DNA of 64,000 nt from IMG/VR virus record IMGVR_UViG_3300042453_003699, positions 1-64,000 of that record; one strand, written 5' to 3'. Within the stretch, counting starts at the first letter, position 1; every line of letters begins with the position of its first letter. Shown one piece after another: positions 1 through 64,000 of the stretch. Both the position numbers and the translations under genes were made by a program. The notes under the pieces are model-generated. The model was not told where the DNA came from. It did no database searches and was given only the letters and a program-made list of their open reading frames with translations. The DNA is from a virus.

Positions 1-45
1 GCTCCGTGAGAAGTTCTTCGGACACACGGTTTTCCTTACATCCGT

Positions 46-1428
46 ATGTCCGAAGAACTTCTCACGGAGCGGATTCAACGATTTAGAAATTGTGTCATTC
101 AGCCCAATGGGAAGACTCTTCAATACAAGACCCAAGGTCTTGATATTTGCAAAAACTTCATGCCTCACATTTACGAAGCCCGCGTCGGTAAAAATCAAAG
201 CCCAGTAGTTCAATGGGGTGATGACATTAAGTTGAGGAACTTGATCCTAAACCGATTCAAGTATGCCCCCGATGTATCCGTTGCGAATATGCGTCGTGGT
301 GTAGATTTGAACTTCAAAACAGTGGCTAACTTTAAGCCTTCCGTTTCCAAGTGGATCTGCGAAAACTATGGGAATGGGGGTACGGTTTACCTGCCCGACG
401 CAGGGTTCGGGGGTAAACTTCTCGGAGCTTTGGTTTCGGATGTAAGTGGCGTGATCTGTTTGGACCCTTTGGACAAAACCATTGAAGGGTCCAAAGCGTT
501 GGCGCAACGAGTGGACCCGAACAAACCTTGCCGTTTTGTTATGGACTGCGCGGAGGATTTTATCCCAAAAGATTTGATAGGGGGAGTGGATCTTGTTCTT
601 TCCTGCCCGCCTTACTTCGACAAAGAAATCTATTCAGAAGATGAAAGCCAAAGCATAAAGCGATACACGACTTACGCGGAATGGGTGGAGAGATTCTTGG
701 CTAAGTCGATTGATAACTTTCATCATCTGCTTTCAGAAGATGGTGTGTACGCGGTCGTAATCGGAGATGAGTACCTTGACGATCTGATGAGGTGTGTCCA
801 AGGTAAATTCTACCTGTCTGACCGTTATTATGTGCCCTTGGGTAGCGTGTTCCACAAAAAGGACGGTAAGCATCTGTTCACCTACGAGTCCTTGTTGATT
901 TTTAAGAAAGGATCTCACGCTGGGGTGAGCCTTACCAAGATGGAGGGTTTGGTTCCACCCGCACCCCGTGCCAAAAAGACCGTAAAACGGAGTCAGGTTC
1001 GTAAACAAATTCAAAAAGTTGACGGTTTGTTGTGTATTCAGGCACTTCAGGCTATCGCCTCGCAGGGGTTACCGACCACTCGCGATGCGGTTAAAAGTAG
1101 AGTGGATTTGTTTCCGTTTAGTACATCGAGTGTTGAGAAGCATTTTGGTAGCTGGGGTAATTTCCAGAAGATCGCAGCCGTTGAGTCAGAGTACAAATCC
1201 AATTCGGATAGGCAAAAAGTCATCGACTACAGGCTGATGTGTCAAAAGCACGGCAGGGTGCTATCTTTTCATGAACTTGAGAAAGAAGAGAAAGTTCCCG
1301 CCAGTAGGTACAAGCGTATGTTCAATGCGGGAAAATCCTATAGCCATCTCAAGGACCAGCTAGAACAAGTTATTCTGGCGGACGATGGTATCTTCGAGAA
1401 GTGGTTGGAACAAAACTTCCCTAAGTGA
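46..1428 (+). CDS. Amino (N6A/N4C) DNA methyltransferase-like protein with C-terminal helical HNH-associated-type repeats
   Basis: SAM-binding motif 'YLPDAGFGGKLLG'; catalytic motif IV variant 'SCPPYF..EIY'; C-terminal 'VEKHFGSWGNF' resembles homing-endonuclease-associated repeats. Confidence 0.75.
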   Translation: MSEELLTERIQRFRNCVIQPNGKTLQYKTQGLDICKNFMPHIYEARVGKNQSPVVQWGDDIKLRNLILNRFKYAPDVSVANMRRGVDLNFKTVANFKPSVSKWICENYGNGGTVYLPDAGFGGKLLGALVSDVSGVICLDPLDKTIEGSKALAQRVDPNKPCRFVMDCAEDFIPKDLIGGVDLVLSCPPYFDKEIYSEDESQSIKRYTTYAEWVERFLAKSIDNFHHLLSEDGVYAVVIGDEYLDDLMRCVQGKFYLSDRYYVPLGSVFHKKDGKHLFTYESLLIFKKGSHAGVSLTKMEGLVPPAPRAKKTVKRSQVRKQIQKVDGLLCIQALQAIASQGLPTTRDAVKSRVDLFPFSTSSVEKHFGSWGNFQKIAAVESEYKSNSDRQKVIDYRLMCQKHGRVLSFHELEKEEKVPASRYKRMFNAGKSYSHLKDQLEQVILADDGIFEKWLEQNFPK

Positions 1429-1431
1429 ATC

Positions 1432-1833
1432 TTACTTAGTCTTATTGAGTAGCTTTTGAGCAAGAGCGGGGTGGTTGGAGTAGAATGACTCATTCCTCAG
1501 AGCGGATGCCACACAACCACAGCTTTTTGATTTACCTGATAGTAGCTTGCTCGAACGGATCTTTCTTTCGTTTCCGCAGAAGCATCTACAAAGCCATAGG
1601 TAATTACCGTAGTCGTCCTTGCCGAACGGCTCAATAGCTTCAAGAAACCCAAACTTTGTTCCTACTTTGATCTTTGATCTTTCCTGAAGACGCTTGATTT
1701 TCAGACAACCGCAAGACTTCGCCTTGTAGAATTTGTCTTTGGTTGTTTTGATGGTTTGACCACACTCACACCGACAAACGATGGAATCGCCGTGCTTTTT
1801 GACTATGGTTAGTAGACCGTTTTTGGTTTTCAT
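1432..1833 (-). CDS. Protein with two CxCxCG...SCGC repeats (N-terminal module of HNH/AP2 homing endonucleases), no nuclease domain
   Basis: 'CRCECG...KSCGC' and 'KFGFLEAI...WLCRCFCG...KSCGC'. Confidence 0.7.
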   Translation of the reverse strand: MKTKNGLLTIVKKHGDSIVCRCECGQTIKTTKDKFYKAKSCGCLKIKRLQERSKIKVGTKFGFLEAIEPFGKDDYGNYLWLCRCFCGNERKIRSSKLLSGKSKSCGCVASALRNESFYSNHPALAQKLLNKTK

Positions 1834-2438
1834 GTAGGGTCTGACCTACGACCTCCAAATCGACACAGCGCAGAATACCGAACGGAAGAAACCTCCGTTA
1901 CCGCGTGCTTAAAAAACGGAGGGTCGTTGAGAATCACAACCAGTCTTCCGTAAACAGGCTCAACCTCTCCACAGAGCACCTCGTTTCTTGTGAACCGAAG
2001 TAAGCCCCCATGTTCCGGCTTCCATTCTTTGTTCAGGCATAGAGCCAGATTCAATTCCGCAGGGGCGGACTGTAAATCATTATGTGGAGCCAATCCCTGA
2101 CCCTTGTAGTATTTGACTAGGGACGGTTCCATCAGAAAAGGTCCACGCTTAGAGGTGTAGTGCCTTAAAAGAGGGGACTCATGTACCATCCCCCAGAATT
2201 GGTACACCTCCCTTGGGGCTTCCTTTATGGTTTCAAAAGCGATGCAGTTGGGTACGGATTCTGCGTTACCGTCAGGTCCGTAAAGACCGTCCGTGTCAGC
2301 TCGGGCAGAATCGAAGTCCAATTCGGTCATCAACCTGTACAGATTGTCAACCTGAGCAAACCCATTCAGATCGACATAATCAAACCCTTTTCCATACAGT
2401 TGCTCAAGATCAACTGGTCGAATCGTTTCGATGTCCAT
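1830..2438 (-). CDS. 2OG-Fe(II) oxygenase (prolyl-hydroxylase-like)
   Basis: HxD 'PHND', 'GGLLRF', distal His 'HAVTEV', 'RYS'; start moved to MDIET behind AAGGA. Confidence 0.8.
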   Translation of the reverse strand: MDIETIRPVDLEQLYGKGFDYVDLNGFAQVDNLYRLMTELDFDSARADTDGLYGPDGNAESVPNCIAFETIKEAPREVYQFWGMVHESPLLRHYTSKRGPFLMEPSLVKYYKGQGLAPHNDLQSAPAELNLALCLNKEWKPEHGGLLRFTRNEVLCGEVEPVYGRLVVILNDPPFFKHAVTEVSSVRYSALCRFGGRRSDPT

Positions 2439-2497
2439 AATGTCCTTTTCTATGTAGTTTTGGAGTCCCCTCACCGTTTGTACTCTAATATAGAAGT

Positions 2498-2842
2498 ATG
2501 AGTGAGCGTGCGATGGAATCAGAGCAAAATAGTGTCACCGAGTTGATGGAAGATATTAAGGGTGCTGAATGGCGACCCCTTCTTCTTTTCAAACCGATGG
2601 TCATTAGAGAGCTTTACGAGACTGTCGTTGGCTTGAAGAAAGAGCTGTCAGTTATTAAAGAGCCTGTTTTGCTCAAAGATCTGGCGCTCTTAGATTTGCA
2701 TATAACCAAGGCACATCTGAGCAAAAACAGGAATCAAGCTGAATTCGTAGCGCATATAACGAATGCCCTGATGGATGTAGGCTCGATCTTGGAATGGCTT
2801 TATAGAAACAAGAATTTGAGAAAATCTCAAAAGGGGGATTAA
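2498..2842 (+). CDS. Hypothetical protein
   Basis: Open frame abutting the next gene; TAATAT 6 nt before the ATG. Confidence 0.6.
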   Translation: MSERAMESEQNSVTELMEDIKGAEWRPLLLFKPMVIRELYETVVGLKKELSVIKEPVLLKDLALLDLHITKAHLSKNRNQAEFVAHITNALMDVGSILEWLYRNKNLRKSQKGD

Positions 2843-2843
2843 A

Positions 2844-3116
2844 ATGGCAAAGCGTATCACTCATTCTGGCGAAGTAACTTCCGCTCTTGGCGGATTCAAA
2901 GTTGGAGCTTTCACTAGCTCCGTTTACCTCGGCGACATCGGTCGTCGTAACGGACTCGGCGGAGGCGGATCAATCTACAGCCTCGGTCAAGATCAGTACC
3001 TCGCTTCGGGCGAATCCGTTGACCTCGTGGCTACTGGGGATGTTCTTCTCTCAATCGAGAAGGGTCTCATCAAGAAGCTCGCAGACATCGGTCTTCTCGA
3101 AGTCGAAGATGTATAA
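2844..3116 (+). CDS. Small putative virion protein (paralog of 57060-57335)
   Basis: Shares 'GGFxVG...YLGDIGRR...LGQD.YL..G......TGxVLLS' with 57060-57335; followed by a hairpin terminator. Confidence 0.65.
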   Translation: MAKRITHSGEVTSALGGFKVGAFTSSVYLGDIGRRNGLGGGGSIYSLGQDQYLASGESVDLVATGDVLLSIEKGLIKKLADIGLLEVEDV

Positions 3117-3130
3117 AAATTGATTAGGAC

Positions 3131-3158
3131 GGGCTACCCGAAAGGGTAGCCCTACTTT
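3131..3158 (+). terminator. Intrinsic terminator
   Basis: GGGCTACCC-GAAA-GGGTAGCCC followed by TACTTT. Confidence 0.75.
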
Positions 3159-3159
3159 A

Positions 3160-3408
3160 ATGGATCAAACACGCGAACACAGAACATCTGACCTGTATTT
3201 TGGGGCTTACCTAATGACAGCCGGATGCACGCTTAAAAGGACTGAGCGTGTGTCTAACAGGGTTTTTTTCATCTTTGATTATTCTCCCATGCTCGAAGAC
3301 TTGAAACTTCAGTATTTCAATGGAGAGGCGAAGGTAAAGGCGCAAGCCTATGCCGCTCAAATCAAGAATCTAAAAAGCCTTACCCATCAGACTTTGAACG
3401 CGTCGTGA
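3160..3408 (+). CDS. DUF5659-like small protein
   Basis: 'TSDLYFGAYL...RVFFIF' pattern. Confidence 0.55.
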   Translation: MDQTREHRTSDLYFGAYLMTAGCTLKRTERVSNRVFFIFDYSPMLEDLKLQYFNGEAKVKAQAYAAQIKNLKSLTHQTLNAS

Positions 3409-3443
3409 TCCTTAAAAAACTAATTATTTAGTTCCAGTAGGGG

Positions 3444-4361
3444 ATGCAAATGAGTTTTTTACTAGGTTCCAACGCTGATTTTCTTTTTCCGGTGTCCGCT
3501 CCGGTATCTGTTTCTTCGGTTTCGGTTCTTACTGTACAGGATGTTTCCCCTGCTACCGTGAAGAGCGGAAACAAGGAGCCTTTTACAAACCTCGCCGGAA
3601 CGGGTTTGCAAATTGAAGTTCCAACGGCAGACGCAAGTCTCTTCTACTCAAGGCTTCTGGCTTTAACTCAAAAGCTCGACCTCGACACAGGTATCTTGGA
3701 CGACGACTATGAATCCATCGTGTCGGTTCCAAGTAGAGCCCTGTCAGACAGTTTTAACATTCTACTTCAAAAGCTAGATGACGATGGTGGCGTAACAGAC
3801 GACGACTACCACTCTAGCTTGTCCTATTCGACTAGCGGGTATTTCAGTGTCCAGTTTAACGCTCTCATGGACAAACTGGATGATGATTCCCACATCTCAG
3901 CAACGGATTACTCGTCCCTGAAGATCGAAGAAAAACAAACCATTTCTGTCGCCTTTAATCAGAATCTTGTCCTAGCGAGCGAGATCGCGGCTGTCATCTC
4001 TCATGCCGTGGGTGCTTCTGGGAACTTGGAAGTCACTTCTAAGAATGGATTCGTTGTAATGAACTCCGCCATCTCTGGGTCAGACGCTTACATCGGTATC
4101 AAAAGCAATAACGCGTCTCTGGGACTCAGCGTCTCAGATATTTACGGAACAGACCATCAGCTCATACCCATTTCAGCCGACATCAGCGTTGTGATGGCTT
4201 CACCAAAACTCGCCGCTGTTAGTGTCAGCTTAGACCGAAATCTTTTCTCCATTAACAAGCCCTACTTCATCGTGATGAATGATGGGGGTTCTCAACAGGT
4301 AGAGCGAATAACTATCGTCCGTCAAACTTTAGGCAGTGTTAATTTTGTGGCAGGGCTATGA
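3444..4361 (+). CDS. Putative virion protein with three KLDxD...DY repeats
   Basis: 'LTQKLDLDTGILDDDY', 'LLQKLDDDGGVTDDDY', 'LMDKLDDDSHISATDY'; overlaps the neck gene by ATGA. Confidence 0.6.
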   Translation: MQMSFLLGSNADFLFPVSAPVSVSSVSVLTVQDVSPATVKSGNKEPFTNLAGTGLQIEVPTADASLFYSRLLALTQKLDLDTGILDDDYESIVSVPSRALSDSFNILLQKLDDDGGVTDDDYHSSLSYSTSGYFSVQFNALMDKLDDDSHISATDYSSLKIEEKQTISVAFNQNLVLASEIAAVISHAVGASGNLEVTSKNGFVVMNSAISGSDAYIGIKSNNASLGLSVSDIYGTDHQLIPISADISVVMASPKLAAVSVSLDRNLFSINKPYFIVMNDGGSQQVERITIVRQTLGSVNFVAGL

Positions 4362-5590
4362 TTGCGATTGAGAGAGGTCAACAACTTACAAGCAGTGATC
4401 TTCAGGTGTATGTACGCGACAACGCGAGCAACCTAGTTGATCCTTTCTCTATTACCTATGCCATTTATGACCGCACGGGGGCAAAGCCTGTTCTTGTTGG
4501 AAACAAGCTAGATCAGCAACCCGCTCGTGAGTCGGTCGGTTTTTACTGGGCAAACATTCGGATAGAAGAAGCTGACAATCTCGGAGAGTACGAGATTGAG
4601 TGGACGATCAAACTTACGGAAGACTCCGTAAAGGAGTGCGTCCGGCAGAGGTTTTCAATCGTAAGGAAGAGCGACCCCCTTCAAATGCTTTCTAGCACGG
4701 GCGGGGTCGCCTACTACCCTGGTCAATTCCTCGGACCCCAAGAACTCTACATTCAGGTCTTGAACGAACGAAACAACCCTTTCGACCCAAGCGAGATCAC
4801 TTACGCGATTTTTGATCGAACCACAGGTCTCGACATTCTGGTTGGGAGCCCCGCGCAGTCTCCGGTAAGGACTGGTTGCGGTAAGTACCATGCCAATTTC
4901 CAGATCCCAAAGAGCGCAAACCAAGGGGATTGGATCATCAGGTGGAACTTCAAAGACGAGTCCACTGACAGCGAAAGAAATGTCATTCAGGAGTTCGCCG
5001 TCGTTCACCCATCTACAGTCGTGTCTAGTCCCTATAAAGAAAGGGAGCGGGACTTACTTAGAAGGCTCAGATTCCTTCTTCGCGACAACAACCCTGACCG
5101 TAACTACAAGTTCGTACCGCCCGAAAGCGAGCGGGTTATTCAGAACTTCACTGAAACTTTTGGCTTTGTCTGGACCGACGAGGAGCTGTACGAGTACCTT
5201 CTACTGGCGGTAGACGCGGTAAACAACTACCCGCCTATCGAGGAGCACTCTCTAGTGAGCGCCCCTTCACACCTGTCGGCTTTGGTTGTGTTGAAAGCCG
5301 CCTCCTATGCCCTGTCCGCTCTAGCGATCAACTGGGTTCATGACGAGTTTGACTATTCGATTGGGGGCGTATCTCTTAACATTGATAAGTCGTCCAAGTA
5401 TCAGGGGATGTCCGAAAAGTTTGACCAAGAATATCAGACACAGCTTGAGCGGTATAAGGATTTCGGGGTCAAAGTCATTCTCGGAATCCAACAACCTCGG
5501 TACGGTATTGGTATCGCTTCTGCGTTGGGTCCGTACAGCGGTCGTGGTGTTCAGAACCGTAGAAATTTCATCGGAAGTTATCGACTATAA
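4358..5590 (+). CDS. Head-tail adaptor/neck protein with two N-terminal Ig-like repeats
   Basis: Duplicated 'DP..ITYAI.DRT...G.Y.AN..I...G...I.W'; C-terminal 'LRFLLRD...WTDEELY...YSIGGVSLNIDKSSKY' typical of head-tail connectors. Confidence 0.6.
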   Translation: MIAIERGQQLTSSDLQVYVRDNASNLVDPFSITYAIYDRTGAKPVLVGNKLDQQPARESVGFYWANIRIEEADNLGEYEIEWTIKLTEDSVKECVRQRFSIVRKSDPLQMLSSTGGVAYYPGQFLGPQELYIQVLNERNNPFDPSEITYAIFDRTTGLDILVGSPAQSPVRTGCGKYHANFQIPKSANQGDWIIRWNFKDESTDSERNVIQEFAVVHPSTVVSSPYKERERDLLRRLRFLLRDNNPDRNYKFVPPESERVIQNFTETFGFVWTDEELYEYLLLAVDAVNNYPPIEEHSLVSAPSHLSALVVLKAASYALSALAINWVHDEFDYSIGGVSLNIDKSSKYQGMSEKFDQEYQTQLERYKDFGVKVILGIQQPRYGIGIASALGPYSGRGVQNRRNFIGSYRL

Positions 5591-5659
5591 TTCAATAATC
5601 TCCGCTTGTTAAGGAACCAGTTACCTATAATCTAGGGTCTAGTAACGGAGATTGTTTTT

Positions 5660-6130
5660 ATGTCATTTTCACAGGTTCTCTCTACTCTCAAAGCTCAAGC
5701 TAAGGCGGTAGGAGTATCGGAAGAATCATTTTTTCTGCAACAGCTCCACAAGGTCTCTGCGGGTGGTGATCCTACCCTTCTTCAGAACCTCGTGAATTAC
5801 GCTAACTCGATTGGCGATGTTACCACAGCCGCAGTCATGCAGGATCTATTGAACGGCTGTAAGCGAGTCGGTCAAACAGTGTCAGACATCGCTAGTGGAT
5901 ACATCACAGTAACGGGGTCTGACTCCGTAGTTGTCCCCATCGGATTTTTGGTTGACGAGTTTTATGTGACGCTCGTTTCTCCAACTGACCCTGATTTCAT
6001 TACTTGTTCCCCGAGCGGTGGCGACACCGCAAGCGGATCTCTTTCTGTCCACAGTAGTAGTGCTCATAATCTCGTGATTACTTGGACAGTAGCAGGAACT
6101 CGAACAATTAAATGGCTGGCAAAAAAGTAA
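5660..6130 (+). CDS. Hypothetical protein (possibly structural)
   Basis: GGAG RBS; upstream TATAAT; beta-rich C-terminus. Confidence 0.55.
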   Translation: MSFSQVLSTLKAQAKAVGVSEESFFLQQLHKVSAGGDPTLLQNLVNYANSIGDVTTAAVMQDLLNGCKRVGQTVSDIASGYITVTGSDSVVVPIGFLVDEFYVTLVSPTDPDFITCSPSGGDTASGSLSVHSSSAHNLVITWTVAGTRTIKWLAKK

Positions 6131-6145
6131 CCAGTGTGAGGGAAG

Positions 6146-7447
6146 ATGTACCGGACCGCCGTTTTTACAGGGAGTCGCATCAACGCGATTCTCAACTTTG
6201 AACCTTTAGACAGGGACTTCGTTCTTGTCCCTCCAGAGCTGTCTGATTTTTCAGACAAAGATTTAATTACAAAGTTCGAGATCAAAGACGGAAACATCCA
6301 GAAAAAAGGAACCGAGGTCAAAAAGCCAAAAGTAGCCTTAGTTTCTGATTGGGGAATCAACTGTGGCATCGCCACCTATTCAAAGTATCTAGCCGATGCC
6401 CTGAAGCCCTTAGTGGGGGAACTTTTGATATTGGCTGAAGAGGCTGAAGGTGCGGTTGAAGAGCCAAATGTGATTAGGTGTTGGAACAGAAAAGGGGACT
6501 ATCTCCGAATCATTGAGGAAGCGGACAAGTTCAACCCAGACTTAATCATCATACAGCATGAGTTCGGATTGTTTCATAAGATTAACTTATGGCAATCGCT
6601 CATGAGTCAGCTTTCACGATGGCGTGTCCTTACCACTTTCCACACGGTGCTAGAGCATCGGGTTCCTAACATCGACGCGAGCCTAGACTATAAGGCAAGA
6701 TGCTTTGCTGAGATGGCTTGCCCAGAGATCGTAGTGCATCAGAAAAAAGCGAGAGATACGCTCAGGGACCGAGGTTACTCAGGTCGGGTGCATTACATCC
6801 CGCATGGTTGTTTTTCCCCAAACAATACTCGAAAACTGAAACCCGATAAGTACGGGATGTACCCCGATCAAACTATTTTCCAATATGGTTTCGGAGGCAG
6901 ACACAAAGGTTGGGAGTTTGCCATAGACACAGTTGAAATCTTGAAAGAGAAGTACCCTGAGATTCTGTATCTCGGGGTTTTCAACTTGCCCGTCGGGGGT
7001 GAAGTTCATGCGAGCAACTACCATCAAGAGCTTGTTGAGCGTGTACGCTCAAAAGGTCTAACCAAGAATGTATCACTCATTTCTGGATTCCAGTCTGAGA
7101 CGATGCTGAGAAACATAATCTCTGGTGTGAAGGTAGGGTTTTTCCCCTATCAGAGTCCCAAGAACTGGTTTAGTTGGGGTGCGTCTGGCGCAGTGCAGTT
7201 GCCCCTTTCGATGGGACTTCCTCTAGTTCTCGGAGATTTTTCTCAGTTTGAGGATTATCGAGGCAGGATACCTTTGGTCAAAACCTCCCAAGAAGCGGCA
7301 CAAGAGATCGACAAGCTATTTTCAGACATCGAGTATTGGAGAAAGAGATCGGAAGGGTCTGTGGCTCTGTCCGAGGAAAGGAGTTGGAGCAAAGTAGCGG
7401 CGTGGTATTTGGAATGCACCCGAAACGATGACTTCGACGCTTTATGA
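6146..7447 (+). CDS. Glycosyltransferase family 4 (GT-B)
   Basis: 'NCGIATYS', 'IIIQHEFGLF', 'IPHG', 'HKGWE', 'FPY...ASGA'. Confidence 0.85.
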   Translation: MYRTAVFTGSRINAILNFEPLDRDFVLVPPELSDFSDKDLITKFEIKDGNIQKKGTEVKKPKVALVSDWGINCGIATYSKYLADALKPLVGELLILAEEAEGAVEEPNVIRCWNRKGDYLRIIEEADKFNPDLIIIQHEFGLFHKINLWQSLMSQLSRWRVLTTFHTVLEHRVPNIDASLDYKARCFAEMACPEIVVHQKKARDTLRDRGYSGRVHYIPHGCFSPNNTRKLKPDKYGMYPDQTIFQYGFGGRHKGWEFAIDTVEILKEKYPEILYLGVFNLPVGGEVHASNYHQELVERVRSKGLTKNVSLISGFQSETMLRNIISGVKVGFFPYQSPKNWFSWGASGAVQLPLSMGLPLVLGDFSQFEDYRGRIPLVKTSQEAAQEIDKLFSDIEYWRKRSEGSVALSEERSWSKVAAWYLECTRNDDFDAL

Positions 7448-8442
7448 TCTGTCTTTGCCTAGAGCCTGTCGTAAACCCTAATCTCATGTGTTGTGCGTGT
7501 GGCAACCAGTACAAGCCTCCAAAAAAGACTGGCATTAGGATCAACTTCATCGGTTGGTACGGTATGAAGAATATCGGCGACGATTCGTTCCGCTCTGTTT
7601 TTGAGCAAGCGTTCAATGGGCATGAATTGACCTTTACCCATAAACCTGACCCACTCGCGGAAGTTCACATTCTTGGCGGGGGCGGGGTCGTTGACTTCGG
7701 TTATTTTGACGGATTGGCGGGTTCAAAAAAACCTCTCTATGCGGTTGGGGTAGACATCCCTTTGAATGGTCCGAGGTATGACCTTTTGAAACGCACGCCG
7801 TTCCGAAAGATTCTGGTAAGGTCTAAGGAATACTTTTGGCTTGCTCGCGAACAGGGTCTCAAAAATATCAGCTATATGCCAGACCTAGCGTTTTGGTTCT
7901 CTCCTCCAGAGAGGGCGCTCGCCTCCGGCAAGACGAAACTTGGGGTATCCCTCACAGAGAATTTACTGGAACCTAATCCTCATATCCAAGGGCACATCAG
8001 TCGGGTTCTTCACAGGAAAAAAGACCTTCACGACATCGTGTTCTTGGTCTTCAAACCAGAAGACGAGAGGGTGATTGAAAAGGTAATCAGCCTAAATCCA
8101 TTACCTTGTGAGATCGTGAAACCAGAAACCCCTGAGCAGATGTTGGAGCGCGTGTCTGAACTAGGGCTTATGCTTACGATGCGGTTTCATGGAGCCGTGT
8201 TCGCAAATGTGTGTCGGGTTCCGTTCTTGGGTCTGAGTACGCCAGGGAAGCACTCCGTATTTTGCGAGCAAGAAGATCTACACGACTCTTTCTTAGATTT
8301 CCGTGATGTAAACGAATACAAATTACTCGCCGCGTTAAACAGAATGTCTTCTTTCAAGATGCGAGGAACTCCTCACAAGAATCATGAATTGGTGCGGCGG
8401 GAGCTTGCTCTGATCCGTCACGAGATAGAGCGTCTAGTATAA
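7444..8442 (+). CDS. Polysaccharide pyruvyltransferase family (CsaB/WcaK-like)
   Basis: 'GWYGMKNIGDD', 'LGGGG', 'VRS', 'PDLAF', 'MRFHGAVFA'. Confidence 0.85.
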   Translation: MICLCLEPVVNPNLMCCACGNQYKPPKKTGIRINFIGWYGMKNIGDDSFRSVFEQAFNGHELTFTHKPDPLAEVHILGGGGVVDFGYFDGLAGSKKPLYAVGVDIPLNGPRYDLLKRTPFRKILVRSKEYFWLAREQGLKNISYMPDLAFWFSPPERALASGKTKLGVSLTENLLEPNPHIQGHISRVLHRKKDLHDIVFLVFKPEDERVIEKVISLNPLPCEIVKPETPEQMLERVSELGLMLTMRFHGAVFANVCRVPFLGLSTPGKHSVFCEQEDLHDSFLDFRDVNEYKLLAALNRMSSFKMRGTPHKNHELVRRELALIRHEIERLV

Positions 8443-8493
8443 TTCGGCGGAAAACTTTTTGATTTCGGCGGAAATCTTGAATACAATTTCCGT
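8443..8493 (+). promoter_or_regulatory. Sigma70-type promoter overlapped by two TTCGGCGGAA boxes
   Basis: TTGATT(8459-8464)-17 bp-TACAAT(8482-8487)-6 nt-ATG; boxes at 8443-8452 and 8464-8473. Confidence 0.7.
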
Positions 8494-9630
8494 ATGTCAG
8501 ATGCTTTGATCGTTTACGACGGGTACGGCGATTCAGGCGCGTTCCAAGAACTAGAGCGTGAGCTGTACTCACTCGGGTTGTCGTATCGGGTCATACCTCA
8601 TCTTTCAGAGTACGATAAATGGCGGTCTACCGTTGACCCTTCAAAGCCCGTTTTATTTTATCGAAACGAGTTCATGCGAATTAGTCAAGCTCGTGAGGTC
8701 TTGGAGTTTCATCGAGAAAACCCAAGTTTCCCGTCAACCACCGACACGAGTTGGGGGTTTTACCAGAACCTCACCATCAATCCCTCTCAGTTTGAGATGC
8801 TCGAAGGATTCAAGCTAGAGACCAAGAACCTCTGGAGTTACATCTACGGAGCCGAGTGTCGATTCTTGGACATAGCCAGACCGGAGTATGAGCAAGTTCC
8901 TATTTTTGTCCTTGCTCACAATAGACCGGAGTACCTTACCCTCACTCTAAATTCCTTGCTGTACTCAACGGCTGACCAGACCAATAGGAAGATCGTAGTG
9001 GTATTGAACGAGGCTACCCCAGAGGTGACGAAAGTAGCCCTAAGCTATTTAGCCCACGATCGGACGATGGAGTTCCTGAGTATTAGCCCCAACGCTAAGT
9101 TCGCCTCTTTGAATGTAGCCCTACAGGTCTACAATCCTCGAAAATTCATCTACTGCGAGGATGATGTCATCTTCCCAGAAACCACTAGGAACTACTTCCC
9201 GCAGTGGATCACGCAGTTTGCGAGTAGGCTTTGCGACTTTGATATAGTCGCGTGGCACTACGGTATCGAGAATGTGAATGTTGTATATGGGTTGCAGAGG
9301 CTACATTTACCCGATCACAGTAGGTGGTTAAATGTGAGCGAGCATGAGGGCTTGACGATAGGGGGTCAGTGCTTCTGTACGACTCTTGATTACTACAAAT
9401 CGAAAGCCACGGAATCGAACAACTGGACCCCAGTAGACAAGGATTTTTTCATCGGGAAAGCATATTCACCCGCGCTTCGGCTTTATCACCTTGGTTTCAA
9501 CCACAGGATTGACTACCCGCACCACACTATCAATTCCGATACCTTCAAGGTTTCTTCTGAGCAGTATGTGGCTACAAAACTTTTAACAGGAGAAACCTAT
9601 CAAGTTTCAATTCGAGACCTCATCCAGTGA
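8494..9630 (+). CDS. Glycosyltransferase (GT-A fold, GT2-like C-terminal domain)
   Basis: 'PIFVLAHNRPEYL..TLNSL', acidic 'CEDD' motif, late 'HLG'. Confidence 0.7.
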   Translation: MSDALIVYDGYGDSGAFQELERELYSLGLSYRVIPHLSEYDKWRSTVDPSKPVLFYRNEFMRISQAREVLEFHRENPSFPSTTDTSWGFYQNLTINPSQFEMLEGFKLETKNLWSYIYGAECRFLDIARPEYEQVPIFVLAHNRPEYLTLTLNSLLYSTADQTNRKIVVVLNEATPEVTKVALSYLAHDRTMEFLSISPNAKFASLNVALQVYNPRKFIYCEDDVIFPETTRNYFPQWITQFASRLCDFDIVAWHYGIENVNVVYGLQRLHLPDHSRWLNVSEHEGLTIGGQCFCTTLDYYKSKATESNNWTPVDKDFFIGKAYSPALRLYHLGFNHRIDYPHHTINSDTFKVSSEQYVATKLLTGETYQVSIRDLIQ

Positions 9631-9669
9631 TGAGATGCCTATAATAATTCAGCACGGAGGCTGACGACT

Positions 9670-10512
9670 ATGACCCGAGAATACATCGCCACAAAATCTT
9701 TCTTCGCAGGTGAGATCAACCTAAAGATCAACGAGCAAGAGAGGATTCAATTTGACGGATTCAAAGCTACGATCCGAGGGCAAGAGTACAAGTGTAGTAC
9801 CTTGATGGCGGCTGTACGGGCAGGGCTACTCTCTTTGGCTCAAGTTGATAAATCAGGTCAGAAGATTGAACAGGCAGAGCCTATCGCCGAAGCCCCTGAA
9901 GCGAGAGCGAAGCGCCTCAAAGAAGAGCGTCTCCGCCAAATCAACGGAGCTAAGGGGAACGGGGAGATTCTTGAAGAGGTATCCACGAAGCCAAAGGTAG
10001 TGAAACGCGACGGAACCCCCGTAAAGAAGGCGGTAGAACCAGTCGAAACCCCTCCACAAAAAGTCGAGACTAAGACGCCCCCCAAGATCATTCAGGAATC
10101 AGAGGGAGAGGAAATCGCTAAGATTAAGAAATCTGCCTCCGGCACGGAAGAGGATAACTCCAAGTCTTTCTTTGAAGCCCTGCTAGACGGTGAGCGCAAG
10201 AAGCTAGAAATCTCCCGAGACCAGTACGCGGCTAAGAAGGTAATCAAAAAGGACGACCAGAGTGATGCCGTAGAGGTGAAGAAGTTGGTCGATTCGGTTG
10301 AAGGATCTTCTGAGATTCTGACTTCTAAAGACCCGCTTAAAGGCTGGAAGTCCATGAATTCTAAGAAGAAAGAGGCTTTCATCAAGAAAGCGACCGATAT
10401 TTCCCTAATCAAACGAATTATTGACAGCGAAGGTGGAGCACTCCGCCGAAAAGCTGAAGAACGATTAGCGGAAGTGGACCATGCCGAAAAATCTGTGGGA
10501 CAACATCCATGA
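9670..10512 (+). CDS. Hypothetical protein with charged low-complexity linker
   Basis: GGAGG RBS; globular N- and C-termini with a K/E/P-rich middle. Confidence 0.6.
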   Translation: MTREYIATKSFFAGEINLKINEQERIQFDGFKATIRGQEYKCSTLMAAVRAGLLSLAQVDKSGQKIEQAEPIAEAPEARAKRLKEERLRQINGAKGNGEILEEVSTKPKVVKRDGTPVKKAVEPVETPPQKVETKTPPKIIQESEGEEIAKIKKSASGTEEDNSKSFFEALLDGERKKLEISRDQYAAKKVIKKDDQSDAVEVKKLVDSVEGSSEILTSKDPLKGWKSMNSKKKEAFIKKATDISLIKRIIDSEGGALRRKAEERLAEVDHAEKSVGQHP

Positions 10513-11323
10513 GATCAAGTCTCCCGAAGACCTGCCAAAATCTGGAGATGTAACCTTACAGCCCGTAGATGACCTCGCGCACGCCGTACCTCATGTCGTT
10601 AAGACAGAGTTCGGAGACCTGCCTCATGAGTATTTCAGAAGGCTGTATGAGAGAGATCCTGAAACGGAGGCTCAGATACCGAGGCTGACCTCGGTTCCGA
10701 CCCGCTCTGCGTTTCTTTCGGATCAATCTCCAAACCCAGAATCCAGTTCTGAGCCTACCGAGGACCGTGACTTGGATGTCCATAACCCCTCCGCTCATGT
10801 TCAACTTGCCGAACACCCAGACCCCTACATTGAGAGGATGGCGAGGAAAGTTGTCGCGGCTTACCTTCTTGAGAGTAATCCTCAAGAGATCGACCTTGAT
10901 TCAGACAGGACAAAAGTAGCAATAAGTTTGTTAGAGCTTGTGAAGAGCACTTCGGCTCTTTCTAAAAAGAACGAACCCCGCTGTTCACCGAAGCTAGATA
11001 AAGTCAGACCGAAGCTCAATAGATACGATTTTACCGTGGTTTGCGGAGAGTCTTACTCCGATCCAAGCGGGCACGAGGTCAAGTTCAAGTTCCTTAAAAA
11101 AGGAAACGCCAAAAAGGTATGGATGTCTCGCGTTTTGGTGAGTTGTTCCTGTCCTTTTTGGAGGTACTACGGCTGTGATTGGAACTCTAATAGAAAGGAG
11201 TACCAAGAGCGGCAGATGTCTGATGGTTCCGCACCTACCGTGCGGGGCAAAACCCACCTGATCTGTAAGCATATAGCGGCGTGTGTGCCTCGGGTTAGGC
11301 TTTTCGTATTGAGGCGAAAATGA
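10481..11323 (+). CDS. SWIM zinc-finger protein
   Basis: 'VSCSCPFW...LICKHI' (CxC...CxH); carries 'MARKVVAAYL' and 'RTKVA' tags. Confidence 0.75.
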   Translation: MPKNLWDNIHEIKSPEDLPKSGDVTLQPVDDLAHAVPHVVKTEFGDLPHEYFRRLYERDPETEAQIPRLTSVPTRSAFLSDQSPNPESSSEPTEDRDLDVHNPSAHVQLAEHPDPYIERMARKVVAAYLLESNPQEIDLDSDRTKVAISLLELVKSTSALSKKNEPRCSPKLDKVRPKLNRYDFTVVCGESYSDPSGHEVKFKFLKKGNAKKVWMSRVLVSCSCPFWRYYGCDWNSNRKEYQERQMSDGSAPTVRGKTHLICKHIAACVPRVRLFVLRRK

Positions 11324-11616
11324 AAGAACTGAAGGGTCTGTTTTCTGAGTTGTTTTCGAGTCAACTAGAGCTTGTTCAAGACTATTGGGAAGGAATTGAG
11401 CTAGTAGAAGACGAAACTATCAAGAAGGCACTAAGATATAACTGCATGGAGATGGCTAAGAACCTTAGAGATATGCTTGAGCACTTCAGGGATTTGGTCG
11501 GGGAGTCCGACGATACCGTTGAGGATCTTGAGGACGATCTGGATGGACTTCAGGATCAGTTAATGGGGGGTTCTGGCGATAACTTGCTCATAAAGAAGGA
11601 AGAATATGATTCCTAA
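11320..11616 (+). CDS. Hypothetical acidic protein
   Basis: ATGA overlap with the upstream gene. Confidence 0.55.
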   Translation: MKELKGLFSELFSSQLELVQDYWEGIELVEDETIKKALRYNCMEMAKNLRDMLEHFRDLVGESDDTVEDLEDDLDGLQDQLMGGSGDNLLIKKEEYDS

Positions 11617-12232
11617 TGTGAATGTTTGGTCGGTGGATTCAGAGCATATTTACCTGAACTGGAAGGTTCAGGATCGAGACACGATCAAAGCGTACAATCT
11701 TTACGGATGCGACACTTCAGGGGGGTCTTACACTCTTGTTCAAGAGTCCGTCCCAAATAACGCCAATCCTATGAGTCCGGGCTCTGTCCTAGCCAAAGTG
11801 TCACGCTCTGACCTGAGCATTACCGCTGATGCCCCATATTTTTTCAAGATCACTTCGATTGACATGGAGGGTTCCGAGTCCTCTATTGCCAGTTCAGATT
11901 TCGTAGCAGTGGATGCTCTTGACGATGTTTTCCGTAACAGGTGGACTGACGATAACTCCCCTGTCTATTCGAGCAAGACCGTAACCCTCGCACACACTAC
12001 TACCAACCAACTTTTCAATGTGGTTCAAATCCTTGGAAGACAGGCGAACTACATGAGAATCACGACCAGTAAGGACATCACTATTCGGATCAATTCGCCT
12101 AGTAATGACCCTATATTGGTCACAAAAGAAATGCCGTTCTTTCCTGATAAGCACGCCATTTCAGCAAGTAGCATTTATTTCAGTACCGTAAGTGAAAACG
12201 CTACGGTGCAGGTATTTGTATCAGGAAACTAA
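11606..12232 (+). CDS. Fibronectin type III-like putative virion protein
   Basis: 'IYLNW...AYNLYG...YFFKITSID..G.ES'. Confidence 0.55.
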   Translation: MIPNVNVWSVDSEHIYLNWKVQDRDTIKAYNLYGCDTSGGSYTLVQESVPNNANPMSPGSVLAKVSRSDLSITADAPYFFKITSIDMEGSESSIASSDFVAVDALDDVFRNRWTDDNSPVYSSKTVTLAHTTTNQLFNVVQILGRQANYMRITTSKDITIRINSPSNDPILVTKEMPFFPDKHAISASSIYFSTVSENATVQVFVSGN

Positions 12233-12242
12233 AGGAGAAAAT

Positions 12243-12497
12243 ATGAGTGAAAAGCTAGTCAAGTTAGCCAAAGAAATCGAAACCGTAGCTTACGAGTTGG
12301 ATGTTTTCGGCATCCATAAGGAAGCTCAAAGCCCTAGACTCTATGAGTATGAGTATGAAGGCATGAAGTTCTACACCGACAAGCGTCTTCCGCAGGGAAT
12401 TCGTCTCCCCGCAGGAAAAGCAAAGTTCACGAAGAACTATTACATGGTCGGTGGATCTCTCGCAAAAGACCTCAAGGAAGAAGATTCGGGAGAATGA
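12243..12497 (+). CDS. Small hypothetical protein with basic amphipathic N-terminal tag
   Basis: AAGGAG RBS before ATG 12243; 'KLVKLAKEIETVA...HKEA'. Confidence 0.6.
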   Translation: MSEKLVKLAKEIETVAYELDVFGIHKEAQSPRLYEYEYEGMKFYTDKRLPQGIRLPAGKAKFTKNYYMVGGSLAKDLKEEDSGE

Positions 12498-12524
12498 AGA
12501 ACCAATCCATTCAAGGTTGATTCT

Positions 12525-12556
12525 AAAAGCCCGTGGGTTCGCTCACGGGCTTTTTT
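12525..12556 (+). terminator. Intrinsic terminator
   Basis: AAAAGCCCGTGGG-TTCG-CTCACGGGC-TTTTTT. Confidence 0.85.
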
Positions 12557-12573
12557 ATTACACGGAGGTTTCA

Positions 12574-13776
12574 ATGAGGTTATTGTTGTGTCTTGTTCTG
12601 TTTCTTTTGCCGTCGGTAGGCAAAGCCGAAAACTACATCATCACTGTAAATCCAGAAGCGCGGATGTCATTAGGCTATGCCGTTCTCACGAACCCAGCCG
12701 GACTGTTCCATGCTTTCATGGCTCCTATCCATGCTGGTAAGTATTTCCCCTCCATTGATTCTTTCGTCGCGGACCTGACACCGGATCAGCTTCATTTCGT
12801 CAGGACAAATCCAAGCGTACAGAGCGTTTACAAGGATGGGGTGAAGTACCTCCTAGAGTTAGAGCAAACTCCTCCGCCCCCAGAATACACATACGGTTTA
12901 GTCAAGATTAAGATTCCAGAGGTGCGTGGGCGCTACCCCTTCATTGACGGCTCCGGCGTTGTTGTAGGAATCATCGACTCTGGGATTGATGCCTCCCACC
13001 CCGCCCTAAAGGGCAAGGTAGTCGCTTTTAAGGACTTCACTGATCTGGAGAAGCCTGAGCCCTACGACGACAATGGGCATGGTACTCATGTTGCAGGGAC
13101 GATCGCTGGCGTGGGCAACGAACCCAAGTTTGGGGTAGCCCCGTCGGTAAAATTGGTGATCGCCAAGGTCTTTTCGGCTTCTGGCGGAGCGAATGACTCA
13201 ACTATTTTATCGGCGATGGAATGGATGCTTTCTCAAGGGGTCTCTGTGGTCAGCAATTCTTGGGGCGGAGAGCAGGATACAACGACTTTGGACAATCCGT
13301 ATGCAAAGATGGTTTCTGCATGGGTTGAGCATAGAATGGTGCCTGTGTTTGCCGCTGGGAACTCAGGACCGTCCAAGGGGACTATGAGTATTCCGGGTGG
13401 ACTGCCGGAAGCCTATGCAGTTGGCGCTGTAAACGAGTTAGACCAACTGGCGAGTTTTAGTAGCCGTGGACCGATCGAATGGGATGGGGTTATGTACGAC
13501 AAGCCTGATATTTGTGCGCCCGGCGTCAAAATTTACAGTAGTATCCCGAACGGAGGTTACAAGGCTTATAGTGGAACCTCGATGGCAACACCTCATGTTG
13601 CAGGGGTAGCCGCTCTCATTTTGCAATCTAATCCGGCGCTCTCCGTGTCTGAGGTGAAAGAGATTCTAAATGCCTCGGCAACCCCCCTTCCTTTTAAGGA
13701 GTGTGGGTCTGGGCGATTGGATGCAAAGCTCGCGGTTTCAAAATCGCTTGCTTCGCGAAATCTTCTTTTGCAGTAG
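12574..13776 (+). CDS. Secreted subtilisin-like S8 serine peptidase
   Basis: Triad 'IIDSGID', 'HGTHVAG', 'GTSMATPHVAG'; oxyanion 'AAGN'; signal peptide 'MRLLLCLVLFLLPSVGKA'; GGAGG RBS. Confidence 0.92.
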   Translation: MRLLLCLVLFLLPSVGKAENYIITVNPEARMSLGYAVLTNPAGLFHAFMAPIHAGKYFPSIDSFVADLTPDQLHFVRTNPSVQSVYKDGVKYLLELEQTPPPPEYTYGLVKIKIPEVRGRYPFIDGSGVVVGIIDSGIDASHPALKGKVVAFKDFTDLEKPEPYDDNGHGTHVAGTIAGVGNEPKFGVAPSVKLVIAKVFSASGGANDSTILSAMEWMLSQGVSVVSNSWGGEQDTTTLDNPYAKMVSAWVEHRMVPVFAAGNSGPSKGTMSIPGGLPEAYAVGAVNELDQLASFSSRGPIEWDGVMYDKPDICAPGVKIYSSIPNGGYKAYSGTSMATPHVAGVAALILQSNPALSVSEVKEILNASATPLPFKECGSGRLDAKLAVSKSLASRNLLLQ

Positions 13777-13942
13777 AGAGGGTAATCACATTATTACGCC
13801 CTTCTTCTGGTCTCGGGCACTTGCTCGTCTTGTAAAATGAGCACCGATAGCATTTGGATGAAGCGGGCTGATTTGCAATCGGGCAGGACAGCAAAGCAGG
13901 ACGCACACGAAATTCTTTTTTTCTCCACAGAGAAATCACCAT
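13694..13942 (-). CDS. Possible small Cys-rich protein
   Basis: AAGAGGA RBS; C-x10-CxxC-x6-C; 3' end overlaps the subtilase gene. Confidence 0.3.
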   Translation of the reverse strand: MVISLWRKKEFRVRPALLSCPIANQPASSKCYRCSFYKTSKCPRPEEGRNNVITLSTAKEDFAKQAILKPRALHPIAQTHTP

Positions 13943-14050
13943 TCCTCTTTCCCCCAATCAAGTTGTCCTAAAAGACTAAACGATAAACCTAATTGGTCAA
14001 TACTCTGACACGCCAAAAAGTACGATTTTGACTTTCAAAGACATGGCGCG

Positions 14051-16249
14051 TTACGGGGTGTAAAGGAGTCTGAAAGAGAGGCAACCCGAAACCTTTCTCT
14101 GGTTTTGGTACAAGTTTCCAAAAGAAAACAAATGGTTGACATAGTAAACCGTCAGCGAGTTGTTGGGTGACGCGTCGGGGCTGAAAATCTTGATCCTGAG
14201 TTTCCGATTTTTTGAGTCTGGAATAGGGGTGAAGGTAAATTCATTCCAATCATTATCTCTGGCGTACATCGAATCTAAGTAAGCAGACCTCAAGTGGGCT
14301 CCATTTTCATCTTCGATGTGAACGGACAGTGTGCAGGTATTCTTTCTCCTGAAAGTCCCAACGAAAAGTTCCACCTTTGAAAGATTTGCCCGATCTGAAA
14401 TGACCTCTTGAACGATTTGCTTGGTCCCAAATATCTCCCCGAGTTGGTGCGTATGGAACGATTGGCACATTCCGGTGATGTAGTTTTGATTGGATGCGAT
14501 GGTTTGAATCCACCAATCCGATATTTTTTGGTTCGCTTGATGAGTAACTTTGTGAAGCCCTTGGAACTGGGGCTTGAACATAAAGGTTTTGGCTTTAGAC
14601 TTCATGGACACGCCGTTAATTAACCACTCACCTTCTTCTGGGGCGCGTAGCTCTATAGCCTCAGAGCTTAGGATCTGAAGCGTTTGTGCGGTTTTGGAGG
14701 ATTCCTTCGAGGTCACCTTCGGTTCGACTTTCTCCTCTTCCTTGTAAAATGTTTTCAGAAGCTCCCCGTTCCAGAACCCAGTTGTCGTTACGACAGTGTT
14801 GAAAAGATTTTTCCATTTTTTGTGAACGCTCTTAAACTCTCTCCAGTAGATGTCCTTGCCTTTCGACAAGGAGGAAGAGCCGTTACTGTGGTGAATCGCA
14901 GACGCGTTAATCACATAGTTCTTGAGACCCTTACTGAGAGATGAAAGACTTAGATCGACAGCGTAAAAATGAAAGTGTGTAAGGGCGCTTTCATCAAAAT
15001 ACAGCTTGGAGCTTTTTTTGACGATGATGCAAAGCTCGTCTACGACATCGACTTCACCCGAAGGAAATTGACCGTAAACTCTTAGAGTTTTGTCGGGTTC
15101 TGGGGTCTTCACTCCGCCCACGCAGTTGATGTAGACTTGACCGTCTACGATTGGGACCGCCAGTCTGTCTGTCTTTGTTACCTTCTTTACCCCTGCGAGC
15201 CCCGCAACTCCAAACTTGGGGAAATTCTTTAACTGGGAGAACATCTGATCTATCCAGTCATCCGAGTATTCGACATCCTGATGAGTGAAAACCAACCAAT
15301 CCGTATTGGCTACGGTAGCGCCAAGATTGAGAGCTTGGGCGGCGCTATATGTACCTTTGAAGTTGTAGACGGGTATGATCTCGTAGCGGTGTCTGTTCTT
15401 GTATAGAGATCGAACAAGGATATTGTTGAGTTGATGAAAGTCATTTGTGCAGACAACGAAGCTCAGTTCTTTTAGTTGCGTGAATTCGTATCTTCTTGTC
15501 GGAACAGAGTCGCAGTCTGGGGTGAACAACGAAGCCCACCTAGCTTGGAACTTTCTCAAATTTTCTGGGAGGTTTGGGTTAGCTTTACTCGCGCCCTCAA
15601 TGTGGATCCCCGTGCATTCGGGGGACACGACATTTTTCTTGTTTAGATGGAAGTGTACCTTCAAGCCAAGGTCCACATCCTCATAAGCCCAGTTGTACTG
15701 AGGGTCGAATCCTTCAACACGCCAAAAGTCTTCCTTTTTTATCAGAAGGCACGCCGCTGTTACTGCGCGATGTTCCCAAGTGTCGGACATAAACACAGGG
15801 TTGACTTTGAATGCGTGCATCGAATCGGAACTCAAATTCACTGGGTCTCCGCTTGGTCCGCAAACCACCCCTGCGTGTTGTATTTTCCCATTAGGGTATC
15901 GCAACAAAGCTCCGACAGTGCCGATGTAAGGATCTCTTGCGAGAATATCGGTCATGTTTTGGAGTGTGCGGGGGTCGAGAAACACATCATTGTTCAGGAA
16001 CAATAGCCAGTCGCCACGGGCTTTCTGCGCGACCTCGTTGTTCATCGTAGAGAAGTTACCCGTGTTCTCTTTGTGAAAAACCCGCACCCTTGGGTCTTGG
16101 ATGGATTCGATCCATTCTTTAGATCCGTCGGTCGAGGTATTCTCGCGGATGAGTATTTCAAAATCTTGAAAGGTCGAGGACAGGACGGACTGAATGCACT
16201 TTTTGAAGTGCTCTCCGCCGTTTCTATTGAGAATTACTATGCTTACCAT
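14051..16249 (-). CDS. Multidomain glycosyltransferase: two GT-A (GT2-like) domains plus C-terminal beta-sandwich
   Basis: 'VSIVILNRN...FLNNDV...AVTAACLL...EDVDL'; second domain 'SFVVCTN...FTHQDV...FHFYAVD'. Confidence 0.85.
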   Translation of the reverse strand: MVSIVILNRNGGEHFKKCIQSVLSSTFQDFEILIRENTSTDGSKEWIESIQDPRVRVFHKENTGNFSTMNNEVAQKARGDWLLFLNNDVFLDPRTLQNMTDILARDPYIGTVGALLRYPNGKIQHAGVVCGPSGDPVNLSSDSMHAFKVNPVFMSDTWEHRAVTAACLLIKKEDFWRVEGFDPQYNWAYEDVDLGLKVHFHLNKKNVVSPECTGIHIEGASKANPNLPENLRKFQARWASLFTPDCDSVPTRRYEFTQLKELSFVVCTNDFHQLNNILVRSLYKNRHRYEIIPVYNFKGTYSAAQALNLGATVANTDWLVFTHQDVEYSDDWIDQMFSQLKNFPKFGVAGLAGVKKVTKTDRLAVPIVDGQVYINCVGGVKTPEPDKTLRVYGQFPSGEVDVVDELCIIVKKSSKLYFDESALTHFHFYAVDLSLSSLSKGLKNYVINASAIHHSNGSSSLSKGKDIYWREFKSVHKKWKNLFNTVVTTTGFWNGELLKTFYKEEEKVEPKVTSKESSKTAQTLQILSSEAIELRAPEEGEWLINGVSMKSKAKTFMFKPQFQGLHKVTHQANQKISDWWIQTIASNQNYITGMCQSFHTHQLGEIFGTKQIVQEVISDRANLSKVELFVGTFRRKNTCTLSVHIEDENGAHLRSAYLDSMYARDNDWNEFTFTPIPDSKNRKLRIKIFSPDASPNNSLTVYYVNHLFSFGNLYQNQRKVSGCLSFRLLYTP

Positions 16250-16805
16250 CGCCTAATTGTCGGATCTGCTTCAGCATGAGAAAGAATATCGTAGCGGTAG
16301 TCTTTACATCTGACATGGCGGTGTGTGCGTTTTTGTTCTCAACGCCGTATGCCTTTGCCAGAGCCGCTAAGTTGAACCTTTCTGTGTTGAGGATGCCCGC
16401 CTCCTTCAAAATGAAGGCGATTTGCGAAGTATCTAGGGTGTGGTAGTTCCACATTTTAGACCACCCTGAAAACCCATAGTAGCTCGTCAGCGAATCCATG
16501 AATTCTAGGTCGAACTTCAAATTTTGACCCACTAGGATCGGCTGATATTTACTCTGAGCCTGAGTTGACCATCGGATCAACTTTTGGATTTCGTACTCGT
16601 TGTTGCCCTCTCCTGACTCGCGGGAGAAGTAGCCGTTGATTGCAAGGGCTTTACAGTCCATCGGCAGGTACGGTTTGAAGGTTAGGTGCAGAGAATCTTT
16701 TTCGGAACCGTCTTCTGCGTATACTCCAGCCGCCATCTCTAGCACTGGGTTCTCTTTTGGATTGAGTCCGCCCGTTTCGGTGTCTAATACTAGGTAGTAG
16801 TTCAC
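16224..16805 (-). CDS. DEDDh 3'-5' exonuclease (DnaQ/Pol III epsilon-like)
   Basis: ExoI 'LDTETGG', ExoII 'QNLKFD', ExoIII 'HTAMSD'; GTG start overlapping the upstream TGA. Confidence 0.88.
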   Translation of the reverse strand: MNYYLVLDTETGGLNPKENPVLEMAAGVYAEDGSEKDSLHLTFKPYLPMDCKALAINGYFSRESGEGNNEYEIQKLIRWSTQAQSKYQPILVGQNLKFDLEFMDSLTSYYGFSGWSKMWNYHTLDTSQIAFILKEAGILNTERFNLAALAKAYGVENKNAHTAMSDVKTTATIFFLMLKQIRQLGDGKHSNSQ

Positions 16806-17239
16806 GCTTTTCTCCCTGCGAGTTGGATGATCCACACCAACAACTCTGAAAACAAAGTCGCTCCATTGAGGGTAAAATCTAGCATTTCCCAATCAAAACT
16901 AGGGTCGCTCGGCGCGATGACTCGCGTGAGCGGGATTTTTTCCTCAATCTTGCTTTCGTACATCTTAAAAACAGTTTCACCGTTGGGTCGTATTTCAACC
17001 ACATTCGGCGGAAACTTTTCTCTGGCTTCCCCAGACACCCCTTTGATGAACAAAGGCTGACCTACCCGATACAAGGAGTGCGACACAAATTTGAAAGTGT
17101 GCCCGACTTTGAACGGGTACTCAGAGTCGGAGGAGGGGTTGATCTTTACGATCAACCCGTTGCTAAGACGGTAAGCCTCCCACGGCAAGGTGTGGGCTAA
17201 GTTGTACCTGTCGTATAGACCGTACAGATCAAAGGTCAT
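16802..17239 (-). CDS. Hypothetical protein
   Basis: Coupled to both neighbours (ATGA/GTGA overlaps). Confidence 0.55.
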   Translation of the reverse strand: MTFDLYGLYDRYNLAHTLPWEAYRLSNGLIVKINPSSDSEYPFKVGHTFKFVSHSLYRVGQPLFIKGVSGEAREKFPPNVVEIRPNGETVFKMYESKIEEKIPLTRVIAPSDPSFDWEMLDFTLNGATLFSELLVWIIQLAGRKA

Positions 17240-17541
17240 CGGATCAGCGGTCCTTTAGATTCTGGGGGCATATTCGTTGCGGTGATGATCCCCGTGTCTT
17301 TCTGAATCCAGAAGTTCGTGTACGATTCCCGCATCGAATCCTTCAGGTCAGACTCTACCGCGACCTTTTCTTTTCTTACCTTCATCTTCTTCTCGAAGAG
17401 GGGGTGCAAACCAAGACCGAACTGACCCGCTTGATTCGGAACAGCCATCAGGGGCTTGGTTAGAATCAGGTAGTCCCCTTCCTCCTGAACTTCTGAGAGA
17501 AAGATTCCAACGCCATCAATAACTAAAGTTTTTACTTCCAT
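17236..17541 (-). CDS. Hypothetical protein (possible Sm-like fold)
   Basis: GGAGG RBS; 'LILTKPL...GLG...P...Y...TGII' pattern. Confidence 0.55.
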   Translation of the reverse strand: MEVKTLVIDGVGIFLSEVQEEGDYLILTKPLMAVPNQAGQFGLGLHPLFEKKMKVRKEKVAVESDLKDSMRESYTNFWIQKDTGIITATNMPPESKGPLIR

Positions 17542-17582
17542 TTGGTCCTCCGCCGAAAACAGACTATCGCGCTAATCGGGTT

Positions 17583-18422
17583 ATGTCTATATTAGTATCA
17601 GGGGGCGCTTTGAAAAGATTCACAGGGGCGGTAAAGCCGTTTTTCAATCTGGATGGTCTGAATCTCACTATTAGATATGGCGAGGTTGTTTCTCTTGCGG
17701 AGTGGCAGACGAGTCACCCGAGCTTTCGTTTTGCCTTAGAGAATGGGTGGGTAGTCTCCGTGGATCGCAAAACTATCGTCTTCAACGCCGAAACCCCAAA
17801 GAAGCCAAGTAACGCTATGCGTTCTAAAAGAAAGAAATCCGCCGAAATCGTACAGGAGTTGCCAGAAAGCGGTTTAGATCCTGTGATTCTTCAAACAATC
17901 TTGGATAAGCAGGAGGGGTTCGTGCGACAAGCCCAAAAAACCTTTGAACGCCTAACGGCTCAGAAAAAAGAACCAGAGCAACCGACGGTAACGCCTGAGA
18001 TGTTTGCCTCGATGCTAGAGAACCAACGCAAGATGATGGAGATGCTCGAAAAAGAGAAACAGCAACCAGTGCCCCAAGCCCCCGCCTTGGATCAAACCGC
18101 AGTGCTGAATGCTCTCAAGCTCCTGACTAATGAGGTCAAGCGTCTTCAAGAATCAAAACCATCAGAAGCGTCTGTGAATACCGACCAGATTTTAGAGGGC
18201 GTAAAACAAGTAATGTCCCAGTTCAGTCCGTCCTCGGGTTCCTATAATGGAACTAAGAAAGACCCAAGTGGCTTTCAGATACGGGATGATTTTGAAGAGA
18301 AGTTCATTCCAAAAGTAGAAGACTTAGAAGTGAAGAACTCAAATATCGTAGCCCAAGAAAAGGACTCAGGAAGTGTTGAGGAGGCTCTCGCGGCTCTCCG
18401 AAAACTCAAGGAGAAGAAATAA
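17583..18422 (+). CDS. Coiled-coil protein translationally coupled to the actin-like ATPase
   Basis: TAATG overlap with the next gene; short helical segments; C-terminal amphipathic helix 'SVEEALAALRKLK'. Confidence 0.65.
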   Translation: MSILVSGGALKRFTGAVKPFFNLDGLNLTIRYGEVVSLAEWQTSHPSFRFALENGWVVSVDRKTIVFNAETPKKPSNAMRSKRKKSAEIVQELPESGLDPVILQTILDKQEGFVRQAQKTFERLTAQKKEPEQPTVTPEMFASMLENQRKMMEMLEKEKQQPVPQAPALDQTAVLNALKLLTNEVKRLQESKPSEASVNTDQILEGVKQVMSQFSPSSGSYNGTKKDPSGFQIRDDFEEKFIPKVEDLEVKNSNIVAQEKDSGSVEEALAALRKLKEKK

Positions 18423-19468
18423 TGGAACAGTTGCAAAACCAATCAGTCCCCGCAAGCCCTGTCGCTAAGGATAAGAAGTATCTTGTTCGCGGGTTGGATA
18501 TTGGGACAGGTACAATCATCGCATCCTATCTTGATGAAGCCTCCAATACGGTAAAAAGCAAGCGGGTTCGCGACGCATTCGTATCTCTTGCGGTCGAACA
18601 GAAGCAGATGCTCAAGCTATCAAACATTTCGTACATTGAGGAAGGTGATCGAGTCATCATTGTCAGCGACGATGCCGCTAACATCGCCAACATCTTCAAT
18701 CAGCCTCTTCGCCGTCCTCTCAGTCGAGGAACGATCTCCCCTTCAGAGATCGAAGCACAGAAGGTTATCAAGCACCTCTTTCGTGAAGTTTTGGGGGAGG
18801 CGCAGGTGCCCGGATCGGTATGCGTGTACTCTATCCCCGCAAATCCGCTCGACGCAGATCAAGATGTAACTTTTCACGAAATGATTATGGGGCAAATGCT
18901 TGAAAGCCTCGGTTGGAAAGCAGTCGCCGCGAATGAAGCACAAGCCATCGTTTATTCCGAGTGCGCCGACACCATGTTCAGCGGATTTGCCATGAGCTTC
19001 GGAGCAGGGATGGTCAACTGCGCTCTTTCATACAAGTCTATCCCTCTTATCACTATGTCGGTTGCCCGCTCTGGGGACTATGTGGATGAGCAATCCGCCA
19101 AGGCTACTGGGCTGTCTCCTGCAAAAACTTGCGCTATCAAAGAGAAGGGCGTGGATCTTCTCGCCCCGAAGGGTCGCGAGCAAGAAGCAATAGCAGTCTA
19201 TTACAAGGCGCTCATCAAGTATGCTCTTACGAACTTTATCGAAAAGATTAAGTCCCAGAATGTCATGGCGCAGATCGACCTGCCTGATTCCATTCCGGTG
19301 GTAGTCGGCGGAGGCACATCGCTCCCCATCAACTTCCTTGCTGTGGTCAAGGAAGAGGTGAACCGCCTAAAGGGATTTCCGTTTTCTGTGACTGACATTC
19401 GCCATGCAAAAGACCCGCTGTATGCAGTTTCTAGGGGGCTTCTCATCATGGCTCAGAACCAAGACTAA
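18422..19468 (+). CDS. Actin-like ATPase (MreB/MamK/ParM superfamily)
   Basis: Phosphate-1 'GLDIGTG', connect-1 'NEAQA', phosphate-2 'SFGAGMVN', adenosine 'VVGGGTS', connect-2 'PLYAVSRG'. Confidence 0.88.
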   Translation: MEQLQNQSVPASPVAKDKKYLVRGLDIGTGTIIASYLDEASNTVKSKRVRDAFVSLAVEQKQMLKLSNISYIEEGDRVIIVSDDAANIANIFNQPLRRPLSRGTISPSEIEAQKVIKHLFREVLGEAQVPGSVCVYSIPANPLDADQDVTFHEMIMGQMLESLGWKAVAANEAQAIVYSECADTMFSGFAMSFGAGMVNCALSYKSIPLITMSVARSGDYVDEQSAKATGLSPAKTCAIKEKGVDLLAPKGREQEAIAVYYKALIKYALTNFIEKIKSQNVMAQIDLPDSIPVVVGGGTSLPINFLAVVKEEVNRLKGFPFSVTDIRHAKDPLYAVSRGLLIMAQNQD

Positions 19469-19478
19469 GGGAGTGTAG

Positions 19479-20834
19479 GTGTACTACTACTTATCCCGAG
19501 AGGTAAAACGACGATTCATTGAGGAGATGCGGGAAATTTTCAAAGAGTATCCCGGTCTCCAAAAGATGAAAGTATCCGATAAGTTTCCCTACCAAGAGAG
19601 ACCTCAATACGGTCTTGTCGTCAAAAATGTCTCTGGAAACCCTATTCCGTTGGCAGGGGACAACTTCATCGGGACCGTCATAAGTCATTGCTTCTTAGCG
19701 AAACTCAAAGGCAAAAAAGGTCTTTTACTCGATTGGGTTCGCGAGAACCCAGAACAAGTTACGGTCTTTGTCGAAGAGGATCTTTCCTCTCAGGTGGACG
19801 GATCTAGCCGAGAGTTTCTCCTACAGCATTTTCCTACAATCGGGTCTCAAAGTATTGAGTTGGCTCAAAGAGGGGATCGCGCCGTCGAAGTTCTTGTCAA
19901 CGGAAAGCCTTTTGTCGTTCCGATGTCTTTCCAATCTAAAAAGATCATTCTTCCGGTCGCACCTGCGATGGGAACCAACCTTGTTGCCAAGTATTATCGT
20001 CGGGGTCTGGCAGATGCGGGTCTTTATTATGTAGAGGTCATGACGACTACGGCAGGTTCGGCTACGGTGATGGTGGACACTCTTCTCGACTACGAGTCCA
20101 TAATCATTGAATCCGCTACTGGGGCTGAGTCCTCGTTCAGCCTCCCTCACTTCCCTGTTCACGATAAGACTTTTTCTCTCATCGAAAACGATTCCTTCGT
20201 GATGACTGAGGGTGTTCACTACACGATCAATTTGCAGACGGGGGTTGTTACCTTTTTGAACAACCCAGAAGACCCGACTCAAAAGCTAAGACCTACCTCA
20301 AGTTACCGAGTTCAGTACAAGTACCAAGGACCGTCTTTCGGTCCCTTCACGGTTAAACCGTCATCAGCTTCGTATGATATAATTCCGGGCGTGACGCTTG
20401 CCTTCTCCAACTGGCTAGAGGTCGGGGACAAGCAAGTTGTGATCGTAAGTCCGACTCGTGAGGAGGTCTCTCAGGAGTACGGAGGTCACTTTGAGGTGAG
20501 CTTGAGTCTGGACATTTACAGCCGAGATCCCGTTCAGCGAGAACTCATAGCCGATTTGCTTGCTGTGAAAGTCTTCGGGGAGATCAAGCCAAGATTTGAT
20601 TCTCAAGGATTAGCTATTGTTAGCGTATCACTCAATGGGGAATCCGAAGACATTTACGACGAAAACACAGACACCGTTTACTACATGGCAGGGATGGATG
20701 TCTCGTTCAACACGGATTGGCGACTGTACGCCCCGATGATTCCTAAGATTAAAACACTTAGCCTTGATGTTGAGGTCGTTCAATCACTGAATGATTTCAG
20801 GGTCAGCTTTAGCCAAGGGGAGTCGATAAAGTAA
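19479..20834 (+). CDS. Tail completion/terminator-like protein with Ig-like insertions
   Basis: Lies before the sheath gene; 'SLSLDIYSRDPVQRELIADLL' core; inserted beta modules shared with the sheath. Confidence 0.55.
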   Translation: MYYYLSREVKRRFIEEMREIFKEYPGLQKMKVSDKFPYQERPQYGLVVKNVSGNPIPLAGDNFIGTVISHCFLAKLKGKKGLLLDWVRENPEQVTVFVEEDLSSQVDGSSREFLLQHFPTIGSQSIELAQRGDRAVEVLVNGKPFVVPMSFQSKKIILPVAPAMGTNLVAKYYRRGLADAGLYYVEVMTTTAGSATVMVDTLLDYESIIIESATGAESSFSLPHFPVHDKTFSLIENDSFVMTEGVHYTINLQTGVVTFLNNPEDPTQKLRPTSSYRVQYKYQGPSFGPFTVKPSSASYDIIPGVTLAFSNWLEVGDKQVVIVSPTREEVSQEYGGHFEVSLSLDIYSRDPVQRELIADLLAVKVFGEIKPRFDSQGLAIVSVSLNGESEDIYDENTDTVYYMAGMDVSFNTDWRLYAPMIPKIKTLSLDVEVVQSLNDFRVSFSQGESIK

Positions 20835-21226
20835 TGCCATTATACCAATACTACTGCGTTGAGTGTCAGTTGACCTTTGAGGAGTCTTTCAAAAAGCCGG
20901 AGGATATTACATCCCCCTGCCCCAAGTGCGCCTCAGAGTCGGATCGAATGATCTCTGCCCCTAATGTTTTGAAGTCCAATACAAGTCGTGAAAGCGTGGA
21001 CATCAAGATTGGCGCGGAGTCTGAAAAGCGTTGGGCTGGCATCCGGCAGAGACAGGCGGAAAAGGAAAAGATCCGAAAAGAGTCGGGAACCACCGCCGTT
21101 GAAGTGAAACACGGAAAAGATTCCTCGGGTCAAATAACTTACGAATACAAATCAGTGAGTAAGGAACGAGTTGCGGAAAGAAAGAACCTCTACGGAGAGT
21201 ACCTCTCCTCCAAGAAGAAGCCGTGA
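20834..21226 (+). CDS. FmdB-type zinc-ribbon protein
   Basis: 'MPLYQYYCVEC..FE...CPKC...R.IS'. Confidence 0.85.
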   Translation: MPLYQYYCVECQLTFEESFKKPEDITSPCPKCASESDRMISAPNVLKSNTSRESVDIKIGAESEKRWAGIRQRQAEKEKIRKESGTTAVEVKHGKDSSGQITYEYKSVSKERVAERKNLYGEYLSSKKKP

Positions 21227-21298
21227 TCGCCCGATATGTACATTCATATTTAATTTCTAACATATTGAAATAATTAACTTTAACTTGGAGGTTCAACC

Positions 21299-24049
21299 AT
21301 GAGTATTTTCAGTACATACGCCCCTCCCGGCGTATATGTTCAAACTTTGACGGATCTTACCGCCGCGAATATCGTTGCGGGGCTCCGTATGCCTGTGTTC
21401 ATCGGAGTTGGGCGCGAAAGCCTGACCCTGAGCAATTTCGAGATCATTCGCGGGTCATCGGCTACTTCCGACATCCGTATGCTTGGCGAAGATGTCAGTT
21501 CCCAGTTCACTGGGACCAACCGCCAGTTCACGGTCGCCAACTACCCCGTCGTTGACGGAAGCGGTCGCGCAGTTACTACCAATGACCCAAATGTTGTTTC
21601 TGTCACTATCGACGATCAGCCTACTGGCGTGATCGCTGTGGACGGAGCAAGCGGTCTTGTGACCCTTGGAGCAATTCCTCCGATGGGTTCGGTGGTCAAG
21701 GTGGGCTATTTCTTTAGCCGTAAAGACCTAAAAGTCACTGACGAAGACCTCAGCTATCAAGCTGACGGCTCAAATCTTGAGTTCAAGGTCAATAAGTCCC
21801 CGATTGTAAACGGAAACAACGGTGGTATTATTACTACCGAAGTATCTCGTGTGGTCGTTACAGTTGACGGAAGCGCCGTTGAAGTGGCTTCCCTTGATGG
21901 AATTCACGGCGTAATCACTCTCGCTTCGGCTCCTGCCGACGGCGCTGAGGTTCTGGCAACCTACTACACCAACACATTCCAAGACACTTACGATTACCTG
22001 CCACAAGACATCAACATCTTGTCGGTCAAGGCAATCGGCAACAGCCCCGGTCGCCAAGACTACTTCCTCGGACAAGACTATGTTGTTCAGAACGGGAAGA
22101 TCATTTGGGGATCTGCTTTCGACATCCGAAACGGGTCTGCGGCAACCGGAAACGCCTTCGGGTCTGAGCAGATTTCTGCAACCCTTGTGGACAATCGCTT
22201 CTTCATGAGGGAAGCAGCCGGAGCTTCCAACGGTACAAACAAGAAGTTCGTGCTTGAAGAAATCCCTGTCGCCGGAGACGGGCGCGATGTTCCAACCGAC
22301 GACCTTTCTAAGATTCAGGTTTATGTGGGAACAAGTGTGGCTTCCGCTTTTGCGGCAGGTCCGGTTGATGTGATGTCCCTTAATGGCGTTTCAGGCGAGG
22401 TTGTTCTCAAGAACGCTCCGTCTGCGGGTCATAAAGTGTATGCCACTTACTACTACAACATCCTTACCGATGACATTTTCACTGTCACGAATCGCGTGGC
22501 TTCTACCTTTTCGGTAACAGGGGAGTACGATGTTATCAGCGCAAATGGGGGTGCTTGTTTTGCGGGAGAGTTCTCTGAAGCTGACTCAACTGTAGCCGCA
22601 CCTGCTTTCGGAACGGAAGGAATTAAGTTTCCTGCCGATACTGCGGATGTGGTGACGGTGCCGGGCTATTCGGTGGAAGAAGATGTCACCCTTACCTTCA
22701 CAAGCGCCACTCAGTACACCGTCAGTAGCTCACTCGGAGCAGACGGTTCTTCTGGAACTGGTCATCTGAATCAAACCTATGTCGATGCGAAGACTGGTCT
22801 TCGTTTCACTATTCTTGCTCCCTCCACCTTCAACTATGCGGCTGGGGATGAGCTAGTTTGCTATGTGACAGGTCAGCAAGAGACAGGGATTCTTCCTAAA
22901 AAGATCATTCCTGGTCTCAATCTTGTCGTCTCGAATACAACGGGTGTCACCGTTGGTTCCACAGGTCTTGTTGAATGCTTCAATAAGACTGGAGGGGAGC
23001 CTTCCATTGGTGACTCGTACTTCGTGACTCTCGACTATGAAAAGACGGACTACAAGCCCGCTGTTTACACGAATTTCCGTGATGTGGTGACGGCTTTCGG
23101 TCCTCTCAATGTCGAAAACAGGCTGACTCTTGCGGCTTATCTTGCGTTCCTCCAAGGCGCTCCCGCTATTGCAATCTCTCAGGTGAAGAAAGCCTCCGGC
23201 GGACTTCAAGCTAGTGATGCGGCGTTCCTTGAGGCTATGACGGCTCTTGAGAATCCGCTCGAAGGTGATGTTCGTCCGAATATCCTTGTTCCTCTCACTA
23301 CTTCACGCACTGTTCTTCAGGCGGCTAAGAAGCACTGTGAGAAGGTTTCTAGCTCCCGCTATGCGATGGAACGAACCATGATGTTCGGTTTTGCTATCGG
23401 GACGCTTCCAGAGACCGCACAGGAATTCGCTAAGGCGCTCGCTTCCGAGCGTTGTTTGGGTGTCTACCCCGACGGCGCAGTGGTTGCGATCGAAGACGCT
23501 TTTGGGCGTGAGATCGAGAATACCGTGGATGGCAGTTTCTTGGCGGCGGCTCTTGCAGGTCTTGCTTGCAACCCTGTTTTTGATGTCGCTACCCCTCTGA
23601 CTCGTAAGAGTTTGACTGGGTTCCGCCGATTGTTCCGCCGTCTTGACGCGGTGCAGTCTAACCAAACAGCGGTTTCGGGTCTTACCGTTATGACGGAGAA
23701 CCAAGCGTCGATTCAGATTCGTCAGGCAGTTACGACTGATCCTAGCAACATTCTGACTCGGGAGCCTTCGATTGTGTTCATCAAGGATGAAATCCAACAG
23801 CTCACCCGTACAACTCTTGAACCGTTCATTGCAGAGAAGTTCCTTCCCGGTCGCCTCACCGACATCGAAATTGCTCTCGCAAATATGTTCAAGAACCAGA
23901 TTCAGGCGGAAAAAGTCGTTGCTTTCACGGGTATCAAAGCTACCCCAAGGGCAACTGACCCTACCGTTGCGGATGTCGTGGCTTTCTACAGCCCTGTATT
24001 CCCATTGAACTGGATTCAGGTCACTTATACGCTCCGTACTACGCTCTAA
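21299..24049 (+). CDS. Contractile tail sheath protein
   Basis: 'YAPPGVYVQT' N-terminus; 'VVTAFG', 'FLAAALAG', 'YSPVFPLNWIQVTY' C-terminus; GGAGG RBS; terminator downstream. Confidence 0.92.
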   Translation: MSIFSTYAPPGVYVQTLTDLTAANIVAGLRMPVFIGVGRESLTLSNFEIIRGSSATSDIRMLGEDVSSQFTGTNRQFTVANYPVVDGSGRAVTTNDPNVVSVTIDDQPTGVIAVDGASGLVTLGAIPPMGSVVKVGYFFSRKDLKVTDEDLSYQADGSNLEFKVNKSPIVNGNNGGIITTEVSRVVVTVDGSAVEVASLDGIHGVITLASAPADGAEVLATYYTNTFQDTYDYLPQDINILSVKAIGNSPGRQDYFLGQDYVVQNGKIIWGSAFDIRNGSAATGNAFGSEQISATLVDNRFFMREAAGASNGTNKKFVLEEIPVAGDGRDVPTDDLSKIQVYVGTSVASAFAAGPVDVMSLNGVSGEVVLKNAPSAGHKVYATYYYNILTDDIFTVTNRVASTFSVTGEYDVISANGGACFAGEFSEADSTVAAPAFGTEGIKFPADTADVVTVPGYSVEEDVTLTFTSATQYTVSSSLGADGSSGTGHLNQTYVDAKTGLRFTILAPSTFNYAAGDELVCYVTGQQETGILPKKIIPGLNLVVSNTTGVTVGSTGLVECFNKTGGEPSIGDSYFVTLDYEKTDYKPAVYTNFRDVVTAFGPLNVENRLTLAAYLAFLQGAPAIAISQVKKASGGLQASDAAFLEAMTALENPLEGDVRPNILVPLTTSRTVLQAAKKHCEKVSSSRYAMERTMMFGFAIGTLPETAQEFAKALASERCLGVYPDGAVVAIEDAFGREIENTVDGSFLAAALAGLACNPVFDVATPLTRKSLTGFRRLFRRLDAVQSNQTAVSGLTVMTENQASIQIRQAVTTDPSNILTREPSIVFIKDEIQQLTRTTLEPFIAEKFLPGRLTDIEIALANMFKNQIQAEKVVAFTGIKATPRATDPTVADVVAFYSPVFPLNWIQVTYTLRTTL

Positions 24050-24081
24050 TAGTGCGTAGTTTAGAGCTTTTTGTTCGAGGA

Positions 24082-24115
24082 GGGCGGGGTTCGGAAGAGC
24101 CCCGCCTTTTCTTTT
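24082..24115 (+). terminator. Intrinsic terminator
   Basis: GGCGGGGTTC-GGAA-GAGCCCCGCC-TTTTCTTTT. Confidence 0.85.
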
Positions 24116-24129
24116 AATTTTATGGGGTT

Positions 24130-24615
24130 TTGATGCTTACCATCTATGTAAAACCTATCTTAAATGGAGTGGTCCGAAAAAACGATCTCGCGAAAGTCCT
24201 TTTAGGTAGGCTCAAGTACAGTCTTGCTCGGTTGGGGGAGAAACAAATCCGAAAAGCGACCAAAGACTCGTTTAAGGGTGGAGGTAAAAGAATCAGAAAG
24301 TCGGTATCCTACACCATAGGAAAAAGTAGTGTCACTTTTCACATCAGCCAGATCGGTATTTACCATAACTACGGGGTACGAAGGCACAAAATGGAATACC
24401 TCAAGAAAGCCAAAAGACCGATACCGATAACACTAGAAAACGGTGAAGTTATTTTCCGTTGGGCATCGAAGAAGTCGATGAGCAAGAGAGGCTCTTGGTA
24501 TCATCCCGGAATCAAAGCCAAAGGTTTCCTAGAAAAAGGCACAGCCAAAACGAAACAGGAGTTCCGAAAAAGGTTGATTGAAGCAACCAGTCGGTACTTG
24601 CGAGGCGCTAAATGA
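24130..24615 (+). CDS. HK97 gp10-like neck/tail-completion protein
   Basis: Basic protein; 'IRKSVSY', 'YHNYG', 'WYHPGIKAKGFLEK'. Confidence 0.6.
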   Translation: MMLTIYVKPILNGVVRKNDLAKVLLGRLKYSLARLGEKQIRKATKDSFKGGGKRIRKSVSYTIGKSSVTFHISQIGIYHNYGVRRHKMEYLKKAKRPIPITLENGEVIFRWASKKSMSKRGSWYHPGIKAKGFLEKGTAKTKQEFRKRLIEATSRYLRGAK

Positions 24616-25748
24616 ACATTCAAATTCTAAATCTTGAGAACTCTTTCAAAAAAGATCTGAGGATGTACGCGCAGTTCAGTGGCTCTAGCGTCTTCATTTA
24701 CCCATCAAGAGCGAACAGCTCAGGGAAGAATCTCTACACAATCTTTTCAGGGGAGTCGTTCTCCAAGTTCCCAAGGAACTCCTCAGAGTCTTTTGTAAAT
24801 CAAGTTACTCAGATAGATTTTTCTACGGGGTCGGTGGGGGATGGTGTCTCTTCCAGCTTTACCCCAATATCTCCCTCGGTTGGGCAAGCAGTCATCGGAG
24901 TTATCGCTATTGACCGAAACGACCGAATCTTCATCAGAAACAACTCTGCCCAGAGCATCTCTTCTGCGGATTTTGATTTTCAAAACGCCGCTTTCCCAGT
25001 TCAGAAGGGGCGCATTCCCTTGTATGGGTTTATGGTCTCCAATGAATCAGGGGTTTCTAAGGTAGCCAAGATTTTTGATCTTCGCCCTGATTTCAACAAT
25101 GTCCCTTTTGATACAGCGGATGTGGTCTACACAAACACGGACAACTTTTCGATAGGGTCTGTTTTTAGAGAGTACCTATACGCCGATGCAGTGGCGGCGC
25201 AGAATCAAATCACAATACGGTCTACTAAGCTAAAGAGGGGAGATAGCATTTCGATTATTTCCTCAACGACGGTAGCTCAAGTGAGAACTGTTTTGTCTGT
25301 AAGCTACGGCGATGTGTTTGATACGATCACACTGGATCAAAACTTAACAAGCCCCGTCACAGTTCAAAACTGTGCTGCTATTACCATCAACACATTCTCC
25401 GACGCGTCACAGGTGTTTAACGGCGGGTACGGAAAGGTTCTTTTTGATTTTGGATGGCGTTCCTGTTCTTCGGGTTTGGCAGAAACACTTACTCACAATT
25501 TATCGCTTCCTTTAGGAACCTACTACCCTGTTCTGTACTTCAACTCCACGAGAACAATGAACGGTGCAAAAACGCTTTGTGCTTTTAATTACAGCGCGAC
25601 CTCGGTTGGCGTTCAACTCATACTTACCAGTACAACAACAGTTGTAAGATTTGCGAGCAATGGGATTTATCCCACTCTCAATAGTTCTGGTCAGGTAACA
25701 GGATTTCAAACGACTGGCTTTTACAGGCTGATTATTTTGGGGAACTAG
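24612..25748 (+). CDS. Putative tail/fibre-associated virion protein (paralog 1)
   Basis: 'SKFPR..S....IDF..G' and C-terminal 'LFDFGW...VGVQL...GFYRLII'. Confidence 0.55.
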   Translation: MNIQILNLENSFKKDLRMYAQFSGSSVFIYPSRANSSGKNLYTIFSGESFSKFPRNSSESFVNQVTQIDFSTGSVGDGVSSSFTPISPSVGQAVIGVIAIDRNDRIFIRNNSAQSISSADFDFQNAAFPVQKGRIPLYGFMVSNESGVSKVAKIFDLRPDFNNVPFDTADVVYTNTDNFSIGSVFREYLYADAVAAQNQITIRSTKLKRGDSISIISSTTVAQVRTVLSVSYGDVFDTITLDQNLTSPVTVQNCAAITINTFSDASQVFNGGYGKVLFDFGWRSCSSGLAETLTHNLSLPLGTYYPVLYFNSTRTMNGAKTLCAFNYSATSVGVQLILTSTTTVVRFASNGIYPTLNSSGQVTGFQTTGFYRLIILGN

Positions 25749-26903
25749 ATGGCAAACATAAACATTCAAACTTCGGAACAAAACAGTTTAAGGGGTGTTT
25801 CAAATTCCATCAGCTTTTTCCCAGTAGGGAACTCTCTGGTAATGAGCATTCCAGAGGGTCAGCGTGTATTTTTTGAACAGGGTAGACCTTCTCTTTTTCC
25901 AAAAAGCTCCTCTGGGGATTATTCTGGGGGCGGGTCGGTTTTCTTCAACTTTGTAAACGGAGAGGTTTCCGGCAAAGATGAGTCTTCCGATAACTTCATA
26001 CCTTCAATTCCCGCGACGGGTCAGTTTCGTGCGATTACTTTCGCTCTGGATCAAAACAGCGAACTCGTCTCGTTTTCTGGAACATCCGGCACGCAGGTTC
26101 AAGTAACTGATGGTGTTCTAAGTTCTGATCCTGTGTACTTGGGCACTCAGCCGATACAAACCACGAAACTTTTTACTGTCGTCCTGAGTTCCACGGACGG
26201 TGTATCCCTAAACGATATAGACGAGGGGCTCATCTTCTCATATCTCAACTCGCTTAGTTCTAATCCTGTGTCCGAGGAGATTTCCTACACGGGGCAATCT
26301 CTTACCGTAAAAGAAGCAGTCTTGAACGATCTGTTTGTAGGGGCAACGAGCTACCAAACATCAAGAACATCTCTCAAAGCAGGGGACGCAGTAGTAATTG
26401 AGCGAACAGTAGGTCTGGCTCTTGAGGAGTACCCTGTCACTATCACTGGGGTTACTAATGGAGCTACCAACGATACGGTTTCTTTCTCACCTGCTCTGGT
26501 TTCACAGCACATCTTGGAGTTGAAGCCCTCTGTCAGAGTGGAATCACCCACGGCGTATAATCTCAATAGGGCTCTGTTCCAAAGGAACAAAAGGTTGGTT
26601 TTTGATTCGGGTTGGATTCAGGTTGTCCTTAATTCAAACGGAATCGTACAAACCAATATCCCTGACCCATTGAGCGTGGTCCCGCTTGTTGTTTGGAACA
26701 GTACGAAAGATAGTTCAAATGTGACTGTTTTACTCAACAGCTTTAGATCAAGCACCTCTAAAATAGGGGTACAGCTTTTTCCAGAAGGTGGGGGGCAGGG
26801 GACGATCTCCTACCACATCGGGGCTAACGGTGTTTTCTACAACTTTGAAACTTCCTCACTGGTCTTGGGGGGCTTTATCAGAATTTTCTTGAGGGAGATT
26901 TGA
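25749..26903 (+). CDS. Putative tail/fibre-associated virion protein (paralog 2)
   Basis: 'SLFPK...FNF..G' and 'VFDSGW...IGVQL...GFIRIFL'. Confidence 0.55.
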   Translation: MANINIQTSEQNSLRGVSNSISFFPVGNSLVMSIPEGQRVFFEQGRPSLFPKSSSGDYSGGGSVFFNFVNGEVSGKDESSDNFIPSIPATGQFRAITFALDQNSELVSFSGTSGTQVQVTDGVLSSDPVYLGTQPIQTTKLFTVVLSSTDGVSLNDIDEGLIFSYLNSLSSNPVSEEISYTGQSLTVKEAVLNDLFVGATSYQTSRTSLKAGDAVVIERTVGLALEEYPVTITGVTNGATNDTVSFSPALVSQHILELKPSVRVESPTAYNLNRALFQRNKRLVFDSGWIQVVLNSNGIVQTNIPDPLSVVPLVVWNSTKDSSNVTVLLNSFRSSTSKIGVQLFPEGGGQGTISYHIGANGVFYNFETSSLVLGGFIRIFLREI

Positions 26904-26904
26904 G

Positions 26905-29900
26905 ATGTCAAATATCAGAATTTTAAGCGCACAGAACTTCTCCTCTTCTGATGACTCACGGCTGTCTCTGTCCTTGATCGGCAAATCTACGGTCAGCTTG
27001 TCTCCAAGCCGAAGTGTTTCTTCAGACGGAACGGTAAAAGTCTCAAGACTCAGCCTGAACAAAGTATCCAAGTTCCCAAGGGATATGTCCGAGAATTTCC
27101 TAAATCTTGAGACTCGCATCGACTTTCAAGAGGGCTTGATTTCTGGGGGTTATCAAATTGAGAAAAGTTTCAACTTCGTAATTCCTGATACAAACAAGGC
27201 AGTTTGTATTTCGATACAAATAGACGAAGACGATCGAATCAAGTTTGTCTATGGCAACGAAGACACCCTGACTAATTGCAGGACAGCGGCTAAGAACGCG
27301 GACACTTCAAATGGTTTAGTGAAATACGATTCCTCCTGCGCTCTCATCTGGATTGTTGTGGTAAACTCGATTGACGGGACCACTCTTGAAAACATCACCG
27401 ATCAAGACCTTTTTGACATGAGGGTTTTTACAAACACCTCTGATGTTTCAACAAAAAACCTTCAGCATAAAGACAATCAAGAGACCACAGGTCCAGTTCA
27501 TTTCATCTTGGAAGATGTCGCTTCAGGTGAAAACGACTTGTTGGTAGCGGGGTCTGTGTCTTTTGATACGGACGAAGTTTTTATTTTGAAGAGTCGTAAC
27601 AGCCAGACCTCAACTGTGATTGAAGGTAGTCTGATTGACCTCACTAATGGGTCGTACAGTGTTCGTCCGGTTTCAGAATCATCCTCCTCCAAGGCTCTGA
27701 GAAAGAGCAGTGGCGCGGATTGGGCTTTGGGTGTTGACTACAGTTATGGGAACAACCTCAAAACCGTTCCCGCAGTCGGCGATAAACTTTACGGCTCCAG
27801 TAGCGGGATCACCCTTTACAATGACTTCAACGGTCAGTCCGGCGGGTACGGAAGCCGAGAGTTATCTGAAATACTACCTGACCTACAGGTTTTTGCTCGG
27901 GATCTCAGCTCTTATGCTTCCTACACACCTTTGAATCGAGAGGTGGCGATCGACCCAGAAAGAGGAATTCTAAAGTTTGGGTCTGACCTCTACATGGGAG
28001 ACGGCAGAGACGGAAATCTAATTCTTTCTAGTCCTTCCATTTTCAACCTAAACGACCCTATCGGTGGAATCACCTACTGCCGTTCAAGGAAAGTGACCAA
28101 CAAGGTCAAAAAACTTGATCGGGTGATTGAATACTCAGGGGCAGACTTAGCCTTGAACTCAGGGGACATTGTTGTCATCTATACGGGTCAAGTATCTTCC
28201 CTTTCGTCGAGCGTGGGTAATTACAGCGTACTCAAGGTAGACTCCGCAACGGCGAATGAAATCACGGTCTCTGAAAATATATCTCACAACCAGATTGGAG
28301 CTTCCTTCGATTTTGATGGCGAGTCCGATTTGGTCTTTGTGATGACCGTGCCTCAGTTCAACAATGTTACGGTTTCCGCAGGGGCAACTCTTACCTGTAG
28401 TGCTTACTCAGACACAGACGGTTTTGGTATCCTGAGCTTTTTTGCTAAAGGAACCGTTCAAACCCAAGGAACTGGAATCATCTCAGCCGATGGTAAGGGC
28501 TACAGAGGTGGTACAGTTCATGGTGGGGCGGGAGAAGGCTACTTACTATCTAGTTGGAATCAAATCAGGTCTAACTCAACCGACACCGGAGGAGCAGGTG
28601 GAACTTTCGGTCTTGATGGGGTTGATGGGGAAGTAGGTGGTTCTGACGGTTCTGGGTCTTTCCAAGCGATTGCCGGAAACGGCGGGGGTTCCGGCGGAAA
28701 CGGCGGAGGCTCCGGCGGAGGAGGCGGTTACTCAGCTCTCGGTCAAACCGGAGGCTCAGGCGGTGTGGCAGGAGCCGGAGGAGGCGGAGGGGGAGCTACC
28801 TCTATTGCACCATCTCTTCCTTCAGGAACATCGTCTGACGGCGGACAAGGGGATTCAGGTTCAGGGTCATTCTCGGGCGCTAACGGTGGTGTTGGGGGAT
28901 TTGGATTTACCGCAGGTTATAGCGCATCTGGCGGATCAGGGGGCGGTCTAGCGAATGCTTCCTCGTTGGGCGGGTCTGGGGGTAATTCCGAAGGTTCCGT
29001 TGATGTTGTTTCGGCTTTGTTTGGAGGGGGAGGCGGAGCCGCTGGTAAAGGCGGCGACGGAGGAGACGGTGCTTCGGCAGGGGGAGTGTCAGATAGTTCG
29101 GCAGGGGCATCAGGAGGAGGCAACACGGCGGGCTCTGGATCTTCCGGCGTAAGCTCAGGCGGGAATGGCGGGGGCTTGGTCTTGATCTTTGCCGATACAA
29201 CTTCAAACCTTCGTGTTAGCTCGCGTGGATTATCAGGTCTTGCGGGCGCGGCGGGCATCTTGGGCGGTAGCGCAGGTAATGGAAGCGTCTCTGGGACGAT
29301 GTTTCCTCTAAGTGGATTAGGGGAAGGCGGACACGGCGCGGGTGGCTCGTCAGGAGCAGGGGGCGGTGGGGGCGGTGGCGCAGGAGGCACGATACTGCTT
29401 TTTGTTAGGGACTCGTCTTCTGTCAATTTCATAAATGCTACTGGAGCGTCGGGAGGCGCAGGGGGTAGTTTAGCCTCGTCTGCCTCCGCAGGTACAGGCG
29501 CTATCAACGGATTTGCTTCCGCAGGTGGCGGTGGCGCGGGAGGGGCGGGAACCGCAGGTTCCTCTGGAGGCTTGGGGGCGGACGGTCGCATCCGGCTCAA
29601 CTATTTTTGGTACTCGGGGGCATACCCATCCGCCGGATCTGGCGCTTCTGCGTGGTCTGTTTCAACCCCGACTGGATTTTTGGGCAAGATCAAACGGGTC
29701 GATGAAAGCAGATACATTCGGGCATCTTACAACTTCTACGACGAGAACACAGACTTTGACTCAAAGTCCGAAGTGTGTGCTTTTGATTCGTTAGCGACAG
29801 AAAATTACGGGGCTATCGTAGCTTCTCGCTTAACCTTGAAAGCCCCTCTCAAGCTATCCCACAGTCTTTCTGACGGAGCGTGTATCGTTAGGAAAAAACA

Positions 29901-30258
29901 ATCCATGCCCGTGGATCGCTTGTTGAACCGCTATCCAAACAGAATACTTTTTGACAGCGGTCTTCTCGCGGCGAGCGTAGGTACGCAGGTGAATGGTTTG
30001 AAGCACGGCGTAAAACTAAGTCCTTCCCAATACACTCCGCTTATCTATGTCTACCCTGCAACTTTTACCAACTATCTGGACTCTGCGCCGTTCTTCAATG
30101 ACCGATTTGTGAATGGTTCCGAAGTGGTGGGGGTCTACCTCGAAGTGGAAGAAACCACTTTGTCGTACACGATAGGTCATAGCGCAATATACTATTTGTT
30201 GGAAGAGAACATCAATCTTACCAATGGGTTCATCCGTATAATTTTTGTGAGGAACTGA
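26905..30258 (+). CDS. Glycine-rich fibre/adhesin-like virion protein (paralog 3)
   Basis: Same N- and C-terminal motifs ('SKFPR', 'LFDSG', 'GFIRII') with a Gly/Ser/Ala-rich insert of about 370 aa. Confidence 0.7.
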   Translation: MSNIRILSAQNFSSSDDSRLSLSLIGKSTVSLSPSRSVSSDGTVKVSRLSLNKVSKFPRDMSENFLNLETRIDFQEGLISGGYQIEKSFNFVIPDTNKAVCISIQIDEDDRIKFVYGNEDTLTNCRTAAKNADTSNGLVKYDSSCALIWIVVVNSIDGTTLENITDQDLFDMRVFTNTSDVSTKNLQHKDNQETTGPVHFILEDVASGENDLLVAGSVSFDTDEVFILKSRNSQTSTVIEGSLIDLTNGSYSVRPVSESSSSKALRKSSGADWALGVDYSYGNNLKTVPAVGDKLYGSSSGITLYNDFNGQSGGYGSRELSEILPDLQVFARDLSSYASYTPLNREVAIDPERGILKFGSDLYMGDGRDGNLILSSPSIFNLNDPIGGITYCRSRKVTNKVKKLDRVIEYSGADLALNSGDIVVIYTGQVSSLSSSVGNYSVLKVDSATANEITVSENISHNQIGASFDFDGESDLVFVMTVPQFNNVTVSAGATLTCSAYSDTDGFGILSFFAKGTVQTQGTGIISADGKGYRGGTVHGGAGEGYLLSSWNQIRSNSTDTGGAGGTFGLDGVDGEVGGSDGSGSFQAIAGNGGGSGGNGGGSGGGGGYSALGQTGGSGGVAGAGGGGGGATSIAPSLPSGTSSDGGQGDSGSGSFSGANGGVGGFGFTAGYSASGGSGGGLANASSLGGSGGNSEGSVDVVSALFGGGGGAAGKGGDGGDGASAGGVSDSSAGASGGGNTAGSGSSGVSSGGNGGGLVLIFADTTSNLRVSSRGLSGLAGAAGILGGSAGNGSVSGTMFPLSGLGEGGHGAGGSSGAGGGGGGGAGGTILLFVRDSSSVNFINATGASGGAGGSLASSASAGTGAINGFASAGGGGAGGAGTAGSSGGLGADGRIRLNYFWYSGAYPSAGSGASAWSVSTPTGFLGKIKRVDESRYIRASYNFYDENTDFDSKSEVCAFDSLATENYGAIVASRLTLKAPLKLSHSLSDGACIVRKKQSMPVDRLLNRYPNRILFDSGLLAASVGTQVNGLKHGVKLSPSQYTPLIYVYPATFTNYLDSAPFFNDRFVNGSEVVGVYLEVEETTLSYTIGHSAIYYLLEENINLTNGFIRIIFVRN

Positions 30259-30446
30259 TGTCCAACGAATGGAAAAAAGATCATCCTAAAATTCTGAACA
30301 AGCTGGAGGGGATACTCTTCCAAACCTCTTGGCTCATGGAGCAAGAGCTTAAAAAACAGGAAAAGAAACTCAAGCAGGTTAAGGCTGTTCTTGAACAGAG
30401 CTTGAAGAATGAGGCGGAATGTCGAGCACGAACTGGGAAGAAATAG
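30258..30446 (+). CDS. Small coiled-coil protein
   Basis: TGATG coupling with the upstream gene. Confidence 0.5.
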   Translation: MSNEWKKDHPKILNKLEGILFQTSWLMEQELKKQEKKLKQVKAVLEQSLKNEAECRARTGKK

Positions 30447-32890
30447 CAGGAGGATTCCTGTTTGGAAAAGTATTCTCTCCCCTTGAAAGCCTAGCGACAG
30501 GCATTCAAAAGATACTCGCGCCCATCAATACTATCCTTGGCGTTTTAAGGTCGATCCTAAAAATCATCCGAGTTTTCCTGATCGAGACCACTTCGATCAT
30601 CCTTGCTTTGATAAAAACGCTAGTCAAGCAGATCACGGATTTCATACGAAGCATAGCTAACGCGGGGATTTATTGGTTACTGATCGCCCCAGACAACACA
30701 AGCACCAAGTCGTTTTTTGAAACAGGTCGCGGTGGCTTTGACGGCTTTGTGAACAAGATCATCAACAGTTTGGATGACAGTGCTGATCCGCTTCGCCCCC
30801 AGTTTTCAGAAGCAGAAAAAGTCGGCGGTGTTGCTCTCGCTTTAAGCAGTGGGAACATCATGCAAGCGATGAATTTTCTCAGCCTAATTAGTCAGGCTTT
30901 TACAAGAACTTTCGACAAGATTTACCCTGCTCTGAGTATTACGGGGTTTTCTGGAAACAGCGCAAATGTGATTCAGTTCAAGCGCCCTTCTCTGCCCACG
31001 ACCTTCTTCACGAATGTTAAGTTCATATTGGAGAGGTCAACTCAATCAGGTGGTGAGGAGCAAGCCTTTGCCGCTCAAAGATCCGCTACGAATAATGTGG
31101 TGGGACAGGACTTGACCGAAACCCGAGTAGATGACCAAAGAAATAGTCAGACAATAGCAAAGTGGATCACGGTGAAAACCGTAGAGTATAACAATCAGCT
31201 TGTTGCGCCTGAGCAGATATTGTTTATTGACCAAAACACTTCAGGTCTTGCTCCCCACTTGGTGAAGTTTGATCTTAGTAAACAAGCTCAATCCCAAGCG
31301 TTTTTTACAAATGTGAGCACCGAGAGTCGCGGGGCTTTTATTTCATCTGTCAGAAATCTTGGCTCCCTTGGACCTAAGACCTTCGATATGTTCACCACGA
31401 ACATCGCCGGATTTCCTTTAGTTGCCCCCACACTTGCGACCATATCTCAAATAGAGACCACGATCCAACGATCGGCGATGTCAGACACATTCAAGTCGAA
31501 ACTTATGGGACAGGCGTATATTGACTTCAGGATCAATGGAGTCCCTATCCCCTTTAAGACAAAATACACGGGCTCCGACATATCTACAGCACCCGACTAC
31601 TATGTAACTGATGTCACAGACACTAGAATTACTTTGAACAAGCCCGTTCCTATTGGCTCCACGATTGAACTTTACACCTATGTAATGGCATCGTCAGCCG
31701 ACATATTGGTTTTGCGGGAATTCAACGCAGGTCACTCCGTCCGTATTCCCTTCACTGGGGTCAATCTTGGGGGCGGTTACACTTCGATAGAGCTAAACAG
31801 TAATACGGGGTCTGCCGACAAGCCGTTGCTACAAAACGGTCAGCCCTATTTTTACAGACTACGCATCGAAGCTAATGGGTTCACTAGAGACGGTATCAAC
31901 GGCGGTGTTTCAAACGAGATTAGACTCGTACCCAAGCAAGCGTTTGCTCCGAATCAGACTCCTGCCTTTTGCATGAGCGGTAAGCAGGGTCCGTTTATCA
32001 TCCAACCCGGCGAAAACATCCTTCATTTAGAATTATCGAACGGTAAGAAGTACGCGGTAAGCCTTCCCATTTCAAAAAGAAATGTGTTTGCTCAAACCTC
32101 TACAGAGTTCAACAACAACTTCGGTTTGATTATCAGTGACAAGTTCAGTGGAAGAGCGACTACAGCTCTTTTAAGTGACACTCTCGAAGCCGCCATCGAA
32201 AAGTCCAGAAGAGGGGTAAACGGTTTAACCTTCGATTATGTGGATGGTGCGGGCAATCGTGTGCTGATTCTACCCGGCGACTACATACCGATTGATATTG
32301 AAGAGGTGATCTCCGAGATACAAACCCAAATCGGCGACCCCTCCGTTCTAGTAAGGGCTCACAACGGCAGAGTTTTGATTCAAGACGCTTCCAACACGGC
32401 TTCGGGTAGTATGGTTAAATTTTTGAGAGACTGCCCGTCCCTTGGATTTAGCACTGGGATTTGCATGAATGTCATCAAGCCGACACCTCCTGACTGGGCT
32501 CGTGCGGCTGTAAAAGATTTATTCCCGCAGATCAATCAAGTCGCAGACCTAATTGATGCTTTTACCAACAATGTTCTTAGTTCCGCAGAATCGGCGGTAA
32601 AAGCCATCGTTGATTTTATCGACTTGTTGGACGCAAAGATAAAGTCGATTCAAGATTTCATCACAAGAATCAACTCCCTTTTGGATGTCGTCAAGAATCT
32701 CAAGCTAGAGCTACCAAATATGTACAAGTTGGAGATCCCTCTACAGAACGGTACGAGCGGTCTTCGCAGTTTCATTGAATCGGCTATTCGACCAACTTCT
32801 AGTTCTTCTGACTACACAGTAGGGATTGTTCTCGTTTCAGGGGGGAAGGGATCAGGAACCATTGTTCCGATCCTGCACGCGATTATATGA
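30419..32890 (+). CDS. Putative baseplate-associated structural protein
   Basis: Amphipathic helical N- and C-termini flank beta modules ('YFYRLR'); lies within the baseplate cluster. Confidence 0.5.
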   Translation: MSSTNWEEIAGGFLFGKVFSPLESLATGIQKILAPINTILGVLRSILKIIRVFLIETTSIILALIKTLVKQITDFIRSIANAGIYWLLIAPDNTSTKSFFETGRGGFDGFVNKIINSLDDSADPLRPQFSEAEKVGGVALALSSGNIMQAMNFLSLISQAFTRTFDKIYPALSITGFSGNSANVIQFKRPSLPTTFFTNVKFILERSTQSGGEEQAFAAQRSATNNVVGQDLTETRVDDQRNSQTIAKWITVKTVEYNNQLVAPEQILFIDQNTSGLAPHLVKFDLSKQAQSQAFFTNVSTESRGAFISSVRNLGSLGPKTFDMFTTNIAGFPLVAPTLATISQIETTIQRSAMSDTFKSKLMGQAYIDFRINGVPIPFKTKYTGSDISTAPDYYVTDVTDTRITLNKPVPIGSTIELYTYVMASSADILVLREFNAGHSVRIPFTGVNLGGGYTSIELNSNTGSADKPLLQNGQPYFYRLRIEANGFTRDGINGGVSNEIRLVPKQAFAPNQTPAFCMSGKQGPFIIQPGENILHLELSNGKKYAVSLPISKRNVFAQTSTEFNNNFGLIISDKFSGRATTALLSDTLEAAIEKSRRGVNGLTFDYVDGAGNRVLILPGDYIPIDIEEVISEIQTQIGDPSVLVRAHNGRVLIQDASNTASGSMVKFLRDCPSLGFSTGICMNVIKPTPPDWARAAVKDLFPQINQVADLIDAFTNNVLSSAESAVKAIVDFIDLLDAKIKSIQDFITRINSLLDVVKNLKLELPNMYKLEIPLQNGTSGLRSFIESAIRPTSSSSDYTVGIVLVSGGKGSGTIVPILHAII

Positions 32891-33348
32891 GCAGATTTAA
32901 TTTTCTAGGTCACCCCACAAAAGATCAGATTGACGACTTGATGGAGTATTTGGATGTCAAATACAAGCTCATCGGTCAGCAAAAAGAGGCGCTTCAACAC
33001 GAACTCAACAATCTTCAAGCCGTTTTAGGAAAACTCCTAAAAGCGGAAGCGAAACTGGCATCTCAGACCAACAAGAAACCTGCTCATTTTGCTCTTGTCT
33101 CCTACATCAAAGCCCCTGTCATAAATGAGGACAAGACTTACTTTGATACCCACCGATACGCCTCAATCGAGACGGGTGCGGTCGTAGACTCTTTGCTGAG
33201 ACCTTGGGTGGACCATGTGAAAAGAGATCAGGAAGACCTCGACTACAAGATACGAAAGGTTAAGTATTTGATCGAGCAGAGAAGCCAACAGATTCAAATA
33301 CTGACTCAACTAGAAAGCGAGCTTAGGGACAAAGATGCAAACGAGTAA
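32887..33348 (+). CDS. Coiled-coil hypothetical protein
   Basis: ATGA overlap; heptad pattern. Confidence 0.55.
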   Translation: MSRFNFLGHPTKDQIDDLMEYLDVKYKLIGQQKEALQHELNNLQAVLGKLLKAEAKLASQTNKKPAHFALVSYIKAPVINEDKTYFDTHRYASIETGAVVDSLLRPWVDHVKRDQEDLDYKIRKVKYLIEQRSQQIQILTQLESELRDKDANE

Positions 33349-33877
33349 GTTACAAGAAGTCCTTATCGCTATGGCGGACAACCTACGAGGTTATCCGAAC
33401 ATCAATCGCGAGGCATTTACCACGCTTGAGCGAGAGCTTCAGCAATCTTGGAACTACACTTATGGGCTAAAGTCGGTCTACTCTGATCGCAATTATGTGT
33501 TCAATGGGTGGGGTTCAGCTCCAGATGGTCTAGTAGTGGAACTTGTCGTTTTAGCTGTTCATGGAACGATGCTTTCCTCGACCGTAAAAAATGACGGACC
33601 ACAATCCAAAAATGAAATCATACTCTTGAATAAATCTTGGGTTCCGCCAGAGGCGAATGATCTCCAAAACACATCTAAAACCATTACGATGACGCTGAAC
33701 ACTCAAAAGAACCGTAACAAAAAGGTGACGATGAATAAGGATACTTTCATCCGAGCGCCGGGCGTTTTCATCGTCAATGAGCCTTTGATAGAGGAGATTA
33801 CGGATATTTGGCAGGGCATCACCAATCCAATAAGTAGCTCACCAATTTTAACCTATAAGTACGAGAAGAAAAAATGA
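33335..33877 (+). CDS. Hypothetical (structural cluster) protein
   Basis: Overlapping ORF in the operon. Confidence 0.55.
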   Translation: MQTSKLQEVLIAMADNLRGYPNINREAFTTLERELQQSWNYTYGLKSVYSDRNYVFNGWGSAPDGLVVELVVLAVHGTMLSSTVKNDGPQSKNEIILLNKSWVPPEANDLQNTSKTITMTLNTQKNRNKKVTMNKDTFIRAPGVFIVNEPLIEEITDIWQGITNPISSSPILTYKYEKKK

Positions 33878-34641
33878 GTACAGAGGTTAAGATTGAGACA
33901 TTATGTGACCACAAGATCGTTGAGGATCTAGCGTTCCTTGAAGCGGATCGTAGAACTATATCTATTCCTAGAAGAGTAGCTGTAAGCAAAAGTCTGAAAC
34001 TGAAGAGAAACGGATTCTTGATTTCACCCGATAGTCCCGAGTTTGGGTTCATCGTGGAAGAGTTAGAGCCGGGCATCAAGAAAGTCCTCTTCAAGAAACC
34101 GTTGAAGTCTCAAGACGACTTCTTTGAATTGACCTACATCACTGTGGCGGAGGATTGCCCCAAGTGTGACGGAACTTCATTCCATTTTGATTTTGCGATT
34201 GATGAGCTTGGGCGTGCGGTTGTCATCCAAGGTGAAGAAAAACTAACACAGGATGTCGTCAAAGGGACTTTAACGATCAAGGGAACAAACCCCTATCACC
34301 CTTGGTACGGCACGATCTTGAACACCCTAATAGGATCAAAGATTGCGGACTTCGAGAAGCTAAAGCTCCTTATCTCCCAAGACATTCAAGAATTGTTTAG
34401 TAATATCAAGGATTTACAGATACAACAATCCGAAGTTCAGGAGATTGCCGACAAGGAACGAATCGAACAGCTTATCTCGATTCAGAGCGCCCGCCCAGAC
34501 CCCTCGAACCCATCCCTCGTTACTGTTTCGATAACTTACAGGAATAGGGCAGGAAACATCCGAGAAATCCAACGCGTACTCGACAGAAATACGGCGAGGG
34601 TGTTCGGGACTGCCCAAGATCGCCTGAAGGGTTACAAGTGA
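33874..34641 (+). CDS. Baseplate wedge protein, gp25/gpW-like
   Basis: 'EEKLTQDVVK..LT.KG.NPYHPWYGT.L..LIG'; directly precedes the baseplate J gene. Confidence 0.75.
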   Translation: MSTEVKIETLCDHKIVEDLAFLEADRRTISIPRRVAVSKSLKLKRNGFLISPDSPEFGFIVEELEPGIKKVLFKKPLKSQDDFFELTYITVAEDCPKCDGTSFHFDFAIDELGRAVVIQGEEKLTQDVVKGTLTIKGTNPYHPWYGTILNTLIGSKIADFEKLKLLISQDIQELFSNIKDLQIQQSEVQEIADKERIEQLISIQSARPDPSNPSLVTVSITYRNRAGNIREIQRVLDRNTARVFGTAQDRLKGYK

Positions 34642-34642
34642 T

Positions 34643-37600
34643 ATGTCAGTAAGTGCTCCTCAAATCCTTTTTCCGACCTCTGAGCCAGCGTTCAGTACGA
34701 ACCTGTCTCATATCTATTTGAGTGGCATATCCGAGATCGGCGTTAGTTCTATTCTTGTAAATGGGGTCACTGCCGGAACAACGGTAGATCCAAGTGGCAA
34801 CTGGTCTTGGAGTGGAACTCTAAGGGCGGGAGAGAACATCTTTGTCGTTCAGTCAGTAAAAGACAATGATTTATCGACCTCGGATCAGGTTTCCATCATT
34901 TATGATGCAGGTCTCGACACAACACAACTTGTGGATCTGCCCACAGGAATACGGATTCGACAAGGCAGAAACAACATCACTCTTGCAGTGCCCCTTCTAA
35001 CGGACTCTAGCTTCGTTGGTTTCAATTTTTACGGTTCTGAAAATGTAGGCGGGGGTTCAACAGGATACACCCTGTTGAATACTGCCCCTATCAGCAATGT
35101 TGTGTTTTTTGAGGATCAGAGAACGCAACTCAGTAAGGTGGTTACTAAATCGGGTTCCCAAGAAACTACAACCGTAGTTGAGAATGTAGAGAGGATCAAC
35201 TTTACTCAGTTCGTACATGATCGCCTAAACCAACCTCTCGGCAACTCGCCCATAACTGAAAAAAACCATTATGTGGTCTCTGCGGTCATCTTCGACCCTT
35301 TCAACAAGGTCTTGATTGAATCGGGTTACAGTGAAGAACTATCCGGCGTTCCAATCGTTATTGATACTCGATTGAAAGAGATCGACCAAAGGACTGAACA
35401 AGATTTCCGACTTTCCTTGATCGACCAGATGTTACAGGCAAACGAGGGGCTAGACCTGAAGCCCGGTCAAGTCTTGCGAGATGTGGTCATCGACCCTGCT
35501 TCAAGCCTTTTTGCCAGAATGTTTACCATTCTGAGATTTATCAACACCTCCCAGTCTTTCCCGACCCTTTTGGCTTTCGATGACGCGGACGGGGACAGTG
35601 TTTCAGACCCCGTTTTGACAAGTGCGGAAAAGAACTCCCTTCGTCTCGCTCTTTTGGTTCCTGAAGACAGCGCAGACCTAGTTCAACAACTTATCGACTC
35701 TGCTTTTGACAAGCTCGCAGGTAATGTCAACAAGACGAGGTTACCTGCTCGCGAGTCTGTCGGAGAGATCACTGTTTATACTAAGAAAAGACCCGACAAA
35801 GATGCTGTCGTTCAAGCGGGGGCAATCGTAGAGACCTTGGCTGACCAGACCAATAACACCCCTTCTGTAAGATTCGAGTGTCTGTCTGGGTTTGTTCTCC
35901 GCGTGGCTGACCTTGAAAACTATTTCAACGCAACAAACAACAGATACGAGTTCAAGATTCCTATAAGAGCTTCCGTGGCGGGAACCATTGGAAATGTGGA
36001 GGCGGGTAAAATCGTTTCTCCTGCTTCGGGCTTTGACCCAGTTTTTGCGGTTGTCAATGATTTCGCAACCGCGTTTGGTGAAGACCTTGAGTCAAACTCA
36101 AGCCTTGCTCAACGAGCTTTGCTTGCGTTCATGTCAGTGGATTCTGGAACCGAGGCGGGTTACTTCTCAAATACCGTTGCAGTGAAGGGCGTTACAAGGG
36201 CTAAGATTGTATCCGCAAACGCGCCCCTGATGCAAAGAGACTTGGACCCAATCCGAGAAATACACTCCTTCGGAAAAGTGGACATTTATGTTCAGGGTAA
36301 ATCAAATCGTCAGGTGTCAGAGACCTTTGGTTTTGCCTACAAGAAGGTTCTCAACGAAAGGTTCTACATTCAGAACAGAAACTTCATGAGGTTTAACACC
36401 ATCAACCCTTTGGTTGATGAAGTACACCCTATTTTCAAGCTCATAGAAGTTAGGAATGTGAGCCGAAACTTGGTCTATGACCTGACGAATGCTGTTATTA
36501 CCAACGACGGGAATGTCATCGACCTTGACGAGACTATTCTGGCAAACCAACTGATCGGGTTGGGTATCAACGACATCATTAGGGTCAGCTATGTTTATCG
36601 TAGGTCTGACAATATCAAGCTAAACTTTCAGCCCGTTGAGCGGATCATCTCCGTCTCCGGCTCCAAGTCTGGAGACTTAACCGAAGATAACTTCCAGCTC
36701 TATCGAAAAGACGACCCCCTTCTTTTGGGGCGCTCCACTTCTGCTACTGACGAAGTTCAGTTCACCTTCGCAAATGGAGTTCCGAATGCAGAAATGGAAG
36801 TAGTGACAAACGAGAACATCGTCCTTATTGGGACTCAGGCTCAGGCGCTTTCAAATGTCGGGGTGGACTTATCGACGCTGTATGTAACGGACACAGACGC
36901 TAACCCTTATGTAGTGAATGTGGACTACGAGATCATACCCGGTGATGCCAAGACCCAAACCTCCATCGCAAGGACCGAAGACTCCTCGATTCCTTCAGGC
37001 TCCGTTGTCTATGTTTCTTACGAGTCCGGCGAGTTGATGACCGTCAACTATGAAATCAACGATATTTTGACAACTGTTCAGGACAAGATCGACGAAATGA
37101 AGCATCTTACCGCAGATGTTGTCGTCAAGTCCGCGCAACCCACTTTAATTGACCTAGATTTCACCGTTTCTCTTGATTCCGGTGCTGACCCAGTAACAGT
37201 TGACCGGAACATCCGAACAGCTCTAACCAACTTCCTGTCCAGTGCGAAGTTAGGTCAGAGCATCTATCAGTCCGACATTATTTCGGTCGTAGAGAGTGTT
37301 ATCGGTGTTAGGTTTGTCGTTGTACCTCTTTCCAAGATGGTTAAGAGTTCTGGAGTTCAGGTAATTCGTGAAGTTCTCGCCAATCCGCAGTTTTTTCTTT
37401 ACCAGACTGGATCTGTCAGTGCTTACAGAAGCATCGAGAAACTCAACTCGAACACGACTGATCGAGGCGGACCTGATTATGAGTTCAAGGGGGTCTTTGA
37501 AAACGATTTCCTTTTAGAGATGCAAGTTAGCGACACCACGGTTTCCGGCGGATCAGGAAGAGCCTATATTTCCGAAAATGGAACTCTGATCGTATCTCCA

Positions 37601-37759
37601 AGAAAAGGCGGAGACCCCAACGGATCAAAATGGTCTGTGACCTATGTGGTTGGCACTGAAACAGGAGCCAAGGACATTATCATTTCTCAGATCGAGTATG
37701 TCCAGATCAAGTCGCTGTCCATCACTTACGCAAACACTGGGCAGGTGTTTAGCTCATGA
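34643..37759 (+). CDS. Baseplate J-like wedge protein (gp6-like)
   Basis: 'DLKPGQVLRD', 'GTIGNV.AG.I', 'G.D.ESN..L..R', 'GKVDIYV', 'LGQSIYQSDII..V..V.GV'. Confidence 0.88.
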   Translation: MSVSAPQILFPTSEPAFSTNLSHIYLSGISEIGVSSILVNGVTAGTTVDPSGNWSWSGTLRAGENIFVVQSVKDNDLSTSDQVSIIYDAGLDTTQLVDLPTGIRIRQGRNNITLAVPLLTDSSFVGFNFYGSENVGGGSTGYTLLNTAPISNVVFFEDQRTQLSKVVTKSGSQETTTVVENVERINFTQFVHDRLNQPLGNSPITEKNHYVVSAVIFDPFNKVLIESGYSEELSGVPIVIDTRLKEIDQRTEQDFRLSLIDQMLQANEGLDLKPGQVLRDVVIDPASSLFARMFTILRFINTSQSFPTLLAFDDADGDSVSDPVLTSAEKNSLRLALLVPEDSADLVQQLIDSAFDKLAGNVNKTRLPARESVGEITVYTKKRPDKDAVVQAGAIVETLADQTNNTPSVRFECLSGFVLRVADLENYFNATNNRYEFKIPIRASVAGTIGNVEAGKIVSPASGFDPVFAVVNDFATAFGEDLESNSSLAQRALLAFMSVDSGTEAGYFSNTVAVKGVTRAKIVSANAPLMQRDLDPIREIHSFGKVDIYVQGKSNRQVSETFGFAYKKVLNERFYIQNRNFMRFNTINPLVDEVHPIFKLIEVRNVSRNLVYDLTNAVITNDGNVIDLDETILANQLIGLGINDIIRVSYVYRRSDNIKLNFQPVERIISVSGSKSGDLTEDNFQLYRKDDPLLLGRSTSATDEVQFTFANGVPNAEMEVVTNENIVLIGTQAQALSNVGVDLSTLYVTDTDANPYVVNVDYEIIPGDAKTQTSIARTEDSSIPSGSVVYVSYESGELMTVNYEINDILTTVQDKIDEMKHLTADVVVKSAQPTLIDLDFTVSLDSGADPVTVDRNIRTALTNFLSSAKLGQSIYQSDIISVVESVIGVRFVVVPLSKMVKSSGVQVIREVLANPQFFLYQTGSVSAYRSIEKLNSNTTDRGGPDYEFKGVFENDFLLEMQVSDTTVSGGSGRAYISENGTLIVSPRKGGDPNGSKWSVTYVVGTETGAKDIIISQIEYVQIKSLSITYANTGQVFSS

Positions 37760-40431
37760 GCTTCGGTATAAACAAAGGTGTAGAAGATACCAAAGCAACG
37801 AGATTGCTTATTATCGAGAAAGCAAATCTCATGCTTAACTCTTTGTTAGCTTCGGTTGGTTCGGTCTATGTTAGGTCCAATTCTTTCCCGTTGTTCGCCA
37901 CTCAGCTAAAGGCAATCGCTTTTGAAGCCGCTCGGGTTATCGTCACGGCAGAGAACATTTACAATGATCTTATCTTCAAAAACACCCGACCTGAATTTAT
38001 CTTCCAGAATATCCAGTCGTTCCTCTTCCTCAACTCAAACTATACGCACTCGGAAGAGGATGATGTTGCTCTGAGATCCTTCTTGCTCGCTCTCATTCAG
38101 TCCTATTTTCAAGGCGCTACGAAACTATCAATCCAGAATGCCTTGCAACTTGCGATCGAGAACAAAGCATCCGTTGAACTTGAAGAAATCTACCTTCAAG
38201 GTCGAGGGAACACGCTGATTGATTCCGTTCCCCTCATGCACCGCTTCTTGGTTTCTATTTTCGTAGCAAGCAACACGATTGATGTCGTAAAACTTCAGAA
38301 CTCGATCACTTTTCTTGCCAGTCTAATCAAACCCGCGCACACTGCAATCACCACGCGATTTGTTTACATCGACCCTATTGATGAGCTAGGGTTCTCAAAT
38401 GCTTGCGTTCTTGTAGTAGATCCATTAACAGGTAAGACGGTAGTTGGACCAGATGGATTTGAGTTGACCCAAAAACTTCGACCAAACGCCATTTGTGATG
38501 TCTTTAACATGGCTATTTTTGACTATGGCTATGGCGACATCAGGAAGAATTGCCTAGCCACAAAAGAGCTAGAGGTTTCTCAAGAAGCGATCTTGGTAGT
38601 GACTCCAACAAAACTTAAAACCCGTTACGGTCCCCTTTCTAACGGAGCTAACGGAATTCTGAGTGATGTATCTCAGGTTAAGGTCTATGTAGACGGTGAC
38701 GAGGTTGAGGTAGAATCGGTCGATGCGCTCAAGGGGATCATCAACCTAGTAGATCCAATTCCATACGGTTCCGTGGTTAGAGCTGACTATACTTTCCTAA
38801 GACGGCACTTTGAGTATTTCACAATCAACAACACGGATACCGTTCTTAATCAGTTTGACCCCTATACGGAGACCATTCATACCTTTAGGTACTCCTCTGT
38901 TTTGTGGGCACCTGAGTTCGACATACCCAACCGAGAGGCAAAAACTTGTGACTACAAGTATTCGGGGTTCGATGCTTTGAACTCATCCTTGTTGAACGAT
39001 CCTAACACTCTCGTTTTCAATAAGTCTTCTGTTCGGGACAAGCTAAACGATTACAACATCTTCAAAAGCTACGGATATGATGACGGCGAGCACATCGTTT
39101 CGTTGAATTACGGAGAGTATCTTTTCCCTACGAGGATGGAAAAAACTCTCATACCCCAAGACGACACGGTAGCTCTGTTCAAGCTGAACGATCCTCTTAG
39201 CCTAATGAACACACTTACACACAACCTATTGGGCGGAAGAACAAGCCATCAGGCTTTTGGAGACACCGCCAAAAAGGTGTACGCAGATTTCACGATCGAA
39301 TCCACTTGCACGAACGGTGTAGAGGATAACCTGAAACCCATTTGCGAAGATGGTCTCGACCTATTTTTCGACTTTGCTTCAAGCTCAGACACCTACAAAG
39401 GCATTGAGAAGTCCGTGGACGAGGTACTTGTTCTGAACAACTCAGGGTATGTGTTGAACCGATTTGAGTTGTTCTTCCCGCCGGAACTAGCTGTGAATAG
39501 CAGTTTTTCAAAGATCGAATTGAATCAGAGGCTATCCGATGACTACGCTCTGATTGATGAGGTGATCTCAGGTTTCCATCAAGAGGTGGAATGGTTCGAG
39601 TTGGACTACAAAAACAAAGACCTGAACCAGATGGTGACAAATTCGGTAGATCACGGAATTGGGACCACGGGTACGCTGTTGCCTCCGAATCCTAGCTTTC
39701 CTTTTGAAGACCTTCTTATTTGGAATGTGGGTATGTATGGCGAAGAGAACTTCCTCCTACCTAAGTTTGTTCTGAATGATTTCAGGTCACATCTGAATGA
39801 TGTGGGTAGCCTGTACTCGTACATCCGACGCAAACCCGGCAACAACGACCAGTACATTTCAGACTTCTTGCGCGAGTTTAGAACCACCCAGACATTCGAG
39901 ACCTACTACAACGAGGAATTCGACATCACTGGGGGTGGCGCGACCGAGCAGGAATTCATCCAAATCAATGATTTTATTAGTGAATTTCCGATAACTGGGT
40001 ACGACCAAATCCTAGAGTTCAACATGGCGATGTACCAGAACGAACTCATCCCGCAGGTCACGGAAGATAACCCTTCTGGTTTCAGCTTCCGTTTCCAAGA
40101 CGGGTTCCCAAGAGGTCATGTGGTGCTGTTCCCGTACTTCATGGCGAACTTTGCTCCTATCTTTGACATCTTGCAAAGTCAGCAAATCACCCTCTCGGGC
40201 GGTGCCTTCGAGGAAGCCTTCGCTCCGATTGAGGATCTCTACATGAACTGTTTTCATCCGAGCTACTCTGAACAGATGCCTAGAATGTTAGAGGAACTCA
40301 CAAGTTTGAATATGGAAGACGGGGCATTCATGGTGAAAGCGCCCGTGGCAAATATCATCCCTTCCGAGGAGATGCTCTCCAAGTTTGACGGTTCAAATAA
40401 GTCAGACTGGGGCATTTCGGGAGGGGTATAA
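37756..40431 (+). CDS. Baseplate wedge protein (gp7/P2 gpI-like N-terminus)
   Basis: 'YFQGAT..SI..AL' and 'LIKPAHT'; follows the baseplate J gene. Confidence 0.65.
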   Translation: MSFGINKGVEDTKATRLLIIEKANLMLNSLLASVGSVYVRSNSFPLFATQLKAIAFEAARVIVTAENIYNDLIFKNTRPEFIFQNIQSFLFLNSNYTHSEEDDVALRSFLLALIQSYFQGATKLSIQNALQLAIENKASVELEEIYLQGRGNTLIDSVPLMHRFLVSIFVASNTIDVVKLQNSITFLASLIKPAHTAITTRFVYIDPIDELGFSNACVLVVDPLTGKTVVGPDGFELTQKLRPNAICDVFNMAIFDYGYGDIRKNCLATKELEVSQEAILVVTPTKLKTRYGPLSNGANGILSDVSQVKVYVDGDEVEVESVDALKGIINLVDPIPYGSVVRADYTFLRRHFEYFTINNTDTVLNQFDPYTETIHTFRYSSVLWAPEFDIPNREAKTCDYKYSGFDALNSSLLNDPNTLVFNKSSVRDKLNDYNIFKSYGYDDGEHIVSLNYGEYLFPTRMEKTLIPQDDTVALFKLNDPLSLMNTLTHNLLGGRTSHQAFGDTAKKVYADFTIESTCTNGVEDNLKPICEDGLDLFFDFASSSDTYKGIEKSVDEVLVLNNSGYVLNRFELFFPPELAVNSSFSKIELNQRLSDDYALIDEVISGFHQEVEWFELDYKNKDLNQMVTNSVDHGIGTTGTLLPPNPSFPFEDLLIWNVGMYGEENFLLPKFVLNDFRSHLNDVGSLYSYIRRKPGNNDQYISDFLREFRTTQTFETYYNEEFDITGGGATEQEFIQINDFISEFPITGYDQILEFNMAMYQNELIPQVTEDNPSGFSFRFQDGFPRGHVVLFPYFMANFAPIFDILQSQQITLSGGAFEEAFAPIEDLYMNCFHPSYSEQMPRMLEELTSLNMEDGAFMVKAPVANIIPSEEMLSKFDGSNKSDWGISGGV

Positions 40432-40465
40432 TGAACTATTATGATTTCGATTTAGGGAGAACAAA

Positions 40466-41047
40466 ATGAAGAAGCCGACGAGCCAAGAATTCTTTAACCA
40501 ACCCGCCGAAACAGCCTCTTCGGGCTTCGGTCTTGTTGAACACGAGCGCCCGCAGTTTGGACTGGAAGGTCATCTTTTTGCGGAGATGAGACACCAAGAC
40601 GGTCGTATTGAACACCGAGACTTGGGTAAAAACATCATCGTGAACTCCGCGTCTATTCTCCTTGCCCGCTTGGTCAAGGACAGCTCGGACCCTGCTTATG
40701 GGGCTTTCGGTCTTGCGGTCGGTCTTGGTGGAGCTTGGGACCCTCTCAACCCTCCCCCTGCCACTGCAAGCCAGACTCAACTTGAGAACGAGCTTACTCG
40801 CAAAACATTCCAGTCGGTGAACTTCATCAACGCAGGTATGGTTGTTTCCTACCCAACGAATGTTATCGACCTTACAACTTTCTTTAACGAGTCCGAAGCA
40901 GTCGGCGCTCTTATGGAAATGGGTCTTGTTGGCGGTGATGCTACCCTTGCTCCAAACACGGGAACGCTCATCAACTACCGGACTTTCGCAGTAATCAACA
41001 AACCTAATACTGCGACACTCACCATCACCTGGCGATTGACATTCTAA
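40466..41047 (+). CDS. Baseplate/tail-fibre attachment protein
   Basis: 'KNIIVN', 'LAVG.G', 'TQLENEL.R', 'EMGL', 'TITWRLTF' pattern of fibre-proximal baseplate proteins. Confidence 0.65.
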   Translation: MKKPTSQEFFNQPAETASSGFGLVEHERPQFGLEGHLFAEMRHQDGRIEHRDLGKNIIVNSASILLARLVKDSSDPAYGAFGLAVGLGGAWDPLNPPPATASQTQLENELTRKTFQSVNFINAGMVVSYPTNVIDLTTFFNESEAVGALMEMGLVGGDATLAPNTGTLINYRTFAVINKPNTATLTITWRLTF

Positions 41048-41069
41048 GGTTTTTACAAGGAGGTCTGTT

Positions 41070-41435
41070 ATGGAACAGATTGTTGCATTTGCAAATGAAG
41101 TCCTTACCGCCGTTAGCGGCTGGAAAGGTATGCCCGTCGAATTCGTTATGGCGGGTGTTGTTACCCTTTTGGTTTCAAGCCTAAAGGTCGATCTCATCCG
41201 TGCTTTTTTCTGGGATAAACTAGGAGTCGCCAAGGTTTTTGTTGCTCCTAGCCTGTCTCTGGTTGGTGCGCTGTTGGTCGTGGAGCCTTTCACTTGGGCA
41301 ACCGCTTGGGTGGCGCTTTCAACAGGTGCCGGAGCTATCGCGATCTATGAGATTTTAAGTGCTGTGAAGCCTTTTGTCTCTCCGCTTCTTTCAAAGGTCC
41401 TTGATCTAGTCATGGGTCTTTTCAAAAAGCAGTAA
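41070..41435 (+). CDS. Holin-like membrane protein
   Basis: About 3 hydrophobic segments; basic C-terminus; AGGAGG RBS; end of the late operon. Confidence 0.5.
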   Translation: MEQIVAFANEVLTAVSGWKGMPVEFVMAGVVTLLVSSLKVDLIRAFFWDKLGVAKVFVAPSLSLVGALLVVEPFTWATAWVALSTGAGAIAIYEILSAVKPFVSPLLSKVLDLVMGLFKKQ

Positions 41436-41440
41436 CTTGA

Positions 41441-41473
41441 AGAGGAGGGGCACACGCCCCTCCTCTCCTTTTT
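41441..41473 (+). terminator. Intrinsic terminator
   Basis: AGAGGAGGGGC-ACAC-GCCCCTCCTCT-CCTTTTT. Confidence 0.8.
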
Positions 41474-41484
41474 AGAGGATATAC

Positions 41485-42558
41485 ATGAATTTCTTAAAAG
41501 AGCTGTTGTTTCTCCAAAGCTGGTACAATCGTCTTGCCGCGCCCCCTGCGAAGAATTATCCGCCGGGCTGTGTCGCGACGGCTATTCGTACCTGTAAAGA
41601 GCTTGGTCGTGACGATCTAGCTGAACAGGTTGAGAAGGTCTGGGGCGAATGTTTCCAGAAGCACTCGACCGAAATTTTCAAATACCGTGATCGTGGCGAC
41701 GGTTATATGTTCGCTACAGCTACCAACATTGCGGCTCGTTCTTTGAACAAGAATCTATTTGGTGGTCCTACTCCTTCCGCTGAAAAGGGTTCGTTCGCAA
41801 AAAACTTTGGGTGGTGGTTGGACAAGCAACTAGGCGATAAGAAAGCCCCTGCTCTGCCTCCGATGCCAGACCCGTTGGATTCTGCTCCTGCTATTGCATT
41901 GCCGAAAGCCAACGAAGATATTGACGACTGGGCGGCACAAGCTAAGAAAACTCAAGAGAGCTTGCAAGCCCTTCAAGCCGCATTTGCAGACACAGAAGAC
42001 TTTATTCAGGTTCTTGAAAAAGAGATCGGTGAGATTGGGCGTAAGATCGCCGACTACGGACCCGGAGGCTCTAAAGAAGTCACCAAGTCTGGGAAGCCTC
42101 ACAAGTTGTCCTTGCGCGTTCCTAAGTGGCAAATAGAACTTGAAATTTACAAAGCTAAACTCGCTGAAACTAAGAGCGGAGTTTCCTCGGCTAAAACTAA
42201 GATGGAATCCGCTGAAGCGGCATATCGTAAGAGTCCAGCCGTTACCGTAGCTTACGAGAAGGAAGCTCAACAATCTCTTGAAGGTGTTCTTGAAGTCATC
42301 ATGGACATGAAAGACCTCAAAAAGCAGAAAGAGATGCTCGCTAAGTTCAATGAAATGGTTAAGAACATGGAGAAGGAAGACAAGAAAGTCGCAAGTATGG
42401 AGCGTTCTGCGTCGTTCTGGGACACCATCTTCAACGCGTTTGATTCCGTTGTTTCGTTCTTCTCTTCTGCGTGGAAGGGTCTGGTCAAGTGGACCAAATC
42501 TCTGTTCGGCGCAGTGGACAAATTTGATAAAGTTGCAACCGAACTAGGACGCTACTAG
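41485..42558 (+). CDS. Coiled-coil protein with amphipathic C-terminal helix (candidate internal head/ejection protein)
   Basis: Long heptads; 'KKVASMERSAS' followed by 'FWDTIFNAFDSVVSFFSSAWKGLVKW'. Confidence 0.55.
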   Translation: MNFLKELLFLQSWYNRLAAPPAKNYPPGCVATAIRTCKELGRDDLAEQVEKVWGECFQKHSTEIFKYRDRGDGYMFATATNIAARSLNKNLFGGPTPSAEKGSFAKNFGWWLDKQLGDKKAPALPPMPDPLDSAPAIALPKANEDIDDWAAQAKKTQESLQALQAAFADTEDFIQVLEKEIGEIGRKIADYGPGGSKEVTKSGKPHKLSLRVPKWQIELEIYKAKLAETKSGVSSAKTKMESAEAAYRKSPAVTVAYEKEAQQSLEGVLEVIMDMKDLKKQKEMLAKFNEMVKNMEKEDKKVASMERSASFWDTIFNAFDSVVSFFSSAWKGLVKWTKSLFGAVDKFDKVATELGRY

Positions 42559-42575
42559 GACCAAGGTCGAGTTGC

Positions 42576-42606
42576 GGGGCGAGCCTTCTACGCCGAGGCT
42601 CGCCCC
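42576..42606 (+). terminator. GC-rich hairpin (terminator-like)
   Basis: GGGGCGAGCCT-N9-AGGCTCGCCCC; weak U tract. Confidence 0.55.
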
Positions 42607-42631
42607 ACCTTAAAAGAGAGGCTACGGCATA

Positions 42632-42958
42632 ATGAAGGATGTATTGGCGGAAATTCAGGTTTTGGAACGAAAGATCGCGGAAGCCTACAAGAAGAAATAT
42701 GACACGCTCGCAAAGCGTATCAAAGCGATCAAGAAGCCAAATTTCATTTGGAATTTCAAGAAACCGCTTCCCAACGGAAGGACTTTCATCATTTCAAAAG
42801 GGGTCGTAAAAGAAAAAGGGAAGTACCGATTAGAGGGGGAGTGGTGGAATACTCCGTGGTTTGATTCACTAGAAAAACTTGTCAAAACTATTGATTGGGT
42901 CGATTTTGAGAGGCGAAGTAAGTACGAAGAATTCGTGAAGGGGAATAGTCCGTTCTAA
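42632..42958 (+). CDS. Hypothetical basic protein with 'LERKIA' tag
   Basis: 'LAEIQVLERKIAEAY'. Confidence 0.55.
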   Translation: MKDVLAEIQVLERKIAEAYKKKYDTLAKRIKAIKKPNFIWNFKKPLPNGRTFIISKGVVKEKGKYRLEGEWWNTPWFDSLEKLVKTIDWVDFERRSKYEEFVKGNSPF

Positions 42959-43016
42959 TACTTTTGGATAACCTTTCCGCCGAAAACCTAGTTGAGAGAA
43001 TCTCCTATAATGGGGG

Positions 43017-43760
43017 ATGCAAAAACTCATTCAGTGGTATCAGCGTCAGGTCAAGATCGACGCAACTCTCTCCAAAGAACAACAGACAAAACAAATATAC
43101 ACACAGCTAAAAGCTCTCCGTGATGCGAAATGTAGGGGCGCAAAAAGCCTAAATGACATACTGCGTTACGAATATGCCTACATTTGTGCGGCACTCAATC
43201 TGCGTAACCAAGTGTGGGAATACAACTTCATGGATTTCAGTCGGAGGTTGGGTGAATTTTGGGAGAGTTTCTGCAAAGCCGCCTTCCGAAACGCCAACCT
43301 CAGAATGTATTCTCCGCCGAAATTTGATTCAGTCCGTCAAGAGCTTAAACTGCCCAAGAAGCTAATGCCTCTGATTGGCGAAGTGAATCTCAGGCAGGAT
43401 GTGTCTTTTTACTTCAACCGTAAGCTCCATGTGATTGATCTCAAAGGCAGTTTGAACTCGAACGAGAAGGGTCATATCGAGAGGTTACTTCGAGTAGGTG
43501 TCGTCTATGAACTGTGGAAACCAAGGTCTAAACGGCTGGTCCTCGTCCGCGAGCCTGATGAGAACAATTCTTATTTAGATAAGCTGACCGCTTGTTGGGA
43601 AGTGTATGCGGGCGACCAAGCCTACGACAAGATCCGAGACATCACGGGAGTTGACTTGAAGGCGTGGGTTGACCGGAATGTGGACTTCAAAAAACACCTC
43701 GACCGCCGAATTTTGTCCGTTGTCCGTGACCAAAATCTTGAAAAATATCTATCATGGTAA
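43017..43760 (+). CDS. PD-(D/E)xK restriction-endonuclease-like protein
   Basis: 'SRRLGEFWE..C' helix, then 'QD.......VIDLK' and 'NSNEKG'. Confidence 0.55.
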   Translation: MQKLIQWYQRQVKIDATLSKEQQTKQIYTQLKALRDAKCRGAKSLNDILRYEYAYICAALNLRNQVWEYNFMDFSRRLGEFWESFCKAAFRNANLRMYSPPKFDSVRQELKLPKKLMPLIGEVNLRQDVSFYFNRKLHVIDLKGSLNSNEKGHIERLLRVGVVYELWKPRSKRLVLVREPDENNSYLDKLTACWEVYAGDQAYDKIRDITGVDLKAWVDRNVDFKKHLDRRILSVVRDQNLEKYLSW

Positions 43761-43804
43761 ATAATCAAATGAATCACAACGGTCCAATGACCAAGGAGGT
43801 AACT

Positions 43805-44143
43805 ATGGCTAAGAAAGCCGTTTCTAAAGCAAAGACCAAGAGCGCGAAGAGCGCAAAACCATCAACCAAGAGCGCGAAGCCCAAGACTATGGCGGCAAGG
43901 CGTGCAGTAGCGACGACCGATAAGACGGGTGATGTTTTCCGTTCTATCGTCGGTACTGTTCTTTCCAGCCCACAAAAGGTTTTCACTTCGGCTGATGTCG
44001 TTCGCAAGTCTAAGTCTTCGGCTCGTCACAGCCGTCGCACTCTGGCTTTCCTAGTCAAGAACAACGCCCTGAGCGTCAATCGCACAGAGCGCCCATACCG
44101 TTACCAGATTTCCTCTAGGGATCAGCTCAAGCGGTTTGCCTGA
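43805..44143 (+). CDS. Histone H1-like basic protein with winged-helix C-terminus
   Basis: AAGGAGG RBS; 'KSAK/KSAKP' repeats; 'FTSADV...RRTLAFLVKNNAL...PYRY'. Confidence 0.65.
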   Translation: MAKKAVSKAKTKSAKSAKPSTKSAKPKTMAARRAVATTDKTGDVFRSIVGTVLSSPQKVFTSADVVRKSKSSARHSRRTLAFLVKNNALSVNRTERPYRYQISSRDQLKRFA

Positions 44144-44147
44144 AAGT

Positions 44148-44186
44148 TTAGGACGGGGGTGCAAATTTATTGTGCCCCCGTCCTAA
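44148..44186. terminator. Long hairpin (terminator-like)
   Basis: TTAGGACGGGGGTGCAA-ATTTA-TTGTGCCCCCGTCCTAA. Confidence 0.65.
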
Positions 44187-44227
44187 CCGTCTAATTTTTA
44201 TTAAAATAGACAGCATAGGAGAGACCA

Positions 44228-44893
44228 ATGGCAGAACAGAAATTTCAGAGGATTCTATTAAGGCGGGGGGCTCTAGCCGACCTTCCTTCTTTGTCGGAAG
44301 GGGAACCGGGCTTTGCCACTGATTCGGAAGAACTATTCGTAGGTACAGCTAATGGTAACCGCCGCGTTCTGGCTCCGGTGTACAACCTCATGTACACTCC
44401 ATTTGACTACACAGACAAGTCTGCGAGCTTGAAGTATTGGGAGCGCGTCTCCGGCACAGGTACGATGTCTTACGAAAGCTCGGATTCTGTCATCGGTGCG
44501 GGTTGTTGGTCTGTCACAGGAACCGGAGTATGGGCTGTGAACTTCAGCATCCCTTGTAACCCTACCCTCGGTATGGGTGGTCTGGCGTATGTAAAACAGG
44601 CTTCAGGTGCCGCTACCATTTCTATTGGATTCAGGGCTTACGATAGCTCTGGGTCTGAGATTGCTTTCAATGCCTCAGCACAGAACTTTTTAGCCAACGC
44701 CGTCTCCGCTTCAGCAAGTTGGACGCAGTATCGTTCTCACGAGCTTGGAGAGGGTGCAGGTGCATCTCAGCTTCCTTCAGGTACACGATTTGTCCGCGCT
44801 CGTTTTGAAGTTTCTGCAAACACAGGAACCACAAGGCTCGACCATCTCCTGCTCATGCCTTTAGGTTTTTCAGCATACTCGTTGTACGGTTGA
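44228..44893 (+). CDS. Fibre protein with Mtd/hyaluronidase-type N-terminal domain and jelly-roll C-terminus
   Basis: 'RILLRRG...LPSL.EGEPGFATD..ELFVG'. Confidence 0.7.
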   Translation: MAEQKFQRILLRRGALADLPSLSEGEPGFATDSEELFVGTANGNRRVLAPVYNLMYTPFDYTDKSASLKYWERVSGTGTMSYESSDSVIGAGCWSVTGTGVWAVNFSIPCNPTLGMGGLAYVKQASGAATISIGFRAYDSSGSEIAFNASAQNFLANAVSASASWTQYRSHELGEGAGASQLPSGTRFVRARFEVSANTGTTRLDHLLLMPLGFSAYSLYG

Positions 44894-44902
44894 GGTTGAA
44901 TA

Positions 44903-45454
44903 ATGTCAGTCGGTGTATTTTGGAAAAAACTAGCTGAGACCTACTTTGTTCAGGATGGATCTAACATCGTTAGAACCCCTAACCTTTTTAGCAATGGTAA
45001 CGACTGGTTTTTGATTGATCCGACCGTTCTTCAGAGCAATTCAGGCGGACCTACGATAACTTCATCTACCTCTGTTTTGAATCTTTTGAGGAAGACGGAC
45101 GCTACCCTTACTGCACCTACCGCAAACTGTGCGGAGGGTGCGTGGTCGGCTAATGGTTGGGATACAGGACCGCAGTTAATCATTCAACTTTCGGACTGGG
45201 TGAGCGAAAACTTTGATAATCCCGCGTTGAATATCAACTACAACGCCATGAACCTTCTCTACACCGAAGTAATCATCTCAGGCACTAAGCACATCCTAGC
45301 CTGTTGTTATTTCGGAAATACGGGTTCTATTGCGATTGCTGATGGCGGGTCGTTTACCTATCAAGACTACTCCTATGAGCTTGTCGGGTACACATTCACT
45401 AGCACCATTGACAACCCTCAGCCTGTCGATGGCGGTCTTTTCGTTTACACCTAA
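44903..45454 (+). CDS. Hypothetical (fibre-associated?) protein
   Basis: GAGG RBS; beta-rich; follows the Mtd-like gene. Confidence 0.5.
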   Translation: MSVGVFWKKLAETYFVQDGSNIVRTPNLFSNGNDWFLIDPTVLQSNSGGPTITSSTSVLNLLRKTDATLTAPTANCAEGAWSANGWDTGPQLIIQLSDWVSENFDNPALNINYNAMNLLYTEVIISGTKHILACCYFGNTGSIAIADGGSFTYQDYSYELVGYTFTSTIDNPQPVDGGLFVYT

Positions 45455-45470
45455 GCCTCTATAATGGGGT

Positions 45471-46493
45471 ATGCAGGTACTTTTCAAAAATGTGAGCGTG
45501 GAGTTGGTTTCAACCTTTCACGCAAAGAGCTTTTTCCTTTACGACATCATCCTTCTTACTGACAAGCACGACCCTTTGTTCACGGTCAATGACAAGCCCT
45601 ATGTGAACAAAGAGAGTAATCTCTCCGCCTTCTTGTCAAAGGTCTACAAAGGTGATTGGGAGCCTCTTTTCCTCGACCTATTTAACTACAAACCAAATGC
45701 AGACGGTCGTCTGCTCACTCTCTTTCTGTCTGATGAGGACTATGTAACCTTTGTAGGAAAGTTCATCTGCTCTGTGTTTCCAGAGTTGTCTGTGGCGCAT
45801 AAAGCAAGGCTGATTCAAGCCGTGTGCGACGACACGCGGTATGTGAAAAGTGGTGTGTTTATGGAAAGGGCGGGGGCTTATTTGAATTTCAACCCTAGCC
45901 AAGAGCAGGTCATGGAGGCGGCAAAACAGGAAGCGTGTAAGCTACCCGACGGGTTTGCAGATCACCTCAGATTTGATTGGGTGGTAGGGCATCATTGGGG
46001 GGATCAGGCTCGATTCTTTCCCAAAGTGATTAAGAATATCCGGTCTATTAGTTTCCAAGAATTCCGCTCGATCGTGTTTAACGATCTGCCCGGAGCTCGC
46101 GGTCTTTTCGCGTTCAGCACGGAAAGACCTCTCCGCGATGTCATGTCAGATGCAGTATTAGCCCCGAGCTTTGATTCTAGCTTTGAATCGAAGTCTTACT
46201 ATTCAGACCCCGAAGGCTCTGATGTGAAGAGCTTTATTGAAAAATACGGGGTGAGTTGGATCAGAGAACTCAGCAAAGATATGGCTGTAGGCGCGGACTA
46301 TCTGCAAAAGTTTCCCGTAGAGCTGATGGTGGACGAGAATGAGATGGTAGCTATCGCTTCATCTCCAGAAAAGATGGAGGAATGGTTCCGCCGACTTGTT
46401 CTAAACTCAAGTTTTAGGCAGTCCCTCAATTTCCCTCTCCTTGCGGAGTGGGTGAAGCTCAGGAGAGAAGGTGTTTCTGTCAAAACAGCTTGA
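45471..46493 (+). CDS. Hypothetical protein
   Basis: 340-aa ORF; TATAAT 5 nt before the ATG. Confidence 0.6.
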   Translation: MQVLFKNVSVELVSTFHAKSFFLYDIILLTDKHDPLFTVNDKPYVNKESNLSAFLSKVYKGDWEPLFLDLFNYKPNADGRLLTLFLSDEDYVTFVGKFICSVFPELSVAHKARLIQAVCDDTRYVKSGVFMERAGAYLNFNPSQEQVMEAAKQEACKLPDGFADHLRFDWVVGHHWGDQARFFPKVIKNIRSISFQEFRSIVFNDLPGARGLFAFSTERPLRDVMSDAVLAPSFDSSFESKSYYSDPEGSDVKSFIEKYGVSWIRELSKDMAVGADYLQKFPVELMVDENEMVAIASSPEKMEEWFRRLVLNSSFRQSLNFPLLAEWVKLRREGVSVKTA

Positions 46494-47214
46494 TGTTCCC
46501 TACGCTACGGCTGTGGTAGTCCAACTGAAATCCCTCTTTCATCCAACGAAGGATCGCCTCTAAATCTTCCCTTTCGCTCATCGGAGGGGTCGGGACAGAG
46601 ATCAAGTGGGATTGGGACTTCAGTATCGTTTCGTCGATGTGAGTTGAGTAGCTTTTGTTCACCTCTACCAAAACGGAAAAAACAAACCTTGCGCTTCTTC
46701 GATCAGGGAAGAAAAGATTCGAGCTTTTACTGTATGTCTGGAATGTCAGGGTGGGCAAGATCCGTAAAATATGGGGTATGTCGTACAGCTTCCCAATCGC
46801 GAGCTTCTTGTTCGTCAAGTTGTCAAAAAAGATAGTGGTGCTGTTGCAAGAAAATCGGCAATTTCTTCCGACAAAAGAATAGCTATCCGTTGTTAGATCC
46901 GAAGAGGTCTTCATGGACCTTGATGACAGATTGTTCCCCGAGATCGAGAACTCGGTGTTGGGGTAGATAGCCAAAAGGTCGCAGGGGTCTGCAACCACCT
47001 GCTTTCCATCTACTGTCGCTATTCCGCCTTCTGGGGCTAAGATAAAAACAAAATCCTCGGAGACCATGACTTCTTGAGTGAGTTCAAATGTCTTTAGAGA
47101 ACTCTGATCGAAGTCCCGAAATGCGGGTTCGTCTAGGTCAACATTTGGAATGCCCAAATGCACAAGGTCATACTTATGTTCTTTGATGAAAGGTCCGTCA
47201 ATAAAACAGATCAT
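46480..47214 (-). CDS. Hypothetical protein (possible cupin-like N-terminus)
   Basis: 244-aa ORF; TTGTGG-17-TACAAT-6-ATG. Confidence 0.55.
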   Translation of the reverse strand: MICFIDGPFIKEHKYDLVHLGIPNVDLDEPAFRDFDQSSLKTFELTQEVMVSEDFVFILAPEGGIATVDGKQVVADPCDLLAIYPNTEFSISGNNLSSRSMKTSSDLTTDSYSFVGRNCRFSCNSTTIFFDNLTNKKLAIGKLYDIPHILRILPTLTFQTYSKSSNLFFPDRRSARFVFSVLVEVNKSYSTHIDETILKSQSHLISVPTPPMSEREDLEAILRWMKEGFQLDYHSRSVGNIKLF

Positions 47215-47664
47215 TCATATATTGTAGGAGGGCGTGTAAAGCTCCACAATTCTTTGCTCAAGCTCTGTAGTCTTCTCCTCGACATCAGGAGGATCAATCC
47301 ACACTGTCAAAAAATGATTGTACTCAGAACCAAAAGCATTCTTCGTGGACTCAGATTGATCGGTCTTAGAGGAAAAAAACTGTTCTGTTTCAGTGAGGCG
47401 GTACTCCGGCACAATTTCCTTGAACCGATCAAGCTCGCTTTTTAGTTTGAAGGCGAGAGTGATCTCTCGGTTGTCGCGATCCTCTGGGTGCCCCTCGCAC
47501 GATGACACCGTGCGTAAACCTTTGGATAAACACGCCATAACGAGACGAACTACGCCATCTTCAATGTTCGACAAAAAATTAGGATCTTTCGGCGGTACGA
47601 ATCTGCCCAAGTTGTCAGTGTTCGGAACCACGATACGCCCCGATTTTTGTCTTTCATTTCTCAT
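47215..47664 (-). CDS. Protein with TxxSCxGH motif (TYW3-like fold)
   Basis: 'IEDGVVRLV...GLRTVSSCEGH'. Confidence 0.55.
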   Translation of the reverse strand: MRNERQKSGRIVVPNTDNLGRFVPPKDPNFLSNIEDGVVRLVMACLSKGLRTVSSCEGHPEDRDNREITLAFKLKSELDRFKEIVPEYRLTETEQFFSSKTDQSESTKNAFGSEYNHFLTVWIDPPDVEEKTTELEQRIVELYTPSYNI

Positions 47665-47713
47665 GGTTCGATACTACCTTTGAGTCTATGTCAGATCAAG
47701 ATTTTCGGCGGAT
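47665..47713 (-). promoter_or_regulatory. Sigma70-type promoter with upstream (A)TCCGCCGAA box
   Basis: Minus strand: ATCCGCCGAA-AATC-TTGATC-17 bp-TAGTAT-6 nt-ATG. Confidence 0.65.
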
Positions 47714-47909
47714 TTCTGCCATGCCGTTAGAAAAGGTTTTCAAAAACCAATCGTCTGCTCAGGACTGGATAGCTGAAAAGCTGTCCCTTGAACCTCACAT
47801 GGTTCATGTAAATCGAGTAGAGGTTTTCGACGGAAAAGTGTCCACCTCGGGGAAAATCTTACTGGCGGGTGTGAAGCCCGTGAAGTTTGAGTTTGAGATG
47901 GAGCTTTAA
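47688..47909 (+). CDS. Small hypothetical protein
   Basis: Fills the gap; start may be 47721. Confidence 0.4.
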   Translation: MSDQDFRRISAMPLEKVFKNQSSAQDWIAEKLSLEPHMVHVNRVEVFDGKVSTSGKILLAGVKPVKFEFEMEL

Positions 47910-48172
47910 GCCCAACACTCAAATGCTCTGAGTTCTCCTTTAACTTTCATCCGGCTCACAGATACGACGAACAAGGCATTCCAAGACTTGAGGAGATAGA
48001 AGGGTTGACCTGAGATGAGGTCATGCCCCTCATAGGCTTCTGTGGGCTCGTTATAGACGCTAGACAGGGCTCTCTTGGCAGTCTCCGCTTCACCACAAGG
48101 CTTCAGGCGTTCCAAGACTCCCCGATGCGCGTTCGGGTCTATTTCGTAGACAAACCATCGTATCTTTTCCAT
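47906..48172 (-). CDS. Hypothetical protein
   Basis: Adjacent to the upstream minus-strand ORF. Confidence 0.5.
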   Translation of the reverse strand: MEKIRWFVYEIDPNAHRGVLERLKPCGEAETAKRALSSVYNEPTEAYEGHDLISGQPFYLLKSWNALFVVSVSRMKVKGELRAFECWA

Positions 48173-48174
48173 AT

Positions 48175-48366
48175 TCAGTCCCAGTATTTGCAGATGCAGA
48201 AAGCATCTGGGTTATTGCAGACAGTGCAAGTTTTTACTTCTGCCCACTCCTTACAAGTCTCCATCGCGCCCGTGCTTTTGCGGTGCATCGTGCAATAGAA
48301 CAGGTTGAAAGAAAGCTCCGCATGGCAACATCCTGAACAGGGCTTTTCTTTGTCGTCTTTATCCAC
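48175..48366 (-). CDS. Small Cys-rich protein
   Basis: CxxCxH...CxxH...C...CxxC...CxC. Confidence 0.5.
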   Translation of the reverse strand: MDKDDKEKPCSGCCHAELSFNLFYCTMHRKSTGAMETCKEWAEVKTCTVCNNPDAFCICKYWD

Positions 48367-48383
48367 GAATACTAGAATTATTT

Positions 48384-49079
48384 ATGGATTTGCGCTCCTT
48401 GTTTCAGAAAGGGTATTCGGTAACAAAGATCGAAAAGTCGCTCGCTGACAAGGTTTTGGAGGCGATGCCACGGCAGACTTTCAAGTACCCCGACAAGATT
48501 ACCCAGAAAGAGCACCCTATGTATCATTCCGACACGGGTCTCTTTTATTGCGAATGCGTCACCCCTTTCACCTCAGATCAACCGCCCTTGATGGGTAGGG
48601 GATTTCATGAGGGGGATCTCGATTTTTTCACGGAGTTCTGGGGGCTGATTTCCTATTCGGAAACCTATAAGTGGTATCGGGAATCGTTTGGACCTGTAAC
48701 GAGGTTCTCAAAGCAGATGCACGATTTCAAAAAGGGGGAGTCTCTTGGGTTTCATTTTGACTACAAGGACGCAACGCCCTTCATCAACATACTGTATGTC
48801 GGGGACGATGACTTCACCGAAGGGGACGGAGGCTATTTAGAAGTTGGTAAGTGTCGGGTTACGGATGGTTTTGAAATCATCAGGGACTCGATTGAAGTCA
48901 CGGGTCGGATTTTCCCGAATCACGGAACCCTTGTGACCCTGAACAATATGACTCCGTACTTCGTTCACTCCGTGGCTCGGCTGATGTCCTCAAAAAAGAG
49001 ATACAGCTTCATCTGCCAGTTCGGTCACAAGGAAAACGAACTCTATTCCTTGATCTCTAAGGGTTGGAACATCCGCTAA
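48384..49079 (+). CDS. 2OG-Fe(II) oxygenase
   Basis: 'FHFD', 'DGGYL', 'PNHGTLV', 'HSV', 'RYS'. Confidence 0.8.
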   Translation: MDLRSLFQKGYSVTKIEKSLADKVLEAMPRQTFKYPDKITQKEHPMYHSDTGLFYCECVTPFTSDQPPLMGRGFHEGDLDFFTEFWGLISYSETYKWYRESFGPVTRFSKQMHDFKKGESLGFHFDYKDATPFINILYVGDDDFTEGDGGYLEVGKCRVTDGFEIIRDSIEVTGRIFPNHGTLVTLNNMTPYFVHSVARLMSSKKRYSFICQFGHKENELYSLISKGWNIR

Positions 49080-49708
49080 TACTGCCCTACTGTATGAAAA
49101 AGATTTATCGTAGGCTAGTTCTTAGTCTCATGCAGTCTAGGCTGTATTCTTGGGCGTTACTCCATGTGATCCCTTACATTCGATTTACGACTTACTATAC
49201 CTCACTGCGTGGGTGGAAATACCAAAGGGGCTATCGACTTCTTCAAGCAGGAGACATCCTTCTAACGATTGATCGGAAAAAGCTGACGACGGTTCTGATA
49301 CCGGGCGAGTTCAGTCACGCCGCCTTGTGTGTAGACAAAGGGTCTGAATTTGAGATCGCTGAGATGACCCACTCCCACTTCACCCGAAGCACTTTTTTTG
49401 ACATCTGCAAGGAGTCAGACCGAGTTGTGATTCTCAGGTGTAAGACTTTCGATTACCCCTACATCCAAAAAGTAGTCGAGAAATGCCTGAGCTTTTCTGA
49501 AGCGAGTTACGACATCGGATTCGAGTTGGGTATCCAATCTCTCTATTGCTCGGAACTCGTGTACCAATCGGATTTTGAACGAAGGATTGGAGCTGACCTT
49601 ACTGACTTGGCAGGGTTAGGGAGACCCTACATTTCCCCGACAGGGCTTCGGCAAGCTGATAATGTCGAAGTGGTCTGGGACAGTGACTTGGAAGTTAAGG
49701 CTCAATGA
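49064..49708 (+). CDS. Permuted papain-like NlpC/P60 amidase (YiiX/YebB family)
   Basis: 'GDILL', 'FSHAAL', 'YDIGF', 'LYCSELV', 'ISP'; start may be 49094. Confidence 0.85.
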   Translation: MEHPLILPYCMKKIYRRLVLSLMQSRLYSWALLHVIPYIRFTTYYTSLRGWKYQRGYRLLQAGDILLTIDRKKLTTVLIPGEFSHAALCVDKGSEFEIAEMTHSHFTRSTFFDICKESDRVVILRCKTFDYPYIQKVVEKCLSFSEASYDIGFELGIQSLYCSELVYQSDFERRIGADLTDLAGLGRPYISPTGLRQADNVEVVWDSDLEVKAQ

Positions 49709-50354
49709 CATTTCGGATGTCTTTGAGTCTCGCTTTGGTGAGGGTGTGCTCGACATAACCCAAGTGAAAAAGGAGGGTATTCCTTTCCTTCTCCGCCTTC
49801 ACGGGGTCAACCCTGTGTTGGTTCGTGGGGTCTAGGTTGTTGATGACTACGAGGGTTCCGTGATTCGGAAGTATCCGATCGAATAGGGCGACTGAATCCC
49901 CGATAGCCCGACCCACTCCAAGCCAACCCCCATCTTCGTATGTAAACTCATCGGGCGTTAGATACAGACAACAGGTGATGGCGGTAGCGTCCAAGGAGTC
50001 GGTATGCCAAACCATACCGTCCCCGTTTCGGAATCGGTTAATCATAGGGCAACCCTGAGAAAACTCACCTAGAGCCTCTCTGATCGGCTTGAAGAAGGAG
50101 TGTACCTTGGCTTGGTTGTAGAAGTCGGTAAGCTCCTGCGGGGCATCCTTGTTCTCTGAGGGGATAATTTTACTGCTTTCCCATTTGGATATGAGGGGTG
50201 CGCGGAAGTTTTCACTCGCGTAAACCCCATCCCCTTCCACAAAAGGTTGCCTCTGGATCACCCCTAACAGGTAGTCGCTCATGGATTTTTCAACCTTAGC
50301 GACGCAGTAACCTTTTTTGAAAAATGATCTAAGGTTCAGATTTCCTTCAATCAT
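49695..50354 (-). CDS. 2OG-Fe(II) oxygenase
   Basis: 'WHTD', 'DGGWL', 'PNHGTLV', 'HRV', 'RNT'. Confidence 0.8.
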   Translation of the reverse strand: MIEGNLNLRSFFKKGYCVAKVEKSMSDYLLGVIQRQPFVEGDGVYASENFRAPLISKWESSKIIPSENKDAPQELTDFYNQAKVHSFFKPIREALGEFSQGCPMINRFRNGDGMVWHTDSLDATAITCCLYLTPDEFTYEDGGWLGVGRAIGDSVALFDRILPNHGTLVVINNLDPTNQHRVDPVKAEKERNTLLFHLGYVEHTLTKARLKDIRNVIEP

Positions 50355-50376
50355 TCACCTATACTCCCGTATAAAC

Positions 50377-51339
50377 ATGATAGGCAGAAAGGCACGCACG
50401 CTATCAAATACTTTGATCGCCTTCGATGCGGATTCCACCCAGTTCGAGAAGCTGAGTGATCGCGTCATTGCGTACCTTCGTGAAAACCAGATTATGGCTT
50501 TGCCCACGGACCGCCCGTTCCATGTATCCGTATCGTATATCTCGAATGCCCAAGAAGAGGACGATTTGATTGGACTCATGGAAGAGGCTGAGGGTGCGGG
50601 GAGGTTCCACAGTAAGACGCTTGTTCCGTTAAAAGGGAAAAATGGTAGTACCTACATAGCGTTGCAGGTGGAAGCCTCCCCAAAGTTTTTCAATTTCAAG
50701 AGGAAGGTGGACGACCACACCAAGTCTCGGGGCTTTGCTCGTGGGTTCAAGACCCACATAAGTCTTGCGAAATTTCCATCTTGGCAAATGCGACAGGGGT
50801 TGATGGAGGAGCTAAACAAAAAGTTTAATCCAGTATTTTCCATCAACTCTGACAGGGTACTTTTGTACGACCAGTCCCATAAGATTTACAGGTCAATGGA
50901 GGCTAACTTGGAACTTGCAGATCATCTCAAAGCTCACAACCGAATGAGCTACCGTTCGATGGAAACCATGATGCGGAAGATTTTGGACCGCAACACGAAA
51001 GGGTTCTTCAAAGACAATCACTGGGCTCCCGTCCACAAGATTCAAAACGAGCTTTCGGCTGAAATGATCGACATGGACCTGATGCGTTCCAAATACTTCC
51101 ACAACAAAGACTCCACCTCATCGGAACCTGACGGTAAAGAATGGGTTTTTGAGGTGTACTACGGGGATGAAGGTGGTTGGACCCTGCGCGTAGTCGCGAG
51201 TTTCGGTCCAAGCCCGACCAGCGACCCTATGTCGGTTTACGATTTGGTCTACACTCTGACATGGAGCAAAAAAATCAAAAAGGAAGCCTCTCTTTCTTCC
51301 AAGCTCCGTAAGATCGCGTCTTCCTTAAAAATGGGCTGA
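50377..51339 (+). CDS. 2H phosphoesterase (LigT/Acb1-like) with C-terminal extra domain
   Basis: Two HxS motifs, 'FHVSVSY' and 'THISLAK'; C-terminal tag 'KEASLSSKLRKIASSL'. Confidence 0.7.
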   Translation: MIGRKARTLSNTLIAFDADSTQFEKLSDRVIAYLRENQIMALPTDRPFHVSVSYISNAQEEDDLIGLMEEAEGAGRFHSKTLVPLKGKNGSTYIALQVEASPKFFNFKRKVDDHTKSRGFARGFKTHISLAKFPSWQMRQGLMEELNKKFNPVFSINSDRVLLYDQSHKIYRSMEANLELADHLKAHNRMSYRSMETMMRKILDRNTKGFFKDNHWAPVHKIQNELSAEMIDMDLMRSKYFHNKDSTSSEPDGKEWVFEVYYGDEGGWTLRVVASFGPSPTSDPMSVYDLVYTLTWSKKIKKEASLSSKLRKIASSLKMG

Positions 51340-51343
51340 CCGT

Positions 51344-51415
51344 TTCCGCCGAATCTTCAAAAATTCCGCCGAATTCACCGAAAGGCGTTGACGCGACCAT
51401 TTTGTTGTGTAAATT
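51344..51415 (+). promoter_or_regulatory. Tandem TTCCGCCGAA boxes upstream of a sigma70-like promoter
   Basis: Boxes at 51344 and 51364; TTGACG(51388)-16 bp-TAAATT. Confidence 0.6.
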
Positions 51416-51423
51416 ACTCTTTG

Positions 51424-51822
51424 ATGTCTGATAAGAACGACCAGAAAGAGAAGGACAAAAAGGACGGCATTGTGCTTAAAGCCATGCTCTCCCCTTCTGA
51501 CATCGACGAGATGTTAGACCGATACGCTTTACCTGAAGGCAAGCGGACCAACTCTTTCGCTCGACAAGCCCAACTAGACATTCGTAGGCTTCTGTCTGAG
51601 ATCGAGTTCATGAAGAGGCTACTGGACAACGGCTCCTTTTGCGGACCCGGCGTCCACGACCTCCGCATCATGACGACGAACTACTACAAGAAGATTCCGG
51701 GCACGGACGAGGACGATCGAACCTGCGCTTACGCCAGTCTATTCTGCACTAAGTGCGCGTGGACTAAGGAGATTGTGGCGGCGGACTACCGAGGTACTTA
51801 CTTCACCAAGAAGGATGAGTAA
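51424..51822 (+). CDS. Hypothetical protein with possible Zn site
   Basis: 'C...H' and 'CTKC'; start moved to ATG 51424. Confidence 0.55.
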   Translation: MSDKNDQKEKDKKDGIVLKAMLSPSDIDEMLDRYALPEGKRTNSFARQAQLDIRRLLSEIEFMKRLLDNGSFCGPGVHDLRIMTTNYYKKIPGTDEDDRTCAYASLFCTKCAWTKEIVAADYRGTYFTKKDE

Positions 51823-51845
51823 AGATTCAATATCCTTCGCCTTGT

Positions 51846-52985
51846 ATGGGAAAGGTAGCCGATCGGCTCCGACAGATAGCCAAAATAGCCGTAGCCAAGT
51901 ATGTCACTCGTTCGGGGGACTTACTGGTAGCCTACCCTAATAGAAGCGGTGCGACCGTTCTAGTCAAGAAATCAGGGACCAAATATGAGATCGTCTCCCT
52001 GAAGCAAAATAGGATTTGGGGGAGCTACGCAATCTCTTACGCTCAGGCAAAGGGCGTTGCGGGTATTGTACCCAACATCAGGCTTCGCGATGTCACCAAC
52101 GAAGCCGCTTTTCTTGAGGTTCTGGAAAACCCCAGTCGTGTTCTTAAAGGCGACTTGATGCAGGACATAGCACAGCTATCAAAAATACTTGGCAAGCTCA
52201 AGTATTACGAGGTGGTCGATGAGGCGAAAGCCCTCAAGCTCCTCACGCTCAAGGAAAGCATTCCCGTCGCCTATCTCAAGAGATACCTTCCAGAGCTTCC
52301 TACGGATCAGGAGGGGTCGCATCAGAAGATTGGACCGTTTGATGTCTCCTTTGACCACGAAAATGAGGGCGAGAGGCAAGCGATCGAAAACTTGATTGAA
52401 CGCGCTGTCCAGACGCTAGGGTCGGCGGGCTTCGGGGATTACCTGTACGGCAAGATATTTGTTGTAAGCAAACTCAAGGGGCGCACCGTAGCTGATTACC
52501 ACCCCTCAGACGATTCTATCCGACTCAGCCACAAGGCTAAGGGCAAAGAGGATTTGAGAACCTTCATTCACGAAATTGGGCACCGCATACTTAACAAGGG
52601 TGGCGCGGATTATCCCAAGATCAAAGCTAAGTTCCGTGAAGCAGTGCAGGGTTTTTCTCTTGAGGTCAAACCGGGTACGATCCTGAAAGACAAGAAAGAC
52701 GGAAAGACCTACAAATATGTGGGGCAATCTTTTCAAGCTCGTTCTACTCCATACAAGATTAAGCAGGTTTTGACTGAGAACGGCGAGACCATCGAACGAG
52801 GTGACTATAGGGTCAGCGCATTCTATTTCACGAACTTCGAGGGAGACTTTAAGATCAACGGCGAGTGGTTTCCCACTGCCTATTCCAAAACGAACCAAGA
52901 GGAATGGTTCTGTGAGATTCTGTCTTTCGCACTCACGAGGGGAGATAAGATTTTCCTAGATTTTATCAAGGAAGTCAGGAAGTGA
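51846..52985 (+). CDS. Zincin-like metallopeptidase (MPTase-type) protein
   Basis: 'FIHEIGH' and distal 'TAYSKTNQEEWFCE'; N-terminal tag 'KVADRLRQIAKIA'. Confidence 0.75.
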   Translation: MGKVADRLRQIAKIAVAKYVTRSGDLLVAYPNRSGATVLVKKSGTKYEIVSLKQNRIWGSYAISYAQAKGVAGIVPNIRLRDVTNEAAFLEVLENPSRVLKGDLMQDIAQLSKILGKLKYYEVVDEAKALKLLTLKESIPVAYLKRYLPELPTDQEGSHQKIGPFDVSFDHENEGERQAIENLIERAVQTLGSAGFGDYLYGKIFVVSKLKGRTVADYHPSDDSIRLSHKAKGKEDLRTFIHEIGHRILNKGGADYPKIKAKFREAVQGFSLEVKPGTILKDKKDGKTYKYVGQSFQARSTPYKIKQVLTENGETIERGDYRVSAFYFTNFEGDFKINGEWFPTAYSKTNQEEWFCEILSFALTRGDKIFLDFIKEVRK

Positions 52986-52994
52986 CTTGATTTT

Positions 52995-53366
52995 GTGTCT
53001 TGCTCGTCGAATACTAAATTGGTGATGTTCAGAATCGGCGGAAAACAAGAACAACTTGTAATGACCAGAACAGGGGTCACTGCCGAATCCCTACTACGAG
53101 TTCTTCAGCTTTTCAGGGACCACTCTCCTGACAATCAGATCCGAAGTGGCGCTAGGTTCATGATTTTATTGATTTCTCAGACACTTCGATCATCTATACG
53201 GAATGTAGGCTTGACGAAGGTCACGGTGAGTTTCAAATGGCTCCGCGAGCTTTCAACTAGAGTAAGTAGCATGGCTGTTCACAAGAATCTGCCAGCCGCT
53301 TGGTTTGTGGTTGCCTTGGTAAATGAGATAGTGCCGCAAGAAAAGGACGAGGAGCTTACTCAATGA
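52995..53366 (+). CDS. Possible ribbon-helix-helix DNA-binding protein
   Basis: 'KVTVSF...ELSTRV..MA......AAWFVVALV' strand-helix-helix pattern; start uncertain. Confidence 0.4.
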   Translation: MSCSSNTKLVMFRIGGKQEQLVMTRTGVTAESLLRVLQLFRDHSPDNQIRSGARFMILLISQTLRSSIRNVGLTKVTVSFKWLRELSTRVSSMAVHKNLPAAWFVVALVNEIVPQEKDEELTQ

Positions 53367-53503
53367 AGTACAAAATCGTGATTGAATTTGAAGCCGACAA
53401 TGTTTCCGCTACCGAGATTAAGAACTTAATCGAGACTACGGTGGATTGTTGCCCTCTTCTTATGGAAGGGGCTACTGTCGAGATGACGGAGACTACGGGT
53501 TGA
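53363..53503 (+). CDS. Small protein (46 aa, not in the ORF track)
   Basis: GAGGAG RBS; ATGA overlap; MKYKIVIEFEADNVS... Confidence 0.5.
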   Translation: MKYKIVIEFEADNVSATEIKNLIETTVDCCPLLMEGATVEMTETTG

Positions 53504-53687
53504 GGGCAGACTTTACTAACTCGAATACAAATTCAGGAAACCCATTCTTCGAGAAGTCTCTTCGCTCGGTTTTTTCTTTAGACCACTGTAGATAGGCATT
53601 ATTCTCAGGGGTCTCGTAGTTGTAGCAAGACAGGATCTTTTTCAAGACCTCCTCGTACTTCTGAGCTTTCAGCTCTAACTCTGTCAC
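53493..53687 (-). CDS. Hypothetical protein
   Basis: GTGA coupling. Confidence 0.5.
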   Translation of the reverse strand: MTELELKAQKYEEVLKKILSCYNYETPENNAYLQWSKEKTERRDFSKNGFPEFVFELVKSALNP

Positions 53688-54019
53688 TTTAGAATCCTTT
53701 CAAGACTGGCTATCTCTTCTAGTATAGTAGCGTACTTCTCTTGAAACGATTCAGGGGCTCTATCGAACTTGTCGTCGTACTTCAGTTTCCGAGTGACGAA
53801 AGTTTTTGGCATCATGCCCATGTCGATTAACTTGGCTAAGTCGTCAAAGCTGACTGCTTTTCCTAGAGCGCCGAAAGTCCAGTTCACGAAAGTCGGGATA
53901 GACACTTTGCCAACATCAAGGATCATCTCGATCTGACTCTTCTTGGTGATCTTACCCTCTCGAACATAGTCCATGAGGGTCTCAAGGTACTTGTTCTCGT
54001 CGATCTTACTTGTTTTCAT
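53684..54019 (-). CDS. Hypothetical protein
   Basis: Start MKTSK overlaps the upstream gene end. Confidence 0.5.
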   Translation of the reverse strand: MKTSKIDENKYLETLMDYVREGKITKKSQIEMILDVGKVSIPTFVNWTFGALGKAVSFDDLAKLIDMGMMPKTFVTRKLKYDDKFDRAPESFQEKYATILEEIASLERILK

Positions 54020-54245
54020 ACTCATCCCACAAACTCTGACAGAACGCCCAAGTAGCATCATCCGAAGGGAACTTATCCTTCATCTTGTCGTGGCACTTGG
54101 TTCTCTTGTGCTTCGCGTCACCGACTAGGGTGTCCCAGAACTGCTTACGGGAGCCTTCGTTCCAACCCTCGGGCATGGAATCCCACTTAGTGGCTACTTT
54201 TGCTTCAAGAGCTTGGATCTGGGATTCGATGTCTTTTTTCTTCAT
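54006..54245 (-). CDS. Small protein with 'LEAKVA' tag and two Cys
   Basis: GAGGAG RBS; 'QIQALEAKVATKW...C..KM......AFC..L.D'. Confidence 0.6.
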   Translation of the reverse strand: MKKKDIESQIQALEAKVATKWDSMPEGWNEGSRKQFWDTLVGDAKHKRTKCHDKMKDKFPSDDATWAFCQSLWDEYENK

Positions 54246-54298
54246 GAGGCTCCTCTATATCTCTTTAATAATAGTCGTACTTTATCAGGAGAAGTCTC

Positions 54299-54613
54299 AT
54301 GAGCATCAGTTACAGGGTCGCGAAAAGATTCGAGTTACGGCGGGAGAAGCTAATAGCGGATTTCTTGGCGGGTATCGGGACTACCTCCGAGAGTGAGGCA
54401 GCGTTTTTCCTATCAAACGAGTTTGGGATCAATCCTTTTGATGCTCGTGATTTGATTGAAGAGTACCGCGAGTTGGAAAGTGCGGGGCACCCCTCCGAAA
54501 AAGATGTTCTCCCCCTCATTTCAAAATACGCTACCGCTGAAAAAGTAGCCTGTGGGTGCGGATGTGGTTGCGATTGCTACAATAAATGTGACTGCGGGTG
54601 CGGGTGTCACTGA
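54299..54613 (+). CDS. Small protein with 'RVAKRF' tag and metallothionein-like Cys tail
   Basis: AGGAG RBS; 'EKVACGCGCGCDCYNKCDCGCGCH'. Confidence 0.6.
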   Translation: MSISYRVAKRFELRREKLIADFLAGIGTTSESEAAFFLSNEFGINPFDARDLIEEYRELESAGHPSEKDVLPLISKYATAEKVACGCGCGCDCYNKCDCGCGCH

Positions 54614-55638
54614 TGAAAAAGATAGCGCGTATTCACAAAATTGCTTGGTCGATCGCCCTTCGTTTTGCAAAGGTGAAAGACAAGTTCGAGATCACCGAGA
54701 GCGACCTTGTTAAAAACCCAAACCCCAAAGGGGTCAAGGAATGGGTTACCCAAGAATACGCGGATCAATTCCTATCAAAAGCAAAGAGTCCTAAGAGTCA
54801 TGGGGAAAAGCTCAAGCAGAACCCCCCTCAGCCATCGGACCCAGAGATGAGGTTTACACCTCCGGCGGGTAAAGAACGAGCTGAGTTTAACCGTGAGCAA
54901 CTGAAGAAGAGAGACCCTAGCTCCAAGAACAAGCACAAGTTCCGTGGTCTAAGTCCTGAAGAAACAAAACGAGCCGAAGAGCTTTCAAAAAAGAAGGGTT
55001 CCGAGTGTACCTTTGACGACATTGCTGAGTTTATAGGATTTTTTGAAAAGTCCTACGAAGAGTCCAAGAATTGGGCAAAAACCTTCCTCAAGGGTGGTGC
55101 AAAAACTTACAGCGGTCGTTGGAAGGACGAGCAGTCTCTTTTAGAAAAAATGAACGGTAAGTTTGCACACCGAACTCTTGAGACTGTCGGAGATGTAGTT
55201 GCAAATAGGTGCGTGTGCTCTTCGAGAGCCGATCAAGCGAAACTGGTCGATTACATCTACGAAAATTGCGTCATCCTTGAGCACGACAACATTGTCGATA
55301 ACCCTCGCGGGGACGGGTACAGCGCCCACCATTTTACTTTGGAAGCGCCTGACGGAAGGCTCATTGAGCTTCAAGTGAAAACTGAGAACCAACAGACCTT
55401 CTCGGGTTGGAGCCATGACGCGATTTACAAGAACAAAGAGGTCAGTGAAAACGGCAAGCCTAAGTACCCAGAGGTGGCGAAGTATGCCCTAGATTTGGGC
55501 AACTACATCAATGAAATTGACAGTGGTAAAGAACCATCTACCCCGCCCCCTCAACCCCCTGCTATACTGTTAAAGATCCTAAAGGGTCAAAATAAGAAAC
55601 CGTTTGATCTCAAGGAAATTAAGAGGGTTGGGGCATGA
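54613..55638 (+). CDS. RelA/SpoT-family small alarmone synthetase (toxSAS-like)
   Basis: Syn1 'RWKDEQSLLEK', Syn2 'DVVANR', Syn3 'GYSAHH', Syn4 'ELQVKT', 'HDAIYK'; no hydrolase domain. Confidence 0.85.
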   Translation: MKKIARIHKIAWSIALRFAKVKDKFEITESDLVKNPNPKGVKEWVTQEYADQFLSKAKSPKSHGEKLKQNPPQPSDPEMRFTPPAGKERAEFNREQLKKRDPSSKNKHKFRGLSPEETKRAEELSKKKGSECTFDDIAEFIGFFEKSYEESKNWAKTFLKGGAKTYSGRWKDEQSLLEKMNGKFAHRTLETVGDVVANRCVCSSRADQAKLVDYIYENCVILEHDNIVDNPRGDGYSAHHFTLEAPDGRLIELQVKTENQQTFSGWSHDAIYKNKEVSENGKPKYPEVAKYALDLGNYINEIDSGKEPSTPPPQPPAILLKILKGQNKKPFDLKEIKRVGA

Positions 55639-55856
55639 AGAACTTTTTAGTGGTTAGAGACGAGCATAAGAATACTTTAGAAGTTTTGGAGTTTGATACC
55701 ACTGCGGATGCTCGGAAAGAAAAGCTATCTCGCAGGAAGAGCGGGCACAAAGGCGAACTCGTTCTTGCATACGGTTCAGACTTGAAATCGTTTCTTGAAA
55801 CTTTCACAGAGTATCGCCCCGAGAACTGGCGAGAGCTGATTAGAAAATCCCTTTAA
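55635..55856 (+). CDS. Putative antitoxin/regulator of the upstream SAS
   Basis: ATGA-coupled; 'FLVV.D....LEV.EF....A.......ELVL....L..F...Y' resembles the CapRel C-terminal antitoxin domain. Confidence 0.5.
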   Translation: MKNFLVVRDEHKNTLEVLEFDTTADARKEKLSRRKSGHKGELVLAYGSDLKSFLETFTEYRPENWRELIRKSL

Positions 55857-56199
55857 CGCCCGTCTTTCCACTTTTTGCTTTCTTTTGTGACGGAAGAGGG
55901 CGCTCAAATACATGGTAAAGCTGATCGGGGTATTCCCCGACTTTGGTGCTACCCAAGTAACGAAGCCCAGCGGAGTGAACGATTTCACCTGTTCTGAAAA
56001 TGTGGAATATCCGCTCTCGGTATGGGGAGTGATCCGCGCACTCAAGGCAAATCAGATACAGTATGAAGTTCCCCTCATAGCAGACGCTCTGAATACCAAT
56101 GACTTTAGTTAGGATTGGTAGAGCCACCTTGCATTCCGGTGGTTTCAACTCATAGACGCTGATGATCTGGTTGCCCTTGGTGAGCGTTTCTTTGACCAT
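55840..56199 (-). CDS. DUF7352-like phage protein
   Basis: 'VYEL....VALP....IQ...R.F.IF.TG......YLGS......LYHVFE'; start moved to 56199. Confidence 0.55.
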   Translation of the reverse strand: MVKETLTKGNQIISVYELKPPECKVALPILTKVIGIQSVCYEGNFILYLICLECADHSPYRERIFHIFRTGEIVHSAGLRYLGSTKVGEYPDQLYHVFERPLPSQKKAKSGKTGVKGIF

Positions 56200-56213
56200 A
56201 CCCAAGGAGCATA

Positions 56214-56684
56214 TTACTCTGCTAACCTTTTTAGCCAGTTTTTGTAGGAGTTTGTTACCTTTTTCACATACGCACGAATATGCGAGTTGTTGGTGCAAGC
56301 CGAAACCTTCACCGCGAATCCCGCGTTGTGGCAACAAATGATCTGCTCGGGGTCGTCGAAACGCTCCGCGCATTTCTTCAGATGCAGAACCCCTAGCCGT
56401 GTGTTCACGGAGGGGTTCATGAGTTCTTCTACCGTTCCTTTGAATCCCATCGACCGAGCGGTCGGGTAAAATAGTTGAAACAACCCTACGCTATAGGTCT
56501 TGAATTTCGGCTCGTATCTTAAAGCCTTGTGGTTGAAATTGCTCTCTACCTCCGCTACTGCCAAAACCAGAGCGGGTTCTAAACCATGAGCCTGAGCCGT
56601 TTTTTTAATCTCATCGTGGGTTTTGCTCTCTTGTGCAAAGACAGCGGAACTCACGAGGAGTAGTAAGATGGGTGTAAATTTCAT
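56214..56684 (-). CDS. Lytic transglycosylase (SLT) with signal peptide; candidate endolysin
   Basis: 'AVAEVESNFN', 'SVGLFQL', 'HNAG', 'YVKKV'; 'MKFTPILLLLVSSAVFA'. Confidence 0.9.
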   Translation of the reverse strand: MKFTPILLLLVSSAVFAQESKTHDEIKKTAQAHGLEPALVLAVAEVESNFNHKALRYEPKFKTYSVGLFQLFYPTARSMGFKGTVEELMNPSVNTRLGVLHLKKCAERFDDPEQIICCHNAGFAVKVSACTNNSHIRAYVKKVTNSYKNWLKRLAE

Positions 56685-56939
56685 TCAGTTGAGGCGAGTG
56701 GAGATTCCAGCCGCCAAGTCGAATCCGCTGAGGATGTCTTGGTTGAACTGGATCTTGCTCGCTTGTTTAAGGCGATCGTTCTCTCGATTGAGGCGTTCCA
56801 CCCTCTCGACAAGATCGCCCTGCATTGCGATGATCCTTTGCATATCGCGCAGTCTCTCAGAGAGATGAATGTTCTCTGCTCGCAGAGTCTCATTCGCCAT
56901 CTCAAGCTCGTCAATGCGTTTCGTGTAATCGGGTCTCAT
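56685..56939 (-). CDS. Small coiled-coil protein
   Basis: AGGAGG RBS; heptads. Confidence 0.6.
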   Translation of the reverse strand: MRPDYTKRIDELEMANETLRAENIHLSERLRDMQRIIAMQGDLVERVERLNRENDRLKQASKIQFNQDILSGFDLAAGISTRLN

Positions 56940-57009
56940 ATTCCTCCTGATTTTAGCTCCGACTATCTTAGTCAGAGAATGTTACCTATTGTGGTTTAAT
57001 CTTGCAAAT

Positions 57010-57037
57010 AAAAACGCCGAGGTTGCCCTCGGCGTTT
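57010..57037 (-). terminator. Intrinsic terminator
   Basis: AAACGCCGAGG-TTGC-CCTCGGCGTTT with a T tract on the minus strand. Confidence 0.8.
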
Positions 57038-57059
57038 AGTAAAAACTAACTGATAGATT

Positions 57060-57335
57060 TTAGCCAGTTACGCCGTGCGTAATGCTGACAACTCCCAAAT
57101 CGGAGAAAGTCTTGAGGGCACCGATAGATGCGGAGAGGAGAACTTCTCCGGTTTCTTCGACGAGAAGGTCGTCGCCGGGATTGAGGTAGAAGTCCTGTCC
57201 AAGATATTCAAGAGTGCCTACATGGTCTAAACGACGACCAATGTCTCCAAGGTAGATAGCTCCGACGGTATCACCGACGGCAAAACCACCGCCAGCGGTG
57301 GAAACAGTTCCATTGTGTACAAGACGAGTTTTCAT
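57060..57335 (-). CDS. Small putative virion protein (paralog of 2844-3116)
   Basis: 'YLGDIGRR...LGQDFYL.PG...TGEVLLS'; AGGAG RBS. Confidence 0.65.
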   Translation of the reverse strand: MKTRLVHNGTVSTAGGGFAVGDTVGAIYLGDIGRRLDHVGTLEYLGQDFYLNPGDDLLVEETGEVLLSASIGALKTFSDLGVVSITHGVTG

Positions 57336-57369
57336 TCTGTTCTCCTGTTAGATGCGAGGTATTAGTCCT

Positions 57370-57834
57370 CTATTTGAAGATCCAACTTAGAGCTTTAGTC
57401 AAACTATTCTCGACTTCTGGCTCCAAGGTGTGCGGGGGTTCAAACGCTACCCCCACAACGAAAGTTAAGGTTACATTCTTCAGTTCGCTCATTTTCTTGG
57501 GTACTCCCCAGTAGTCCTCAAGCCATGCGGTCAGCTCAAAGTCCGTGAGCTTTCTGATTACTGAGTGAAGTTCCGAGTCGAGCTTCTTCTTGTTGGATTG
57601 ACTGAAAAACAACTCCTCGAAGGCTTCGCTGAGGTTTTCATCATCCAGATGAGAGTCCGTATAGTACATCGCCTCGGCATCGAGTTCGGCGGAATGTTTG
57701 GTCATATCGCCTAGATTGACCTTGATTTCATACAGGATTTTACCCCGTTCCTGATCTTTCTTTTGGGTACTGGTTTGGAAAGAAGCCCAACGCAAGGCTA
57801 CCCTATCCGCAGTTTTCATCCGAACGCGCCTCAT
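57370..57834 (-). CDS. Hypothetical protein with 'ADRVALRWA' tag
   Basis: N-terminal tag; acidic body; start may be 57819. Confidence 0.55.
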   Translation of the reverse strand: MRRVRMKTADRVALRWASFQTSTQKKDQERGKILYEIKVNLGDMTKHSAELDAEAMYYTDSHLDDENLSEAFEELFFSQSNKKKLDSELHSVIRKLTDFELTAWLEDYWGVPKKMSELKNVTLTFVVGVAFEPPHTLEPEVENSLTKALSWIFK

Positions 57835-57861
57835 CCTCTATTATTTTATTAGGTAAATAGG

Positions 57862-60468
57862 ATGTTATTCAAAGAACTAGGGCTAACCGCCCAAACAGAC
57901 GCTACGGGTTCGGATCTTTTCGGGTTTTCGGTCTCATTGAACGAGATCGGGGATCTTTTTGCAGTAGGGGCTCCGGCTCATCAATCCAATGTCGGCGCTG
58001 TCTACTTGTTTCGCCGAAACCACGACGGTTCGAGAACTCAAATACAGAAGATTACGCCCTCCGACTCTCCGGCAGGAGGAAAGTTTGGTTCCTCTGTAGC
58101 TATTTCAGCGGGGGTTCTGGCAGTCGGGTCTCCCAATGTCACTGGGGTCTCCGGCAGAACCGATCATGGGGCGGTTTATCTTTACTTCTGGGACGGCTCT
58201 TCTTTTTCCAGTGAACAGAAGATCATTCCAACGGGGGGTCAAACCCCGTCATCGGGCTCCTTGAACAATACCTACTTTGGACATTCCGTTAGTCTTTCAA
58301 CCGATGGGAATTATTTGGCGGTGGGAAACAACGCCTCAAACGAGGAGGGTTGCCTAGTTTACGCCTATCAAAAAACAGGCGCTTCGTTCGCACTTGCGTC
58401 GGTCTTGTCTAATCCAAGGTCTGGCGCGTATGTTTCAAAGTTTGGTAAAGCGGTGTGTTTAGATGAGCGAGGAACCACTCTCGTATGTGGCGCTCCTATG
58501 CTCGCGTCCTCGGATAATCTTTCCGTAAAAATGGGCGGGGCTTTTACCTATGTCCGAAGAACAGCGTCATTCAACCTGATGGACAGTATTTACTTCCCAT
58601 CGACTGGAATCGCTTTTTCGGAATTCGGAGCCTCCGTATCAGTGAGCCAGAGAGGTAGTATTTTTACTTTTGGAGTTCCGGCTTACAACAACCAACAAGG
58701 CGCTGTCGCCCTACTGTTGTCTTCAGCTCCTACATTTTCAATGAATCTCAGTCAGCCTGTTGTTTTTGAAAACCACGGATTTTTGATTGAGCCTACAGTG
58801 GGCACTGGGTCTAACCTCAGATTCGGTTCAGCGCACTCCTTGGATAAGCGAGGAGGTCGTCTTTTAGTTGGCATGGACGGTTCCGCAGACACCGTGGGAA
58901 AAACTTGGGTTTTTGAGATTTTTGCTGACCTTGGGTATAAAAATTTCAGCTCAGGTCAAGCATTTGAACAAGTTTTTGAATGGAACCCGCCATCTATCAC
59001 TCAATCTGGTCAAAAATACGGGCAGTCTGTCGCTATGTCGAGCGATGGGTTGGTGACCTTGGCGGGAGCGCCTTATCACAATTCAAACGGATCGGTGTTG
59101 AGTTACAAGTCAAGGCTCAACTGTTCCTTGGTCGTTCAGGACATCGCTCACAATTTCTACTCAGAGCTTGAGGTAGACACAGGAATTGACTTGTCCTCTT
59201 ACGACACCCCATTCAATGCCATACCTCCTGTCAGCAAGGTTGCCCAAAAGATGGTGAACACTGTCACCTATACGGGTCGCTTGGATCTGATTCTGGAGAA
59301 GACTGGATCTCCTTCGGGTAATTTGAGTTTTCAGTTTGTGTTTGGAGATGCGGTTGGACCTTATTCCGATCCTTCAGCGGTGATAGCCTCTTCCTCGAAT
59401 CTTGCGATCAGTTCAGTGTCCTCGCTAGGAACTTATTCTCTGGATGTCCCGAACAAGCTCATCCAAGAAAACGATCAGGTGTGGATTGTTTTGGAGTTTG
59501 ATTCGACCTATCTTTCTTCCGCCGATGCTTCAAACTATGCGACCCTTTACGGAATCAACGGGACCTTCCCTGAGTTTAGGTCTTACAATGGGTCTTGGTC
59601 TACAGTCCCTAGCTTCGGTCTTTGCTACAAGCCCGTATCCACATACGCAGTCGGTCGGAGTGAATACGGGTATTTGAGTGTTCCTCCATTTGACATCAAC
59701 AACTCCCTCGTTACGGCAAAAGGCGCACCCTATTCAGTAAACGGAGGCGAGAAGATCATGCTCGAAAAGAACGGGTTTCTAAAACAAACCTTGTATCTGC
59801 CTACTCCCGCCGTAGCGGGTCAGCTTACTCAAGCCGAGCTGATTAGTTTCCTGAACGCGAACTTGGATGCTCGGTTTAACTGTACCGCTCAAGCCGCAAC
59901 TGTGGGGGGCAAGGATGTCGTAGTGATTAGAAACAACGACCTTTTCACTAACTACTACGGCGCTGTAGAAGCCCAAGGCTTCATCCGTGCCGACACGGAG
60001 TGGGATCTGGCTTCAAATGGTACGAATCCCGCCGACGATGCTTTAGCTTTTACGAACGGGGCGAACATCTGGCTTTTCAAACCGGATCTCATGGAGAACT
60101 TTGGGATCACAAAAACGACAGTCGCGTCGGACTGGCACGATTGGCATGAGACGATACATAAACCCCTTCAGAGTTTCTATTTCAGCAACTCCGATGTGGG
60201 GGGACCGCAGGTCTATTTCAGACCAAAAGTATTCATCTTCCCGATGGGACCGCTCGCGGTGAATTGGAGCTTGAGAGAGCTATACGCTTTCGTAGTCAAT
60301 AACTTCGTTCTGAACCCAACCCAGAAGAAGGTCTTGGATATGAATGGCAACTACGCGCCCGCGAGCTTGTCCGCTCTCACGGATCAGACCTATATCAATT
60401 TAGTCCTACTGTTTCAGTACGATAGCGCAAATGACCAACAGTACATAGGGGCTTACTGGTATCGCTAA
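57862..60468 (+). CDS. FG-GAP (integrin-alpha-like) beta-propeller protein, putative virion adhesin
   Basis: About 7 repeats of 'FG.SV.....L.VGAP....GAVY.F' followed by beta-sandwich modules. Confidence 0.8.
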   Translation: MLFKELGLTAQTDATGSDLFGFSVSLNEIGDLFAVGAPAHQSNVGAVYLFRRNHDGSRTQIQKITPSDSPAGGKFGSSVAISAGVLAVGSPNVTGVSGRTDHGAVYLYFWDGSSFSSEQKIIPTGGQTPSSGSLNNTYFGHSVSLSTDGNYLAVGNNASNEEGCLVYAYQKTGASFALASVLSNPRSGAYVSKFGKAVCLDERGTTLVCGAPMLASSDNLSVKMGGAFTYVRRTASFNLMDSIYFPSTGIAFSEFGASVSVSQRGSIFTFGVPAYNNQQGAVALLLSSAPTFSMNLSQPVVFENHGFLIEPTVGTGSNLRFGSAHSLDKRGGRLLVGMDGSADTVGKTWVFEIFADLGYKNFSSGQAFEQVFEWNPPSITQSGQKYGQSVAMSSDGLVTLAGAPYHNSNGSVLSYKSRLNCSLVVQDIAHNFYSELEVDTGIDLSSYDTPFNAIPPVSKVAQKMVNTVTYTGRLDLILEKTGSPSGNLSFQFVFGDAVGPYSDPSAVIASSSNLAISSVSSLGTYSLDVPNKLIQENDQVWIVLEFDSTYLSSADASNYATLYGINGTFPEFRSYNGSWSTVPSFGLCYKPVSTYAVGRSEYGYLSVPPFDINNSLVTAKGAPYSVNGGEKIMLEKNGFLKQTLYLPTPAVAGQLTQAELISFLNANLDARFNCTAQAATVGGKDVVVIRNNDLFTNYYGAVEAQGFIRADTEWDLASNGTNPADDALAFTNGANIWLFKPDLMENFGITKTTVASDWHDWHETIHKPLQSFYFSNSDVGGPQVYFRPKVFIFPMGPLAVNWSLRELYAFVVNNFVLNPTQKKVLDMNGNYAPASLSALTDQTYINLVLLFQYDSANDQQYIGAYWYR

Positions 60469-60510
60469 ATTTTTGTTGCTTTCCGCCGAAAAGGGTGGAA
60501 CAACTTTCTT

Positions 60511-60753
60511 GTGTGGTGGTCAGATCATTCTCACTTCGTAACAAACCTCGCGGGTTCGCTCGCATCCAAAGAAGAAACCGTTCTTATGGCACGGCGCGTC
60601 AACGATCAGTGGGAATATGCTGTGGTTTTGTTGGATCACCCGAAACAAACCGCCCTGTTACTGAAAACCGTACAGGGCAATGTTAGTATGGGATACGCTG
60701 AGACATCCGTTATGACAGGATCTTGGAGCCGCATCCCGCACTCCTCTTCTTAA
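60511..60753 (+). CDS. Small hypothetical protein
   Basis: Fills the gap after a TTCCGCCGAA box; start uncertain. Confidence 0.35.
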   Translation: MWWSDHSHFVTNLAGSLASKEETVLMARRVNDQWEYAVVLLDHPKQTALLLKTVQGNVSMGYAETSVMTGSWSRIPHSSS

Positions 60754-60849
60754 TCAAGGAGGACTGCGCGTGTAGCCGACAACTGAGTTTAGAAGTTTCC
60801 TGAAATCAACGACCAGAGCCTCGCTCTGGAAAAATGAGGTGTCTTTGTA

Positions 60850-61269
60850 ATGCAAACTACTGTTTATGTTTCTAATCTTCCCTACTCCGCCACAGACGCG
60901 GATCTCCAAACCTATTTCAGCGTCTTTGGAGCCATCAAGACCATCAAAATGCTAACCGATAGGGAGACAGGTCGCCCTCGCGGTATCGCCTTTGTTGAGT
61001 ATCTTGATGAAGCCACGGCTACGAACGCGATTGAAGGTACGGACAAGCGGGATTTCATGGGTCGCGCTTTGAATGTTTCTCTTGCTCGTCCAAAAGGACA
61101 AAAGCCTGAGCGCACTATTCGCGAGGCTCGCGCCCCGCGTGAGTATTCTCAGGATAACTACCGTGAGTATTCACAGCCGGAAATGTCTTGGCACGATCCG
61201 AACTTCGACAGTTACAATAAGCGCGATCGTCGTGATCGTCGCGATAATCGTCGTAAGTACGATCGCTGA
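60850..61269 (+). CDS. RRM RNA-binding protein with R/D-rich tail
   Basis: RNP2 'VYVSNL', RNP1 'RGIAFVEY', 'DRETG', 'GRALNVSLA'. Confidence 0.92.
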   Translation: MQTTVYVSNLPYSATDADLQTYFSVFGAIKTIKMLTDRETGRPRGIAFVEYLDEATATNAIEGTDKRDFMGRALNVSLARPKGQKPERTIREARAPREYSQDNYREYSQPEMSWHDPNFDSYNKRDRRDRRDNRRKYDR

Positions 61270-61361
61270 TTTTATTGGGGTTCCGAGTAGGCAGGAGCAA
61301 GGGTCTACACCGTCCAGTGGGTTAAAAACCCAGAAGCCAATGGTGAACCTGCCCCATCAAA

Positions 61362-61709
61362 TCAACCGTCTGCATCTGTGTCTATCTTGTATCCACGAGA
61401 CATCCACGGCTCCGGCTTGATGTTTCGGAACCAATCAGAAACGGTCGGCACTCTTCCGCCACAGTCCTCTTTGATGTGTTGCTCGCAGATGTAGCGCACA
61501 GGAATCTGCTTACCGTCCGCGTTCGTGATGGTCAGACCGAACACTCGTTCAGCCTCAAAGATTCCTTGAGAGTGGTGTCGTAAGGCGCGATGCCTAAAGT
61601 CACAAAATGTTTCCTTGGTCGAGTCAAGCCATTGGTGAATAGGGGTGTAATCTTCCGCTTTACCGCCGAAGATTTTGGCTGATGTTTCCGAATGATGGCA
61701 GGGGTGCAT
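61362..61709 (-). CDS. DUF6915-like protein
   Basis: 'HP.HH...S...FGG...DY..IH.W.D...HRALRHH..GI...EQHI.ED'. Confidence 0.75.
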   Translation of the reverse strand: MHPCHHSETSAKIFGGKAEDYTPIHQWLDSTKETFCDFRHRALRHHSQGIFEAERVFGLTITNADGKQIPVRYICEQHIKEDCGGRVPTVSDWFRNIKPEPWMSRGYKIDTDADG

Positions 61710-61710
61710 A

Positions 61711-62154
61711 TCAAAACTCCTCCGAGTGTGTTTCAACGGTCGTGATCCGTTGGTTGTGTTCGAGGCTTACCTTGCCTGTATCGGGGTCAATCGTTATTTC
61801 TCCGTAACCCCCGTCGTTGTTGACCCAATCAAAACCCGCTTTTTCCAGAACTTCGTAGCAGAAGTCTCGGATGATCTCTTCCAGTTCCATGTCCTCTGTT
61901 TTTTCTTTTTCGATCCATGTGCCCTTCGAGAAAGCACCTTTCTTGGAAGTCCACTTAATCTTGATCCCGTCGATGTTGATTTTTTTCAGTTCGGGTTTAC
62001 TGCCAAGTTTCTTTTTGACTTTGGTGATGTCACAAGAACCGTAAGCCTGAACCTCGGTGATTTGACCGTCATCTCCTGATCCGTCATAGGTCACGACTAC
62101 AGACCCGACATTGTTTTGTTTCAGTGCGTCCATCAATTCCTGTTTGTTTTTCAT
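61711..62154 (-). CDS. DUF6878-like protein
   Basis: 'YDGSGDDGQI' and 'WVNNDGGYG'. Confidence 0.75.
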   Translation of the reverse strand: MKNKQELMDALKQNNVGSVVVTYDGSGDDGQITEVQAYGSCDITKVKKKLGSKPELKKINIDGIKIKWTSKKGAFSKGTWIEKEKTEDMELEEIIRDFCYEVLEKAGFDWVNNDGGYGEITIDPDTGKVSLEHNQRITTVETHSEEF

Positions 62155-63122
62155 GCTACCTCCTGATCTCTCACCCGACCCGCTTTCGCATTCTTGGTCA
62201 TGTCGTCCTTGAGCTTTTGAAGCGTACAGCTTTGTGGGGACAGGTCATCGCGTAGCCGATGAAATGTCGGGTGTCGCAGTCGAGAGGATTGCATCTCTTG
62301 AGCAAACACATCGACTACCCTGCCGATAAACGCTTGCGGGTTTTGTGAAATCTCCTTGCGGAGTTTGTCGTTGAACCCACTGGCGAACCCAACCTCGATC
62401 AGTTTACCCGCCTCGTAAACAGACAGGGCAAGGGAGCCGATCTGACCTTGCGAGTATTTACCCTTGCCTTCTTTGAAGCCGGAGATCACGCACGATACAT
62501 CGAAAGCCTTTTTGACTTTCGCCCAACCGCGTCCGTAAGGCGAGTCAATGCGCTTGACCACGATACCCTCACCACCTTCCGCTACAACCTTCTCAAAATA
62601 CTTTTGAAGATTGCCCTGCACGGCTTGAACGACTTTGATGTGCGGGTTGTTGAGCTTGGCTACGACATCCTTGAGAAGTTTGCGTCGTTCCATGTACGGC
62701 ACACTGCGAACATCGCGACCGCATAGCATGATGATGTCGAACGCATAGTAGTAGAGATTGCCCTGCTCCCTCTGCTTCTCAATCGCTCGCTCCGGCGAGC
62801 TGTTCATGATTGAGTTGGTCGAGAGGAAATTGCTCGCCGTGATCTCACCGTCGAGAACGGTTCCCTCCATGCCCGCGTAGTCGATGTTTGTCAGGTGAGG
62901 GACATTTCTGGAGCGGTCAACATACTTCTTGTCGCCCGTCGAAAGCCGTCTGGACAGAAGCGTGTGCCGTGTGGCGCGGTTTCGGTTGTAGGGGTCAAAC
63001 CCAAGATACAGGACATACCGCGACCCATCCAACTTCAACTCGCCCACATAGTTGGGGGACGAGAGGTCGTCTGGGGGGAGGTCTTCGCATCGAGCGGGTT
63101 CAATAGGGTCTAGCATATACAT
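62151..63122 (-). CDS. lig: ATP-dependent DNA ligase (adenylation + OB domains)
   Basis: 'ELKLDGSR', 'LDGE', 'FDII', 'EGIVVK', 'KVK', 'SGF', 'LRHPTF...R.D'. Confidence 0.92.
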   Translation of the reverse strand: MYMLDPIEPARCEDLPPDDLSSPNYVGELKLDGSRYVLYLGFDPYNRNRATRHTLLSRRLSTGDKKYVDRSRNVPHLTNIDYAGMEGTVLDGEITASNFLSTNSIMNSSPERAIEKQREQGNLYYYAFDIIMLCGRDVRSVPYMERRKLLKDVVAKLNNPHIKVVQAVQGNLQKYFEKVVAEGGEGIVVKRIDSPYGRGWAKVKKAFDVSCVISGFKEGKGKYSQGQIGSLALSVYEAGKLIEVGFASGFNDKLRKEISQNPQAFIGRVVDVFAQEMQSSRLRHPTFHRLRDDLSPQSCTLQKLKDDMTKNAKAGRVRDQEVA

Positions 63123-63191
63123 AAAAGGACTCCTTACTGGGTAAGACGATAGTTACCAATCGTCCGAAAAGCCCTATCATTTCAATCAGTT

Positions 63192-63245
63192 TTCGGCGGA
63201 ATTTCCGATGGACTTTGGGTATTCCCTTGTGTTATCATGGTTTTA
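63192..63245 (+). promoter_or_regulatory. TTCGGCGGAA box plus extended -10 promoter
   Basis: Box 63192-63201; TGT-TATCAT(63233-63238)-7 nt-ATG. Confidence 0.55.
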
Positions 63246-64000
63246 ATGCGCTACGACACAATCTTACACCCTGAAATGATTTTGAACAAACGCGGACCTG
63301 AGTTCGCCCGATCTTTTTTGAAGAGTGCGCTCGACATGATCGAGGTTCGCAAGGGCGGGGTTTACTTCGAGGCTCATGATCCGACCTCGCACTTCATCGC
63401 TGAGAGTCTCCATCGGGACAAAGTGTTCCTACGATGTCTGACGACCTGTAAAATCTTCCGCGACCAGAAACCGCCGATTTACCACATCGGGCGGGACTTC
63501 TTGCAGACCCTTCAGAAAATCGACAGGGAGATTCCAGTCGATATTTTGCCAGAGAAGTTTCTTGCCTACTTTCAGTTCGCTGAGAACGCTATCTTCGATG
63601 ACGATGGCGTGGTGGAAGGGGGGTATATCTGTATTGATAGGGGGATCAACTTAGGCATGACTGAATCCCTTCAAGACAAGAGAGTTTTGAGTTTCACCTA
63701 CTTGTGCCAACCCAAAGTCGAGGGCATGAGTGCGTTTGCCAGTATGACGGTGGAGCTAGACGCAAAAAAGATCAGCGAACTCTCTTCTGGGATCATCGTC
63801 GAGGATCACCTTCTAGGCGAAACCAGAACGCCGGAACAGATCGAGAAGAGAAACAATGTGTTCAGGGCGCTCCTCAACGCGACCATCTATCTCTTTTCGG
63901 AAGACCCTGTTCTTGAGAAGACTAGACCGTTTCGTGAGATGGGGTTCTCGGTCAAAGAGATGAAGAGGCGTGGTCTTATCATCAATGAGACTCTCGTACC
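63246..64000 (+). CDS. Hypothetical protein, truncated by the window end (not in the ORF track)
   Basis: Reads MRYDTILHPEMILNKRGPEFARSFLK... and appears open to 64000. Confidence 0.65.
   Translation, partial: MRYDTILHPEMILNKRGPEFARSFLKSALDMIEVRKGGVYFEAHDPTSHFIAESLHRDKVFLRCLTTCKIFRDQKPPIYHIGRDFLQTLQKIDREIPVDILPEKFLAYFQFAENAIFDDDGVVEGGYICIDRGINLGMTESLQDKRVLSFTYLCQPKVEGMSAFASMTVELDAKKISELSSGIIVEDHLLGETRTPEQIEKRNNVFRALLNATIYLFSEDPVLEKTRPFREMGFSVKEMKRRGLIINETLV

Follow-up and report, generated by a model that had tools for sequence, protein, structure and literature searches.

A volactin-family actin and a candidate docking adaptor head a tail gene unit in a very large freshwater phage

A very large freshwater bacteriophage encodes a volactin-family actin and a partner that we propose to be its docking adaptor, as the first genes of a unit that continues into a tail terminator and a tail sheath; we put the probability that the pair builds an actin filament equipped with a docking adaptor at roughly 60%. 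The DNA analyzed (herein the window) is 64,000 nucleotides long and comprises positions 1 to 64,000 of the IMG/VR record IMGVR_UViG_3300042453_003699; the source contig is a fragment representing, by estimate, ∼47% of the genome. The phage cytoskeletons known so far are mainly PhuZ, the tubulin of nucleus-forming jumbo phages, and a few plasmid-like actins. Volactin, described from archaea only in the literature covered (2024), is a slowly evolving hallmark of hundreds of uncultured huge phages, and such phages probably make actin filaments of their own, together with an adaptor dedicated to them. No relevant paper came up in a literature search on phage volactin or on actin in huge phages.

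The actin homolog and its phosphate-2 loop

A preliminary description of the locus, made from the letters alone, reported two ORFs encoding an actin-like ATPase with five actin-fold motifs and its coupled partner. Both ORFs are confirmed on the + strand, at 17583 through 18422 (279 aa, the partner) and 18422 through 19468 (348 aa, the actin homolog), and all five motifs are present in the 348-aa translation: GLDIGTG (residues 24 through 30), NEAQA (171 through 175), SFGAGMVN (192 through 199), GGGTS (296 through 300) and AVSRG (335 through 339). The protein matches the Pfam family Volactin (PF25216) along its full length (model positions 3 through 321 of 321) with 221.3 bits against a cut-off of 35 (E 2.9e-65), and a genome search again returned 221.2 bits. 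Volactin is the sole Pfam family listed for the window actin. Haloarchaeal and planctomycete homologs score 448 and 276 bits, respectively, against the same family; MreB_Mbl stays under its cut-off of 27 bits in the cellular homologs (24.5 and 19.6 bits), and the Hsp70 family is absent from the Pfam matches of the window actin and the cellular homologs alike. The closest solved structure by profile search is that of MamK (E 1e-10). Judged by these matches, the 348-aa protein is a true member of the actin family, as had been suggested from its motifs.

Conservation was compared across 153 volactins (76 phage, 55 Planctomycetota and 22 Halobacteria sequences), in which D26, G28, T29, N171 and E172 are invariant, as are S192, G194, G196, M197, N199, G297, G298 and G339. 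The preliminary description had noted a Ser in place of the usual Asp in phosphate-2. This substitution is real and, because the Ser, M197 and N199 are invariant in all 153 sequences, the S-x-G-x-G-M-x-N loop is a signature of the whole family and not a defect. In one homolog an intein is placed exactly after N199, which marks the phosphate-2 loop as a conserved functional site. The volactin loop is without the Asp and Thr found in MamK, so its chemistry may differ; the phosphate-2 loop of MreB also carries both residues.

The volactin of Haloferax volcanii (VolA) forms dynamic filaments in vivo, the tips of which touch the membrane (PMC10869688). By analogy with this archaeal relative, the phage volactin most likely forms filaments as well.

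The partner and its terminal peptide

The 279-aa partner had been described as a coiled-coil protein with spaced short helices and a terminal amphipathic helix. The term coiled coil proved overstated, while the separate short helices and the terminal helix are both found in the predicted model. An N-terminal domain (aa 10 through 62; pLDDT about 95), β-rich and modeled as four strands, two helices and one strand, is followed by a disordered linker, four separate helices (aa 100 through 214) and the terminal helix (265 through 277). An EEKFIPK motif occupies aa 238 through 244 (nt 18294 through 18314), and the chain ends in an amphipathic, basic C-terminal helix, SVEEALAALRKLKEKK (aa 264 through 279; nt 18372 through 18419, + strand), which is the most conserved part of the protein; L272 is invariant and P243 nearly so. 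A fold search with the partner gave nothing at Z ≥5 (best Z 4.8, for the N-terminal domain), a protein atlas search produced no usable match, and neither the predicted structure nor the fold search contained a ribbon-helix-helix match. The protein is weakly basic, with a net charge of about +2 as counted from its sequence.

In 74 of 84 loci the partner family profile matches one ORF and no more. Among 1.84 billion representative proteins it has 1,521 matches, and each of the 150 listed is a stand-alone protein of 175 to 256 aa. A second cluster of upstream ORFs, considered as a diverged form of the partner, was rejected as a Dps/ferritin-like insert (hhalign probability 0.1%; weak Ferritin match).

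A terminal peptide of the form A-x-x-L-K-x-L-[KR] is common to the phage partners and to the upstream neighbors of cellular volactins; the cellular volactins were gathered by a genome-contig profile search from an 8-sequence alignment. A 28-aa profile made solely from phage partners was searched against 7,234 ORFs: all 41 of its 41 matches with E <1 were the gene upstream of a cellular volactin, the reversed control gave 0 matches, and the reciprocal test was positive in 6 of 6 cases. Individual matches are weak (E 1e-3 to 0.8); it is their position, together with the control, that carries the case. The new observation from these profile searches is that the upstream neighbors of cellular volactins share the terminal peptide of the phage partner and are otherwise unrelated to it. 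We propose that the C-terminal helix of the partner is a volactin-docking peptide. Present in 57 of 58 testable loci, the 279-aa gene is a dedicated partner of the actin; the conservation of its terminal helix and the recurrence of the peptide beside cellular volactins agree with the adaptor-type role first suggested for it.

Haloarchaeal volactins (PF25216; VolA is HVO_2015 of Haloferax volcanii) belong to the same Pfam family and have the same invariant motifs, including S-x-G-x-G-M-x-N; the haloarchaeal homologs compared, from loci other than that of VolA and HVO_2016, are only 36 to 39% identical to the phage actin. As in the phage, the same-strand gene immediately upstream carries A-x-L-K-x-L-[KR], but the partner types differ: the haloarchaeal protein has a 4-TM DUF7139 domain, whereas the phage protein has a small soluble N-terminal domain. 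The CdpA-like HVO_2016 adjoins volA (PMC12126565), and the haloarchaeal DUF7139 neighbor corresponds to it; a 4-TM neighbor of this kind fits membrane-anchored volactin filament tips. A literature search found no paper on DUF7139. If the docking peptide is truly shared, the terminal motif of HVO_2016 would be needed for attachment of volactin tips to the H. volcanii membrane. The phage volactin genes, unlike VolA, are part of a virion operon and are not concerned with cell shape.

Chromosomal volactins of Planctomycetota are 36 to 40% identical to the phage actin over the full length and share its motifs. Their partner is again encoded upstream; it is helical (putatively coiled-coil-like) and its final residues, GGIAANLARLKKLKGGG, resemble the phage partner tails more closely than any others do, while the rest of it is unrelated to the phage partner and the loci are without neck, terminator or sheath genes. 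No paper describing these volactins was found, and the loci point to an undescribed actin system in a phylum of much-debated cell biology.

The tail gene unit and its conservation in phages

The 41-nt gap that separates the partner gene from a divergent gene contains CTCCGCCGAA (17548 through 17557, + strand), 25 nt upstream of the partner ATG and one mismatch away from a dispersed 10-mer, TTCCGCCGAA. With at most one mismatch the 10-mer has 29 matches against 5.35 expected, a count reached in 0 of 100 shuffles, and several exact copies lie 20 to 50 nt upstream of start codons. The copy at 17548 through 17557 is likely to be a promoter or regulator site at the start of the transcription unit. 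Partner and actin genes are coupled, as had been noted, by a TAATG stop/start overlap (18420 through 18424), and an AAGGAG ribosome-binding site lies 8 nt upstream of the actin ATG (the combined element spans 18408 through 18424, + strand). Downstream of the sheath gene, a terminator-like hairpin (24079 through 24110, + strand) has a 14-bp stem with 8 GC pairs followed by a T run. It is the longest stem listed by far: from 17583 to 24049, the + strand has only candidates with stems of 5 to 8 pairs (3 GC), all inside coding sequence. The hairpin is predicted to end or attenuate the partner-to-sheath unit. Iterated centromere-like repeats are absent from 16000 through 20000, where weak two-copy repeats of chance quality occur.

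The position of the pair directly upstream of tail genes was borne out: a protein with a terminator fold follows (19479 through 20834), then the sheath (21299 through 24049), all on the + strand. The AF2 model of the 451-aa protein, p451 (pLDDT 87.7), matches a neck chain of phage 812 (8q01_M; Z 14.9, rmsd 3.8, 164 aligned), 9b42_G (Z 14.1), 8fvh_M (Z 13.6) and gpU of lambda (3fz2_C; Z 11.3, rmsd 3.1, 125 aligned). On this model p451 is a gpU-like tail terminator, with the fold of solved myovirus and siphovirus neck chains and an inserted decoration domain of ∼95 aa. A PHROGs search gave no match for the actin, the partner or p451. Next come a 130-aa Zn-ribbon protein (20834 through 21226, + strand; PF09723, 3.5e-8), whose 33.8 bits fall slightly below the 34.4-bit cut-off, and the 916-aa sheath (phrog_2839, 4.1e-27) with three N-terminal decoration-domain copies. 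The sheath is unusually large, reaching about 2,450 aa in relatives. The idea of two sheaths was dropped, as the 450- to 700-aa “sheath” matches upstream in relatives cover the shared decoration domain only, not the core. Beyond the hairpin, a 161-aa Neck1/tail-completion-like protein (p161; 24130 through 24615, + strand) belongs to a family in which 5 of 36 members match phrog_5 (best E 4e-10); its relatives mostly lie just upstream of the partner, and within 3 kb upstream in 46 of 58 loci. Terminase, portal and major capsid genes were not found among the scanned ORFs of this contig, itself an estimated 47% fragment.

At least 556 IMG/VR viral contigs, many of them 200 to 529 kb long, carry relatives, and in five near-complete genomes of 356 to 529 kb the volactin gene is single-copy. 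As to synteny across large phages, named at the outset as a check on the pair, the partner lies upstream and on the same strand as the actin in 57 of 58 testable loci, frequently with the 4-nt overlap. The order partner, actin, tail terminator, Zn-ribbon, sheath is widely kept, with the terminator at most 6 kb downstream in 53, the Zn-ribbon gene in 52 and the sheath in 52 of 65 loci; in most relatives the pair sits between the Neck1-like protein and the terminator. Twelve of the 65 loci lack terminator and sheath in the 6 kb that follow, and linkage of the pair to tail genes is strong, not absolute. Within the block the actin evolves most slowly (identity 96%/84%, against 79%/65% for the sheath and 65%/36% for the partner). 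Averaged over alignment columns, identity is 45% in the actin, 40% in the terminator, 26% in p161 and 16% in the partner. The phage actins form a clade of their own that is not nested in Planctomycetota, and the volactin gene characterizes a clade of huge, lytic-type phages.

Possible roles of the filament

In the mechanism we favor, the actin would bind nucleotide via the S-x-G-x-G-M-x-N phosphate-2 loop and assemble into filaments like those of its archaeal relative. The amphipathic basic helix of the adaptor would dock on the actin, leaving its phage-specific N-terminal domain (aa 10 through 62) and helical middle to bind phage cargo. Partner and actin would be transcribed first in a unit with the tail terminator, Zn-ribbon protein and sheath, and this cotranscription would make filaments available during virion assembly, presumably at a late stage. 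The filaments probably organize or move neck/tail parts or filled heads in the host of a ∼350-kb phage. No fold is recognizable in the partner's N-terminal domain, so any cargo, which may be neck or tail parts, can only be guessed from the order of the genes.

The preliminary description had cast the pair as an actin counterpart of the PhuZ spindle. That idea fits the five volactin phage genomes of 356 to 529 kb, in which no tubulin-family match was found, and the interpretation as a whole is partly supported. PhuZ positions or transports large viral structures, and it is likewise a phage-encoded cytoskeleton of very large, nucleus-forming jumbo phages. It differs in having a tubulin rather than an actin fold, in lying outside the tail operon and in having no known comparable docking adaptor.

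The gene order invites a more local explanation, in which the pair chaperones or templates the assembly of the neck-tail junction or of the very large decorated sheath and forms no cell-spanning filaments. Proteins with the ASKHA fold include chaperones, the sheath is unusually large (916 to about 2,450 aa), and the pair, which in this phage opens the terminator-sheath unit, is flanked in most relatives by the Neck1-like protein and the terminator. We consider this unlikely: the nearest profile relatives, volactin and MamK, are filament formers, no Hsp70 family appears among the Pfam matches, the docking peptide is also present in cellular partners unconnected with tails, and 12 of 65 loci have no tail genes after the pair. 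An actin filament with a docking adaptor remains our preferred reading, and it shares its logic, an actin-like filament with a small adaptor encoded alongside, with ParM/ParR and AlpC/AlpA; ParR docks through its C-terminal helix. The corresponding role, in which the partner would be a DNA-binding adaptor, would be to segregate or position the genome of the phage or its replication sites, as is known for the plasmid and prophage pairs ParM/ParR and AlpC/AlpA, AlpC being the actin of prophage CGP3 (PMC4446434). Salactin, which partitions DNA in haloarchaea, is a further precedent (PMC10869688), and huge genomes might need positioning. Yet the surroundings of the pair contain no iterated centromere-like repeats, the adaptor gene is upstream rather than downstream, its product has a β-rich N-terminal domain, is only weakly basic and has no ribbon-helix-helix match, and the pair lies in a virion module away from replication genes, all of which makes a DNA system improbable. 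The actin also belongs to another family, and the known pairs come from plasmids or one prophage, whereas the volactin gene is the hallmark of a huge-phage clade. The view taken at the outset that this is no plasmid Par locus is supported by these features, by the place of the pair inside the neck/tail module and by the single copy of the gene in 356- to 529-kb genomes.

Chromosomal volactins in Planctomycetota raise a further alternative, that the phage pair plugs into or competes with a host volactin through a copied docking peptide and thereby reshapes or enlarges the infected cell. Phage partner tails such as SDALKALKKLRKGG are indeed close to the planctomycete tail ANLARLKKLKGGG. The separate clade formed by the phage actins speaks against such a take-over, and a mere hijacker would not need its own highly conserved actin; we hold this to be the most improbable of the explanations considered.

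A wider version of the preferred reading, which we put forward tentatively and regard as rather doubtful, treats volactin as a modular cytoskeleton common to Halobacteria, Planctomycetota and a large clade of huge phages, with one conserved C-terminal docking helix and interchangeable anchors. Haloarchaea would use a 4-TM membrane protein as anchor, planctomycetes a helical (coiled-coil-like) protein and phages a virion-directed domain; in the phages, filled heads and tails would be carried or aligned by the filaments so that they can be joined. If true, no earlier case of a virion assembly line based on actin would be known from a virus of prokaryotes. MamK (5JYG, 5LJV, 5LJW) is a filament-forming bacterial actin that organizes large cargo, the magnetosomes; it is related to the phage actin below the family level, has a canonical D-x-G-x-G-T-T-D phosphate-2 loop and works with other partners in another cellular context.

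A volactin-family actin in a huge phage

The 348-aa protein encoded at 18422-19468 on the + strand belongs to the volactin family and shows all of its testable defining features. A Pfam search returns Volactin (PF25216; E = 2.9e-65; 221.3 bits against a cut-off of 35; model positions 3 through 321 of 321) and no second family, and the five actin-fold motifs quoted in the preliminary description are all present in the translation. In profile comparison to solved structures the closest is MamK (5jyg, 5ljv, 5ljw; E = 1e-10), which forms filaments, followed by FtsA and an actin-family entry (E ∼4e-4).

Volactins from phages (76 sequences), planctomycetes (55), and haloarchaea (22) all retain D26-x-G28-T29, N171-E172, G297-G298, G339, and phosphate-2 (S192-x-G194-x-G196-M197-x-N199); T299 is nearly invariant across these 153 sequences. 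The Ser that the preliminary description had noted in place of the usual Asp in phosphate-2 is S192, and its invariance in all three lineages makes it a signature of the family. It is thus also found in the haloarchaeal group of the type protein VolA, which polymerizes dynamically in vivo (PMC10869688). P0099, a metagenomic volactin homolog of 562 aa, carries an intein of ∼200 aa (PF14890); aligned to the window protein (18422-19468), the intein (C...VHN) lies exactly after the phosphate-2 Asn, N199, between SFGAGMVN and CALSYK. Intein insertion is the usual mark of a strongly conserved functional site. The active-site signature common to phage, planctomycete, and haloarchaeal members, together with this intein, is added here to the description of the phage module.

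Relatives of the actin number 203 in the protein database (PF25216 in 120/120 among the matches listed), and an IMG/VR alignment scan located volactin relatives in at least 556 viral contigs, many of them 200-529 kb long. The gene also occurs in two uncultured huge phages (485 and 595 kb) and, among the relatives examined, in no cultured phage; the literature searched yielded no paper describing volactin-type actins in phages. The window covers the initial 64 kb of one linear virus record of 78,033 bp with an estimated completeness of 47%. Its closest long relative, with an actin 84% identical and the whole neighborhood syntenic, has direct terminal repeats and a genome of 355,874 bp that is rated 100% complete; the window thus represents a fragment of a huge-phage genome. 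Each of five genomes of 356-529 kb encodes exactly one volactin, and none of the five has a match to the tubulin family PF00091.

In an unrooted FastTree phylogeny of the 153 sequences, Planctomycetota form one clade (100% local support) and phage volactins a group of their own, within which the window lineage sits on a long branch. The phage actins are nested in neither cellular group, with two long-branch rows unstable; as the tree is unrooted, no donor can be named.

The pair within a block of virion genes

The partner gene (17583-18422, +; 279 aa) and the actin gene share a TAATG overlap, with AAGGAG 8 nt upstream of the actin ATG. Upstream lie four opposite-strand genes: two small ORFs plus the genes for a two-domain GT2 glycosyltransferase and an RNase T-like exonuclease. 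Just 41 nt lie between them and the partner gene. This gap holds a copy, with one mismatch, of the 10-mer TTCCGCCGAA, which occurs 29 times in the window at ≤1 mismatch against 5.35 expected (8443, 8464, 17004, 17548, 42975, 51344, 51364, 57685, 60481, 63192, and others). Its copies often lie 20-50 nt upstream of start codons, that of the partner gene included, and it is a likely candidate for a phage promoter or regulator motif.

The genes downstream of the actin are tightly packed and encode a 451-aa protein (19479-20834), a 130-aa Zn-ribbon protein (20834-21226), and a 916-aa sheath (21299-24049; phrog_2839, 4e-27). The AF2 model of the 451-aa protein (pLDDT 87.7) has a tail-terminator fold, matching a neck chain of phage 812 (Z = 14.9), Pa193 (14.1), E217 (13.6), and lambda gpU (11.3). 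Between 17583 and 24049 a scan for transcription-terminator candidates gave short stems alone (5-8 pairs), all within coding sequence, and the sheath gene is followed by a GC-rich hairpin with a 14-bp stem and a T run (24079-24110); the five genes from partner to sheath therefore form one unit, with the partner first.

A domain of ∼95 aa is inserted in the tail terminator (aa 84-174), is repeated three times in the N-terminal part of the sheath (aa 47-143, 145-235, and 301-399), and recurs in an 891-aa protein further downstream (37756-40431; aa 281-380) and, in relatives, in a ∼460-aa protein upstream of the Neck1-like gene. A role as surface decoration is probable and would account for the unusual size of these virion proteins. 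Amid virion genes, 6146-16249 encodes two glycosyltransferases (a GT4 and a two-domain GT2 of 732 aa), a polysaccharide pyruvyl transferase, and a 441-aa subtilase, suggesting glycan modification of virion proteins. After the Neck1-like gene (24130-24615), three tandem paralogs of 378, 384, and 1,117 aa occupy 24612-30258; the third and the first have a domain in common (in relatives, 34% identical across 108 aa).

Iterated profiles built from the window proteins were searched against 84 phage loci. The usual order is ∼460-aa decorated protein, Neck1/tail-completion-like protein, partner, actin, tail terminator, Zn-ribbon, and sheath. The partner gene lies ≤3 kb upstream on the same strand in 57/58 testable loci, the exception being the most divergent, the 595-kb phage, and directly adjoins the actin gene in 30 of the 58; within 6 kb downstream of the actin the tail terminator is found in 53/65, and the Zn-ribbon and the sheath in 52/65 each. 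The sheaths of relatives reach 1,400-2,500 aa, and their Neck1-like protein is homologous to that of the window (24130-24615), with a phrog_5 match in 5 of 36 family members. One or two genes sometimes intervene between partner and actin. One such, Dps/ferritin-like (L010:9134-9925 and ∼20 other relatives; absent from the window), has the motif HQSHHWxTRG..FYGDHLLFERLYN..AERAVG and weak Pfam matches to Ferritin and DUF5856.

Within the block, conservation is highest for the actin, whose identities to the two nearest lineages are 96% and 84% (mean column identity 45%). The corresponding values are 79% and 65% for the sheath, 74% and 57% (40%) for the tail terminator, 63% and 57% (26%) for the Neck1-like protein, and 65% and 36% (16%) for the partner.

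The partner and a C-terminal peptide shared with cellular loci

The AF2 model of the partner comprises an N-terminal domain (residues 10 through 62; pLDDT ∼95) with no recognizable fold in a structure search (best Z = 4.8), a disordered Pro-rich linker, four separate helices (residues 100 through 214), and a disordered acidic stretch leading to a terminal helix (residues 265 through 277). Invariance or near-invariance over 57 family members is confined to two positions, P243 within (D/E)EPxFIPSxI and L272 of the terminal helix. Clustered at 50% identity, the family comprises 1,521 representatives (1,081 with E = 1e-10 or better), and all 150 matches listed are stand-alone proteins of 175-256 aa.

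Scanning one genome per prokaryote species gave 299 volactin loci, of which 80 were kept: ∼55 from Planctomycetota, 6-8 Mb chromosomes among them, and ∼23 from Halobacteria, with 36-40% full-length identity, plus two phage contigs that had been binned into MAGs. Homologs of the terminator, Zn-ribbon, sheath, and Neck1 are all missing from the cellular loci, and the phage partner profile finds no match there; they too have a same-strand gene directly upstream of volactin. The planctomycete version belongs to a helical (coiled-coil-like) family of ∼260-480 aa. The haloarchaeal one encodes ∼305 aa with four transmembrane segments (Pfam DUF7139) and corresponds to HVO_2016, the CdpA-like protein whose gene adjoins volA (Liao et al., PMC12126565). 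The chromosomal volactins of Planctomycetota (L089-L166, chromosomes and MAGs) match PF25216 at 276 bits, and 17 loci have a conserved ∼1,000-aa gene downstream on the opposite strand; no paper describing a planctomycete volactin system was found in the literature searched.

The C termini of these upstream proteins resemble that of the phage partner: gvDDAAxALKALRKxKK in phages, GGIAANLARLKKLKGGG in planctomycetes, and two copies, SGVDxQVAGLKGLKGGE and STVDDQTAKLKELREQ, in haloarchaea. A 28-residue profile of the phage C termini alone was run unfiltered against 7,234 six-frame ORFs of 78 cellular loci; all 41 ORFs at E < 1 lie directly upstream of volactin, and the upstream ORF is the best match of its locus in 56/77. 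The reversed profile gave one match at E < 1, not adjacent to volactin, and picked the upstream ORF in 8/77. Reciprocally, a profile of planctomycete C termini matched six of 7,803 phage ORFs at E < 1, all six being partners matched at their C terminus (reversed control, 0). Single E-values are weak and the positional signal is strong; this new test lends statistical support to a C-terminal peptide common to phage and cellular partners.

Proposed role of the phage pair

Of the readings considered, a phage volactin filament served by a docking adaptor has the best support, and we assign it a probability of roughly 0.6. The partner's conserved terminal helix would bind the actin, and its variable N-terminal part would decide where the filament attaches. 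The variable part is a membrane anchor in haloarchaea, which fits the membrane contact made by the tips of volactin filaments (PMC10869688); its phage counterpart is a small soluble domain. Because the gene order puts the pair between neck and tail-terminator genes, the cargo may be a filled head or some component of the neck or tail.

The pair could alternatively assist assembly locally at the neck/tail junction, which we consider unlikely, or could interfere with a host volactin system, the reading to which we give least credence. A DNA system of the ParMRC/AlpAC type is doubtful, since no centromere repeats were found around the pair and the adaptor architecture argues against it. ParM/ParR and AlpC/AlpA share the logic of an actin plus an adaptor, but the phage volactin pair does not belong with them; to the PhuZ spindle it is an analog rather than a relative.
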